Part shown: piece after piece, positions 1 to 32,000 of the stretch
How the letters are laid out: every line of letters begins with the position of its first letter
Numbering within the stretch: position 1 is the stretch's first letter
Source of the DNA: Candidatus Saccharimonadota bacterium
GTDB taxonomy: Bacteria > Patescibacteriota > Microgenomatia > UBA1406 > GWC2-37-13
NCBI GenBank assembly: GCA_016432445.1
Contig: CP066689.1
Span: 510,001 to 542,000 of the forward strand
Direction: 5' to 3'
DNA length: 32,000 nt
The notes under the pieces: generated by a model
The model's database searches: none
What the model was told of the DNA's origin: nothing
What the model saw: the letters and a program-made list of their open reading frames with translations, nothing else
Made by a program: the position numbers and the translations under genes

Positions 1-273
1 ATCGGGACGCTCAACTCTCGTACTCAAGTTAAGGTCAGTCTATCACTTTTCCACCCAGCCTATTTTGAGCATGACGTGGAAGTCAGCGCGAACGGAATTG
101 CATACATTAAGCCAAGTTGGCAGGGTGAGATTGTCTACGAGATGTCGGTGGCAGAAGATGCTGCTTTACCACCATTTCCTCGTATACCGATTGAGGATCT
201 TGTTCAAGGGGAACAGATTAAGTATCTGCGCAACACCGATGACGTAATAAGACGGGAAAAAGATACCGGGTAA
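1..273 (+). CDS. 3' end of an unidentified protein-coding gene, open at the window edge (about 90 C-terminal aa)
   Basis: Frame 1 is open from nt 1 to TAA at 271-273 (my translation IGTLNSRTQVKVSLSLFHPAYFEHDVEV...VIRREKDTG). The track ORF 76..273 is only its GTG-initiated tail. The region is GC-richer than the rest of the window. No family recognised. Confidence 0.4.
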   Translation: MGTLNSRTQVKVSLSLFHPAYFEHDVEVSANGIAYIKPSWQGEIVYEMSVAEDAALPPFPRIPIEDLVQGEQIKYLRNTDDVIRREKDTG

Positions 274-316
274 GAGTTGCCGACAATCTAATATTAAGTG
301 AAAGGAGGTGATGAAA

Positions 317-787
317 ATGGCGCACTTGGATATTCAAGAGGGCGATACACTGATCATCAAAGTGCGGCAAGAGGGCGATCAGCGTTTTGTATTCGAAGGG
401 ATACTGAGAAAGGAAAGAGCTTTTGGTTTTGGGCTGAGAACAGAGACTCAGCTTGAAGCAGGCTTGACACTCTTGGTAGTGATTGAACTGCTTGATGATC
501 CAGTAGGATCTGGTGATCATGAGTATGCAACAGTCACGAAAAGAAAGGCTTATGTGCCAAGCCGCCGCAAACCATGCTGGCTAGGCAGCCTGGTTATACC
601 GCTCTTCAAACGCACCTACCAAGTTCCGGCTCTGATCAAAATGTTCCGCATTCAGGAAGAACTCCTTACGGAAGAATTCCTTCGCCGTGTGGAAGAAAGT
701 GGAAGCGTGGACGAAGTAAAGTATCCGATGATATGGAATGTGTATTTTGAGCGGGCTAGTTCACGAGTGAAATCGGCAGAGGTATAG
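317..787 (+). CDS. hypothetical protein (about 156 aa) in GC-rich islet 1
   Basis: Track ORF 308..787. A strong SD AAAGGAGG lies at 301-308, and ATG 317 is 8 nt after GGAGG (GTG 308 and ATG 311 are too close). A hairpin plus T8 terminator follows. No motif recognised. Confidence 0.5.
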   Translation: MAHLDIQEGDTLIIKVRQEGDQRFVFEGILRKERAFGFGLRTETQLEAGLTLLVVIELLDDPVGSGDHEYATVTKRKAYVPSRRKPCWLGSLVIPLFKRTYQVPALIKMFRIQEELLTEEFLRRVEESGSVDEVKYPMIWNVYFERASSRVKSAEV

Positions 788-822
788 CCGACAAGTTAGC
801 GGAGGCGAGCAAAAACATAGGC

Positions 823-883
823 GCCGGGGGTGATGGTATGAGTTGACATTCAACTCAAACATTATCCTCCGGCCATTTTTTTT
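823..883 (+). terminator. rho-independent terminator-like long imperfect hairpin plus T8
   Basis: GCCGGGGGTGATGGTATGAGTTGA / CAT loop / TCAACTCAAACATTATCCTCCGGC, with several mismatches and bulges, followed by CA and eight T (876-883). It lies 36 nt after the stop of ORF 317..787. Confidence 0.55.
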
Positions 884-887
884 GTTA

Positions 888-985
888 AAAACACCTCCCC
901 CCTTCGGGGTACTCCTCTTACAAAGAGGAGAAGTTAAATCCCCTCTTGCAAGAGGGGTGGCCAGCTCAGCTGGCCGGGGTGTTTT
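888..985. repeat. closed multi-hairpin palindromic element (four GC-rich hairpins inside one closing stem); probable bidirectional terminator or REP-like cluster
   Basis: Closing stem AAAACACC (888-895) pairs with GGTGTTTT (978-985). Inside it: CCCC-TTC-GGGG (899-909), CTCCTCTT-ACA-AAGAGGAG (912-930), CCCCTCTTGCAAGAGGGG (940-957) and GGCCAGC-TCA-GCTGGCC (959-975). Hairpins 2 and 3 are near-duplicates. The element overlaps the metG stop codon (984-986). Confidence 0.6.
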
Positions 986-2450
986 ATATTCTAGGAAATA
1001 AGGGCGGGGATTTTTTTATTTTTCCTTGAGTAGATTGCATTATTTTTTCCGCGGTTTCGGGTAAAAATATCTGAAGCCAATATGTTCTTTTTCTAATTTC
1101 TTTCAAGTAGCGTCGCAAGTAAGGCATAATTTGATCTTTTTCTAGATTCCAAGGTTCATCTCTGTTGATTTCACCGTTTATTGATTTAAAATCTCTCCAT
1201 AATTCTTCTAAGGCAAGATTAAATTCGAATCGATTAAGATGATCAATAAATCCTCCAGTATTAAGAGTTGCAGGTAAAGAGGTATCTTCTTTTTCTGGTA
1301 AAAAGGTTACTTCATTTTGTTCACAAAGATTCGTAACTCGTGATATTAAGTTTCCCAAAACATTGGCTAAATCAGAATTATAAACTTCTTCCATGCGCCG
1401 GTAAGAGAAATCTCCATCATCAAACGGGGGAATTTCTTTTAATAAAAAATACCGGACTGCATCAGTTCTATATTTCCTAACCAGATCAACAGGATTAATT
1501 ACATTACCAAGACTTTTACTGATTTTCTGACCATCGGAAGTTACAAATCCATGAATAATTATTTGTTTTGATGTCGGCAGACCGGCTGACATAAGCATCG
1601 CCTGCCACATAGCTGACTGCTGTCGCAGATTATCTTTTCCGGCAATTTGAATTGCATTAGGGTTTTTGTGTGAACCCCACCATTGATCAAATTCATTAGG
1701 TTTACCCGGCGAAGCTTTAGCGGAGTCGGGCCAACCAAGCGTTGATATGTAATTAACTAAAGCATCAAACCAAACGTACATAACATGTTCAGGGTCTCCA
1801 GGTACATTTACTCCCCAAGGCATCTTACTTTTAAGTCTTGAAATACTAAAATCTTCAAGTCCATTCTCAACAAAATTTTTTATCTCTTTCAACCTAAAAT
1901 CTGGTACTACAAATTGTGGATTTTTTTCATAAAGTTCCAATAGCTTTTGCTGATATTTTGAAAAACGGAAAAAATAATTTTCTTCTTCAATAATCTCAAG
2001 TTTTAAATTAGGATGAAGCGGACAGCAGTCGTTAACGAGTTCTGAATCAGTCTTTTCCAGCTCACAGCCGACACAATATTTTATTTTATAATTCTTCTTA
2101 TATATATCGCCATTCTTATCGCATCTTTGCCAAAATTCCTGAGCCGCTGCAACATGATGTTTATCAGTGGTCCGGATAAAATGAGTGTAACTTAGATTAA
2201 GGGCGGATTTAAGTTCGTTGAACTTGGCAGCATATTCATCACAGTATGCTTGAGTATCTTTTCCTTCCTTTAGGGCGGCTTGATATATTTTTTGTCCGTG
2301 TTCATCAGTACCCGTATTAAAAACTACATCGGCTCCTTGGAGTTTCCAATAACGGGCAATGGTATCGGCTTGGACAATTTCCAATGCAAAGCCAATATGA
2401 GGATCAGCATTGACGTAAGGTAAAGTGGTGGTGATGTATTTTTTTGACAT
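984..2450 (-). CDS. metG: methionine--tRNA ligase (MetRS), short form
   Basis: 488 aa. Class I aaRS signatures: HIGH-type PHIGF near the N-terminus, KMSKS-type KISKS, a Cys-rich knuckle (CVGC...CCPLH), and an overall MetRS-like sequence (TTLPYVNADPHIGFALE..., WGVNVPGD). Confidence 0.95.
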   Translation of the reverse strand: MSKKYITTTLPYVNADPHIGFALEIVQADTIARYWKLQGADVVFNTGTDEHGQKIYQAALKEGKDTQAYCDEYAAKFNELKSALNLSYTHFIRTTDKHHVAAAQEFWQRCDKNGDIYKKNYKIKYCVGCELEKTDSELVNDCCPLHPNLKLEIIEEENYFFRFSKYQQKLLELYEKNPQFVVPDFRLKEIKNFVENGLEDFSISRLKSKMPWGVNVPGDPEHVMYVWFDALVNYISTLGWPDSAKASPGKPNEFDQWWGSHKNPNAIQIAGKDNLRQQSAMWQAMLMSAGLPTSKQIIIHGFVTSDGQKISKSLGNVINPVDLVRKYRTDAVRYFLLKEIPPFDDGDFSYRRMEEVYNSDLANVLGNLISRVTNLCEQNEVTFLPEKEDTSLPATLNTGGFIDHLNRFEFNLALEELWRDFKSINGEINRDEPWNLEKDQIMPYLRRYLKEIRKRTYWLQIFLPETAEKIMQSTQGKIKKSPPLFPRI

Positions 2451-2475
2451 TAGAAATTTGGATTTTAGATTTTAG
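2451..2475 (-). repeat. heptamer-phased AAAATCT/AAAATCC/AAATTTC spacer directly 5' of the metG ATG
   Basis: The minus strand reads CTAAAATCTAAAATCCAAATTTCTA-ATG. It contains AAAATCCAAAT..TTC, resembling the dcw-cluster repeat core with one unit missing. It fills the entire gap between the upstream ORF stop and the metG start. Confidence 0.4.
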
Positions 2476-2783
2476 CGCTTCATCAAGATAATAACTCCTA
2501 TTATAAACGATATCAGGAGAACTGTGGTTAGCAGTTGAAAGCCGATAAGATAATTAATAGTAAGAAAAACAAACAGAGAAACGGAAACAAGCAAGATATA
2601 TTTTCTTTTAAGAAAAAAAGAATTTAAAAGAGATATGATCAAAGAAAACAAAATAATGGCAGTAAATATTATACCGACGTTTGAGGGAGGGATTATAAAA
2701 ATAAGAGTGATTAATCCTAAAAAAAGTGAAATTAAAGCGGCGATTTTTAATGTTTTTGGATTAATTTTATTTACTTTTCTCAT
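2472..2783 (-). CDS. small integral membrane protein (about 103 aa, 3 predicted TM helices)
   Basis: Track ORF 2472..2870 trimmed to the internal ATG at 2783 (MRKVNKINPKTLKIAALISLF...). The longer version would run through the rpsO promoter and start. Strongly hydrophobic segments. Lies upstream of and is probably co-transcribed with metG. Confidence 0.55.
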   Translation of the reverse strand: MRKVNKINPKTLKIAALISLFLGLITLIFIIPPSNVGIIFTAIILFSLIISLLNSFFLKRKYILLVSVSLFVFLTINYLIGFQLLTTVLLISFIIGVIILMKR

Positions 2784-2793
2784 ATAAAAACTC

Positions 2794-2822
2794 TTGAAAG
2801 TAAGAGCTTTATCCATTATAAT
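2794..2822 (+). promoter_or_regulatory. sigma70-type promoter of rpsO-pnp; leaderless geometry
   Basis: TTGAAA (2794-2799), 17-nt spacer, consensus TATAAT (2817-2822), then 7 nt to ATG 2830. The predicted transcription start coincides with the start codon. Confidence 0.55.
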
Positions 2823-2829
2823 GGCAGTT

Positions 2830-3099
2830 ATGGTTAAAATTCCAGATGATAAACATGAGCTTATCGCCAAGTTCTCCCAAAAAAAAGGAGATACTGGTTC
2901 ACCGGAGGTACAAGTAGCCCTTCTTTCTCAAAAAATAACCAGACTAACCTCTCATTTGGAGGAAAATAAAAAAGACAATCATTCCCGCCGAGGTTTACTT
3001 AAAGTAATTGCCAAAAGAAGAAGAATTCTCAATTACCTTAAAAAACTAGACGAGAAACGTTATAAAGTATTAATAGGAAAACTCAACTTAAAGAAATAA
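2830..3099 (+). CDS. rpsO: 30S ribosomal protein S15
   Basis: GDTGSPEVQVALLSQKITRLTSHLEENKKDNHSRRGLLKVIAKRRRILNYL is a classic S15 sequence. Starting at ATG 2830 gives the canonical 89 aa. The track start 2794 lies inside the promoter. Confidence 0.9.
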   Translation: MVKIPDDKHELIAKFSQKKGDTGSPEVQVALLSQKITRLTSHLEENKKDNHSRRGLLKVIAKRRRILNYLKKLDEKRYKVLIGKLNLKK

Positions 3100-3110
3100 T
3101 CCTCTCACAA

Positions 3111-5201
3111 ATGAAAATAATAGAAGAATCAATAGAGATAAGCGGACAAAAGCTAACCCTTCAGTTCGGAAAATTAGCTCAATCTGCAACATCTTCGGTT
3201 TTTGCCAGGTTAGGTGATACTTCAGTATTAGTTACTGTTACTGCCGGAAAAAACCGCACTGATATTGATTATTTTCCGCTTCAGGTTGAGTATGCTGAAA
3301 AACTATACGCCGGCGGACGGATCAAAGGATCAAGATGGGTTAAGCGTGAAGGCCGCCCCTCAGACGATGCCGTTTTAAAAGGCAGACTTATTGATAGATC
3401 AATTAGACCCTTATTTCCTAAAACTTATAAAAGAGAAGTTCAAATTATTATCACTTTGCTTTCGGTTGACGGAGTCAATTCTCCAGATATTTTAGCGGCT
3501 ATTGCTGTTTCATCTGCTCTTCACGTTTCACCTATTCCATGGGATGGTCCAATAAGCACAGTAAGAGTCGGTTATGTGAAAGGTGAAGAGGGTAAGGGTG
3601 AGTTTATGGTTAATCCAAGTGAAGAAGATGAAAGATATTCGGCTCTTGACTTGGTTGTTTCCTCAACTCGAGAAGATAAAATTATCATGATTGAGACTGG
3701 AGCCGAAGAGTTGGGAGAAGACGTTCTTTTGGAAGGTATGAAGATGGCTAAGAGAGAAAACAGCAAAATAATTAAATTTATTGAAGGGTTAAGAGAAAAA
3801 ATAGGCGTTGAAAAAGAAGTAGCTCCGGCAAGCGATATGGATGAAAAACTTGTCAACATTCTTAAAAAAGACTTTAAAAAACAAATTGATGAGTTAATTA
3901 AACAAACGGCTGCCAAAGAGTTTGAAGATAAAGGTGCAGTTGATGCAGTTGTGAGTCAAGTATACGAATTTACGAAAGAAGAATACGATAAAAAGACGAT
4001 TGCCAGTGTTTTGGACGCTGTTACAAAAAAAACAATAAGAGAAAGAATCTTAGAAACTAGAAAAAGAGTTGATGGTCGGAAAGAAGATGAAGTAAGACCT
4101 ATCTCAGTTGAAGTTGGTGTTTTGCCCCGTATCCACGGCTCAGCCATTTTTCAGCGTGGTGATACTCAGGTTTTATCAATTGCAACCCTTGGCGCTCCAA
4201 ATCTGGAACAGCTCATCGAAAGTCCAGGCGGAATTGCAAGCGAAAGATATATTCATCACTATTACATGCCTCCTTATTCAGTTGGAGAGGCTGGAAGAAT
4301 AGGATTTGTTTCACGACGCGAAATTGGTCACGGGGCTTTAGCTGAAAAGGCAGTTCAGCCAGTACTTCCAACCCAAAAAGAATTTCCTTACACAATTAGA
4401 GTCGTATCTGAGGTTTTAGCCTCCAATGGCTCAACTTCTATGGCGTCAACCTGCGCTTCAATCTTATCGCTCATGGATGCTGGAGTGCCTATAAAAACTC
4501 CTATTGCCGGTATTGCCATGGGTTTGTTAAGTAAATCTGATGATGATTATATGATCTTGACAGACATTATGGGTATTGAGGACTTTTCAGGAGAGATGGA
4601 TTTTAAAGTTACCGGTTCAACAATTGGCATTACAGCAATTCAACTCGATGTCAAAAATAAAGGGTTAACCGACAAGATGATTGAAGAAATTTTAGAAAGA
4701 GCAAAAAATGCCAGATTGTTTATTCTTGGCAAGATGAATGCTATTCTTTCCAAACCTAGAAAAGATGTCTCTGAGTTTGCGCCAAGAGTGGTAGTTCTTT
4801 ATCCTCCAGCCGACAAAATCGGCGAGATCATAGGGCCGGGAGGACGAAACATTAGAGCTCTTATTGCTAAAACTGAAACCGAGATCAATGTTGATGATGA
4901 CGGAAAAGTAACCATTACAGGGCTTGATAAAGATAAAGTCCAGATGGCAAAAGAATCAATTGAAAATATTACCCGCGAAGTAAAACCAGGTGAAACATTT
5001 GAGGGTGAAGTAAAAAGAATTTTACCATTTGGAGCTTTTGTAGAGTTTTTGCCTGGTAAAGAGGGAATGGTTCATGTTTCTAAGATGGGTAAAGGATTTG
5101 TAAAAAGCCCAGAAGAAGTTGTAAAAATTGGACAAAAAGTAAAAGTTGAAGTCATTCAAATTGACGCCCAAGGCCGCATAAACTTAAGACTGCTTAACTA
5201 A
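3111..5201 (+). CDS. pnp: polyribonucleotide nucleotidyltransferase (PNPase)
   Basis: 696 aa. Two RNase PH-like halves, a KH motif (GPGGRNIRAL) and a C-terminal S1 domain (GEVKRILPFGAFVEFLPGKEGMVHVS). Conserved rpsO-pnp synteny. Confidence 0.97.
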   Translation: MKIIEESIEISGQKLTLQFGKLAQSATSSVFARLGDTSVLVTVTAGKNRTDIDYFPLQVEYAEKLYAGGRIKGSRWVKREGRPSDDAVLKGRLIDRSIRPLFPKTYKREVQIIITLLSVDGVNSPDILAAIAVSSALHVSPIPWDGPISTVRVGYVKGEEGKGEFMVNPSEEDERYSALDLVVSSTREDKIIMIETGAEELGEDVLLEGMKMAKRENSKIIKFIEGLREKIGVEKEVAPASDMDEKLVNILKKDFKKQIDELIKQTAAKEFEDKGAVDAVVSQVYEFTKEEYDKKTIASVLDAVTKKTIRERILETRKRVDGRKEDEVRPISVEVGVLPRIHGSAIFQRGDTQVLSIATLGAPNLEQLIESPGGIASERYIHHYYMPPYSVGEAGRIGFVSRREIGHGALAEKAVQPVLPTQKEFPYTIRVVSEVLASNGSTSMASTCASILSLMDAGVPIKTPIAGIAMGLLSKSDDDYMILTDIMGIEDFSGEMDFKVTGSTIGITAIQLDVKNKGLTDKMIEEILERAKNARLFILGKMNAILSKPRKDVSEFAPRVVVLYPPADKIGEIIGPGGRNIRALIAKTETEINVDDDGKVTITGLDKDKVQMAKESIENITREVKPGETFEGEVKRILPFGAFVEFLPGKEGMVHVSKMGKGFVKSPEEVVKIGQKVKVEVIQIDAQGRINLRLLN

Positions 5202-5302
5202 ATCTTCTTTAATAAATTGATTTAATCAAAGTCCCATAATATAATAGTCAAACCACCTATTAAGGTGAGATTTTTGGCCAAAAGCCAAGGAGGATGGTTA
5301 CA

Positions 5303-5668
5303 ATGCACCCTCACAAGAGAATTTACAAGATCCAATGGAGGCGTGGACGCATCCAACTTAGTCTTAACCAAGACAGGCGAGTGGCACTAATCCTAGTTAA
5401 GTGTAGTTCGAGTGAAGAAGCTTGCGTCGGAATGGCGATAATGACTCTTCCTTTGCCCGTTGAGAATAAGGGACATCAGGGGTATCAGATAAGGCTCGAT
5501 TTTGCGATGCCTCAACACCATCCCTGGCGTTTACTTAGGGCATGGAAACATTTTCTTGAGGAAGCTCTGGCTAAAGAGCAAGAAAGGCAACAGGCTTTTC
5601 GCCTAGAACTGCTGCGGCAGGTAGAGAAGTCCAGGGTAAAGCCAGGACAAGTACTAGCAATTGTCTAG
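5303..5668 (+). CDS. hypothetical protein (about 121 aa) in GC-rich islet 2
   Basis: Track ORF 5294..5668. The GGAGG core (5289-5293) of the AAGGAGG SD ends 9 nt before ATG 5303 (ATG 5294 abuts the SD). No family recognised. Coding status is uncertain; a structured RNA is an alternative. Confidence 0.35.
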   Translation: MHPHKRIYKIQWRRGRIQLSLNQDRRVALILVKCSSSEEACVGMAIMTLPLPVENKGHQGYQIRLDFAMPQHHPWRLLRAWKHFLEEALAKEQERQQAFRLELLRQVEKSRVKPGQVLAIV

Positions 5669-5739
5669 AGCTTTTCTTGGCACTATGCCGCGTTGGTAAT
5701 CGGTACCAAAGCGATCAAATGTTGCGACGCGGTGCGTTC

Positions 5740-5850
5740 GGGGAAGAAGAACTGGTAAATGTTCAAGATGTCGTCCTCGGCTGATTTTCAGCCGGGAACA
5801 CGACGTTTTGACCGTCACCTTTTCACTTCTTCCCCGATTCCTTTTTTTTT
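5740..5850 (+). terminator. compound hairpin plus T9 (terminator-like structured 3' region)
   Basis: GGGGAAGAAG (5740-5749) pairs with CTTCTTCCCC (5826-5835). Enclosed are GTCGT..CGGCTGA-TTT-TCAGCCG..ACGAC (5770-5804). A T9 run follows at 5842-5850. Confidence 0.5.
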
Positions 5851-5959
5851 CTTCAAATAAAATTCTTAAATTTGTTGTTTATAGTCTATTGTAGAAATAA
5901 ATCTCCGTTAGCAAAATAAATTTGTGTATCAGAGATCAAATACAAGGAAATTAAATAGA

Positions 5960-6424
5960 ATGAAAGGTTTTAGTTACTCAAGTAATGGATATTATTTTGT
6001 GACAATTTGTACGCAAGAAAGGAATGAATGGTTTGGAGATGCTATTAATGGGAAAATGGTTTTAAATAGATATGGGGAAACTGTAAAAAAACAATGGTTA
6101 TGGTTGGAAAAACAATTTAAATATGTGTATTTAGATGAATGGATTATTATGCCAGATCATTTTCATGGAATTATTATGATTAATGATTTAAAATCGGTAG
6201 GGACAGGTCGCGACCTGTCCCTACAAATGAAACATAAAATAAAATCATTATCGGAGTTAATGGGTGTTTTTAAAACAACCTCATCAAAATTAATTCATAA
6301 AACAGGTTTAAATGGGTTTCATTGGCAACGTTCCTTTTACGATCACATCATCCGTAATGAAATTGAATTAAATGAAATCAGACAATACATACGTTCAAAC
6401 CCTTCAAATTATGATAATGATTAG
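5960..6424 (+). CDS. IS200/IS605-type Y1 HUH transposase-like protein (REP-associated tyrosine transposase-like, COG1943-type)
   Basis: YFVTICTQERNEWFG N-terminal strand, HUH motif MPDHFHGIIMI, and C-terminal WQRSFYDHIIRNE with the catalytic-type Tyr. ATG 5960 is preferred over the track GTG 5924. No tnpB partner and no obvious element ends were seen. Confidence 0.8.
   Translation: MKGFSYSSNGYYFVTICTQERNEWFGDAINGKMVLNRYGETVKKQWLWLEKQFKYVYLDEWIIMPDHFHGIIMINDLKSVGTGRDLSLQMKHKIKSLSELMGVFKTTSSKLIHKTGLNGFHWQRSFYDHIIRNEIELNEIRQYIRSNPSNYDND
6197..6224. repeat. 28-bp perfect GC-rich palindrome embedded in frame in the transposase-like gene
   Basis: GTAGGGACAGGTCG|CGACCTGTCCCTAC, verified base by base. 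It encodes VGTGRDLSLQ between the HUH motif and the Tyr motif. Confidence 0.95.
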
Positions 6425-6428
6425 GTGA

Positions 6429-6457
6429 TTGATTTTGTTATGGTTCTCCACTAAAAT
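6429..6457 (+). promoter_or_regulatory. candidate ftsK promoter, near-leaderless
   Basis: TTGATT (6429-6434), 17-nt spacer, TAAAAT (6452-6457), then 9 nt to ATG 6467. No SD. Confidence 0.4.
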
Positions 6458-6466
6458 TAATGGAAT

Positions 6467-8614
6467 ATGGGAAGAAGAAAATCACTAATCAAGCTGCCGT
6501 TTTTAAAATTGAAGATAAATAAAAGAACAATATTCAGCATCATAGGACTGTTTCTGGTAACCTCAAGCATTATTATTTTGCTTTCTTTCTTTAATCTTCT
6601 GTCTCCAGATCAAGGCGGAAGAATGCTTACTAAAATCAATCAGTTAATTACTGAAAAGTTTGGGGTAATGGCATTTGCTGTTCCGTTTATTCTTTTGTTT
6701 ATTTCCGGGCATTTTTTTAATCACAAAAAATTAAAGATAGTCAAACTAAATGTTACGGTAGGTTTATTGCTCCTATTTATTTCATTGCTTGGTCTTTTTA
6801 GATTTGGAGAATGGGGTGATACAGTTGGAGAAAACCTGACATTGGATTTTACAGGTTTAGGAGCTTTTTTAATACTTACCTCATCTTTTGTTATCGGTCT
6901 TATCCTTTTTTTAAATACGTCAGTTGATGTCTTTCTTTTATTTATAGCTAAGTCTGTTTCATCAGCTTTTAAATTTTTCAAAAATAATTTATTTAAAGAG
7001 GAAAAAAGCTCAAAGAAAAATTTAGCTAAGGCAGATCAGAATAATGAGGAAGTTTTCATTAAAGATAAGGCTATTTTAAGCAAGCCAAAGCCAGCGGTTT
7101 CTCCACCTACTCCAACGCCGGCAAACCAAAATATTTCAATAGATAAAGAACTGGTAATGAGGTCTCTTTCGCAAACAACCTCTTCAACATGGGTTTATCC
7201 GCCACTAAGTTTGCTGCATGAGATGCCACAAAAAGGAGCCGAGCGCGGCGATGTCAATAAAAACGCTGATGTTATCGAAAAGACTCTTGATAGCTTTGGA
7301 ATAAGAGCCAGGGTATCTGAAGTTAATTATGGTCCTACTGTCACCCAATATGCCCTTGAGATTACCATGGGGACAAAACTTTCTAAAATTACGGCTTTGT
7401 CAAATGATTTGGCTCTGGCTCTGGCGGCTCCTACAGGCCAAGTAAGGATTGAAGCTCCCATTCCAGGTCGTTCTTTAGTAGGAATTGAAATACCAAATAT
7501 CAAACCTCAAATTGTAACTATAAAACAGCTCCTTGGCAGTTCGACATTTACCGAAAGTACTGATCCTTTGCTTGTACCGCTTGGTCTTGATGTTTCTGGT
7601 AAACCAATGGCGGCAACCATTGAAAAAATGCCTCATGTGCTTATTGCCGGTACTACCGGTTCAGGTAAATCAGTACTTCTTAACGCTTGGATTGCAACAA
7701 TTCTTTTTAGAACCAAACCTGAAGATGTTAACTTAATCATGGTTGATCCTAAGAGAGTTGAGTTGACTACTTACAATGGCATTCCTCATTTATTAACTGA
7801 GGTTATAGTTGAACCTGAAAAAATAATCTCGGCGTTAAAATGGACTGTGGCTGAGATGGAAAGCAGATATAAATTATTTTCACAAGCCGGCGCCAGAAAC
7901 ATTGAAGTATATAATGCTAAAGAAGGTGTGGAAAAAAAGCCTTATATTTTATTTGTCATTGATGAGTTAGCTGATTTGATGATGTTTGCTCCGCGTGACG
8001 CTGAGGACTTGATTACTCGCATTGCCCAGATGTCCCGCGCCACTGGGATTCATCTGATTCTTGCTACTCAAAGACCCTCAGTTGATGTTATTACCGGCTT
8101 AATGAAGGCTAACATTCCAACCCGTCTTGCTTTTAATGTCTCATCTCTCATTGATTCGCGAGTTATTATTGATACACCTGGTGCTGAGAAACTTCTGGGA
8201 AAAGGAGATATGCTTTATCTTCCTCCTGATCAAGCTAAGCCCCGCCGTATTCAGGGGCCTTATATAACCGATAAAGAAGTTAACGAACTGGTTAAATTTT
8301 TGCGCTCTCAAGTGCCTGTGGTTCACTATACTGAGGAAATTACTGACTCTTTAGCAAATTCTTCTATTGGAGTACTAATGCCAGGTTCTGTAGCTTCTGA
8401 TGGTAATAATGATGCATTATTTAGAGACGCAGTAGCTTTGATTACCCAATTTGATAAAGCCTCAGCCTCGCTTATTCAAAGAAAGTTTAAGGTTGGTTAT
8501 GCCCGCGCGGCAAGAATTTTAGACGAGCTTGAACAAGATGGTTATGTGGGGCCATCTGAAGGCTCTAAACCTCGTGAAGTCCTCAAAAGACCAGTTGAGG
8601 ATTTAGAAATCTAA
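6467..8614 (+). CDS. ftsK: DNA translocase FtsK/SpoIIIE
   Basis: 715 aa. N-terminal TM helices and a Pro/Ser-rich linker. Motor domain with Walker A GTTGSGKS and Walker B FVIDELADLMM. C-terminal gamma winged helix (ASLIQRKFKVGYARAARILDELEQDGYVGP). Confidence 0.95.
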   Translation: MGRRKSLIKLPFLKLKINKRTIFSIIGLFLVTSSIIILLSFFNLLSPDQGGRMLTKINQLITEKFGVMAFAVPFILLFISGHFFNHKKLKIVKLNVTVGLLLLFISLLGLFRFGEWGDTVGENLTLDFTGLGAFLILTSSFVIGLILFLNTSVDVFLLFIAKSVSSAFKFFKNNLFKEEKSSKKNLAKADQNNEEVFIKDKAILSKPKPAVSPPTPTPANQNISIDKELVMRSLSQTTSSTWVYPPLSLLHEMPQKGAERGDVNKNADVIEKTLDSFGIRARVSEVNYGPTVTQYALEITMGTKLSKITALSNDLALALAAPTGQVRIEAPIPGRSLVGIEIPNIKPQIVTIKQLLGSSTFTESTDPLLVPLGLDVSGKPMAATIEKMPHVLIAGTTGSGKSVLLNAWIATILFRTKPEDVNLIMVDPKRVELTTYNGIPHLLTEVIVEPEKIISALKWTVAEMESRYKLFSQAGARNIEVYNAKEGVEKKPYILFVIDELADLMMFAPRDAEDLITRIAQMSRATGIHLILATQRPSVDVITGLMKANIPTRLAFNVSSLIDSRVIIDTPGAEKLLGKGDMLYLPPDQAKPRRIQGPYITDKEVNELVKFLRSQVPVVHYTEEITDSLANSSIGVLMPGSVASDGNNDALFRDAVALITQFDKASASLIQRKFKVGYARAARILDELEQDGYVGPSEGSKPREVLKRPVEDLEI

Positions 8615-9085
8615 TTTATCTTGTAGATGATCGATTCCTCCGAATTCTTTTAAAACAATGGATTTAATCTTTGTTTTTAAATCAGGTCTGATGTGAGGAT
8701 AGGTCATCTCAGCTTCACCGCCAATGCTTTCACAGTCATCTTCGATAAGGATATCTGGCATTAATTTTTCAGCAACATCTTTATACTCTTCTCCTTTTTT
8801 TCTGAATAACAAATTCTGACAATCAGGAAAATTATACTTTTCAAGTACGTGCCTTATGTCATTTACTTCTTCTGGTGTGCTTCTTGAAGTTAGATAAAAT
8901 ATCTCCGCTCCTAGATTTTTCCATGAATGCAGTCTATTTGCAGGATTACCATTAGGAACGTAATTTTTATAGTCATAAACATCTTTTATTCCTTGTTGTG
9001 ATTGCTTAACTCTTTTCTCGCGAGAGATATCTTTAGCACATGAGGGCATAATAATAGTTCCTTCAGTAAAAATCAAAATTTTCAT
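8603..9085 (-). CDS. hypothetical protein, degenerate HAD-phosphatase-like
   Basis: 160 aa. The N-terminus MKILIFTEGTII resembles HAD motif I (hhhDxDGT), but both Asp are replaced (T, E). IEDD near the C-terminus resembles motif IV. The 3' end overlaps ftsK convergently by 12 nt. Confidence 0.4.
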   Translation of the reverse strand: MKILIFTEGTIIMPSCAKDISREKRVKQSQQGIKDVYDYKNYVPNGNPANRLHSWKNLGAEIFYLTSRSTPEEVNDIRHVLEKYNFPDCQNLLFRKKGEEYKDVAEKLMPDILIEDDCESIGGEAEMTYPHIRPDLKTKIKSIVLKEFGGIDHLQDKLDF

Positions 9086-9110
9086 AAGAGTGAATTACAC
9101 CCGCGGGGTG

Positions 9111-10079
9111 TTAGTTTAAATATTTGGCGATATTGGCGTTGTGTTCTTCAAGAGTGCGGGCGTAGCGCATTTTTCCGTCCTTGCCGGTTATATAAAACAT
9201 ATAAGGAGTTGATGGATCAGCATTGGCAACTGCATTTAATGAAGAAAAACTAGGGTTAGATATTGGCTCCGGGGGTAGTCCAGTGTTTAAATAAGTATTG
9301 TAAGGAGATTTTATTTTTAAATCCTCAAGGGTAAGATTTTTTTTCCACCATGTTTTTTCTTTTGGCTGATAGCCTAAAGCATACTGTATAGTAGCATCAA
9401 CCTGTAAAGGTACTTCGTTTTGCAGTCTTTTTAGCAAAATGCTGGCAACTTTCTGCCTAGCCTCATCAGATCTGGCTTCTCTTTCCACAAGTGATGCTAG
9501 TGTTACTGCTTCAGGTTCTGTTAATTCTAAATTTTTAACTTTAGTTTTTAGTTCATTAGTAAAACGCTGTTTGAAAGTAAAGTTTAAAATATCAATTATA
9601 CCTCCTGCTGTTGCCTGCCGGGGAATAAGGTAAGTATCTGGGAAAAGATAACCTTCTTCTGACTGGCTAATAAATTCTACTTCAGGGATATCAAGGCTCT
9701 TTGAAAAAATCTGAGCTACTTCTTCTTTACGCAAGCCTTCAATAATAGTTACCCAGACATCAAGGGTTCCATGAGTTAAGGTTTCCGCTATCTCATCAGC
9801 ATTCATTGAAGGTGAGAGCCTAAAGTCTCCAGCTTGAATTTTTTTCTCGATTCCCTTTTGTTTAATAATGAAATAAAAAACAACACTGTTTCTGATTAGT
9901 CCCTCGCGGGAAAGATTTTTTACAATATTATTAAGGCTTTCTCCTGGTTTAATAACGAATATTTTTGTAGATTTCTCATTTTTATCAACTGCGAGAGTAC
10001 CTTCCTTGTAAAAAAAATATAAGAAAGTAATCGCTAAGATAATTAAAGTAAAAACAGCTATGAACTTAGTCGATCTCAT
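9111..10079 (-). CDS. mltG: endolytic murein transglycosylase MltG (YceG family)
   Basis: 322 aa. Single N-terminal TM. YceG-like motifs LASLVEREA and YNTYLNTGLPPEPISNPS. Confidence 0.9.
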   Translation of the reverse strand: MRSTKFIAVFTLIILAITFLYFFYKEGTLAVDKNEKSTKIFVIKPGESLNNIVKNLSREGLIRNSVVFYFIIKQKGIEKKIQAGDFRLSPSMNADEIAETLTHGTLDVWVTIIEGLRKEEVAQIFSKSLDIPEVEFISQSEEGYLFPDTYLIPRQATAGGIIDILNFTFKQRFTNELKTKVKNLELTEPEAVTLASLVEREARSDEARQKVASILLKRLQNEVPLQVDATIQYALGYQPKEKTWWKKNLTLEDLKIKSPYNTYLNTGLPPEPISNPSFSSLNAVANADPSTPYMFYITGKDGKMRYARTLEEHNANIAKYLN

Positions 10080-11331
10080 ATATGGGCATATTTTGTAATG
10101 TTACCTCAGCTTCTTTTATCCGATAGCGGTCCTGAGAATAAAATAAAAGCAAAGGTTCTTTTTTTTCGACTTTTTCGTCAACCTTTTTTAAAAGATAAAT
10201 TCCGGCATATTTATCTTCCGGTGCACCCAAAATTTTAGCTACTGAATTCAAATTGTAATTGTTAATTTCCTTAATTGTACCATTTTTTTTAGGAAGAACT
10301 TCTTTTTTATGGGCTTTAGTTTTAAAGTTATCAGACGTTACTTGGTCATCTCCGCCTTGAGCTTTGATGATTTCTTTAAATTTTTTCAAAGCAATTCTTT
10401 CACTTAAGATTCTTCGTGCTTCCTCTTCTCCACTTTTATTAATGTGAGCATCCTTAAAACAAATAGTTAGAAGTTTTCCAGCCAAGCGTAAGGCTTTAGC
10501 CTCTAGTTTCAATGGCCTGTCTTTTTTTTGTTCTAAAACTTCAAGAACATCTTTGGCTTCAAGATATGGGCCGACGCCGCGTCCGGCCGGTTCAAATGTT
10601 TCACTTATATCAGTTATAACTTCCATATCAAAATGTTTACCTATCATCCTAAATTTTTTAGCCACTTTTTCCGCATCCTCAAAATGTCTTATTTTCATAG
10701 TTTTTCCAACAGGAATATCAAGAATTAAATGATTAGTTGAAGCGGCTACTTTTTTGGCCATAATTGAAACAATGACTTTGTCGAAGGATTCAAAAGATAA
10801 AGGTTCTTCGATTTTAATAATTATGTCATCAGCTGGTGCTATTCCTAAGTGACCTCCCCAGACTATGCAGCCACCGATATCATTAACAATTGATTCTATT
10901 TTTCTTTCGCTGATCATAACATTGCCCAAAAGTTCCATCACGTCGGCCGTGCCGGCTGGCGTAGTAATGGCTCGTGATGAAGTTTTGGGTATCTTAAATC
11001 CGGCGGCAGCTATTATGGGGACAATAATCATTGTGGTTCGAGTGCCGGCTACTCCTCCTGTTGAGTGTTTATCAGCAACAATACCTTTAAAATTAAGCTT
11101 AGTCCCTGTTTCTACCATGGCTCGGGTTAGGTAAACTAACTCTTCAGTTGAGAAGCCTTCTTTAAATGAAGCGGCTACAAAATAAGTTGTTAAGATATCG
11201 CTTAGCCGTTTATGGGAGATTTCATTCATTAAGTTAAAAACTTCACGGTAGGTAAGTTTTTTCCCAAGTAGTTTGTTTTGAATAGCTTTGATAGCTTCAA
11301 GATGGTGTTTGGTGTTTACAGCAGGGTTCAT
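10066..11331 (-). CDS. thymidine/pyrimidine-nucleoside phosphorylase family protein (possible AMP phosphorylase type)
   Basis: 421 aa. Glycosyltransferase family 3 core with DKHSTGGVAGTRTT and a C-terminal PYNP-like domain. Substrate specificity cannot be assigned from sequence by eye. Overlaps murJ (ATGA, 4 nt) and mltG (14 nt). Confidence 0.8.
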   Translation of the reverse strand: MNPAVNTKHHLEAIKAIQNKLLGKKLTYREVFNLMNEISHKRLSDILTTYFVAASFKEGFSTEELVYLTRAMVETGTKLNFKGIVADKHSTGGVAGTRTTMIIVPIIAAAGFKIPKTSSRAITTPAGTADVMELLGNVMISERKIESIVNDIGGCIVWGGHLGIAPADDIIIKIEEPLSFESFDKVIVSIMAKKVAASTNHLILDIPVGKTMKIRHFEDAEKVAKKFRMIGKHFDMEVITDISETFEPAGRGVGPYLEAKDVLEVLEQKKDRPLKLEAKALRLAGKLLTICFKDAHINKSGEEEARRILSERIALKKFKEIIKAQGGDDQVTSDNFKTKAHKKEVLPKKNGTIKEINNYNLNSVAKILGAPEDKYAGIYLLKKVDEKVEKKEPLLLFYSQDRYRIKEAEVTLQNMPIYEID

Positions 11332-12956
11332 GATACTTGTGAGTAAATTTCTATAATCTTTTTTTGATACTCTTTTACCTTTACGATCATTTTGGATATG
11401 AGATAAAATTCTCTGATATTAAATATCCATGCAAAAAGTAAGTAGAGTAGGACATAAATTGTGCCTGTTACACAAATAAGAAAGAAAACATTGATAGTAC
11501 GGGTTGTGTCAAAGATGAGGTTATCAAAAAGTTTAAGGACATAATAAACAAAGGTTGATGATAAGATGGTGGCAAAACAAATTTTTAAAGTTTCAACAAT
11601 CAAAGTCTTAACCGCATATCCATTAAGTTTTATATAAAGAATAATCATAAGCAGTATGACATTAAGTATCATAGCAACAGAAAATGATATGGCTAAAGAC
11701 CATACAGGCAATTTTAATATTAATATGAATAATACGCTAAGAGTGATATTAACCAGGAGGGAAATAAAGCTTAGATAAAAAGGAGTTTTGCTGTCAAACA
11801 AAGCATAAAAGCATCTAGTTATAAAGTAATAAATAGCATGAAAAGGCAAAGCTAAAGAAAAATAAGAAAGAGTAACTGCAGTTAATACAGTGGCATCCCA
11901 GTCAAACTTCGGGCCTCCAAAAAAAAGTCTGATCACTGGAGTGCGGGCAAAAATGAAGAAAGAGGCGATAGGTATTGTAAAGAAAAATAAACTTAAAATA
12001 GAGTCAATAATAACTCTTTTTAAATCTTCAAACTTCTTCTGTTGATACATGTCTGAAAGATAAGGTAGAGATGCTTGGCCAAAAGCTATTCCCAGTACGG
12101 CAACAGGTAGAAGCTGAAGATGTTGAGCAAAATAAAAAACAGTATAAGAACCAGCACCAGCTAAACTAGCTAAAGTCAGATCGATGGTAACATCAATTTG
12201 AGCGATAATAATCGTAAATACTCTCGGTACAATCATTCTAAAAAAATCCCAAAGTTCTTGAGCTTTCTTAATAATAAGTTGATAATGAAACTGAGCAAGA
12301 GAGATGATTGGCAGCTGAACTAATAAAAACAGCAAAGCTCCAAAAATAACTCCGATAACTGGAGCTAGAAGATTTAAAGAAGAGGCAAAAATAAAAGTCA
12401 TAACAATAATCATGACATTGTAAAGAATTGGAGCGATAGCAGGAATAAGAAACATTCTTTTAGCCTGGCTTATTCCGGTTAAGAAATTGCCTAAAGCTAA
12501 AAAAGGCAGTTGACCGAAAAGCAGAATTTGAGAAAAAAAAGCAATTTGTTTAATTTTTTCTTTATCAAATCCAGGAGTGATAAAAGAGATTAAAGGATAG
12601 GAAAATATCGTAAGGACAATAATCAGTCCAAAAAGAAAAAGGGTAAGGATATTAATTATTGAGGAAATGTACTCATCCTGTAATTTTTTATTATTCTGAT
12701 ATTTAATATAAAAAGGAATAAAAGAGGCAGTTAAAGCTCCGCTTATAAGTATCTCAAAAATGAGATCTGGAAGTCTAAAGGCCGCAAAATATATATCCAG
12801 TTGTTCAGCAGTAAAATAGCCTGCCAGGACGCGGTAACGGATAAAACCAAAGATTCTGGCGACAACAATCATTGAAGCCAAGATAAGAGTTGATGAAAAC
12901 ATGCTTTTCTGCTGAGAGATGATAAGTTGTTTTGTCTGGCTAAATATTTTCTTCAT
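11328..12956 (-). CDS. murJ: lipid II flippase MurJ (MviN)
   Basis: 542 aa polytopic membrane protein. MurJ-like N-terminal region (RVLAGYFTAEQLDIYFAAFRLPDLIFEILISGALTASFIPFY). Confidence 0.88.
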   Translation of the reverse strand: MKKIFSQTKQLIISQQKSMFSSTLILASMIVVARIFGFIRYRVLAGYFTAEQLDIYFAAFRLPDLIFEILISGALTASFIPFYIKYQNNKKLQDEYISSIINILTLFLFGLIIVLTIFSYPLISFITPGFDKEKIKQIAFFSQILLFGQLPFLALGNFLTGISQAKRMFLIPAIAPILYNVMIIVMTFIFASSLNLLAPVIGVIFGALLFLLVQLPIISLAQFHYQLIIKKAQELWDFFRMIVPRVFTIIIAQIDVTIDLTLASLAGAGSYTVFYFAQHLQLLPVAVLGIAFGQASLPYLSDMYQQKKFEDLKRVIIDSILSLFFFTIPIASFFIFARTPVIRLFFGGPKFDWDATVLTAVTLSYFSLALPFHAIYYFITRCFYALFDSKTPFYLSFISLLVNITLSVLFILILKLPVWSLAISFSVAMILNVILLMIILYIKLNGYAVKTLIVETLKICFATILSSTFVYYVLKLFDNLIFDTTRTINVFFLICVTGTIYVLLYLLFAWIFNIREFYLISKMIVKVKEYQKKIIEIYSQVS

Positions 12957-13010
12957 TGATTACTTCATGTTATGAATTTCCGATGATGAAATTATAGCCT
13001 AATACTAGAC

Positions 13011-13041
13011 AAAAAACACTACTTTGAAAAGTTTGGTAGTA
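13011..13041 (-). terminator. weak terminator-like hairpin plus U6 after the six-gene operon
   Basis: The minus-strand RNA UACUAC...GUAGUG forms about 6 bp with a large loop, followed directly by UUUUUU (A6 at 13011-16 on the + strand). It begins 17 nt after the stop at 13058. Confidence 0.35.
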
Positions 13042-13057
13042 GGTAGAGGACATAATT

Positions 13058-13939
13058 TTAATCTATGATTTTAATATCACCATCAAATTTAAGTTTTTTT
13101 AATTTCTTCAACTCTAAAATTTGGTTTTTAGTTTGTTTAGATGAGACAATAAAAGATTCATTTTCCTTTCCAACTTCTTGAAGGTGGGGAAAGGTAGAAG
13201 CGAAATCATTAATATTTAAGTTATGTATGTCCAATTTCCTTCCGACTTTTCTTAAATTTGGGACTAATGCTAGGTTTGAATCATTAATATAACAACTAAA
13301 ATAAATTTCCTCAAGTGATGGAAAAGGATTCGTTTCATTCGATTGGATATATATATGTCCTGCTTTCTTAAGTTTGGGAGCTGATTTGATCCTCCCCCCA
13401 AAAAAACCTGCTACTTCTTCCAATGAATCAAAACAAACTGAATGTTTGGTAATTTCCAAATTACCGCCAACCTTTTTTAGTCTTTTAACAGAAGATATGT
13501 TTGTATTATGAGCCATTAAATTTCCATCTACTTCTTCCAAATAATCAAGAGACTTGAGAGAATTAAAAGGGAAACTGGTATTGCCGAATATTTTTTTTAT
13601 AATATTGGGAAAATAACTTGCATTTCCAGGTTGCTCATAATCCATTTTAAGGATAACTCTTTGGGAATCATCAAATAATAATGCTGGGGTAAAAGTATCA
13701 AGATCGTCTCCATGAGATTGATAGCGCCAAATTCTCAAAATCTCTATCACTTTTTTCTGAAAATCATCAGATAATTTTTGTTTACTGCCGGCAATATCTG
13801 AGCATCTATCATCAAGACGAGTTCTGACTTCATCTGTTGGGTTTCTTATGTATTCATCTATTGTTTCTGATAAAACCCTGAGTTTATCTTCCAAAGGCGC
13901 AAGCCGGTCTTTGAAGGTTTGGCAGTAAGTGGTTAACAT
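13058..13939 (-). CDS. solenoid-repeat paralog 1 ([FY]CQTF N-module + LEEV/LKKxG repeats + KLKF-G tail), unknown function
   Basis: 293 aa. MLTTYCQTFKDRL..., FDDSQRVIL, YFPNIIKKIFG. LEE-type units DYLEEVDG, DSLEEVAG, PSLEEIYF, PHLQEVGK alternate with RLKKVGGN, KLKKAGHI, NLRKVGRK. Tail KLKFDGDIKI. No signal peptide or TM. Confidence 0.8.
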   Translation of the reverse strand: MLTTYCQTFKDRLAPLEDKLRVLSETIDEYIRNPTDEVRTRLDDRCSDIAGSKQKLSDDFQKKVIEILRIWRYQSHGDDLDTFTPALLFDDSQRVILKMDYEQPGNASYFPNIIKKIFGNTSFPFNSLKSLDYLEEVDGNLMAHNTNISSVKRLKKVGGNLEITKHSVCFDSLEEVAGFFGGRIKSAPKLKKAGHIYIQSNETNPFPSLEEIYFSCYINDSNLALVPNLRKVGRKLDIHNLNINDFASTFPHLQEVGKENESFIVSSKQTKNQILELKKLKKLKFDGDIKIID

Positions 13940-13942
13940 ATA

Positions 13943-15016
13943 TTATTCAACTTTTATTTTCCCATTGAAGCTCAATCTTCCGTTTTCTCTTAAAGCTTCA
14001 ATTTGTTTTTTAATGTAATTTCTAGGTACATGAAAAGATTCATCTTCATTATCATTATTTCTTGTAGAACCAACAGCTGATAGATTAGGAAAAGCACTAT
14101 GGAAGTCAGTTATCTTAGTTTTATCAATAATCATTCTTCCTCCGATTCTTCTTAAGCTTGGTAGAGATATTGCCGGATTGCTCGACTTGATTGTAAAACT
14201 ATCTGTGACTTCTTCCAATAAAGGTAAAGGATCAGTATTATGTGTCTTAATATCGATGCTTCCGGCCTTTTTGAGTTTTGGTGAAGAATCGCAGTGTGCA
14301 TAAAATTCTTCTCCGACTTCTTCAAGTAATGGAAATTGTGTTAATGTATCTACCACAGAAGTGAGATGTGAACCCACTCTTTTCAAGCGAGGTAATGATG
14401 TAATCTTTTTACTATAGTCGATGTTTAAATAACCTTGAACTTCTTCTAAATAATCCATCTGTGTAAGTGATTCTGCGAATATGAGTGCGTTACCGCCAAT
14501 TTTTTTTAATCTGCCAATTGATTGTAATAAAGGAGCGATATTTATACGAAAATCTCCTTCGATTTCTTCTAAATAATCTAAATTTGTTATATGTGATCCA
14601 TATAAGTCTAAATCTCCAATAATTTTTCTTATCAAACCCGGAAAATAGCTAAGAAAAGAGTTTTTGTTACCACGGTAGAAAGGGTTAATAGCAGGGACTG
14701 GCTGATCTTGGGAACTGTAATTAATGTTTCCTTTAATAACAACTCTTTGATTATCCTCAAAATCTATACTTCTCAAGAACTCTTCTCTTTGCTTTTTATC
14801 AGTATAGGGATACCAATGCATGAGCATCTCTTTTACCTGTTGCTGGTACTCTCCAACAAAATCTTGGTGAAGAGCCTTTAATTCATTAAATCTTTTTTCT
14901 AATTCTTGAGAAGGATTTGACATATACGCAAGTACTAAATTATCAATTTCCCTTAATTGCTCAGGCAAAGGTTTAAATCTTTCTTGAAATGTTTGACAGA
15001 AAGTAATAGGGGACAT
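13943..15016 (-). CDS. solenoid-repeat paralog 2 (same family, one extra repeat pair)
   Basis: 357 aa. MSPITFCQTFQERF..., HWYPYTD, FEDNQRVVI, YFPGLIRKIIG. Five LEE-type units (DYLEEIEG, DYLEEVQG, PLLEEVGE, PLLEEVTD, PNLSAVGS) and four L[KR][KR]xG units. Tail RLSFNGKIKV. 3-nt gaps to both neighbours. Confidence 0.8.
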   Translation of the reverse strand: MSPITFCQTFQERFKPLPEQLREIDNLVLAYMSNPSQELEKRFNELKALHQDFVGEYQQQVKEMLMHWYPYTDKKQREEFLRSIDFEDNQRVVIKGNINYSSQDQPVPAINPFYRGNKNSFLSYFPGLIRKIIGDLDLYGSHITNLDYLEEIEGDFRINIAPLLQSIGRLKKIGGNALIFAESLTQMDYLEEVQGYLNIDYSKKITSLPRLKRVGSHLTSVVDTLTQFPLLEEVGEEFYAHCDSSPKLKKAGSIDIKTHNTDPLPLLEEVTDSFTIKSSNPAISLPSLRRIGGRMIIDKTKITDFHSAFPNLSAVGSTRNNDNEDESFHVPRNYIKKQIEALRENGRLSFNGKIKVE

Positions 15017-15019
15017 ATT

Positions 15020-16933
15020 TTATTTAATCAAAATATCTGCCAGCAGTTTTTCTAATGTCGGTAGAAGATCTTCTATTCTTCTTAACTTTTGTCCTTTTTC
15101 GCCCCATTCAAATTGAAAAGGGTCATCATGAAGAGAGTTTTCAACAGGTTTATCTACCATTTTTTCTTTTATTTCATCAGGCAGGTTTATTATTGAGTAG
15201 TCGGGCGGAATCTGGATTGCGCGGCAAATTACTCCCTTTTCCTCAAGCAGTTTTATAGCCCCTTTGCCGTCTTCTGGTTTTTCTGTTGCACCATCTGTAA
15301 TTTCAATGAGAATCCGCAGTGTATCTTTAGGATCGCTGGCAGGAAGTTTACTAAGCTCGTCGAGAACCTGCTTAAAAGCAGAGTAGTCGTATGTCCCGTC
15401 TAAACATTGGTGTGAGTTTATCGTTGTGTCAAGAAGATTATCTTCTGACTGTTGCGGGTTATCGCTTATTCTTCGATTATAAGAAGTAAAGGCACGAGTG
15501 CCGTAAGGGACAATCATAAGACTTACCCGTACAGGAAAAACAGTATTATTTATTTGTCCTTCTTTAGTAAAGAGGATAAGCGATTGTCCTATGGCATATT
15601 CAGCATCTTCCTCAAGATTAATGATTTTTTGTCCACTTTGAAACGTACTTCCTGAGTAATCTACTGGAAGCATAATGACTATTTCCTTCGGATGAATTTC
15701 TTCTCCTGAAGGCACCATAAGATCTTTTTCAAAAATAGCGGCGCTGGCTGGATTAGAGAGAAGATTAGCTAACTGTCCGGGAATACTGGAAAAATTAACT
15801 CTTGTTCCTGAAGTGAAGCCGGGAATAGCCTGAAGAGATTCTTGGAATGATTTTTGAATTAGACGCCACCAAAGATCTTTAAGGTTATTTATTACCTGTG
15901 CAGTTCTTTCTTTTCTTTCCCACATGGTTTGGATTTCTTCATCACTATGCCCGCAGTTTTTCATCCTTTCTTCGAAATCTTTTCTTTGGTTTTCTTTGGC
16001 ATTTTGGCTTGATGAGCGGTTTTTTTTATCTAAATATTTATCAACCTCTTTAAAATTATCCGCATCTGTCGGATCAAAATCTTCATCAATGTCGCCGTCC
16101 TCCTCTTCGTTATCCTCACCTTCAGCGTTTTTAGGCTTTTGAGAACGGTTATTATCAATATCATCCTGCAGAAGTTTTTCAAATACCGGCATAACAACAT
16201 TCTTTAAAGAAAAAATAGCTGACGCTAAAGATGGAGCTTGCTGAACTTCTGCTCTTATAAAATCTTCCATTGAGTCATAGTGAGTTCCCAGGAAATCTAT
16301 AGGTTGAGCAAGAACTTGGGCTACTTGGGGGCTGACATTAATTTGAGCATCAGGCACCATAAGTTTTTTTATTGTATAGTCTAAAAGCTGAGAGTGATGA
16401 GGTCTTTGCGAATAATCAGCTCCCGGGAAAAGTTTTTTATCGTAAAGTTCGGTTGGTGTTTCTTGCCACTTTTCGCCCGGCTGGAAAGCCTGCATTCTTT
16501 TTACAATCCGGTTATTGTCATTAAGATCGAGGTAAATATTGAAAAACTTTTTCCAGGCTCTTTTATGCGCCGGGTTGTCGCCTGCTTTAGCTTTAATTAT
16601 TTCAAAGACCTGTTTATAAGTTATTGGATCTTCAAGGTATTGAAGGAAGTGGCCTATTTCATGACCTAAGACAAAAACTCTTTCAGGAGTAGTGAGCTGA
16701 AGTTTTTCTGATAACTGCGAGCCAAAGTGAGCTGTAGGAGTGTCTTCGTGTGTAAAGAAAGCTTTTTTTCCGGGATAAACACGGATTTTTATGCCGGTGC
16801 CTGCCATAACCTCACTGGCCCACTGTAAAGATTCGACGTGCTTGCGAATTTCCGGATCAACAGGTTTATCTGGAGGCGGTTTTCCTCCTAAGGCGGCAAG
16901 ATATTGGGGATGTTGTAAATCTTCATAAGACAT
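15020..16933 (-). CDS. HExxH metallopeptidase-motif + von Willebrand A (MIDAS) domain protein
   Basis: 637 aa. VFVLGHEIGHFLQY (HEIGH = nt 16649-16663). Acidic linker KPKNAEGEDNEEEDGDIDEDFDPTDAD. C-terminal VWA-like region with IVIMLPVDYSGST (DxSxS = nt 15647-15661), and later LDGT and ILIEITDG. No signal peptide. Confidence 0.8.
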   Translation of the reverse strand: MSYEDLQHPQYLAALGGKPPPDKPVDPEIRKHVESLQWASEVMAGTGIKIRVYPGKKAFFTHEDTPTAHFGSQLSEKLQLTTPERVFVLGHEIGHFLQYLEDPITYKQVFEIIKAKAGDNPAHKRAWKKFFNIYLDLNDNNRIVKRMQAFQPGEKWQETPTELYDKKLFPGADYSQRPHHSQLLDYTIKKLMVPDAQINVSPQVAQVLAQPIDFLGTHYDSMEDFIRAEVQQAPSLASAIFSLKNVVMPVFEKLLQDDIDNNRSQKPKNAEGEDNEEEDGDIDEDFDPTDADNFKEVDKYLDKKNRSSSQNAKENQRKDFEERMKNCGHSDEEIQTMWERKERTAQVINNLKDLWWRLIQKSFQESLQAIPGFTSGTRVNFSSIPGQLANLLSNPASAAIFEKDLMVPSGEEIHPKEIVIMLPVDYSGSTFQSGQKIINLEEDAEYAIGQSLILFTKEGQINNTVFPVRVSLMIVPYGTRAFTSYNRRISDNPQQSEDNLLDTTINSHQCLDGTYDYSAFKQVLDELSKLPASDPKDTLRILIEITDGATEKPEDGKGAIKLLEEKGVICRAIQIPPDYSIINLPDEIKEKMVDKPVENSLHDDPFQFEWGEKGQKLRRIEDLLPTLEKLLADILIK

Positions 16934-16942
16934 AAATATTTG

Positions 16943-19069
16943 TTAGGCCGCGGCTCCCATAATAGCAGCTTCATCTTTACAGAAGAGTTGAAGCGCGCCT
17001 TTATCTCCTGTTTCTTTATCAAACTTATTAAACTCACGTAAAAAAGTGGCAATTTCGTCTCTTTTATGCTGCATTTCGCTTATTTTTGCCATAACTAGCT
17101 CGCGGCTTGGTGCGTTAGTTTTTCCTTCAACAGTAGTAACTGTTATGGTTTCCGGCATTTTATAGCCTGCAAAGGCTTCAGCCACTTCTTGGGCTGTGAA
17201 AAGCTTCAATCGCTGATCAGCTATGGAGACGTCATTTTTATTGATTGCGCCGTTAAGTTTTAGATTTTTTGAGGCCTGTTCTATCTCTAATTTTCCTTCC
17301 CAATAATTGCCTTCAAAAAAACCATAACTATTTTTCATGATGCTAAAAAAATATGCAGCTTCGCGGGGAGCTATAACGCTTGTTGGTCTAATTAGATGTT
17401 CGTAGAGATGGTAGTCTAATGGATATCTGAAGCCTTCAGCTTTCCAGCTTTTTAAAATATCCACAAGAGTACGCATCGAGGCATGTGATTGCTGAAGTCT
17501 TAACTCTGTGCCGTCAGAAAATTTATCAGAATCCCGGAGCGGTTTTCCGGCAAAATTATTTTGGAAAACCTTAAAAGCTTGAGTCATCTTCCATACCTTT
17601 TCTAAAGAGTCCTCTGGTGCGTAAAGATTACCTTTTTGATCAACCAGTATAGCCATACTTATTTGAAAAAGCTCTCTTTTTTTAGGTTTTTCTCCATTTT
17701 TTCTTTTTACGCTGTCGATAACACAGTTATTTAAGGTAAGATCAATCTCATCCTGAGGGGGAGTGTTGTACTCAAAAAGACCGGAATTAAGCCTGTTTAT
17801 GAAAGCCGGATCAAGAGCCGATCTTTCAAGGTATCTCTGGGCATTAGAAAGACTTAAGTTTCCGGTAAATATAATGCCAAACCCCTTCTTTACCTCAATT
17901 TTATTGCCGGCCGGAGTGATTATAAACGATCCGGGTCTAGTCTGCATAACCTCATTTATAGAGGCAAGAAGAGCTGGATTAATATAATTAAACTCATCAA
18001 TAATAACTATTTTTCCTTCTTCGGCCGCTTTCATAACTTGTCCCAAAAATTCTTTAGGGCTAAACTGAGGCGTACTGCTTTGATTTAAGACTATCTGATC
18101 AATAGTTTTCAATCTTTCCTCAAGTTCGGTGGCTTCCATATCTCCTTGAACCATTTGTAGGTATCTTGCTTTAGCTTCTTCAGAGAGTCTTAGTGCTTGC
18201 TCAGGCGCTACGACTTTAGTTTCTAACCCAAGAAAAGAGAGAAGATCTTCTCGGGTGGTAAATTTATGTCCGGTTACAAAATAATAAGGAGAGCCTTTTT
18301 CGCCTAGGTGAAACTTTTTGTAGCTTTCGGTAGCAATTCTTTTTGAAACCTGGGTTTTCCCAGTGCCGGTCTCGCCGACCAAAGCAACCATTCCTTTTTG
18401 CATCAGTTTTAGAGTGATTTCTTCTTCAAGGTTAGCCAGTGTTTCTGTAGTGACGATATTGGTGGTGTTAAGCTGGTGTTTAAAATCTCTTAACTGCAGT
18501 AAGTTGTGGGCAAGGAAAGACTCAGGATCAATAAAAGGCAGCTGATCTTTATAAACTCCTCTAAGATTCTTTATCATTTCTTCATAATTATTTTTCTGAT
18601 CGATTGTAGCGGCATTAACCCGGTTGGTATCTAGAGCTGCCGATTCTTTTAAGGAGCGCAGTTCACTCTGCATAGCGTTAATAACATTCTTTATGTTAGT
18701 TGCGTTGACAATATATCCTCTTAGTCTACCGGTACTTTCCTGAATTAGTATATTTTGTTCCTCATCTGTGCCCAATTTTCCCGCTTCTACCCTTAATGTT
18801 TCTCTTTCTTTAGCTAATCTTTCAATACCTCCTGATGTTTGAATCTCTTCAGCGCCGACAGCTACTTGTTCTAAGGTTGCTTTTTCAGGTGGAATATAAC
18901 GGTTATAAAGATTCCAGGCTTTAGAAAGAGTATCATTTGGGGATGGATGACTTTGCTTAGCGTCTCTTACTTCTGGTTGAGAAATATCATATCGATCATG
19001 ACTTCGCAGTTTTTGCATAACAGCATAAAGCTCGTTGTTTTGTATAGGAACTTCGACTAGATTTGGCAT
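16943..19069 (-). CDS. AAA+ ATPase, MoxR / dynein-midasin-related (AAA_5-like) type, with long N- and C-terminal extensions
   Basis: 708 aa. Walker A MVALVGETGTGKT (nt 18353-18376). Walker B KIVIIDEFN (VIIDEF = nt 17990-18007). FGIIFTGN (sensor 1 Asn), ALDPAFINRL, and a lid-like SMRTLVDIL. About 220-aa coiled-coil-like N-terminal region. About 115 aa lie between Walker A and Walker B. Confidence 0.85.
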   Translation of the reverse strand: MPNLVEVPIQNNELYAVMQKLRSHDRYDISQPEVRDAKQSHPSPNDTLSKAWNLYNRYIPPEKATLEQVAVGAEEIQTSGGIERLAKERETLRVEAGKLGTDEEQNILIQESTGRLRGYIVNATNIKNVINAMQSELRSLKESAALDTNRVNAATIDQKNNYEEMIKNLRGVYKDQLPFIDPESFLAHNLLQLRDFKHQLNTTNIVTTETLANLEEEITLKLMQKGMVALVGETGTGKTQVSKRIATESYKKFHLGEKGSPYYFVTGHKFTTREDLLSFLGLETKVVAPEQALRLSEEAKARYLQMVQGDMEATELEERLKTIDQIVLNQSSTPQFSPKEFLGQVMKAAEEGKIVIIDEFNYINPALLASINEVMQTRPGSFIITPAGNKIEVKKGFGIIFTGNLSLSNAQRYLERSALDPAFINRLNSGLFEYNTPPQDEIDLTLNNCVIDSVKRKNGEKPKKRELFQISMAILVDQKGNLYAPEDSLEKVWKMTQAFKVFQNNFAGKPLRDSDKFSDGTELRLQQSHASMRTLVDILKSWKAEGFRYPLDYHLYEHLIRPTSVIAPREAAYFFSIMKNSYGFFEGNYWEGKLEIEQASKNLKLNGAINKNDVSIADQRLKLFTAQEVAEAFAGYKMPETITVTTVEGKTNAPSRELVMAKISEMQHKRDEIATFLREFNKFDKETGDKGALQLFCKDEAAIMGAAA

Positions 19070-19075
19070 ATTTTT

Positions 19076-19104
19076 AATCTATAATATATCCATTACTATT
19101 TCAA
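19076..19104 (-). promoter_or_regulatory. candidate internal promoter for the AAA+ gene, leaderless geometry
   Basis: The minus strand reads TTGAAA (19104-19099), 17-nt spacer, TAGATT (19081-19076), then 6 nt to ATG (19069). It sits in the only sizeable (61-nt) gap of the operon. Confidence 0.4.
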
Positions 19105-19130
19105 GAGATTATTTTTATAAAATATTGTTC

Positions 19131-20096
19131 TTAATTACTTACAACTGCGAGTTCTCCTGTAAATTTAAGTTTACCTGCGTTTTGCAATTTTAATACTTGC
19201 TCTTTAACTTCTTCAGAAGACACTGATACTGATTCATCCTGTGAAGAACCATTACCTCTACCTATTTCTTCCAACTGAGGAAATGTTTCTTCAAAATCTA
19301 TATATGCAAGTTTATTAATGAATAAAGCACCTTTAATTTTTCTTAATTTTGCCGCCGATTTAAAAATTGATGATTGTCGAAAAGTATGTGAAATTCCAAT
19401 AACTAAATCTCCATGGACTTCTTCCAGAGCAGGTAAAAAGCGAATGTTTGTACCAGATAAATCAAAATTACCTGTTTTTTTTAATCCGTTAAGTGATTTT
19501 AATACTGGAGATTCTACAAACGTATAACCTCCGGTTTCTTCCAAAGAATCTAAATGTTTGAGACCAATATTATGTATGTGTAATGATCCTGTTTTTTTTA
19601 ATCTTGCCATTGATTTTAAGTAAGGTAGATTATTTAAAGTTAAGCTATCGACTTCTTCTAAATAATCTACAAATTCAGTAGAAAGATTTTGTAGTGTTAA
19701 TATACCGGCTACTTTTCTGATTAAGTTAGGAAGAAATATTTTCTCATAGGTGCGATGTCCGTGTGGATCGCCATAAATTGCTTTTCCTAAATGTAAGTTG
19801 TTGTTTACCACCACTCTTTGATTATCTTCAAAACCTATGTTTTGCATAAAATTCTTCTTTTGCTCTTCATCAGTATACGGATACCACTGCATAAGTAAAT
19901 CTCTTGCATGTTGTTGGTATTCTTTAATTAAAGCTTGTTTTTCTCCATCAATCTTTGACATTAGATCGGTTAGTTTTTGATCATTTTCTGGATATGGGTT
20001 TGAGATGTAAGATTTTAATTCTTCTTCTAAAGCAGGGAATTGATCGGCAAGTGGTTTGAGTCTCTCTCGAAAGGTTTGGCAAAAGGTTTGCGGCAT
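19131..20096 (-). CDS. solenoid-repeat paralog 3
   Basis: 321 aa. MPQTFCQTFRERL..., QWYPYTDEEQ, FEDNQRVVV, FLPNLIRKVAG. Units DYLEEVDS, DSLEETGG, PALEEVHG, PQLEEIGR alternate with RLKKTGSL, GLKKTGNF, KLRKIKGA. Tail KLKFTGELAV. Confidence 0.8.
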   Translation of the reverse strand: MPQTFCQTFRERLKPLADQFPALEEELKSYISNPYPENDQKLTDLMSKIDGEKQALIKEYQQHARDLLMQWYPYTDEEQKKNFMQNIGFEDNQRVVVNNNLHLGKAIYGDPHGHRTYEKIFLPNLIRKVAGILTLQNLSTEFVDYLEEVDSLTLNNLPYLKSMARLKKTGSLHIHNIGLKHLDSLEETGGYTFVESPVLKSLNGLKKTGNFDLSGTNIRFLPALEEVHGDLVIGISHTFRQSSIFKSAAKLRKIKGALFINKLAYIDFEETFPQLEEIGRGNGSSQDESVSVSSEEVKEQVLKLQNAGKLKFTGELAVVSN

Positions 20097-20105
20097 AAAA
20101 AAATA

Positions 20106-21038
20106 TTACCATTTTCCACTCTCATAATCTATATCACCATTGAATTTTAATTCACCTTTTTTTTCTAGATCTTTAATTTGTTTCCTAATATCTTCATTTG
20201 GTACAAAAAATGCTGTATTTATACGAAGTCCTATAGGAGCGCTGGTGGGTCTAACTTCTTCCAATACAGGAAAAACTGCTCTAAAATCGTCAATTTTTAA
20301 ATCTGATATATCAAGTGTGCCGCCTACTTTTCTGAGTTTTTTCATTGATACTAAACTGTTATTTAAAGAACAGTCCGCTACAACTTCCTCAAGTAAATCG
20401 AGCCTTTCAATACAAGTTCCGCTAAAATCAGCGTCTCCTCTCACTTTTTTTAATTTAGGTAATGATTTTAAGCTCTGAACATTATTTAAATCAAGACCGC
20501 CGGCTTCTTCTAAGCTTTCCAGCGATTCAATATTTGTGTTAGCGAAATTTGCATTACCGCCAATTCTTCTTAATCTTTTCATAGATCTTAAGCTGGAAGA
20601 ATTATTTACAAGAAGACTACCGTCAACTTCTTCAAGATAATCAATAAATGTCATTGCTTCGTTGTTACACCGTAAATCGCCAGTAATCTTTCTTATAAGA
20701 GACGGGATGTAGAAAATTTGAGCAAGAGGTCCGCCAGAATTTATAGCACAATCAATAATAACTCTTTGTGAGTTTTCAAAGCGGACAGATGATAAAAAAT
20801 CAGATATGTTTACGTGTGCACCATGAGGGTACCATTTTTTAAGCATTAGTATCACCTGTGATTGATATTTCTCAACAAATTTTTGTTTACTTGCATAAAT
20901 CTTAGCGATTAATTCTTCAGTTTGTACCAGCCCGGAAGGGTCTGACAATAATCGTGATACTTCAGCATCAGTAGTAGAGAATAAGCTCGAAAGAGACAAG
21001 ATTTCCTTTTGAAAAGTTTGGCAGTAGGCGGTGGTCAT
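20106..21038 (-). CDS. solenoid-repeat paralog 4
   Basis: Track ORF 20106..21062 begins at a TTG. ATG 21038 gives MTTAYCQTFQKE..., aligning with the other three N-termini. KWYPHG, FENSQRVII, YIPSLIRKITG. Units DYLEEVDG, ESLEEAGG, DLLEEVVA, PVLEEVRP alternate with RLRRIGGN, KLKKVRGD, KLRKVGGT. Tail ELKFNGDIDY. Confidence 0.8.
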   Translation of the reverse strand: MTTAYCQTFQKEILSLSSLFSTTDAEVSRLLSDPSGLVQTEELIAKIYASKQKFVEKYQSQVILMLKKWYPHGAHVNISDFLSSVRFENSQRVIIDCAINSGGPLAQIFYIPSLIRKITGDLRCNNEAMTFIDYLEEVDGSLLVNNSSSLRSMKRLRRIGGNANFANTNIESLESLEEAGGLDLNNVQSLKSLPKLKKVRGDADFSGTCIERLDLLEEVVADCSLNNSLVSMKKLRKVGGTLDISDLKIDDFRAVFPVLEEVRPTSAPIGLRINTAFFVPNEDIRKQIKDLEKKGELKFNGDIDYESGKW

Positions 21039-21114
21039 GATTTTAAGTATATAAAAAAACAATTGAATTCGTTAGGAGTTTTGCGTTATGGGTCTAGGTT
21101 GAACTTAATTCCTC

Positions 21115-21143
21115 TTGACATCTGATGGGAAATGGCGTTAAAT
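21115..21143 (+). promoter_or_regulatory. candidate dcw (mraZ) promoter, leaderless geometry
   Basis: Consensus TTGACA (21115-21120), 17-nt spacer, TTAAAT (21138-21143), then 8 nt to ATG 21152. ATGG motifs recur at 21132, 21142 and 21152 (10-nt phase). Confidence 0.5.
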
Positions 21144-21151
21144 GGTTATAT

Positions 21152-21547
21152 ATGGTTTTTTTTGGTGAATATGAAGTCTCATTTACGGCTCCGGGAAGAA
21201 TTATATTACCAAAAAAACTTAGAGAACTATTAAAAGGAAACGTTTTGGTTTTATCAAAAGGATTTGATTCATGCTTATCAGGTTATGACAAAGAAGATTG
21301 GGAAACGAGGGCTAAAAGTTTGCTTGGAGTATCACTTTTGGAAAAAGAGAATTTGGATAAAAAAAGATTTCTTTTTGCCTCAGCTGTGTACCTTGAAATA
21401 GATGATCAGGGAAGATTTGTGATCCCGCGGAATCTTTTGCTATATGCCAATCTGGAAGGAAAGGCTTGCATTATTGGAGCAGGAGATCATTTTGAGGTTT
21501 GGGATGTAAAAAAATGGCAAATATATCTTAAGGATGTTAAATCTTAA
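21152..21547 (+). CDS. mraZ: transcriptional regulator MraZ
   Basis: MVFFGEYEVSFTAPGRIILPKKLRE plus a second half, DDQGRFVIPRNL, giving two SpoVT/AbrB-like repeats. ATG 21152 gives the canonical MF.GEY N-terminus. First gene of the dcw cluster. Confidence 0.9.
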   Translation: MVFFGEYEVSFTAPGRIILPKKLRELLKGNVLVLSKGFDSCLSGYDKEDWETRAKSLLGVSLLEKENLDKKRFLFASAVYLEIDDQGRFVIPRNLLLYANLEGKACIIGAGDHFEVWDVKKWQIYLKDVKS

Positions 21548-21578
21548 AATCCAAATGTCAAATTTCAAATGTCAAATG
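21546..21578 (+). repeat. heptamer-phased dispersed repeat, copy a (mraZ|rsmH junction)
   Basis: AAAATCC AAATGTC AAATTTC AAATGTC AAATG. Contains the 19-nt core CAAATGTCAAATTTCAAAT (21552-21570). 25 nt (21546-21570) are identical to 24460-24484. Confidence 0.9.
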
Positions 21579-21591
21579 AGTTTAGTAATTC

Positions 21592-21646
21592 GGATTTTGA
21601 AATTTGGACTTGTTTTGATATTTGTCATTTGAGCTTTGACATTTTT
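21592..21646 (-). repeat. inverted, degenerate copy of the same repeat, head-to-head with copy a
   Basis: The reverse complement reads AAAAATGTCAAAGCTCAAATGACAAATATCAAAACAAGTCCAAATTTCAAAATCC. GCTCAAATGACAAAT matches copy d (GCTCAAATGTCAAAT) with 1 mismatch. Confidence 0.7.
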
Positions 21647-22516
21647 ATGCATACACCAGTTTTACTAGAAGAAGTAATAGAAGGCTTAGATGTAAAGAAA
21701 GATGGTCTATATATTGACGCCACTGTTGGAGAAGGCGGGCACCTTGTAAAAATTGCGGAAAAAGGCGGAAAAGTTTTGGCTTTGGACTGGGATGGAGCGC
21801 AAATATCAAATATCAAATGTCAAATGTCAAATTTGGAAAATGTGACTTTTGCTGTCTCCAATTTTAGCCAGATTGAAAAGAAAGCAAAAGAGTTAAATTT
21901 TTATCCAGTTGATGGAATTCTGTTTGACCTAGGGTTATCAATGAAACAGATTGCTGAAGGAGGCAGAGGGTTTTCTTATAGGAATCAAAATGAACCTTTG
22001 GATATGCGGATAAGTTTGTCCACTAAGGTTAATGCTAGCGATTTGGTAAATAGTTTAAGTGAGCAGGAACTTTATGAGATTTTTGCAAGTTATGGAGAGG
22101 AGATTTATTCCCAGGCTATAGCTCAAGCAGTAATTAGTTTTCGCATAAGAAGAAAGATAAAAACAGTTGGAGATATGATTAAAGCCATTGATTACGGAGT
22201 TAAAGATAAGGGTTTAAATGATCAATTTCAAAAAAATAAAGTCTATACACGTATTTTTCAAGCATTAAGAATTGCCGTTAACAAAGAGTTTGAAAATTTA
22301 AAAAAAGGCTTAAAACAAGCGATGGAGATTTTGAAACCGGGCGGAAGAATTGCGGTGATTACATTTCATTCCAGAGAAGACAGAATAGTTAAGCAATTTG
22401 CTCGAGAAAATGGTTGGGAAAGTACTCAAAAGAAAGTTATAGCTGGTGATAGGAGAATATCTTTTGAGAGATCCGCAAAGTTAAGGATTTTAATCCGCCA
22501 ACCGGCGGAAAATTAG
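21647..22516 (+). CDS. rsmH: 16S rRNA (cytosine1402-N4)-methyltransferase RsmH
   Basis: MHTPVLLEEVIEGL, SAM motif DATVGEGGH, FDLGLSMKQ, ITFHSREDRIVK. The track start 21569 adds 26 aa encoded by repeat DNA, so ATG 21647 is preferred. Confidence 0.9.
   Translation: MHTPVLLEEVIEGLDVKKDGLYIDATVGEGGHLVKIAEKGGKVLALDWDGAQISNIKCQMSNLENVTFAVSNFSQIEKKAKELNFYPVDGILFDLGLSMKQIAEGGRGFSYRNQNEPLDMRISLSTKVNASDLVNSLSEQELYEIFASYGEEIYSQAIAQAVISFRIRRKIKTVGDMIKAIDYGVKDKGLNDQFQKNKVYTRIFQALRIAVNKEFENLKKGLKQAMEILKPGGRIAVITFHSREDRIVKQFARENGWESTQKKVIAGDRRISFERSAKLRILIRQPAEN
21801..21835 (+). repeat. heptamer repeat array, copy b, in frame inside rsmH
   Basis: AAATATC AAATATC AAATGTC AAATGTC AAATTTG, translated as (Q)ISNIKCQMSNL(E) between the SAM-binding motif and the following strand. 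Confidence 0.85.
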
Positions 22517-22517
22517 T

Positions 22518-22790
22518 ATGAGCAGATTTATTTTATATATATTTTATATATGCTTTTTAGTGTTAGGCATAAGCCAAATATATCTTTTTGTGTCTGGAAT
22601 TAAAATTAGCGATAATATCAATATGTATGAATCAAACATTAAAAAATTAAAACAGGACAATATGGAACTTGAGAATAAACTTTCAAAAATAGAATCTTTA
22701 GGCTATGCCGCTTCCCAAGCTGCTGTTTTAAAGTATACTAAGAAAGCGGCGCCAATATATCTTGATAAGCCTGGAATCGCCAAGCTTTAA
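22518..22790 (+). CDS. ftsL: FtsL-like cell division protein (small bitopic coiled-coil protein)
   Basis: 90 aa. N-terminal TM (FILYIFYICFLVLGISQIYLFV) followed by a coiled coil (NIKKLKQDNMELENKLSKIE). Canonical position between rsmH and ftsI. The call rests on position and architecture. Confidence 0.55.
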   Translation: MSRFILYIFYICFLVLGISQIYLFVSGIKISDNINMYESNIKKLKQDNMELENKLSKIESLGYAASQAAVLKYTKKAAPIYLDKPGIAKL

Positions 22791-22797
22791 GTAATCT

Positions 22798-24456
22798 ATG
22801 CTTAAGATCAAAATTTTATTTCTTCTTATCACTATTTTCTTTGTTGCCATTATAGTTAAGCTCTTTATGATACAAGTCTTAAATACTTATAGTTATTCTG
22901 GAGATTATCTTCAATCACAAAAAATATATCCAGAGAGAGGAAAGATATATGATGTAAATAATCATTTGCTTGTAACAAACCAAACTAAATACTTGGTTTA
23001 TGCCGAACCAAAAAAAATTGAGAAAAAAAATTATATAGTGCGCGATTTAGAAAAAGTGCTTGAAATTGGTGAGGCTACTATAGAAGCTAAACTTGACTTA
23101 AGTAAAGACTGGGTGAGAGTGAAATCAGGTGTCAGCAAAGATAAAAAGGATGAGATTAGCAAATTACATATAAACGGTATTGGATTTCAGGAAGAACAAT
23201 ATAGAGCTTATCCTGAAGCTTCCTTATCAGCTCATCTTTTGGGATTTGTTGGAAAAAATAAAAGCGGAGAGGATATTGGATATTTTGGAATAGAAGGTTA
23301 TTATGAAAAGGAATTAACTGGTTTGGCAGGAATGATGAAATCTGAAAGAGATTTGCTTGGAAGACCGATATTTATTGGAACCCAAGAAAAGGTAGATCCT
23401 CAAAACGGTGGAGACTTGATATTAACTATTGATAGTGCTGTTCAAACACTAGTTAAAAAGAAATTGCTTAAAGGTTTAGAAACATATGAGGCTAAAGAAG
23501 GATGCGTTATTGTTGCAGATCCTAATACGATGAAAATAATGAGTATGGTTTGTTTACCTGATTTTGATCCAGATCAGTATTATCTTTTCAGTGAGGATTT
23601 ATTTAAAAATGCAGCTATCTCAAATCTTTACGAACCTGGATCAACTTTTAAACCTTTAGTTGTAGCTGTCGCTATTGAGGAGAAGGCTATCAAGCCTGAT
23701 GATTTTATGCAGGAAGATGGTCCGATTACGATAGGAGAGTACACAATAAGAACCTGGAATGATAAGTATGAAGGCAAAATATCCATGACCAGAGTGCTGG
23801 AAAAATCATCTAATGTCGGTATGGTTTATATAGGCAGTAAGCTGGGCAATGACAAACTTTATCAATATTTGAAAAAATACCGTTTTGGAAAAGAAACAGG
23901 TATTGATCTTCAGGGAGAAACATCAGGATACTTGAAGGATCAAAAGGACTGGTATCCAATTGACTACTCGACAGTTAGTTTTGGACAAGGTATTGCTGTA
24001 ACTCCCATACAAATGATTCGTGCTTTTACGGCTTTAATTAATGGAGGTAATCTTCTTAAGCCTTACGTTGTTGACAAAGTTGTGACTAATAATAATGAAA
24101 GAAAACAGGAGGCAACGGTAGTGAGTAAGGTTATAAGTGATCGGACGTCGCAAATTATAAAAAAAATGCTCGTTTCAACAGTTGAGAATGGTGAACTAAA
24201 ATGGTTAAAGCCTATTGGCTATAAAATAGGGGGAAAAACAGGGACAGCGCAGATTCCTATAAAAGGCCATTATGATGAATCAAAAACTATTGCTTCATTT
24301 ATTGGCTTTGCACCGGCAGATAAACCTAAGTTTATAGCTTTAGTAATTGTGAGGGAGCCAAAGGCTTCCCAGTGGGGTTCTGAAACAGCGGCTCCGATAT
24401 TTTTCGATATAGCTAAGGAGCTGCTTTTATACTATAATATAGCTCCAGACCGTTAA
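22798..24456 (+). CDS. ftsI: penicillin-binding protein, class B transpeptidase (FtsI/PBP2B-like)
   Basis: 552 aa. N-terminal TM and PBP dimerisation region. Transpeptidase motifs STFKP (SxxK), SSN (SxN) and KTGTA (KTG). Confidence 0.9.
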   Translation: MLKIKILFLLITIFFVAIIVKLFMIQVLNTYSYSGDYLQSQKIYPERGKIYDVNNHLLVTNQTKYLVYAEPKKIEKKNYIVRDLEKVLEIGEATIEAKLDLSKDWVRVKSGVSKDKKDEISKLHINGIGFQEEQYRAYPEASLSAHLLGFVGKNKSGEDIGYFGIEGYYEKELTGLAGMMKSERDLLGRPIFIGTQEKVDPQNGGDLILTIDSAVQTLVKKKLLKGLETYEAKEGCVIVADPNTMKIMSMVCLPDFDPDQYYLFSEDLFKNAAISNLYEPGSTFKPLVVAVAIEEKAIKPDDFMQEDGPITIGEYTIRTWNDKYEGKISMTRVLEKSSNVGMVYIGSKLGNDKLYQYLKKYRFGKETGIDLQGETSGYLKDQKDWYPIDYSTVSFGQGIAVTPIQMIRAFTALINGGNLLKPYVVDKVVTNNNERKQEATVVSKVISDRTSQIIKKMLVSTVENGELKWLKPIGYKIGGKTGTAQIPIKGHYDESKTIASFIGFAPADKPKFIALVIVREPKASQWGSETAAPIFFDIAKELLLYYNIAPDR

Positions 24457-24459
24457 ATA

Positions 24460-24494
24460 AAAATCCAAATGTCAAATTTCAAATTCCAAATACA
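24460..24494 (+). repeat. heptamer-phased dispersed repeat, copy c (ftsI|murE junction; contains the murE ATG)
   Basis: AAAATCC AAATGTC AAATTTC AAATTCC AAATACA. The 19-nt core lies at 24466-24484. The murE start codon (24469) is the ATG inside the core. Confidence 0.9.
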
Positions 24495-25704
24495 AAAATT
24501 AAAGAATTTTTATCATCTTCTTCAATCAATCTTAGCGAATGTTTACTATGGTTTTCCAAGCAAAAAATTAAAGGTGATTGGAATAACTGGGACAGATGGC
24601 AAAACTACAACAACTCACCTTGTTTATAATATTCTTATCTCTTCAGGCAAGAAAGCGTCAATGATTTCAACCGTATATGCTAAAATCGGGAATGAAGAAT
24701 ATGATACTGGTTTACATACGACTACTCCTAATTCTTTTCAAATACAAAAATTATTAAAAAAAGCAGTGGAGGCTGGCCACGAATACTTTGTTTTAGAAAC
24801 AACATCTCACGCGCTTGATCAAAACAGAGTTTTTGGTATAAATTTCGAAGTTTCAGCCATAACTAATATTAGTCATGAACATTTTGATTATCATCTTAAT
24901 TTTGATAATTATCTGCAGGCAAAATTAAAATTACTTCTTAATTCAAAAGTTTCACTTATAAATAATGATGATCTTTTTGCAAAAAGAATTCAAGGTTCGC
25001 TAAATCAAAACAGAAAAAAATTTTATTCTCTCGCACTAAAAAATAAAGCTGATTTTCAGTTTGATTATAAATCTAAATATGATCAAAATTTAGCTACTTT
25101 TAACAATTACAATTTTTTAACTGCTTTCAGTATTGCTAAACTTTTGGGGATTGACGAAGAGAAGATAATTAAGGCAATGAAAAGTTTTACTTTACCTCTA
25201 GGCCGTTACGATACTGTTTATGATAAAGATTTTCAGGTAGTGGTTGATTTTGCTCATGCTCCTAATGCCATTGGCAATGTACTTTTTAATCTCAAAGAAA
25301 GATTAAAAGGTAATGGAAAACTAATTCATGTTTTTGGATCCGCCGGCAATCGGGATAAAAGCAAAAGGCCGATCATGGGTGAAGAAAGCGGTAAGTATGC
25401 CGATATTACTATCCTAACTGAGGACGATCCAAGAAGTGAGGATGTAGTTACAATTTGCAAAGAAATATCTGAAGGTTTAAGAAAATACGGATTTAGTTAT
25501 TCATCTAATGTAAATTCAGAAAGCGTTAAAAAGTACACGATTATTCCTGATAGAGAAAAGGCAATTAAAAAATCATTAGAGATTGTCGGAAAAGGTGACA
25601 TTATTGCTTTGACTGGAAAAGGACATGAAAGAGGTTTGGCAAGAAAGGTAGAGGTTCCGTGGAATGAAAAAGAACTTGTACTTAAATTATTAAAAGAAAA
25701 ATGA
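24469..25704 (+). CDS. murE: UDP-N-acetylmuramoyl-L-alanyl-D-glutamate--diamino-acid ligase (MurE), short N-terminus
   Basis: GITGTDGKTTT, ETTSHAL, NISHEHFDYH, DFAHAPNA, GSAGNRDKSKRPIMG, and TEDDPRSED (a variant of the MurE DNPR motif). The first about 10 aa (MSNFKFQIQK) are repeat-encoded, so the exact start is uncertain. Confidence 0.85.
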   Translation: MSNFKFQIQKLKNFYHLLQSILANVYYGFPSKKLKVIGITGTDGKTTTTHLVYNILISSGKKASMISTVYAKIGNEEYDTGLHTTTPNSFQIQKLLKKAVEAGHEYFVLETTSHALDQNRVFGINFEVSAITNISHEHFDYHLNFDNYLQAKLKLLLNSKVSLINNDDLFAKRIQGSLNQNRKKFYSLALKNKADFQFDYKSKYDQNLATFNNYNFLTAFSIAKLLGIDEEKIIKAMKSFTLPLGRYDTVYDKDFQVVVDFAHAPNAIGNVLFNLKERLKGNGKLIHVFGSAGNRDKSKRPIMGEESGKYADITILTEDDPRSEDVVTICKEISEGLRKYGFSYSSNVNSESVKKYTIIPDREKAIKKSLEIVGKGDIIALTGKGHERGLARKVEVPWNEKELVLKLLKEK

Positions 25705-26453
25705 TTAAATTTGGTGAACATGGGTTTTATTACTCAACATTAATTAATGATGATAATTATTTCTCCGGTTTTAGTTCCAAAGAGTTAGGAGATGGTACAC
25801 AGGTTGAAAATATATTCAGATTTTTAGAGAAGAATAATATTGACTATAAAAAAGTCGTAAAGCTGGATCAGATTCATTCATCAAATATTGAGTTTTTTAT
25901 AAATGCCCCTTCTTCGCCAACTTCAAAAAATACCAGATTCGAAAAAATTGAAGATACTGATGGAGTCATTACAGAGGATGAAGGAGTGTTTATCACGGTT
26001 CAGACCGCAGACTGCATACCTTTAATATTAGTAGATAAAAAAATAGGAATAATTGGCGTTTCTCACCAGGGGTGGAGAGGGCTTTTAAAAAGATTACCGA
26101 TTAAGATGGTTCAAAAGATGGTTGAAATGGGTTCCCAAGTTAAAGATGTCGTAGCCTCCATTGGTCCGGCTATTGGAGTCTGCTGTTATGAAATTGGGGA
26201 AGACTATTATCATGATTTTCAGGAAGAGTTTGAATCATACGTGAATAAGATATTTAAAGTTAAAGGCGGTAAGTTTTATTTAAATCTTAATCTGTTAACT
26301 TTTTTACTTTTGATTGACGCAGGAGTTAAAAAAGAAAATATTGATTTTTTTCCATTCTGCACGAAGTGTCAAAAAGATAAATTCTACTCCTTCCGCCGCG
26401 AAGGCAAAAGCCTCGAAGGCGAAATGTTCAGTTTCATAATGAAGAGATCATAA
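25701..26453 (+). CDS. pgeF: peptidoglycan editing factor PgeF / YfiH (DUF152, Cu-oxidase_4 family)
   Basis: QIHS, TADCIPL, HQGWRG, CCYEIG, FYSFRREG. The start overlaps the murE stop (ATGA). Confidence 0.85.
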   Translation: MIKFGEHGFYYSTLINDDNYFSGFSSKELGDGTQVENIFRFLEKNNIDYKKVVKLDQIHSSNIEFFINAPSSPTSKNTRFEKIEDTDGVITEDEGVFITVQTADCIPLILVDKKIGIIGVSHQGWRGLLKRLPIKMVQKMVEMGSQVKDVVASIGPAIGVCCYEIGEDYYHDFQEEFESYVNKIFKVKGGKFYLNLNLLTFLLLIDAGVKKENIDFFPFCTKCQKDKFYSFRREGKSLEGEMFSFIMKRS

Positions 26454-26517
26454 AACAATAGCCACTTCCAATTTAGCCTCATTCCACCCCGTACGTGGTT
26501 TAGCCGTAAAAAGAAAT

Positions 26518-26526
26518 TGGTACAAT
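26518..26526 (+). promoter_or_regulatory. extended -10 element, leaderless geometry, for ORF 26533
   Basis: TGgTACAAT (26518-26526), then 6 nt to ATG 26533. The -35 is poor (TTAGCC-like). Confidence 0.35.
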
Positions 26527-26532
26527 ATAACT

Positions 26533-27291
26533 ATGAAAGAAAGAGCTGAAATTGGAATTGGTCTTTTGAACACTGAAAGAAAGCGGATGAGCGCATTCCT
26601 TAGAAAATTTATTCCCCATGTAAAACCTAATAAATTAGTAGCCTGTGGTGGTCTTGCAACACGTTATCATCTGCAAACTCATGGTATCACGTTTCCTCAA
26701 AGACCTTTTAATGACCTTGATTTATTGATAAAAGCTGCAGATGATATTTTGCCTTCCATAACCTCGGATTTTATGCTTTATCACTATCATCCCGCGGGTG
26801 TTGATGATCCGATAGAAAAAACATATTTTTTTTACGCTTTCATTGATCCGGAAACAAAAATTAAAGCAGATGTTTTTCCCTATCGTTGGTCTTCACCAAA
26901 GCGTTTTATTCAAGCTACTTTTAAAGGAAAACTACTTCCCATTGTTGGCGCAGAAGACCAGCTTATCCAATGTCTTTATGATGTCTCAAGAATATCAGAG
27001 ACTATGAAAGTTGACCCTAAACAGTTACAAGATGTTCATTCTCTTTTACAAATTACCGATACTAGTCTCGCTGAACAAATATGGCGAAGCAACAGTCATC
27101 CTTTATATCCTAAAACTCTTCACGAGGCGCTTTTAAGGGCGGACTCAATAGTAAAAGAACATCCTGATTGGTGGAAAGAAAAGCCTTATAGAAAACCAAA
27201 GCCATATCAATGTCAAAATTGTCAAGCCCGACCTGTATTCGCGATTACAGATATGACTAAAATATATGAAATCTTAGGATACGTTGAATAA
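26533..27291 (+). CDS. hypothetical protein, possibly a minimal nucleotidyltransferase fold
   Basis: 252 aa. ACGGLA...(about 20 aa)...NDLDLLI...IKADVF loosely fits the pol-beta NTase pattern (G[GS], DxD, downstream acidic residue). C-terminal CQNCQ. Sits between pgeF and murC. The family assignment is unverified. Confidence 0.3.
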   Translation: MKERAEIGIGLLNTERKRMSAFLRKFIPHVKPNKLVACGGLATRYHLQTHGITFPQRPFNDLDLLIKAADDILPSITSDFMLYHYHPAGVDDPIEKTYFFYAFIDPETKIKADVFPYRWSSPKRFIQATFKGKLLPIVGAEDQLIQCLYDVSRISETMKVDPKQLQDVHSLLQITDTSLAEQIWRSNSHPLYPKTLHEALLRADSIVKEHPDWWKEKPYRKPKPYQCQNCQARPVFAITDMTKIYEILGYVE

Positions 27292-27329
27292 ATCCAATCC
27301 TTCTCAGAGTGGGAAAAAGCTGTGAAAAA

Positions 27330-27338
27330 TGGTAAAAT
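27330..27338 (+). promoter_or_regulatory. extended -10 element, leaderless geometry, for murC
   Basis: TGgTAAAAT (27330-27338), then 6 nt to ATG 27345. No SD. Confidence 0.4.
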
Positions 27339-27344
27339 TAGGAT

Positions 27345-28772
27345 ATGGTTGAAGAGGTAAAGAATGTGTTTATTTTGGGGATAAAAGGTGTGGCTATGGC
27401 CAACCTTGCTGTGATCCTCAAAAAAATGGGTAAGAATGTAACTGGTTCAGATGTAGACGAAGAATTTATAACTGATGAACTTCTTAATAAGAATAGTATT
27501 GGCTGGTCTATTGGCTTTGATCCTCAAAATATTCCTCAAGAGACTGATTTGCTGGTCTATTCAGCTGCCCACAATGGTAAAAATAATCCTCAAGTCCAAT
27601 ACGCTTTAGAAAAAGGAATAAAAGTTTTAAATCAGGCTGATTTGCTATCTGAAATAATGAATCTACATGAAAATAAAATTGCTGTTTGCGGCAGTCATGG
27701 AAAAACTACAACGACAGCTCTTATTGCTTTTTGTTTAAAGAAACTGGGAGTTAATCCAACATATATGGTTGGCACTTCCTATTTCAGCGGACAGGAAGGT
27801 GGAAATCTTGGCGATAAAAAATATTGCGTTATTGAAGCTGATGAGTATGGCGTTGATCCTCCAAACGATAAAACTCCAAAATTTCAAAAACTTGAACCAA
27901 ATTATATTGTGTCAACTAATATCGATTTCGATCATCCGGACATTTTCAGTAGTATTGAAGAAACGAAATCAGCATTTTATCTTTTTTTCCAAAAATTAGT
28001 TAATATCGATGAACGTAGATTATTTTTGTGCGCTGATGATCAGAAATTAATGGGAGTTGCTTCTCAATTGCAAATGATTACTTATAAAACTTTTGGTTTT
28101 AGTGAAAAAGCTGATTTCGTTATTAAAAATATTCAAACTGATGAAACTCATTGTCAGTTTGAGCTTTATGAAGGCGATAAAAAAGTGGACGAGTTTACTT
28201 TATTAATTTTTGGTGAAAAAAATATTTCTAATGCCGCCGGAGCCATTGTTCTTTTGCTTAATCTTGGATTTTCAAGCGAAGCTATAAAAAACGTAATAAG
28301 TCTTTTTACGGGAGCTAAAAGAAGATTTGAACAAACAGCTTTTGTAAACAATATTTATTTGTTTGATGATTATGCTCATCATCCGCAAGAAATAGAGGCA
28401 ACATTGAACGCGGCCAGATTGAGGTTTAATAACCGCCGTATTATTCTTGTTTTCCAGCCTCATACCTACTCAAGGACAGAATCTTTGAAGGAAGAATTTG
28501 TAAAATCATTAGCAAAAGCTGATTTATCATTAATAGCACCGATTTTTGCATCCGCTCGGGAGACACTCGGATTAAATTTAATCAGTTCTTCAAAACTTGC
28601 AGAGATGGCTTCTCAAAGGGGCGTTTCTACGATTTTCTCCTACTCGACTAAGGCAGAGTTAATTGATCGTTTAAAGTCAGATTTACGGCCGGGAGATGTT
28701 ATTTTTACTATGGGCGCAGGCGACATTTATAAGGTAAAAAATGATATAATTAGTCTTATTAGAACAGTCTAA
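27345..28772 (+). CDS. murC: UDP-N-acetylmuramate--L-alanine ligase
   Basis: 475 aa. N-terminal Rossmann GIKGVAMANLA, P-loop GSHGKTTTTA, DDYAHHPQEI. Full-length Mur ligase organisation typical of MurC. Confidence 0.9.
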   Translation: MVEEVKNVFILGIKGVAMANLAVILKKMGKNVTGSDVDEEFITDELLNKNSIGWSIGFDPQNIPQETDLLVYSAAHNGKNNPQVQYALEKGIKVLNQADLLSEIMNLHENKIAVCGSHGKTTTTALIAFCLKKLGVNPTYMVGTSYFSGQEGGNLGDKKYCVIEADEYGVDPPNDKTPKFQKLEPNYIVSTNIDFDHPDIFSSIEETKSAFYLFFQKLVNIDERRLFLCADDQKLMGVASQLQMITYKTFGFSEKADFVIKNIQTDETHCQFELYEGDKKVDEFTLLIFGEKNISNAAGAIVLLLNLGFSSEAIKNVISLFTGAKRRFEQTAFVNNIYLFDDYAHHPQEIEATLNAARLRFNNRRIILVFQPHTYSRTESLKEEFVKSLAKADLSLIAPIFASARETLGLNLISSSKLAEMASQRGVSTIFSYSTKAELIDRLKSDLRPGDVIFTMGAGDIYKVKNDIISLIRTV

Positions 28773-28781
28773 ATAAATGTT

Positions 28782-28809
28782 AAAGCTCAAATGTCAAATT
28801 TCAAATATT
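28782..28809 (+). repeat. heptamer-phased dispersed repeat, copy d (murC|murB junction)
   Basis: AAAGCTC AAATGTC AAATTTC AAATATT. The 19-nt core lies at 28788-28806. It ends 4 nt before the murB ATG (28814). Confidence 0.9.
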
Positions 28810-28813
28810 TTTT

Positions 28814-29764
28814 ATGAAAAATGATTTAATAATTAAAGAGCTTGAGAGTATTTTTGGCAAGGACAGAATCAAAGTTGATCAAAATCTTTCTTTTTATTTA
28901 ACTTTACGCACACAAACTAAAGCCCAGTATTATCTTGAGGCAGAATCACGTGAAGATTGGGTTAAGGTGGGACAAATAAAAGCTTCCAAAAAGATTCCCA
29001 TTTTTATTATGGGCGGCGGTTCAAATCTGGCAATTATTACTGATTACATTAATGGTTTGGTAGTGAGGAACCTGTATCAGAAAAAAGAAGTTATTGCTGA
29101 AACTGAAGATTACGTTGATCTTTTAGTATCTTCAGGCTATGTTGTTGCCCGGCTAGTTATCGAAACCATTAAAGAAGGTTGGGGTGGGTTAGAATATCAT
29201 CAAGGTCTTCCCGGTACAGTAGGAGGCGCGATCTTCATGAACTCAAAGTGGGCAAAACACCATTCTTATTTTGGTGATCAATTGTTATATGCTTATTTAC
29301 TCGAAACTAATGGTGAGATTAAAAAAGTAGATCATGATTACTTTAAATTCCGCTATGATCATAGCGTGCTTCAGGAAACGGGTGAAATACTTATTGAGGC
29401 AGTCTTTCGATTAAAAAAAGAGATGCCTCAAGTGCTTCAAAAAAAAGCTCAGGAAGCTTTAAATTACCGGTCAGAAACTCAGCCTAAAGGTATTGCCACC
29501 AGCGGTTGTTTTTTTAAAAATATTTCAGAAGATATTAAACTGAGATTAAAATTGCCGACAACCTCAGCAGGATATTTAATTGAACATGCAGGTTTGAAAA
29601 ACTTAAGGGTTGGTGATTTTGTTGTTTCAAGTATGCATGCTAACTTTATTATCAATGAAGGATCAGGGAAAGCTGAGGACTTAATAAAATTATTAAAGCT
29701 TATTAAAGACAAGGTAAAAGAAAAGTTCGGTATTGATTTGGAAGAGGAAGTGGTCGTCATTTGA
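28814..29764 (+). CDS. murB: UDP-N-acetylenolpyruvoylglucosamine reductase
   Basis: 316 aa. FAD-binding GGGSNL, GLPGTVGGA, SGCFFKN, and a C-terminal MurB domain. Confidence 0.9.
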   Translation: MKNDLIIKELESIFGKDRIKVDQNLSFYLTLRTQTKAQYYLEAESREDWVKVGQIKASKKIPIFIMGGGSNLAIITDYINGLVVRNLYQKKEVIAETEDYVDLLVSSGYVVARLVIETIKEGWGGLEYHQGLPGTVGGAIFMNSKWAKHHSYFGDQLLYAYLLETNGEIKKVDHDYFKFRYDHSVLQETGEILIEAVFRLKKEMPQVLQKKAQEALNYRSETQPKGIATSGCFFKNISEDIKLRLKLPTTSAGYLIEHAGLKNLRVGDFVVSSMHANFIINEGSGKAEDLIKLLKLIKDKVKEKFGIDLEEEVVVI

Positions 29765-29855
29765 TCTTGGATTTTCGATCTGAGATCTTTGACGTTGATT
29801 AATATAATTATTTTTAATAATCTTTGATCTAATATTAAAGATCTAAAATCTAAAT
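29763..29855. repeat. GATCT-rich inverted heptamer arrays in the murB|murA spacer; includes a TAAAAT -10-like element 6 nt before the murA ATG
   Basis: Five GATCT in 82 bp (29763, 29777, 29784, 29826, 29840), two of them as AGATCT. The left part read on the minus strand gives AAAGATC TCAGATC GAAAATC CAAGATC. The right part read on the + strand gives AAAGATC TAAAATC TAAAT-ATG. TAAAAT at 29844-29849. Confidence 0.6.
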
Positions 29856-31184
29856 ATGGAAGATGCTTATATTGTAAAGGGTGGAAAAAAACTTAAAGGA
29901 AATGTCGTAATTTCAGGAGCAAAAAATGTGGCCCTAAAAGCAATAATAGCTTCTTTGCTGTTTGAGGGATATGTTATTTTAGAGAATGTTCCCCGAATAA
30001 ATGATGTTGATGAGTTAATGAATTTGATAAGAGCACTTGGCGCAAAAGCCGCATTTAGTGAAAAAAATAAAGTAAAGATAGATTCATCAATAATGGATAA
30101 AAATAAAGTAGATCTGCTTCATGCTTCAAAGATTCGAGTTTCCTTTATGTTATTTGCTCCTTTGCTTCATAGATTTAAGAAATGTTATGTGCCAAATCCA
30201 GGCGGCTGTCGTATTGGAGCCAGGCCTATAGATAGAATTATTGAGGGTATGAAACAATTAGGAGTTAAAGTTAACTATAATTCAGGAACGGGTTTTTATA
30301 AAGCAGAGATGAAGGAAGAAGGCATTAAAGGTGAATATACCTTTGGTAAGCCGTCACATACTGGTACAGAAATTTTAATTATGCTCTCAGCTTTAGGTAA
30401 AAATAAGGTAATTCTTAATAATACAGCTTTAGAACCTGAGGTGGATGAGCTTATAAAATTTTTAAATGAGTCAGGGGCAGATATTAAGAAAGAAGGCAGC
30501 AGGATTTTAATAAAAGGTGTATCCAAACTTGTTCAAAAAAAACCTTTTCAGATCATGTCTGATCGGAATGAAGCGGTAACATTTGCAGTATTGGCTGTAG
30601 CCACAAAAGGAGAAGTGACAATTGAGAAGATTCCGATTTTTTTAATTGAAGAATTTATAAAATGCCTTAAAAAAGCAGGCGGTGGAGTAGAAATTTACAA
30701 CAATCAAAAGGTTAGATTTTTTTACCATGAAAGTTTAAATTCTTTAAACATAGAGACATCACCTCACCCCGGTTTTATGACTGATTGGCAGCCAAACTGG
30801 GCAGTGCTTATGACTCAAGCTAAGGGCGAGTCAATAATACATGAAAGAGTTTTTGAAAATAGATTTTCATATGTAAACGAATTAAAAAAATTAGGTGCTA
30901 AAATTGAATTTATTCCTTTAGGTGTAGCTAATCCAAAAGACTTTTACAATTTTGACTATAACCCAGAGAAAATATATCAGCAGGCAATTAAGATCACAGG
31001 ACATACACCTCTTCATAATGCAGCGTTGCAGATCAAGGATTTAAGAGCCGGTGCCAGCTTAATAATTGCTGCACTGGTGGCAACCGGTGAATCAGTTGTT
31101 CAAGGCGCATCCATTGTTGAGCGTGGCTATGAAGACTTTGAAAAAAAGGTACAGCTTTTAGGAGGAAAAGTTAAAAAAATATAA
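29856..31184 (+). CDS. murA: UDP-N-acetylglucosamine 1-carboxyvinyltransferase
   Basis: 442 aa. ISGAKNVALK, and the active-site loop PNPGGCRIGARPID with the catalytic Cys. EPSP-synthase-like fold sequence throughout. Confidence 0.93.
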   Translation: MEDAYIVKGGKKLKGNVVISGAKNVALKAIIASLLFEGYVILENVPRINDVDELMNLIRALGAKAAFSEKNKVKIDSSIMDKNKVDLLHASKIRVSFMLFAPLLHRFKKCYVPNPGGCRIGARPIDRIIEGMKQLGVKVNYNSGTGFYKAEMKEEGIKGEYTFGKPSHTGTEILIMLSALGKNKVILNNTALEPEVDELIKFLNESGADIKKEGSRILIKGVSKLVQKKPFQIMSDRNEAVTFAVLAVATKGEVTIEKIPIFLIEEFIKCLKKAGGGVEIYNNQKVRFFYHESLNSLNIETSPHPGFMTDWQPNWAVLMTQAKGESIIHERVFENRFSYVNELKKLGAKIEFIPLGVANPKDFYNFDYNPEKIYQQAIKITGHTPLHNAALQIKDLRAGASLIIAALVATGESVVQGASIVERGYEDFEKKVQLLGGKVKKI

Positions 31185-31188
31185 TTGA

Positions 31189-31194
31189 TATAAT
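31189..31194 (+). promoter_or_regulatory. -10 element, leaderless geometry, for the downstream nucleotidyltransferase gene
   Basis: TATAAT (31189-31194), then 5 nt to ATG 31200. A second TATAAT at 31180-31185 overlaps the murA stop. Confidence 0.35.
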
Positions 31195-31199
31195 AAGTT

Positions 31200-32000
31200 A
31201 TGGTGCAGATTGACAATATACTTTTGCTAGCTGGGGGGGATTCTACGAGATTTTGGCCTCTTAAAGAAAAAAACTTAATGAAATATTTGGGTAAAACACT
31301 TATCGTTCATCAAATTGATCAATTAGCTAAAAAGTCTGATCGTTTGATAATCGTGGCGGGAATTCACAATAAAGAAGCAATAGAAAAGATTGTTGAACAA
31401 CAGCCGGAAATTAGCGGTTGCGCAATTGAGATAATTCTTCAAAATGAAAAGTTAGAAGGTCAAGGAGGGGCAGTACTTTCGGCTAAAGGTAAAGTAAATG
31501 GAGATGTATTGATATGTAATACCAATGATATTTTTGATTATTCTTTTATAGATAAACTAGCAGAAACTAAAGAAAAAAAAGATTTTATTTTTTTAGCTAA
31601 AAAAGTAAATGAATATTTTCCCGGAGGCTATGTTGAGTTTGATGAAAACAATAAAATCAAAGGAATCATTGAAAAACCTGATCCTGAAAAAGTTCCTTCT
31701 GACATCACAAAACTTGTTGTTGATTATTTTGCTGATTTTGAAGAGCTTACAAGTGCATTAGAAAAAGTTACAACTGATAAAGATGACTGGTATGAACAGG
31801 CTTTATGCAAGATTATTGAAAAGACTAATAACTCAGATTATCTGCTTTATGACAGCTATTGGTACACTATTAAATATCCTTGGCATATACTTGATATGAA
31901 TAATTATTTTCTTTCTCAGATTAAGCAAACTTATATCGATAAAAGCTCATTAATATCAAAAAATGCAGTTCTTGAAGGAATGGTGCATATCGGAAAAAAT
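31200..32000 (+). CDS. sugar-phosphate nucleotidyltransferase (GlmU/RmlA-like NTP_transferase), 5' partial, runs off the window
   Basis: Not in the ORF track because no stop is reached. My translation from ATG 31200 is stop-free for 267 codons: MVQIDNILLLAGGDSTRFWPLKEKNLMKYLGKTLIVHQI... The LAGGxSTRFWPL motif matches the G-rich nucleotide-binding loop of this family. Confidence 0.7.
   Translation, partial: MVQIDNILLLAGGDSTRFWPLKEKNLMKYLGKTLIVHQIDQLAKKSDRLIIVAGIHNKEAIEKIVEQQPEISGCAIEIILQNEKLEGQGGAVLSAKGKVNGDVLICNTNDIFDYSFIDKLAETKEKKDFIFLAKKVNEYFPGGYVEFDENNKIKGIIEKPDPEKVPSDITKLVVDYFADFEELTSALEKVTTDKDDWYEQALCKIIEKTNNSDYLLYDSYWYTIKYPWHILDMNNYFLSQIKQTYIDKSSLISKNAVLEGMVHIGKN

Follow-up and report, generated by a model that had tools for sequence, protein, structure and literature searches.

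The window analysed here is a 32,000-nt stretch of a Candidatus Saccharimonadota genome (contig CP066689.1), in which six co-directional minus-strand genes occupy positions 13058–21038, from murJ to mraZ (Table 1). This layout, including intergenic gaps of 3, 3, 9, 61 and 9 nt, had been described in an initial annotation and is borne out by the open reading frames and by the Pfam matches of the flanking products MurJ (3.5e-68) and MraZ (1.9e-27); RsmH and then PBP lie beyond MraZ. The block encodes an AAA_5 ATPase, a zincin-linker-VWA protein and four solenoid (SOL) paralogs, S1 to S4, and no TM or signal-like segment was found in any of the six proteins (maximum Kyte-Doolittle(19) ≤1.29). S4 has an alternative start, TTG at 21062, and the ATG is preferred because, by family comparison, it makes the conserved Cys residue 6. 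The promoter of the unit is presumed, from the gene layout only, to lie between S4 and mraZ. Promoter and terminator scans of the block returned no more sites than in shuffled sequence, and the terminator scan found no minus-strand terminator-like site inside it.

Table 1. Coordinates of genes, domains and key residues in the six-gene block (window positions; aa numbering refers to each protein).
Feature	Position	Strand	Description and basis
S1	13058–13939	-	SOL paralog, 293 aa; ORF, SOL-family match
S1 Cys6 codon	13922–13924		Conserved N-terminal Cys
S2	13943–15016	-	SOL paralog, 357 aa; Recep_L_domain match, AF2 model
S2 Cys7 codon	14996–14998		Conserved N-terminal Cys
Zincin-linker-VWA protein	15020–16933	-	637 aa; family alignments, Pfam/PDB profile matches
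VWA domain	15179–15691		~aa 415–585
MIDAS D425-x-S427-x-S429	15647–15661		DYSGS
Acidic linker	16019–16168		aa 256–305
Zincin-like domain	16334–16846		~aa 30–200
HEIGH motif	16649–16663		From translation
AAA_5 ATPase (MoxR/midasin-type)	16943–19069	-	708 aa; Pfam AAA_5
ATPase Cys697 codon	16979–16981		Conserved Cys near C-terminus
AAA core	17792–18388		aa 228–426
Walker A GETGTGKT	18353–18376		From translation
S3	19131–20096	-	SOL paralog, 321 aa; ORF, SOL-family match
S3 Cys6 codon	20079–20081		Only Cys in S3
S4	20106–21038	-	SOL paralog, 310 aa from ATG; Recep_L_domain, SOL/SOLN HMM matches
S4 Cys6 codon	21021–21023		Conserved N-terminal Cys
S4-mraZ divergent intergenic region	21039–21124		86 nt; presumed promoter region, from gene layout only

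The ATPase matches Pfam AAA_5 (5.6e-12, 46.3 bits), and its best matches in the PDB are midasin modules (9e-11). Besides Walker A, its translation contains the Walker B motif IIDEF, sensor-1 N404 and the segments IFTGN and ALDPAFINRL; an alignment of 36 ATPases shows no variation in the Walker motifs, sensor 1 or two Arg residues (R416 and R426). The core is preceded by a variable, helical region of ~180 aa and followed by a family-specific region of ~280 aa, for which no relative was found in the PDB. Large family-specific terminal regions are common to the ATPases of this family (650–780 aa), and Cys697 near the C-terminus is kept in 17 loci and by every core-family ATPase. The protein is probably a ring-forming remodelling motor.

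In the zincin-linker-VWA protein, the HEIGH motif of the zincin-like domain is accompanied by an invariant helix, N132-x3-D136-x3-N140, and 16 zincin domains, with identities down to 21%, all retain both HExxH and N-x3-D-x3-N. Matches to known peptidase families are weak (Pfam M48, M78 and SprT-like); the M48 match (0.0058, 16.9 bits) falls below the cut-off of 20.3, and the PDB minigluzincins 4jiu, 4jix and 4qhf are matched at E 0.0024–0.01. The peptidase motif noticed initially is invariant, and the N-terminal domain is probably a zinc peptidase, an assignment made from motif invariance and borderline profile matches. The acidic linker is followed by long helices and by a VWA domain whose MIDAS is intact, in which D425-x-S427-x-S429 is completed by T514 and D547 (TDG); D-x-S-x-S, T and D are invariant across 12 sequences. 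Pfam VWA is matched by 4 of 12 family members (best 1.6e-07) and by the family consensus (34.6 bits, cut-off 23.8), and integrin I domains match the region in the PDB (~6e-4). The AF2 model of this protein is unreliable (pLDDT 32). The ATPase and HExxH-VWA motifs quoted initially are confirmed by translation, and the description of the pair as a MoxR/midasin-like AAA+ protein plus an HExxH-VWA protein holds.

S1–S4 are mutual paralogs (pairwise BLASTP 1e-42 to 1e-57, 31–34% identity), and in each a helical domain at the N-terminus precedes a beta-solenoid of LRR/receptor-L-domain-like type. They had been taken for one unrecognised family; the paralogy stands, and the repeats can be recognised, since Pfam Recep_L_domain matches S2 (5e-09, 36.7 bits) and S4 (5.6e-07, 30.1 bits) above its cut-off of 21.8. 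The AF2 model of S2, which has two solenoid rungs more than its paralogs, shows helices at aa 3–83 followed by a beta-solenoid with strands ~20 aa apart (pLDDT 79, pTM 0.70); in the PDB, the folds that it matches best, each only weakly, belong to LRR and L-domain proteins. Across the family, size (211–506 aa), repeat number and repeat type vary: the repeats are L-domain-like in this genome, and canonical LRR both in locus L020 and in the low-GC loci, where they match Pfam LRR_4. Among 74 cluster representatives, the sole invariant residues of the N-domain are a Cys at residue 3–12 and one Arg (R91 in S2), together with an invariantly hydrophobic residue at C+3 (74/74). Ahead of the Cys stand only 2–11 residues, a stretch that differs in length between proteins and shows no conservation. 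In the archaeal-like locus L028, paralogs share N-domains 98–99% identical, against 81–94% for the remainder; in bacterial loci the N-domain is ~30–39% conserved, no better than the repeats, so the contrast between a constant dock and a variable sensor rests on the two invariant residues and on L028. No homotypic copy of the N-domain was detected in the partner proteins (hhalign probability <1%). The C-terminal Cys of the ATPase matches the conserved N-terminal Cys of the SOL family.

The three families are adjacent in ~20 independent loci, and in the complete ones the ATPase homologues (32–41% identical) are flanked by zincin-VWA and SOL genes. All three occur at this locus and in L001, L003, L004/5, L008, L009, L010, L023, L024 and L028; ATPase and SOL genes occur without the VWA gene in L006, L007, L012, L015, L022 and L030, and ATPase and VWA genes on short contigs in L011, L013, L014, L018 and L019. 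In four of the ATPase-SOL loci (L006, L012, L015 and L022) no VWA gene lies within reach, and these genomes may do without the zincin-VWA subunit or encode it at another site. SOL HMM matches in the retrieved loci all fall inside such clusters, and the family accompanies the AAA/VWA genes beyond this genome at all loci whose flanking sequence is long enough. The bracketing of the core by two tandem SOL pairs is true of this genome and does not extend to others, where SOL copy number (1–5) and gene order vary (SOLx4-AAA-VWA, AAA-VWA-SOLx5, SOL-AAA-SOLx3-VWA). Despite the differing order, module genes are co-directional and tightly packed in all loci. Their surroundings differ by lineage, with murJ/mraZ here, nusG-secE in L003 and copper genes in a low-GC thermophile lineage. 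Most carriers are Patescibacteria (CPR), and the low-GC thermophiles make the earlier episymbiont framing too narrow. The module was absent from the viral contigs, phage records and plasmid records searched. Thus, three families with intact catalytic and binding motifs co-occur strictly and form a conserved, apparently undescribed module.

Searches of Pfam, NCBIfam, PADLOC and PHROGs assign the set to no characterised operon type, in agreement with the initial view that no described system fits; the only PADLOC match is the generic ATPase model mad8 (4e-07). Several known systems share parts of the architecture. Midasin/Rea1 carries six AAA_5 modules together with a D/E-rich linker, and its MIDAS domain is the binding site for the UBL domains of Rsa4 and Ytm1. 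The module likewise joins AAA_5, acidic linker and MIDAS, and midasin pulls its MIDAS-bound partner; unlike midasin, the module has AAA and MIDAS on separate chains with one AAA per chain, adds a zincin, has solenoid proteins as partners instead of UBL domains, and occurs in a prokaryotic, non-ribosomal context. DUF2201_N/DUF2201 (COG3864) proteins are putative metallopeptidase and VWA-like proteins that partner AAA_5/MoxR ATPases. They share with the module the order of an HExxH domain and then a VWA-like domain, with a MoxR-type ATPase gene as neighbour, and their downstream motif W-N-x-A-x-D-x-x-x-N presumably resembles the module's N-x3-D-x3-N. However, neither PF13203 nor PF09967 matched any of 12 members or the family consensus at E up to 10, and the zincin-VWA proteins exceed the DUF2201 proteins by ~200 aa and contain a linker that is both acidic and helical. 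We know of no solenoid third component associated with DUF2201, on which a literature search returned next to nothing. Minigluzincins (proabylysin 4jiu, projannalysin 4jix and selecase MJ1213) align over ~64 residues covering the strands and HExxH helix; compared with these and the M48/M56 zincins, the module domain scores under all family cut-offs, has N-x3-D-x3-N in place of the minigluzincin third-ligand helix, and is fused to a linker and VWA domain.

The closest parallels in organisation are the MoxR-vWA ternary conflict systems (Kaur et al. 2020, 2021), in which the vWA protein captures a peptide, the ATPase remodels the bound partner and the third component is system-specific (PMC7159879). 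As in the module, a MoxR-type AAA+ gene adjoins the gene for a vWA protein whose linker is helical and charged, the third component has a variable, non-enzymatic recognition part, and peptidase domains are sometimes present (PMC7159879, PMC8195603). None of the described types fits (VMAP, iSTAND, iSTAND2, TERNS3, FtsH and beta-propeller): their third components are different and their effectors lie C-terminal to vWA (PMC7159879, PMC8195603), whereas the module has a new Cys-helical plus LRR/L-domain family in 1–5 copies, a zincin N-terminal to vWA, an AAA_5/midasin-like ATPase with large family-specific terminal regions and no EADs. Whereas multicellular bacteria are the group in which the described systems are enriched, the module is found in small-genome Patescibacteria.

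Our preferred reading, held tentatively at a little short of an even chance, is that the module is a self-contained, three-family MoxR-vWA ‘ternary’ machine of a new kind with the SOL paralogs as interchangeable target receptors. Its core would be one AAA_5 ATPase and one zincin-linker-VWA protein, the latter coupling MIDAS peptide capture to the probable zinc peptidase through the long acidic helical linker. One to five soluble SOL paralogs would serve this core, each docking by its constant Cys-helical N-domain and recognising targets by its variable solenoid. ATP hydrolysis, relayed by the VWA protein, would remodel the receptor-target complex and gate the zincin, which would then cut either the captured target or the N-terminal end of the receptor itself; apart from this peptidase no effector is evident in the module. 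We infer the physical association of the subunits, the receptor function of the SOL proteins and the peptidase activity; the biological role may be defence, regulated proteolysis or assembly. The logic would be akin to the variable third components of MoxR-vWA systems or, as a functional analogy only, to the F-box/LRR receptors of one SCF core, with a short constant N-terminal dock, a variable LRR solenoid and many paralogs per core; the module lacks ubiquitin machinery, and ASK1-D3 appears only among the weak fold matches (E ~1). FtsH, in which an AAA+ motor is fused to an HExxH zincin, is likewise a functional analogy only; in the module the protease and the motor are separate polypeptides, with the VWA protein as the bridge.

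The SOL proteins might instead be substrates, with the AAA-VWA pair as an assembly chaperone like midasin/Rea1, RavA-ViaA or CbbQ-CbbO and the zincin trimming the variable N-terminal peptide, exposing or modifying the invariant Cys. This appears unlikely, though it ranks ahead of the other alternatives: a few variable residues ahead of an invariant Cys and an invariantly hydrophobic C+3 position make up a pattern that processing or modification sites typically show, the minimal conserved unit is the AAA+SOL pair, and maturation or assembly is the function of most characterised MoxR-VWA pairs (PMC7159879). Conversely, the Cys is retained in the four loci with no VWA gene within reach, and processing by the zincin is therefore not obligatory; multiple diverged paralogs with differing repeat types also fit recognition better than a single structural client. 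Next in rank, and unlikely too, is a further type of conflict system, in which LRR-like paralogs would sense invader or host proteins and respond by proteolysis, either causing abortive infection or attacking a partner cell. The ternary systems of Kaur and Aravind are parallel in architecture, as they couple a MoxR-vWA switch to a variable third component; the number of LRR-type paralogs differs between arrays; the patchy distribution and lineage-specific position suggest lateral mobility; and the upstream neighbours include a restriction-modification (RM) system in L006 and HicAB in L004/L005. Against these points, the paralogs are old (~30% identity) and not rapidly diversifying, the described systems are enriched outside CPR, and the defence or host-interaction role put forward initially finds no support in the housekeeping neighbours of this locus, L003, L012 and L015, in PADLOC models beyond mad8, or in any phage or plasmid link.

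Insertion or transfer of a metal, as by CoxD/CoxE, NorQ/NorD or CobS/CobT, with the terminal Cys as ligands, is improbable. Metal insertion is the role of several characterised MoxR-VWA pairs, a single invariant Cys marks every SOL N-terminus and the C-terminal region of every core-family ATPase, and in the low-GC lineage the genes immediately upstream of the module encode a CsoR-type repressor, DUF411 and a P-type ATPase. This linkage is confined to one lineage and absent from all CPR loci, and is therefore probably shared synteny; one Cys per protein makes a poor metal site, no target metalloenzyme gene lies nearby, and the LRR-type solenoids and HExxH domain would be left unexplained. Mere juxtaposition of six genes without joint function, on which the promoter and terminator scans are uninformative, is effectively refuted by the co-occurrence data, since the families recur together at ~20 loci in several lineages, in differing orders and with differing flanks.

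ORF calling reproduced the six co-directional minus-strand genes between murJ and mraZ with the same spacing (3, 3, 9, 61 and 9 nt), and every motif quoted in the initial annotation was recovered on translation of the window. The module co-encodes an AAA_5 ATPase (AAA), a VWA domain whose MIDAS is complete, an HExxH domain that is conserved, and a receptor-like family in which a constant N-terminal domain (N-domain) precedes a variable solenoid (the SOL proteins, S1–S4). The VWA and HExxH domains belong to one protein, referred to as the zincin–VWA protein. The block is flanked by murJ (Pfam MurJ, 3.5e-68) on one side and by the divergent mraZ (1.9e-27), followed by RsmH and PBP genes, on the other. 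None of the six proteins (0/6) has a transmembrane or signal-like segment, and scans for promoters and terminators returned site counts no higher than those of shuffled sequence. A Candidatus Roizmanbacteria MAG record contains an ATPase and a VWA protein identical to those of the window.

Coordinates of the module genes, terminal cysteine codons and other features (window positions unless a related locus, L, is named)
Feature	Position	Strand	Length or content
S1	13058-13939	minus	293 aa
S2	13943-15016	minus	357 aa
Zincin–VWA	15020-16933	minus	637 aa
AAA	16943-19069	minus	708 aa
S3	19131-20096	minus	321 aa
S4	20106-21038	minus	310 aa
N-terminal Cys codon, S1	13922-13924	minus	
N-terminal Cys codon, S2	14996-14998	minus	
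N-terminal Cys codon, S3	20079-20081	minus	
N-terminal Cys codon, S4	21021-21023	minus	
C-terminal Cys codon, AAA	16979-16981		C697
Phosphorylase-type gene	10066-11331	minus	Glycos_transf_3 + PYNP_C
Higher-GC stretch	1-1000		47% GC
ATPase–VWA interval, L004	11810-12214		37-aa ORF, ~290 nt non-coding
ATPase–VWA interval, L005	12023-12427		37-aa ORF, ~290 nt non-coding
Split ATPase gene, L022	216-2227		ORFs of 406 and 217 aa
Tandem paralogs, L020	11299-15979		four, 'MHLCE(E/K)LQQ' fused to LRRs (LxxLxLxxNxLTxLPxEIG)
F0F1 ATP synthase/reverse gyrase evidence	L007 817-2417; L028 15051-16937		

The gene read as an AAA+ ATPase in the initial annotation proved to encode one. The window protein matches Pfam AAA_5 above the gathering threshold (46.3 bits, cut-off 22; family consensus 58.6 bits), and the closest solved relatives of a 36-sequence profile are the AAA modules of midasin (9e-11). 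Walker A (GETGTGKT), Walker B (DEF), sensor 1 (N404), R416 and R426 are invariant in the 36 sequences and present in the window, and with its catalytic motifs intact the ATPase is apparently active. On MoxR proper (Pfam AAA_3; cut-off 27) the family consensus scores just 17.4 bits, and the NCBIfam model for GvpN gives 14.9 bits where 266.8 are required, with no match from the other subfamily models. Assignment to MoxR proper or to a named subfamily (RavA, CbbQ/NorQ, GvpN, CobS) was therefore rejected, as no model fits. A search for PDB relatives of the C-terminal ~280 aa found none.

The window zincin–VWA protein alone has no Pfam match. At the family level, Pfam VWA is matched by 4 of 12 members (best 1.6e-07) and by the consensus (34.6 bits, cut-off 23.8), and the family profile matches integrin I domains at ~6e-4. 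The MIDAS is complete: D425, S427, S429, T514 and D547 are invariant in the 12 sequences and were confirmed in the window. The Pfam match of the family and the unbroken MIDAS residues uphold the VWA/MIDAS call made from the window, and by its profile matches the family clearly possesses a VWA domain. Between this domain and the N-terminal one lie an acidic stretch (aa 256-305) and long helices, the latter predicted.

The HExxH peptidase motif noted alongside it is invariant, with profile matches to curated peptidase families staying sub-threshold. In the N-terminal domain, seven residues (H91, E92, H95, N132, D136, N140 and Q182) are shared by all 16 sequences, which diverge to as little as 21% identity, and the invariant helix N132-x3-D136-x3-N140 is a candidate third zinc-ligand site. 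The top PDB matches of the N-terminal profile are three minigluzincins, proabylysin, projannalysin and MJ1213/selecase (4jiu, 4jix, 4qhf; E 0.0024-0.01), with an alignment of 64 residues that runs from the beta-strands through into the HExxH helix. On the family consensus, M48 scores 16.9 bits, below its cut-off of 20.3, and M78 (0.044) and SprT-like (0.11) are likewise sub-threshold. The evidence for a zincin peptidase is thus good but circumstantial, short of family assignment. An AF2 model built from two input sequences has a pLDDT of 32 and is unusable for the fold; a search with the 12-sequence profile of the protein recovered the same two proteins again and no wider set. Membership in DUF2201_N + DUF2201 (COG3864) was not supported, with no PF13203 or PF09967 match in the 12 members (E<=1) or the consensus (E<=10).

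Among the SOL proteins, S2 (36.7 bits) and S4 (30.1 bits) match Recep_L_domain over a cut-off of 21.8, and S1 and S3 fall slightly under it. The AF2 model of S2 (pLDDT 79) predicts a four-helix N-domain (aa 3-83) and then a beta-solenoid with rungs ~20 aa apart; in a Foldseek search of this model against the PDB the best matches were LRR and L-domain proteins, all weak and none at E <= 0.001. S1–S4 are about equidistant (pairwise identity 31-34%, E 1e-42 to 1e-57) and are, by this measure, old paralogs rather than the products of two recent tandem duplications. With a profile of S1–S4, 2805 clusters (50% identity) were reached at E <= 1e-3, of which 89 passed E <= 1e-30, and the N-domain is present in 89 of the best 150 of the 2805 clusters. 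Several giant proteins (P0075, P0076, P0085, P0118 and others, up to 6498 aa) match the repeat part only of the SOL profile; the L-domain-like repeat therefore serves in proteins of very large size as well, presumably at the surface.

The association of the solenoid family with the ATPase/VWA pair extends beyond the window genome and recurs in loci with adequate flank. About 30 related loci with ATPase homologues (given L numbers) were collected from the contigs of those homologues (32-41% identity) and from scans of genome and metagenome collections, and family HMMs were run on all of their ORFs. Wherever the flank suffices, the ATPase has proteins with the N-terminal Cys domain beside it. 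The gene order varies: SOLx2-AAA-VWA-SOLx2 in the window, AAA-VWA-SOLx5 in L001, SOL-SOL-AAA-VWA-SOL in L003, AAA-VWA-SOLx2 in L004 and L005, SOLx4-AAA-VWA in L009, SOL-AAA-SOLx3-VWA in L010 (Saccharibacteria) and SOL-AAA-SOL-VWA-SOL in L028. All three families are also present in L023 and L024. In the window, the MoxR-type ATPase and vWA genes adjoin with 9 nt between them, and they are likewise adjacent in 15 other loci; ATPase plus VWA genes were seen on short contigs. ATPase and SOL genes are found in L006, L007, L012, L015, L022 and L030; the VWA gene is absent within reach in L006, L012, L015 and L022, and the contigs end in L007 and L030. Functional coupling of the six window genes is strongly supported.

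In the distant Gracilibacteria locus L020, VWA and ATPase genes are followed by four paralogs in which an N-terminal 'MHLCE..' helical domain is joined to canonical LRRs. Since the N-terminal Cys module is kept with canonical LRRs, the repeat type is exchangeable. The flanking genes differ by lineage, and the module therefore moves as a unit. The ATPase/VWA junction is tight in loci besides L004 and L005, where a short ORF and non-coding DNA intervene. In L022, the ATPase gene beside a SOL gene is split, which may reflect decay of the copy or a fault in assembly.

The N-terminal Cys signature of the SOL family went unremarked in the initial annotation. It was traced in 74 representatives with a complete N-domain, drawn from clusters at 50% identity among the best 150 matches. 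A Cys occurs in the first 30 residues of all 74, at position 3-12 in 72 of them, and the family start pattern is M-x(1-10)-C. Around this Cys, F or L is found at C+3 in 74/74 and Q at C+1 in 40/74. The overall Cys content is only 0.9%, and in S3 the N-terminal Cys is the sole one. Across the 74, 100% invariance in the N-domain is confined to two residues, this Cys and an Arg (R91 of S2, where the solenoid begins). As a counterpart to the SOL N-terminal Cys, the ATPase has a Cys 4-18 residues from its C-terminus, in the motif 'LFC-x-DE', which is invariant in a 13-sequence alignment and found in 17/17 core-family loci, VWA-less ones included. At the distant ATPase locus L026, the ATPase is without the C-terminal Cys and the neighboring paralogs are without the N-terminal Cys, a paired absence that, as a single case, is only suggestive. 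That the N-terminal Cys marks a lipoprotein or signal peptide was rejected, as there is no hydrophobic segment: hydrophobic runs in the 74 proteins are of <=6 residues, and KD is <=1.29 in the window proteins.

In established MoxR–VWA pairs, peptide capture falls to the VWA protein, and the partner so bound is remodelled by the ATPase (PMC7159879). By analogy with this precedent, the SOL paralogs may be interchangeable recognition subunits that would dock via the N-domain onto one ATPase/zincin–VWA core, where ATP-driven remodelling would gate the peptidase. Such a receptor/gated-peptidase mechanism is plausible. The occurrence of ATPase and SOL genes without VWA in four loci suggests that the SOL receptor contacts the ATPase directly. 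EAD-like homotypic docking was dropped because hhalign comparison of the SOL N-domain with both terminal regions of the ATPase and with the N-terminal and linker regions of the VWA protein gave no similarity; neither partner has a detectable copy of the N-domain. A more specific proposal, which is improbable, makes the two terminal cysteines (SOL N-terminus and ATPase C-terminus) the switch of an LRR-receptor-gated, AAA-driven protease. The receptor Cys would cap the zincin zinc as a trans 'cysteine switch' or pair with the ATPase tail, and ligand binding by the solenoid with an ATP-driven pull through the VWA/MIDAS would uncap the protease, amounting to immune-like or F-box-like recognition in minimal CPR genomes.

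Instead of receptors, the SOL proteins could be clients of the module that undergo maturation through processing of the N-terminus. The module architecture is also compatible with a conflict system, but support from defence islands, PADLOC and mobile elements is absent: PADLOC and NCBIfam gave nothing specific, and no relatives of the module were found on viral contigs, among phage family models (PHROGs) or on plasmids. Metal handling by the module would fit the terminal cysteines of SOL and ATPase and the copper genes that adjoin it, although the copper linkage is restricted to one low-GC lineage (L004–L008 and L028). In that lineage, copper-homeostasis-type genes lie directly upstream (a CsoR-like Trns_repr_metal repressor, DUF411 and a P-type ATPase), a linkage that could reflect common synteny or hint at function.

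To our knowledge, MoxR–VWA pairs are widespread and their partners and substrates mostly unknown; here, strict co-occurrence identifies the partner family, whose signature is simple, a single Cys and a single Arg that never vary. Profile searches with Pfam, PADLOC, NCBIfam and PHROGs found no characterised operon type that fits the module, in keeping with the novelty suggested from the window, and searches of the literature collection used here found no description of the triad of ATPase, zincin–VWA protein and solenoid. The MoxR–vWA ternary systems are the nearest described kind, sharing the adjacent MoxR-type ATPase and vWA genes. However, the third component in the window is the N-terminal Cys/solenoid family, without a Pfam or PADLOC match to any of the six described types (VMAP, iSTAND, iSTAND2, TERNS3, FtsH and beta-propeller; Kaur et al.). 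Whereas the ternary systems carry variable effectors C-terminal to the vWA, the vWA of the module is itself C-terminal and the sole extra domain is the N-terminal zincin; peptidase position, phyletic range and ATPase subfamily all differ. If the SOL proteins are interchangeable receptors of an ATP-driven protease, the module would be a further type of MoxR–vWA ternary system, would take these systems beyond multicellular bacteria into the ultra-small Patescibacteria, and would provide a prokaryotic case of LRR-type recognition coupled to proteolysis. An 8-kb, six-gene investment in reduced genomes implies an important function, and the module is compact enough for heterologous expression.

The secure taxonomic labels are all Patescibacteria (Roizmanbacteria, Saccharibacteria, Moranbacteria and 'Patescibacteria group'). 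The low-GC lineage (28-30% GC) includes one MAG labelled Aenigmatarchaeota; its contig has genes for F0F1 ATP synthase beta (732 bits) and epsilon, while reverse gyrase (606 bits) is found on a sister contig. The archaeal label is doubtful; the lineage is thermophilic and its domain uncertain. The 'Vitreimonas' sp. label of L009 (DASPLQ010000012.1, 1.41 Mb) may be wrong, the contig having 42% GC over 22 kb and a size usual for small genomes. A distribution over 'CPR plus DPANN archaea' was downgraded on the F0F1 ATP synthase, the reverse gyrase and the 42%-GC contig. Proteobacterial, Bdellovibrionota and Dictyoglomus labels occur on 3-6-kb contigs of MAG bins. SIMPL and Macro-domain genes follow the module in the low-GC lineage. 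In the window, the first kilobase, at its higher GC, stands out from the 30-40% GC of the remainder; Rfam and tRNA scans of the window gave no matches at all, and so none to account for it. Just beyond murJ, and overlapping it by 4 nt, lies a gene for a thymidine/AMP-phosphorylase-type enzyme.

Follow-up and report, generated by a model that had tools for sequence, protein, structure and literature searches.

A multi-copy family of L-domain-like solenoid proteins is linked in a conserved gene trio to an AAA_5 ATPase and an HExxH-vWA protein

Results

The four solenoid proteins described here belong to a family that, on the evidence of gene neighborhoods across metagenomes, supplies the multi-copy third member of a conserved gene trio, the other two members being an AAA_5 ATPase and an HExxH-vWA protein. 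In the window, by which we mean the whole 32,000-nucleotide stretch of DNA that was analyzed, the trio occupies a co-directional six-gene block on the minus strand (positions 13058-21038). Paralog A (20106-21038; 310 amino acids from an ATG at 21038) is the first gene of the block and is followed by paralog B (19131-20096; 321 amino acids), a 708-amino acid ATPase of the MoxR/dynein-related AAA_5 clade (16943-19069), a 637-amino acid HExxH-vWA protein (15020-16933), paralog C (13943-15016; 357 amino acids) and, as the last gene, paralog D (13058-13939; 293 amino acids), all encoded on the minus strand. Successive genes are separated by 9, 61, 9, 3 and 3 nucleotides and we found no terminator-like site on the minus strand inside the block. 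By these two measures, gaps of 3 to 61 nucleotides and no internal terminator-like site, the predicted organization of the block is that of an operon. The original prediction placed an unrecognized protein family at 19131-21038, coordinates that take in only two of the four paralogs; it was right that the family is real but overlooked the trio formed with the ATPase and vWA genes that lie between the paralogs. The block is bordered by MurJ (11328-12956, minus strand) on one side and by the divergent mraZ gene (21125-21547, plus strand) on the other, and is set among cell-envelope genes in the window, namely MurJ, MltG/YceG and the mraZ/dcw cluster. No mobile or defence genes flank the block in the window. 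The window also encodes an FtsK protein, a canonical division-type one that has alpha and gamma domains. Scanning the window for tRNAs and Rfam families returned zero matches, and a promoter scan of it was uninformative, its results being at chance level.

The four paralogs align end to end with pairwise identities of 36-39%, and each of the motifs that had been listed for them at the outset is found in A through D. These comprise [FY]CQTF at residues 5-9 (in paralog A, CQTF at 21012-21023, minus strand), an NP/DP turn, W[YR][PY], F[ED][DN][NS]QRV[VI], [YF].P.[LI]I[KR]K[IV].G, DYLEE[VI] followed by RL[KR][KR].G, and a tail of the form G.L.F.G.I. Paralog A runs from an N-terminal Cys hairpin through an L-domain-like solenoid to a capping tail. 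In paralog B, the N-module spans residues 1-86 (19839-20096) and contains Cys6 (20079-20081), the sole Cys of this protein, DYLEEV lies at 19650-19667 and the tail, GKLKFTGELAVVSN, at 19134-19175, all on the minus strand. Paralog C contains one repeat pair more than A, B and D. The alternation of LEE and L[KR][KR] units was likewise correctly described, but their spacing, first given as about 22 amino acids, measures 17-21 amino acids with a mode of 20. As originally proposed, the paralogs possess neither a signal peptide nor a TM segment: the maximum Kyte-Doolittle mean over 19 residues is at most 1.29 and the N-termini are polar.

Homology searches indicate that the family is far larger than the four paralogs of this genome. 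A family HMM recognizes A, C and D (E 4e-100, 4e-121 and 3e-90, respectively), and an HMM of the N-module recognizes A (E 1e-21) and D (E 4e-22). When 1.84 billion proteins were searched with the family profile, 122 representatives were recovered at E≤1e-30, and the N-module sits at the very N-terminus in approximately 55 of the best 150 profile matches; on these grounds, the sharing of motifs goes far beyond chance. A word-indexed homolog search had returned one outside relative only, P0004, and a narrow-pattern scan of GTDB genomes recovered the P0004 contig alone. The orphan status suggested by the word-indexed search alone was overturned by the exhaustive profile search. Records of the family carry the labels Roizmanbacteria, Gammaproteobacteria and Vitreimonas, a patchy distribution; fungal GPI proteins resembling Ecm33 and giant proteins of up to 6498 amino acids are among the proteins matched by the repeats alone. 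The claim that the family is unrecognized holds, in that neither the N-module nor the whole protein has a model in Pfam, NCBIfam, PADLOC or PHROGs, and we found no description of the system in these resources or in the literature searched.

The most consistent feature of the family is its N-terminal Cys, which is present in approximately 64 of 67 intact N-termini. Its distance from the Met ranges over 2-23 residues, and the residues ahead of it are polar, mostly H, A, P or S; the lipoprotein lipobox signal L-[AS]-[GA]-C is absent from the family, as is a hydrophobic h-region. Comparison with WXG100/LXG proteins gave no match at E≤1, and the turn of the hairpin is NP/DP.

An AF2 model of paralog B (m6aad9e24f91e; pLDDT 83.2, pTM 0.78) consists of a helical hairpin and an LRR/L-domain-like beta-solenoid, in agreement with the solenoid fold that had been predicted for the family. 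Helices are modeled at residues 2-32, 36-71 and 77-85, strands across residues 87-292, a further helix at 295-306 and a final strand at 316-318. Two repeat classes had been put forward, receptor-L-domain and BspA-type, and the first of these is supported by matches to Pfam Recep_L_domain (PF01030; gathering cut-off 21.8) in paralogs A (30.1 bits, E 5.6e-7) and C (36.7 bits, E 5e-9), with B (19.6 bits) and D (18.6 bits) just under the cut-off and a homolog at locus L010 reaching 58.4 bits. By contrast, A through D have no match at E≤1 to the BspA-type LRR_5 model (PF13306), to which one family homolog scores 16.4 bits (E 0.0086), under the cut-off of 27.7. Like repeats of the Recep_L, BspA, LRR_5 and FNIP types, those of the family are built on a unit of about 20 amino acids, L..L..[IV].G.L.I, that forms a right-handed beta-solenoid. 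Known L-domain proteins, such as EGFR, the insulin receptor, fungal Ecm33/Sps2 and Leptospira LIC11966, are extracellular, whereas this family has no signal peptide; it also departs from them in its unique N-terminal hairpin, its C-terminal cap and its rungs, in which acidic LEE alternates with basic LKK.

Evidence that the family, the ATPase and the vWA protein belong together was obtained from both directions. Starting from family members, loci L003 and L007 were found to carry homologs of the ATPase (E 1e-134) and of the vWA protein (E 8e-79) by their arrays of paralogs, and the ATPase of the window is 36% identical over 683 amino acids to an array neighbor on another contig (E 1e-134). A search from the ATPase yielded 21 loci in metagenomes, and family genes adjoin in 13 of the 14 ATPase-anchored loci with room for them and in all 13 of those in which the ATPase or vWA gene is intact. 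Three gene orders occur at trio loci, one of which places paralogs between the ATPase and vWA genes, and arrays contain between 1 and at least 29 paralogs; the largest count comes from two samples, each of 21 kb, taken from one 91.5-kb contig. We found no fourth conserved component at the trio loci, where the upstream genes are unrelated housekeeping genes. Because these flanking genes differ among loci (MFS, RecG, amidohydrolase and tRNA synthetase genes), the envelope context is not conserved. Two further candidate partners were considered and discarded: a 627-amino acid neighbor at L001, rejected on comparison as a vWA homolog, and a large ORF at L010 (called as 1256 amino acids; 804 amino acids from the first ATG tested), rejected as a homolog of either the ATPase or the vWA protein.

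The ATPase matches Pfam AAA_5 (E 5.6e-12; 46.3 bits against a cut-off of 22) and carries the Walker A motif GETGTGKT (18353-18376, minus strand) and the Walker B motif IIDEF (17990-18004, minus strand). Across 18 ATPase homologs, Walker A GETGxGKT, Walker B hhDE and a sensor TGN are near-invariant, and close homologs bear the JGI name 'MoxR-like ATPase'. PADLOC defence models gave no match except a weak one to the ATPase core, and a search for plasmid or phage carriage of the ATPase gave none.

In the HExxH-vWA protein, a highly acidic linker joins an N-terminal HExxH (zincin-like) domain, with HEIGH encoded at 16649-16663, to a C-terminal vWA domain whose MIDAS motifs DYSGS and TDG are encoded at 15647-15661 and 15290-15298 (all minus strand) and in which T514 is a further MIDAS residue. 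Residues H91, E92, H95, D425, S427, S429, T514 and T546-D547-G548 do not vary among 10 homologs with identities of 26-38%; past the HExxH motif, D136 is also invariant and position 138 is usually His in these 10 homologs. The homolog at L007 scores over the cut-off for Pfam VWA_2 (29.4 bits versus 27). For the protein of the window, Pfam gave no vWA match and weak matches to Peptidase_M48 (E 0.04) and integrin; a PDB profile search with it returned integrin I domains and the complement C2 vWA domain at E of approximately 0.02-0.08, as well as a weak match to proabylysin over the HExxH region (E 0.47). A single-sequence structure model of the protein failed (pLDDT 35), leaving the HExxH motif and two weak matches as the basis for the putative zincin fold.

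A possible point of contact between the ATPase and the solenoid proteins emerged from their termini. The ATPase ends in a tail, QLFCKDE, that contains Cys697 (16970-16990, minus strand), and this Cys, in the motif [LF][FY]C.DE, is found in 13 of 18 ATPase homologs. In the L013/L015 lineage, the family Cys and the ATPase tail Cys are both missing, a covariation that represents just one evolutionary event, confined to one subclade; this Cys-less subclade has IpaH/YopM-style LxxLPxLP repeats. The L016 ATPase is also without the tail Cys, and no family gene is visible at that locus. At L015, the ATPase ORF as assembled runs straight into a family-type N-module and LRRs (N-module HMM, E 2.6e-6; LRR_4, E 5e-54), a fusion that is present on one assembled contig and could be an artifact of assembly or sequencing at the stop codon. 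From these patterns, the ATPase C-terminus and the family N-terminus appear to meet. The original prediction drew no attention to either Cys. The idea that the ATPase C-terminal tail itself resembles the N-module was rejected, since scores were sub-threshold in all cases bar the L015 fusion.

Outside their conserved blocks, the paralogs had been viewed as diversifying recognition modules, and this view fits the one lineage tested, a group of young paralogs with hypervariable alternate beta-strand positions. In 13 of these young paralogs, the scaffold is almost invariant and the hypervariable positions are offsets +2, +4 and +6 after the GG motif. Cross-validated dN/dS in this group is 1.44 at these offsets versus 0.56 elsewhere, a contrast drawn from a single lineage with phase definitions that are post hoc but cross-validated. 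Hypervariable strand positions of this kind point to ligand recognition rather than to a structural role. The N-module, which had been described as a conserved block, does hold its anchor residues, the Cys foremost, but has otherwise diverged like the solenoid among old paralogs. An argument for a conserved dock on a variable body was dropped, as the N-module shows no more conservation than the solenoid in this comparison, and the anchor residues and the young paralogs were relied on instead. One would expect more conservation, anchor residues apart, of a docking module that all members share, and the divergence of the N-module counts against docking.

Discussion

Based on comparative sequence analysis, we propose, at a little short of an even chance, that the solenoid proteins are interchangeable recognition subunits docked on an ATPase-vWA-zincin engine, which would probably constitute a conflict or targeted-proteolysis system. 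Each solenoid protein would recognize a target and could be exchanged for another, and its N-terminal Cys hairpin would dock onto the Cys-bearing C-terminal tail of the ATPase, where the two Cys could be joined by a disulfide or bind a metal between them. The vWA-MIDAS protein would bind the ATPase ring, as in other MoxR-vWA pairs, and ATP hydrolysis would either remodel the target captured by the solenoid or deliver this target to the zincin domain to be cleaved. Given that the arrays are expanded and diversifying and that the taxonomic distribution is patchy, the most likely role is conflict, whether defence or offence, or targeted proteolysis. Two observations weigh against the proposal: PADLOC defence models match nothing beyond the ATPase core, and that weakly, and the block lies between murJ and the mraZ/dcw cluster with no mobile or defence genes beside it. 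A bolder form of this proposal, which we regard as doubtful, is a 'split NLR': an undescribed prokaryotic immune or targeted-proteolysis machine in which an AAA_5 ring would bear mixed LRR-like sensors on its C-terminal tails. In such a machine, 4 to more than 29 genome-encoded sensors per genome would be held by a Cys-Cys clasp (metal or disulfide), the hexameric motor could display combinations of sensors, and the vWA-MIDAS/zincin subunit would be the executioner.

An alternative that we consider unlikely is that the solenoid proteins are clients, and that the MoxR-like ATPase and vWA protein act as an assembly chaperone that folds or matures them or mounts them into a larger structure, for example an attachment or surface structure of an episymbiotic CPR cell, with the zincin domain processing the solenoid proteins. 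MoxR and vWA proteins are generally described as chaperone/co-chaperone pairs that remodel a partner (PMC7159879), and such a role would suit the position of the block among the envelope genes MurJ, MltG/YceG and the dcw cluster, a context that is nevertheless not conserved among loci. L-domain and BspA-type repeats are also typically extracellular, and Ecm33-like GPI proteins and giant proteins appear among the repeat-only matches; the family, however, has no signal peptide or TM segment. Furthermore, the hypervariable strand positions indicate ligand recognition, and the L015 fusion of ATPase and family sequences suggests a stable association over transient client handling.

It is improbable that the trio is a metal-trafficking or cofactor-insertion system in which the paired Cys would hand over a metal ion. 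Pairs of MoxR/AAA_5 ATPases and vWA proteins do function in chelatases and metalloenzyme maturation (CobS/CobT, BchI/BchD, NorQ/NorD and CoxD/CoxE), and the combination of an AAA_5 ATPase with a partner of about 640 amino acids that has an acidic linker and a C-terminal vWA domain is that seen with CobT and BchD. The ATPase also matches the CobS-like PHROG 249, 'porphyrin biosynthesis' (E 2.6e-10), but searches gave no match to CobT, CobS_N, CobN or chelatase models and no candidate metalloenzyme target is conserved nearby. A single near-invariant Cys on each of two termini that appear to meet would fit metal transfer, yet one subclade works without either Cys, and at least 29 diversifying paralogs make no sense for a single cofactor pathway.

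We see little prospect, too, that the paralogs are translocated host-cell effectors like IpaH, SspH and YopM, with the N-terminus as export signal and the ATPase as export chaperone. Foldseek gave its best matches to the SspH1 and IpaH LRR domains (E 0.13, probability 0.85), but none reaches E≤1e-3, and the IpaH/YopM-style repeats that favor this idea are those of the Cys-less subclade. The NEL E3-ligase domain is absent, the paralogs stopping directly past the solenoid cap, and neither another effector domain nor a secretion-system gene was found in any locus. CPR bacteria are host-associated, as the effector idea would have it, but the family also occurs in records labeled as free-living Proteobacteria lineages, and an N-terminal two-helix hairpin of about 85 amino acids is unlike known T3SS or T4SS signals. 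Lastly, the view implicit in the original prediction, that these are stand-alone cytoplasmic binding proteins and their adjacency to the ATPase and vWA genes is coincidental, is very improbable indeed, given that the arrays without a visible ATPase (L005, L006 and L010) lie on contigs of just 3.4-6.9 kb and that the trio is complete at 13 of 13 loci with room by an intact ATPase, as well as in the window, L003 and L007.

The reading that we favor, interchangeable recognition subunits on a common ATPase-vWA-zincin engine, places the trio beside the MoxR-vWA ternary conflict systems, of which VMAP, iSTAND, FtsH and beta-propeller types have been published (Kaur, Burroughs, Iyer & Aravind, eLife 2020, PMC7159879). 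In both, a vWA-MIDAS protein and an AAA+ ATPase of the MoxR clade make up a core pair to which a diversifying third component is added, and the logic proposed for both is to sense, remodel by ATP and deploy an effector. The trio's third component, a Cys hairpin followed by an L-domain solenoid in 1 to at least 29 tandem copies, is none of the four published types, and VMAP, iSTAND, double FtsH and vWA-fused beta-propeller proteins are absent from every trio locus. In the published systems, which have variable C-terminal effector suites, the vWA component occasionally carries a metallopeptidase (PMC7159879); in the trio, by contrast, the extra domain of the vWA protein is N-terminal and always HExxH. 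Also unlike the published systems, the trio has no EAD/Death-like adaptors and no caspase, trypsin, TIR or cyclase domains, and its occurrence in a CPR genome of approximately 1.1 Mb contrasts with the concentration of those systems in multicellular bacteria.

Likenesses extend to several other machines. NLR/STAND receptors similarly pair an NTPase with a sensor of LRR type whose strand positions are hypervariable, and the AAA_5-hairpin-LRR arrangement of the L015 fusion follows the NLR order of NTPase, then LRR. The trio's ATPase, however, is AAA_5/MoxR rather than STAND, its putative sensors are normally separate and numerous polypeptides, and a vWA-zincin partner replaces the N-terminal effector domain. 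F-box/LRR substrate receptors of SCF ligases, like the family described here as we read it, place a small N-terminal helical docking module before an LRR-type binding domain and form large diversified families, and the adaptor-fed protease FtsH (AAA+ with an HExxH M41 peptidase) couples an AAA+ motor to an HExxH peptidase. Both likenesses are analogies, as the trio has no F-box or M41 similarity and its peptidase motif is on the vWA protein. CobS/CobT, BchI/BchD and Midasin (Rea1) also link an AAA_5-type motor to a MIDAS vWA domain via an acidic linker, and the MIDAS domain of Midasin holds its client by a conserved acidic residue. The trio differs from the chelatase pairs and Midasin in having no CobT, CobN or chelatase signatures and no porphyrin or ribosome-biogenesis context.

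At the least, this work defines an unannotated family with a nearly invariant N-terminal Cys and gives a genomic partner to two 'hypothetical' proteins, one of which is annotated as an AAA ATPase and the other as nothing. It also offers a concrete contact to test, between the Cys in the ATPase tail and the Cys at the N-terminus of the putative sensors. If the favored proposal is true, the trio would be a fifth, architecturally distinct type of MoxR-vWA ternary system, in which the variable part is an expandable, separately encoded array of LRR-like sensors served by one motor and one protease-like subunit. The principle of many receptors and one engine, as in NLR and F-box systems, would then operate in bacteria, including a CPR bacterium with a genome of about 1.1 Mb, and should the split NLR form also prove true, even ultra-small CPR cells would possess a germline-encoded recognition repertoire.

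A family of cytoplasmic repeat proteins with an N-terminal cysteine hairpin

The window encodes four paralogous repeat proteins on the minus strand, A (20106-21038, 310 aa, with its ATG at 21038), B (19131-20096, 321 aa), C (13943-15016, 357 aa) and D (13058-13939, 293 aa), which align end to end at 36-39% identity. This confirms the four-paralog family described in the original prediction, although the span given for it, 19131-21038, holds A and B alone. Each motif that had been read from the sequence is found in all four proteins, namely [FY]CQTF (residues 5-9), the NP/DP turn, W[YR][PY], F[ED][DN][NS]QRV[VI], the P.[LI]I[KR]K[IV].G block, DYLEE[VI], RL[KR][KR].G and the tail G.L.F.G.I. LEE-type units, which are acidic, do alternate with L[KR][KR]-type units, which are basic, but the spacing, put at about 22 residues, measures 17-21 with a mode of 20. 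As anticipated for receptor-L-domain-type repeats, Pfam Recep_L_domain matches all four paralogs; A and C exceed the gathering cut-off, which B and D narrowly miss. Neither the full-length protein nor its first 85 residues are covered by any model in Pfam, NCBIfam, PADLOC or PHROGs, in keeping with the proposal of an unrecognised family.

An AlphaFold2 model of paralog B, computed from an input alignment of five sequences (pLDDT 83, pTM 0.78), predicts two long antiparallel helices (residues 2-32 and 36-71) and a short helix (77-85), followed by a beta-solenoid at approximately residues 87-292, a helix at 295-306 and a terminal strand. The model gives the solenoid foreseen from the repeats and folds the N-module as a helical hairpin, showing a predicted hairpin-plus-solenoid build for the family. 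Foldseek found no significant match to it in the PDB or BFVD; the best, non-significant matches were SspH1/IpaH, through their LRR domains, and giant-virus LRR/FNIP proteins, and likeness to the hairpin was limited to generic coiled-coil hairpins. The repeat belongs to the receptor-L-domain/LRR world, while the proteins are cytoplasmic and their termini unique; the predicted absence of TM segments extends to all six proteins of the gene block in which they are encoded.

Word-indexed searches turned up P0004 (27% identity) as the sole outside relative. When 1.84 billion representatives were searched exhaustively with a profile, 4690 matched at E<=1e-3, 122 of them at E<=1e-30, and the family extends well past the window. 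Approximately 55 of the best 150 matches are proteins of 240-490 aa with the N-module at the extreme N-terminus, the remainder being repeat-only proteins, some of them giant. Across 45 full-length members just three columns are invariant (Cys6, Arg94 and Pro123), with D144, L146, E147, E148 and a few scaffold residues near-invariant. The protein family is real and previously unannotated: every member seen carries no annotation or is termed 'hypothetical'.

Several database proteins resemble the repeats alone. Giant proteins of 3000-6500 aa (P0021, P0048, P0082, P0154 and others) align to the profile in its repeat part alone, keeping the LEE/LKK flavour over up to 20 matched stretches. The cytoplasmic-looking P0009 (422 aa) has LEEV.G/LKK alternation and tryptophan-rich rungs; its C-terminal part is a long, charged helical region, and the Cys hairpin is absent.

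A conserved trio with the family as its multi-copy component

The paralogs of the window lie in a co-directional block of order A-B-X-Y-C-D, with gaps of 9, 61, 9, 3 and 3 nt and no terminator-like site found on its minus strand. X (16943-19069, minus strand) encodes an AAA_5 ATPase (46 bits), and Y (15020-16933, minus strand) a protein with a HEIGH motif, a very acidic linker and the MIDAS motif DYSGS..T..TDG. H91, E92, H95 and every MIDAS residue are invariant in ten Y homologs (26-38% identity), one of which exceeds the Pfam VWA_2 cut-off; integrin I domains and the vWA domain of complement C2 are weak matches to the Y profile, as is the minigluzincin proabylysin to its HExxH region. Judged by sequence, the catalytic and metal-binding motifs of Y and the ATPase are intact.

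An ATPase-anchored metagenome scan identified 21 loci. Of these, 13 extend beyond an intact ATPase or Y gene, and all 13 have family genes directly adjacent. Three gene orders occur: paralogs-ATPase-Y-paralogs, ATPase-Y-paralogs and ATPase-paralogs-Y-paralogs. No further conserved gene was found in these loci, which are flanked by unrelated housekeeping genes. L031 alone has room yet no partners; all it retains of the ATPase gene is fragments, and no vWA or family gene was found there within 21 kb. Together with an AAA_5 ATPase and an HExxH/vWA-MIDAS protein, the family forms a conserved trio, of which it is the third component and the one present in multiple copies; coincidental linkage of the paralogs to these two genes is ranked lower. 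The two short ATPase-like ORF fragments of L031 (contig Ga0078972_1001890; 29% identity) are perhaps a decayed copy of the system.

On a 91.5-kb contig sampled as L003 and L008 (SRR12689834_101616 / JGI 3300037504), a very long tandem array comes after an ATPase (36% identity, E 1e-134) and a Y homolog (E 8e-79). At least 29 paralogs lie within two 21-kb samples, which are spaced about 8 kb apart, with a further 30 kb or so of the contig outside them. Many of these paralogs carry extra repeats and reach up to 636 aa. At locus L007, three paralogs precede the ATPase and Y genes; the ATPase gene (7368-9404) is broken into two ORFs of 439 and 176-194 aa, a possible frameshift or pseudogene, beside intact paralogs and vWA gene. 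L007 and L001, the latter labelled Gammaproteobacteria, come from different samples and have in common the order tRNA-synt_1b, tRNA-synt_1b, family paralogs; two tiny ORFs after the L001 paralog look like family-member fragments (MTATLLPPRCRWYQ..., ...IEIMGDIAVIP). System-bearing records are labelled Candidatus Roizmanbacteria (window), uncultured Gammaproteobacteria and Vitreimonas sp., the MAG labels being unverified, and a search among known plasmids and phages did not find the system.

A putative junction between the ATPase tail and the family N-terminus

The N-terminal Cys of the family lies 2-23 residues from the Met, is kept in approximately 64 of 67 intact N-termini and is the sole Cys of paralog B. 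The final dozen residues of the ATPase include a conserved Cys, in the motif [LF][FY]C.DE..I, which 13 of 18 homologs have. This tail Cys is absent from one subclade (L013, L015 and L016), and at the two of these loci with visible family genes the members are also without the N-terminal Cys and have IpaH/YopM-style LRRs in place of L-domain repeats. In L015, the ATPase ORF as assembled reads without a stop into such a Cys-less member (N-module HMM E 2.6e-6, ten LRR_4 units), whereas in L013 (422-2927) the corresponding parts are separate genes with a TAG and six bases between them. The joined ORF (5510-9013, plus strand; 1167 aa) consists of an AAA_5 core, the Cys-less N-module and ten classical LRR_4 repeats; found on a single contig, it could be a genuine gene fusion or a stop-codon error. 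Because the fusion and the joint Cys loss both point there, the sequences suggest that the ATPase C-terminus meets the family N-terminus, in a pattern seen in one lineage and therefore representing one evolutionary event.

Alternate strand positions vary among young paralogs of one lineage

Among the window paralogs, identity is 0.33 in the N-module and 0.39 in the solenoid, a comparison that is uninformative either way because old paralogs are equally diverged in every region. One lineage holds 13 young paralogs (54-78% identity by region compared), with near-identical 20-residue units, NAQTINLPNLEKIGGxFxAxN, in which the only sites that vary are +2, +4 and +6 counted from the GG, every other residue along the beta-strand of the rung. 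With the variable offsets picked on repeats 1-2 and tested on the remaining repeats as a cross-check against circularity, dN/dS was 1.44 at these offsets versus 0.56 at others in the held-out repeats of this lineage, which fits the proposal of diversifying recognition modules. Overall, the original interpretation is partly supported and substantially extended.

Other features of the window

A 252-aa ORF without a Pfam match (26533-27291, plus strand) lies inside a mur/dcw cluster, just before a 475-aa ORF that reads as MurC-like (27345-28772); a 160-aa ORF (8603-9085, minus strand) likewise has no Pfam match. Positions 1-1000 have a GC content of 0.47 versus approximately 0.35 in the remainder, with overlapping ORFs on opposite strands (218-520 minus, 308-787 plus) and no tRNA or Rfam family found. 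The thymidine-phosphorylase-like protein at 10066-11331 (minus strand), with partial Pfam matches (Glycos_transf_3 over 80 residues plus N- and C-terminal domains), may be an AMP-phosphorylase-type enzyme as reported in CPR and archaea.

Relation to known systems and proposed function

Among described systems, the nearest are the MoxR-vWA ternary conflict systems (PMC7159879), whose core ATPase and vWA pair is alike. Their third component is a VMAP, iSTAND, FtsH or beta-propeller protein, none of which is present here, and their vWA proteins bear C-terminal effector suites that Y lacks; these differences place the system outside all four published types. We rate it as a MoxR-vWA-centred system built on a previously unannotated family. 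Full-text searches of a limited literature found no paper combining this family with an ATPase-vWA pair, and an earlier description may exist. The likeness to NLRs and F-box/LRR receptors is one of functional analogy only.

We infer that the solenoids would serve as interchangeable recognition subunits, with the Cys hairpin tethering them to the tail of the ATPase. The vWA protein would bind the motor, by analogy with other MoxR-vWA pairs, and ATP hydrolysis would remodel a bound target or deliver it to the putative zincin domain. We rank below this reading a role of the paralogs as clients or in assembly, metal trafficking by the system, and the idea that the paralogs are exported effectors. 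Because the arrays are expanded and diversifying and their taxonomic spread is patchy, we suggest that the trio acts as a conflict system or a targeted-proteolysis system.

Follow-up and report, generated by a model that had tools for sequence, protein, structure and literature searches.

The 19-mers of the dcw cluster are probably the arms of palindromic elements which are built from heptamer repeats and dispersed over the whole genome; these elements would be selfish DNA, miniatures of an IVS-like cassette that lack its gene, and would have no role specific to dcw. In the 32,000-nt stretch of DNA that was analysed (the window), the sequence CAAATGTCAAATTTCAAAT occurred exactly at 21552-21570, 24466-24484 and 28788-28806, always on the + strand, with period 7 given by Tandem Repeats Finder at all three sites and with MraZ|RsmH, FtsI-type PBP|MurE and MurC|MurB as neighbours, as the original prediction had described. 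The recurrence is beyond chance, since 12 matches were found with at most 3 mismatches, while dinucleotide shuffling predicts 0.07 and none of 100 shuffled sequences reached 12. The 25 identical nucleotides formerly ascribed to the first and third copies are in fact shared by the first and second (AAAATCCAAATGTCAAATTTCAAAT, from 21546 and 24460), and the common stretch of the first and third is the 19-mer only. To call the 19-mer a conserved core is misleading: it is the place where the two commonest units, CAAATGT and CAAATTT, adjoin, and at least 19 exact bases are common to 8.4% of all distant arm pairs. This proportion was 11.8% for arms less than 10 kb apart (p 0.13), which gave no sign of a local burst of dcw copies.

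One complete hairpin, two solo sense arms and one in-frame array were identified in the dcw cluster. The complete element lies between mraZ and rsmH, with a sense arm at 21546..21579 on the + strand (units AAAATCC, CAAATGT, CAAATTT, CAAATGT, CAAATGA), whose first base falls inside the mraZ stop codon (TAA 21545-21547), and a degenerate antisense arm of ANATTTG units at 21592..21646 on the - strand, which stops 1 nt short of the ATG of rsmH. An inverted partner had been proposed at this very place, and by RNA folding it forms a long hairpin with the sense arm. The whole 106-nt spacer is one imperfect hairpin with an AU-rich stem of ~35 imperfect pairs and a loop of 12 nt, and 0 of 200 shuffles were as good as its RNA MFE of -26.7 kcal/mol (z = -3.4). 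Translation of rsmH truly starts at the ATG at 21647, giving MHTPV, a start which 23 relatives conserve; the entire hairpin is therefore spacer and not coding. A fourth array of the window, overlooked earlier, lies within rsmH (21800..21834, + strand), where five sense units (CAAATAT twice, CAAATGT twice and CAAATTT) are in frame and encode QISNIKCQMSN.

The ftsI|murE junction carries a solo sense arm (24460..24493, + strand; AAAATCC, CAAATGT, CAAATTT, CAAATTC, CAAATAC), which was unstructured as RNA (MFE -0.8, z +1.1). The sole available start codon of murE (ATG 24469-24471) is inside this array and is supplied by it, and the relatives align from residue 8-9. The second solo arm, also sense, lies between murC and murB (28781..28808, + strand; TAAAGCT, CAAATGT, CAAATTT, CAAATAT): it begins 9 nt past the stop of murC and leaves 5 nt before the murB ATG at 28814, and its fold was not significant (MFE -8.6, z +0.2). 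No PF05635 ORF exists in any of the dcw copies, in which the loop is 12 nt or the second arm is absent.

The related heptamer runs noted before metG and murA are real, but their unit types are the sisters AAATCTA and AGATCTN. The short solo sense arm before metG (2451..2475, - strand; TAAAATC, TAAAATC, CAAATTT, CTAATG...) occupies the whole spacer from the upstream stop codon to the metG ATG at 2450, and a hairpin of AGATCTN and AAATCTA units, of a sister family and not of the 19-mer family, fills the spacer between murB and murA (29765..29855, + strand; MFE -20.1, z -2.1). A search of the whole window with Rfam at gathering thresholds gave no match.

Across the 1.10-Mb genome, apparently that of a CPR bacterium (Roizmanbacteria), 267 period-7 arrays were counted, versus 8, 29, 10, 66 and 11 at lags of 5, 6, 8, 9 and 10, and several heptamer-unit families coexist there, with GATTCAT, GGGTTAT and TTCGATA among the other resident units. 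The CAAATNT family comprised 103 arms in 74 clusters, and the element could be written as 5'-AAATCC-(CAAATNT)3-7 - short loop - (ANATTTG)3-7 - GGATTT-3'. An arm has 3-7 units (mode 4; modal length 4-5 units), mixes at least 8 unit variants and keeps a fixed polarity, with xAAAATC outside and CAAATCA/GA inside, and the order of the units is shuffled between copies. In the paired clusters the sense arm always came before the antisense arm (22 of the type '+-' and 2 '+--', never '-+'). The rule that the 19-mer is always on the + strand holds within the window and fails genome-wide, where the exact sequence was found 9 times on + and 3 times on -. Covariation between arms gave no signal: the two arms of one hairpin are 77% complementary to each other and 80% complementary to arms of other loci, thus the hairpins are not recent palindromic duplications.

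The genome-wide search showed a family that is not specific to dcw and a placement that is not random, although it follows stop codons instead of the next gene starts to which the arrays had been tied. Spacers, which are 8% of the genome, held 51 of the 74 clusters (69%), and the arrays are anchored 0-25 nt after the preceding stop. Sixteen of the 22 pairs start no more than 30 nt from a stop codon, versus ~20% for random spacer positions. Nine elements lie between convergent genes, and nine clusters are in divergent spacers, which are under-represented (18% of spacer clusters versus 27% of spacer bases). A crude ORF call placed the remaining 23 clusters in ORFs; those deep within ORFs were all in sense orientation, and the few antisense arms, which contain TGA in every frame, sit in probable spurious 5' extensions. 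The orientation of solo arms was 14 versus 7 relative to genes and 12 versus 9 relative to the leading strand, counts which are not decisive because many of these solos have a degenerate partner arm. All copies studied were between or within protein-coding genes, and none was in helix 25 or 45 of 23S rRNA.

Whole elements have been copied. The segment at 262051-262158 of the genome is 97% identical over 108 nt to that at 34085-34192, with unrelated flanks and with boundaries AAATCCAAAT...ATTTGGATTT. No target-site duplication was visible at this sole clean paralogous pair, and neither a recognisable transposase tied to the elements nor a reverse transcriptase was revealed in the genome, so the case for mobility rests on the paralogous copies. 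Such copies could also come from ectopic gene conversion. A close strain was sought through RsmH in metagenome contigs, where the best match was 58% identical.

The orthologous mraZ|rsmH, ftsI|murE and murC|murB spacers of 24 relatives were mostly 4-25 nt long and empty, or carried unrelated repeat families (G013, G001, G002 and G009). With at most 1 mismatch, the 19-mer was present in 10 of the 41 genomes searched, this one included. At the in-frame site of rsmH, heptamer arrays of different units occupy the same codons in five genera with the length of the protein unchanged, which is new here; in this genome the array replaces native sequence with no indel relative to the orthologues. The units which G009 and G001 carry at this site form genome-wide families in no other genome than their own. 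For the rsmH unit of G011 (TTAAAAG), a reversed-pattern control was as high as the signal.

A full-length copy of the element was identified at 31516-31890 of the genome, where CAAATNT arms enclose a four-helix-bundle gene (IVP/S23p, Avd-like). The IVP/S23p four-helix bundles are presumably related to Avd, an accessory protein of DGRs. The protein matched TIGR02436 with an E value of 8e-20, its closest solved structure was PDB 2RLD (E 1e-12), and no PADLOC match was returned for the IVP proteins. All four PF05635 genes of the genome lie between inverted heptamer arrays, with a different unit at each. The same CAAATNT-IVP cassette, with an IVP 60% identical, exists in genus G004, and 11 of 30 IVP loci in relatives had period-7 arrays on both flanks. 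Across phyla, both flanks showed period 7 at 18 of 80 IVP loci and period 8 at 16, while periods 5, 6 and 9 were near 0. Array density in the dcw region was 1.37 per 10 kb in IVP-positive relatives and 0.11 in IVP-negative ones, a ~12-fold difference in which kinship is ignored (rho 0.56, p 0.0045). Similarity of the IVP proteins and similarity of the units were not correlated over 49 IVP loci (rho -0.02): units are common to the closest pairs only, and proteins 55-62% identical carry different ones. No paper was found in the literature that connects dispersed heptamer hairpins with CPR genomes or with IVP genes.

We infer the mode of spread and the effects at the RNA level as follows. Whole elements would be copied into new spacers as selfish DNA, and the arrays would then be reshuffled and overwritten unit by unit through slippage and ectopic gene conversion. 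Elements would persist where they are least harmful, that is just past stop codons, or in sense orientation within tolerant protein segments. Most copies, all those of dcw included, have lost the ORF or are single arms. The dcw elements are probably transcribed within the dcw mRNA, where the mraZ|rsmH hairpin, by analogy with the 23S IVS of Coxiella, would be a plausible substrate of RNase III and would mask the initiation region of rsmH, and the solo arms would be unstructured G-poor leaders (the genome shows no Shine-Dalgarno signal), one of which may have been recruited to provide the start codon of murE. The shuffled unit order is unlike a simple cut-and-paste element and counts against reading the elements as selfish DNA.

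The interpretation first given to the 19-mers was partly supported, for a small non-autonomous mobile repeat is the sole one of its three candidates that fits the evidence. That the arrays are operators of a dcw regulator, MraZ or another, has next to no probability: the argument for it is one of proximity only, with one element directly downstream of mraZ and three within the dcw cluster, while the family occupies 74 loci genome-wide, the 62 nt upstream of mraZ (21062-21124) held no family match, and neighbouring arms share exact 19-mers no more than distant arms. It is rejected because a search of this genome and 24 relatives found MraZ in all 25, the 19-mer being in only 10 of 41 genomes and absent from the orthologous spacers. 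A promoter or translation-initiation element found no support and is improbable, with promoter-like sites of the dcw region at shuffle level (36 versus 32.5 in shuffles) and no constraint on how far away the following start codon lies, even though the ATG of murE does come from one array. Local microsatellites, arising by in-place slippage on an AT-rich seed (TAAAT after stops) with no copying between loci, could account for unit numbers of 3 to 7 in shuffled order and for the rsmH array that replaces native sequence with no indel, and a heptamer excess has been ascribed to polymerase slippage (PMC4692102). Slippage should yield uniform units, whereas the arms here mix variants with a fixed polarity, the inverted partner is always 3' of the sense arm, and the same arms enclose a gene; the 108-nt composite duplicates at unlinked loci largely refute this explanation, which is very unlikely.

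It is unlikely that the elements are RNA punctuation selected by the host, i.e. attenuators or terminators, 3'-end stabilisers or RNase III sites which uncouple cistrons (for example mraZ from rsmH-ftsL-ftsI) and have spread by selection. The tight anchoring after stop codons and the scarcity in divergent spacers would equally fit a selected 3'-end function, and the convergent elements, the significant mraZ|rsmH fold, the RNase III gene of this genome (at about 675.8 kb), the cleavage of the Coxiella IVS stem by RNase III (PMC4990558) and the preference of Xanthomonas and Nostoc heptamers for the 50 nt after stop codons (PMC4692102) point the same way. Yet the stems are AU-rich with a mismatch at about every 7 nt and none is terminator-like: a scan of 20900-30000 gave 5 sites versus 5.0 in shuffles and called no element, so an intrinsic terminator with a short G+C-rich stem and a U tract is rejected. 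The mraZ|rsmH hairpin runs right up to the ATG of rsmH, and the rsmH-ftsL-ftsI spacers are 1-7 nt, so the transcript of these genes must cross the hairpin. Against punctuation there are also the nine clusters in divergent spacers, the two of three dcw copies that are solo arms with no fold, the empty orthologous spacers of most relatives and the lack of arm-to-arm covariation. Two readings centred on a protein have a low probability. The first, which we hold to be unlikely, is that IVP loads on 4-5 tandem heptamer or octamer units and promotes copying or templated overwriting, in an undescribed mobile or sequence-rewriting system. It would explain the packaging of IVP genes between arrays across phyla, the near-absence of arrays from IVP-negative relatives, and the rewriting of the rsmH site, with its length kept, to the resident unit family of each genome. 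The other, more doubtful, takes the runs of 4-5 heptamers as a platform for some resident protein, most obviously a pentameric IVP, which would drive copying and homogenisation as in REP/RAYT. For it speak the enclosure of every IVP gene here, and of many across phyla, by arrays, the denser arrays of IVP-positive relatives (kinship ignored), the CAAATNT-IVP pairing kept between two genera, and the modal arm of 4-5 units beside the five chains with which 2RLD was deposited; the S23p of Xanthomonas campestris is cited as a homopentamer in PMC4990558. Set against it are that IVP has no known nucleic-acid binding specificity and no known catalytic or enzymatic activity, that its sequence similarity does not predict unit similarity, that period-8 arrays are equally serviceable in other lineages, and that the genome has no reverse transcriptase.

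For annotation, a false lead to a dcw or MraZ operator is removed, the start of rsmH is corrected to 21647, and the start codon of murE is recognised as donated by a repeat. The heptamer repeats of cyanobacteria, Xanthomonas, Beggiatoaceae and the Coxiella IVS have been reported with no explanation, and a 1.1-Mb CPR genome with coexisting families offers a compact system for how such repeats arise and whether the IVP/S23p proteins, widespread but with no known function, are involved. The in-frame persistence of frameshift-prone 7-nt repeats in housekeeping genes bears on the tolerance of very small genomes for selfish DNA.

Several classes of dispersed heptamers exist in bacteria, the cyanobacterial STRR repeats among them. 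Others are GGGAATC of Xanthomonas and GGGGAYT of Nostoc (Rehm et al. 2015, PMC4692102) and the TAACTGA repeats of Beggiatoaceae, cyanobacteria and Bacteroidetes (MacGregor 2015, PMC4679880). Like the elements here, these are dispersed tandem 7-nt units, with ~4 preferred, strongly intergenic, with an enrichment less than 50 nt after stops on the sense strand and a deficit between divergent genes; they stand in direct and inverted arrangements, are not linked to gene function and have no established role. Unlike the Xanthomonas, Nostoc and TAACTGA classes, the units here are AT-rich and allow no G-quadruplex, the inverted-pair hairpin is dominant, several families share one 1.1-Mb genome, and there is a link to IVP which is absent from PMC4692102 and PMC4679880. 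The P6b stem-loop of the Nostoc tRNA-Leu(UAA) intron, made of heptamer classes I and II with repeated class replacement between lineages and indels in 7-nt steps (PMC4476775), parallels the rsmH site in having a fixed place where the unit class is swapped between lineages; it is part of a group I intron with only two classes described, whereas the rsmH site is an in-frame protein-coding segment.

Likeness to REP/RAYT (REPtrons) and MITEs was also found, in short palindromes that stand downstream of genes in tens of copies and are often placed where two genes converge, in a gene-bearing version with the same inverted-repeat flanks, and in whole-element copies at unlinked loci. REPs have a 5' GTAG and no heptamer periodicity, while the arms here are heptameric; a REPtron was rejected since the three Y1_Tnp/RAYT-like genes of the genome have no heptamer arrays at their flanks and the arms carry no GTAG. 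As for MITEs, the elements have terminal inverted repeats and a parent that bears a gene; no target-site duplication is visible in the one clean pair, and the cargo is not a known transposase. Rickettsia palindromic elements (RPEs) are dispersed palindromes which lie in frame inside conserved genes without destroying them, as insertions of 100-150 bp with a fixed consensus. The in-gene copies here differ in being 21-35 nt long and of the sense arm only, with the length of rsmH unchanged.

Among the closest known systems are the ORF-bearing IVS of 23S rRNA (helix 45 of Coxiella burnetii with S23p; Leptospira), in which, as in the copy at 31.5 kb, an inverted-repeat stem surrounds a PF05635/S23p ORF. 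Terminal inverted repeats that form a long stem are present here as AAATCC(CAAATNT)n / (ANATTTG)nGGATTT. In the 5' region of the Coxiella IVS, just upstream of the S23p ORF, GACAGAT heptamers stand in tandem in a strain-variable copy number of 2-4, and RNase III cleaves the stem of the terminal inverted repeats (PMC4990558). The 23S IVS are regarded as selfish and cut by RNase III (PMC4990558), and such cleavage is predicted here by analogy; they reside in rRNA, while the present elements are between or inside protein-coding genes.

The 19-mer CAAATGTCAAATTTCAAAT was found exactly at window positions 21552, 24466 and 28788, all on the + strand, and Tandem Repeats Finder gave a period of 7 at each site. 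The flanking genes were as the original prediction had named them. Copy a lay between MraZ (21125-21547) and RsmH, copy b between an FtsI-type PBP (22798-24456) and MurE (24469-25704), and copy c between MurC (27345-28772) and MurB (28814-29764), with MurA next. The sequence was also beyond chance, as claimed, with 12 matches at ≤3 mismatches against 0.07 expected from dinucleotide-preserving shuffles. The 25 identical nucleotides ascribed to copies a and c belong to copies a and b, and only the 19-mer is common to a and c. A fourth array of five units, which had been overlooked, was present in frame within rsmH (21800-21834). The start of rsmH was placed at 21647, since the MHTPV start was kept in 23 relatives, and the extension of its ORF to 21569 was thus spurious. 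The cluster also contained a Cu-oxidase_4 (YfiH/PgeF-like) gene (25701-26453), directly 3' of murE with a 4-nt overlap, and after it a 252-aa ORF (26533-27291) for which neither Pfam nor NCBIfam gave a match.

Placement restricted to dcw genes was not borne out genome-wide. The genome, a single contig of 1,103,789 bp with 35% G+C in which the window spans 510001-542000, held 267 period-7 arrays (lag self-similarity, at least 16/21 matches), while lags 5, 6, 8, 9 and 10 gave 8, 29, 10, 66 and 11. Several unit families coexisted, including AGATCTN, CAAATNT, GATTCAT, GGGTTAT and TTCGATA. The CAAATNT family numbered 74 clusters with 103 arms between them (each arm matching three units with ≤2 mismatches), ordered sense then antisense in 22, sense-antisense-antisense in two and antisense then sense in none; a degenerate partner arm stood beside many seemingly single arms. 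Spacers, which under crude ORF calling make up 8% of the genome, held 51 clusters (33 between co-directional genes, 9 between convergent ones and 9 between divergent ones). The stop codon of an inward-reading gene lay within 30 nt of the start of 16 of the 22 pairs, compared with about 20% for random spacer positions. Arms had 3-7 units (mode 4) in an order differing among copies; the outer unit was typically xAAAATC, often overlapping a TAA stop, and the inner one CAAATCA or CAAATGA. Arrays were densest at 1000-1100 kb and 0-90 kb, next to the origin that GC skew places at about 95 kb.

The 19-mer was composed of CAAATGT, CAAATTT and CAAAT, and at least 19 exact bases were shared by 8.4% of distant arm pairs and 11.8% of neighbouring ones, not a significant difference (p 0.13). 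It is therefore no conserved core, only the two commonest units abutting.

Of the roles originally proposed, that of a small non-autonomous mobile repeat was supported. Genome positions 262051-262158 and 34085-34192 were 97% identical over 108 nt, bounded by AAAATCCAAAT and ATTTGGATTT(A), with unrelated flanks, and a third copy at 776900 had 94-95% identity over 78 nt; no target-site duplication was seen at the one clean pair of copies. A gene-bearing CAAATNT cassette, described below, pointed the same way. Arm-to-arm covariation within hairpins was absent, complementarity being 77% within a hairpin and 80% against arms of other loci. The stems thus reflect one unit vocabulary common to both arms and are not maintained pair by pair.

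An operator for MraZ or another dcw regulator was rejected. MraZ was present in 25/25 genomes searched, while the 19-mer (≤1 mismatch) was recovered in 10/41 and was abundant only in G004, G005, G033 and G036. In the comparison with related genomes called for by the original prediction, which took in 24 from the same family and order, genes at the three dcw junctions mostly overlapped or were separated by a few bases. Unrelated repeat families occupied these junctions in some genomes (G013, G001, G002 and G009), with repeats at all three in G013 and a CTTGTAA hairpin at ftsI|murE in G001; in G003 the dcw spacers (loci L015 and L063) were filled by the 8-nt unit AATTAACG. This pattern rules out a conserved function that would depend on the sequence and be linked to MraZ or the dcw genes. 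In the dcw region, consensus sites resembling promoters or terminators were about as frequent as in shuffles. The inverted copy predicted at 21592-21646 does exist, and the mraZ|rsmH spacer folded as a single long imperfect hairpin, with an MFE of -26.7 kcal/mol as RNA (z -3.4) and -13.8 kcal/mol as DNA (z -2.4). It ended 1 nt 5' of the rsmH ATG, and rsmH, ftsL and ftsI followed 1-7 nt apart, so their transcript must contain at least the 3' arm, which ruled out an efficient terminator.

As for translation initiation, the modelled hairpin would mask the rsmH initiation region, while the solo arms at ftsI|murE and murC|murB were unstructured (z +1.1 and +0.2). The ftsI|murE array supplied the sole in-frame murE start codon and the first seven residues; relatives aligned from residue 8-9. 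The 16S rRNA 3' end (about 697550) was still canonical GATCACCTCCTTTC, and Shine-Dalgarno motifs (GGAG/GAGG/AGGA) were not enriched genome-wide, occurring at -20 to -5 of 7.4% of starts predicted by a crude longest-ORF call and in 9.6% of the -40 to -25 control. Near the same crudely called starts A was enriched and G depleted, and with such leaders usual, a CAAAUNU run fits normal leader composition. RNA-level effects of the CAAATNT elements, like their mode of spread, are put forward as proposals.

Four PF05635 (23S_rRNA_IVP) genes, for four-helix-bundle proteins (IVP), were identified, three of them in the array-dense region near the origin. Inverted heptamer arrays enclosed all four, with a different unit for each gene (TTCGATA, GGGTTNT, GATTCAT and CAAATNT). 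The CAAATNT-flanked gene (genome 31516-31890, 124 aa; TIGR02436 E 8e-20, PDB 2RLD E 1e-12) had its ATG within the array. G004 also had an IVP between CAAATNT arms, 60% identical to this protein and without detectable similarity to another IVP of the present genome. At its locus L223 (G004:C21, 700-765), a double palindrome rich in G+C (CCCAGTACC...GGTACTGGG and CCCTGAACC...GGTTCAGGG) between the gene and the right arm is suggestive of another kind of element nested inside the first. Period-7 arrays were present on both flanks of 11/30 IVP loci in relatives and on one flank of 5/30. Among 80 loci (L143-L222, Flavobacterium included) from CPR, Bacteroidota, Acidobacteriota, Planctomycetota, Omnitrophota and archaea, they occupied both flanks in 18 (complementary units in 15) and one in 13; period-8 arrays occupied both in 16 and one in 18, and periods 5, 6 and 9 gave counts of 0-1. 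In some lineages 8-nt units thus replace 7-nt ones in dcw spacers and IVP flanks. Array density in dcw DNA, at loci picked regardless of IVP, was 1.37 per 10 kb in relatives with an IVP gene and 0.11 in those without (rho 0.56, p 0.0045, uncorrected for kinship). IVP similarity did not predict unit similarity (rho -0.02), and units were in common only for the closest pairs, so a stable protein-to-unit code was not supported.

Inside genes, a 7-nt repeat encodes the same 7-residue periodic peptide whichever frame is read. The sense arm is stop-free and the antisense one meets TGA in each of its three frames; in keeping with this, copies deep within ORFs were all sense-oriented. The rsmH array caused no indel against 22 orthologues, and other genera carried different heptamers at the same codons: TCAAAAG x4 in G009, TTCAACG x4 in G003, TTAAACG x4-5 in G001 and TTAAAAG x3-4 in G011, where the present genome had CAAATNT. 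TCAAAAG was a genome-wide family in G009 (31 matches, 0 for a reversed-pattern control; 0-12 in the four others, with the 12 in G011), and one pair flanked an IVP gene there. TTAAACG was largely limited to G001 (15 matches, 0-2 elsewhere), and TTCAACG within G003 occurred in rsmH only. For TTAAAAG of G011, a control with the pattern reversed scored as high as the unit. An old array may have been repeatedly overwritten by the resident family through ectopic conversion that kept to a 7-nt register, or insertions may have struck the site time and again. In G011 RsmH (locus L025), a 22-residue in-frame insertion, EVSRHPEFISGSESKKQMLKRVQ, directly followed the heptamer-coded segment (aligned to window about 21835); its DNA contains a short inverted repeat, CCTGAATTTATTTCAGG, and it may be another small element placed in frame at this hot spot.

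No reverse transcriptase was found in the genome. Three RAYT-like genes, all matching Pfam Y1_Tnp, had no heptamer arrays at their flanks: the window ORF (5924-6424, + strand; a match to the REP-associated tyrosine transposase family NCBIfam NF047646 at E 2.8e-18 and 66 bits, under the cut-off of 80) and genome 467221-467892 and 954257-954937 (both - strand). Within the window ORF lies a perfect 28-nt G+C-rich palindrome, GTAGGGACAGGTCGCGACCTGTCCCTAC (6197-6224), REP-like (GTAG...CTAC), with 13 genome sites at ≤3 mismatches (e.g. 17567, 174174, 1053129 and 1060851), 12 of them inside ORFs and coding VGTGRDLSL. This is a second dispersed palindrome family, unrelated to the heptamer elements, that may be partnered with the RAYT-like genes. 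The G+C-rich spacer upstream of the window RAYT-like ORF (5690-5840), with many inverted repeats including TCGGGGAAGAAG / CTTCTTCCCCGA 76 nt apart, looks like a structured RNA; Rfam gave no match at the gathering threshold.

Sequence comparison thus supports a reading of the dcw elements as derivatives, lacking the gene, of an IVS-like cassette with heptamer arms. The present analysis adds the dcw-specific tests, the explanation of the 19-mer, the absence of covariation between arms, one site in rsmH at which the units are genus-specific, and the negative test of a protein-to-unit code. The switching of units at rsmH has a published parallel in Nostoc trnL P6b, where Class II repeats were replaced by Class I (PMC4476775). 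The Coxiella 23S rRNA intervening sequence has the same parts as the IVP cassette: it carries an S23p ORF, its tandem GACAGAT heptamers, strain-variable in number, lie in the 5' region just upstream of that ORF, and its stem is cleaved by RNase III (PMC4990558). By analogy, RNase III, which is encoded in the present genome, could plausibly act on the mraZ|rsmH hairpin.
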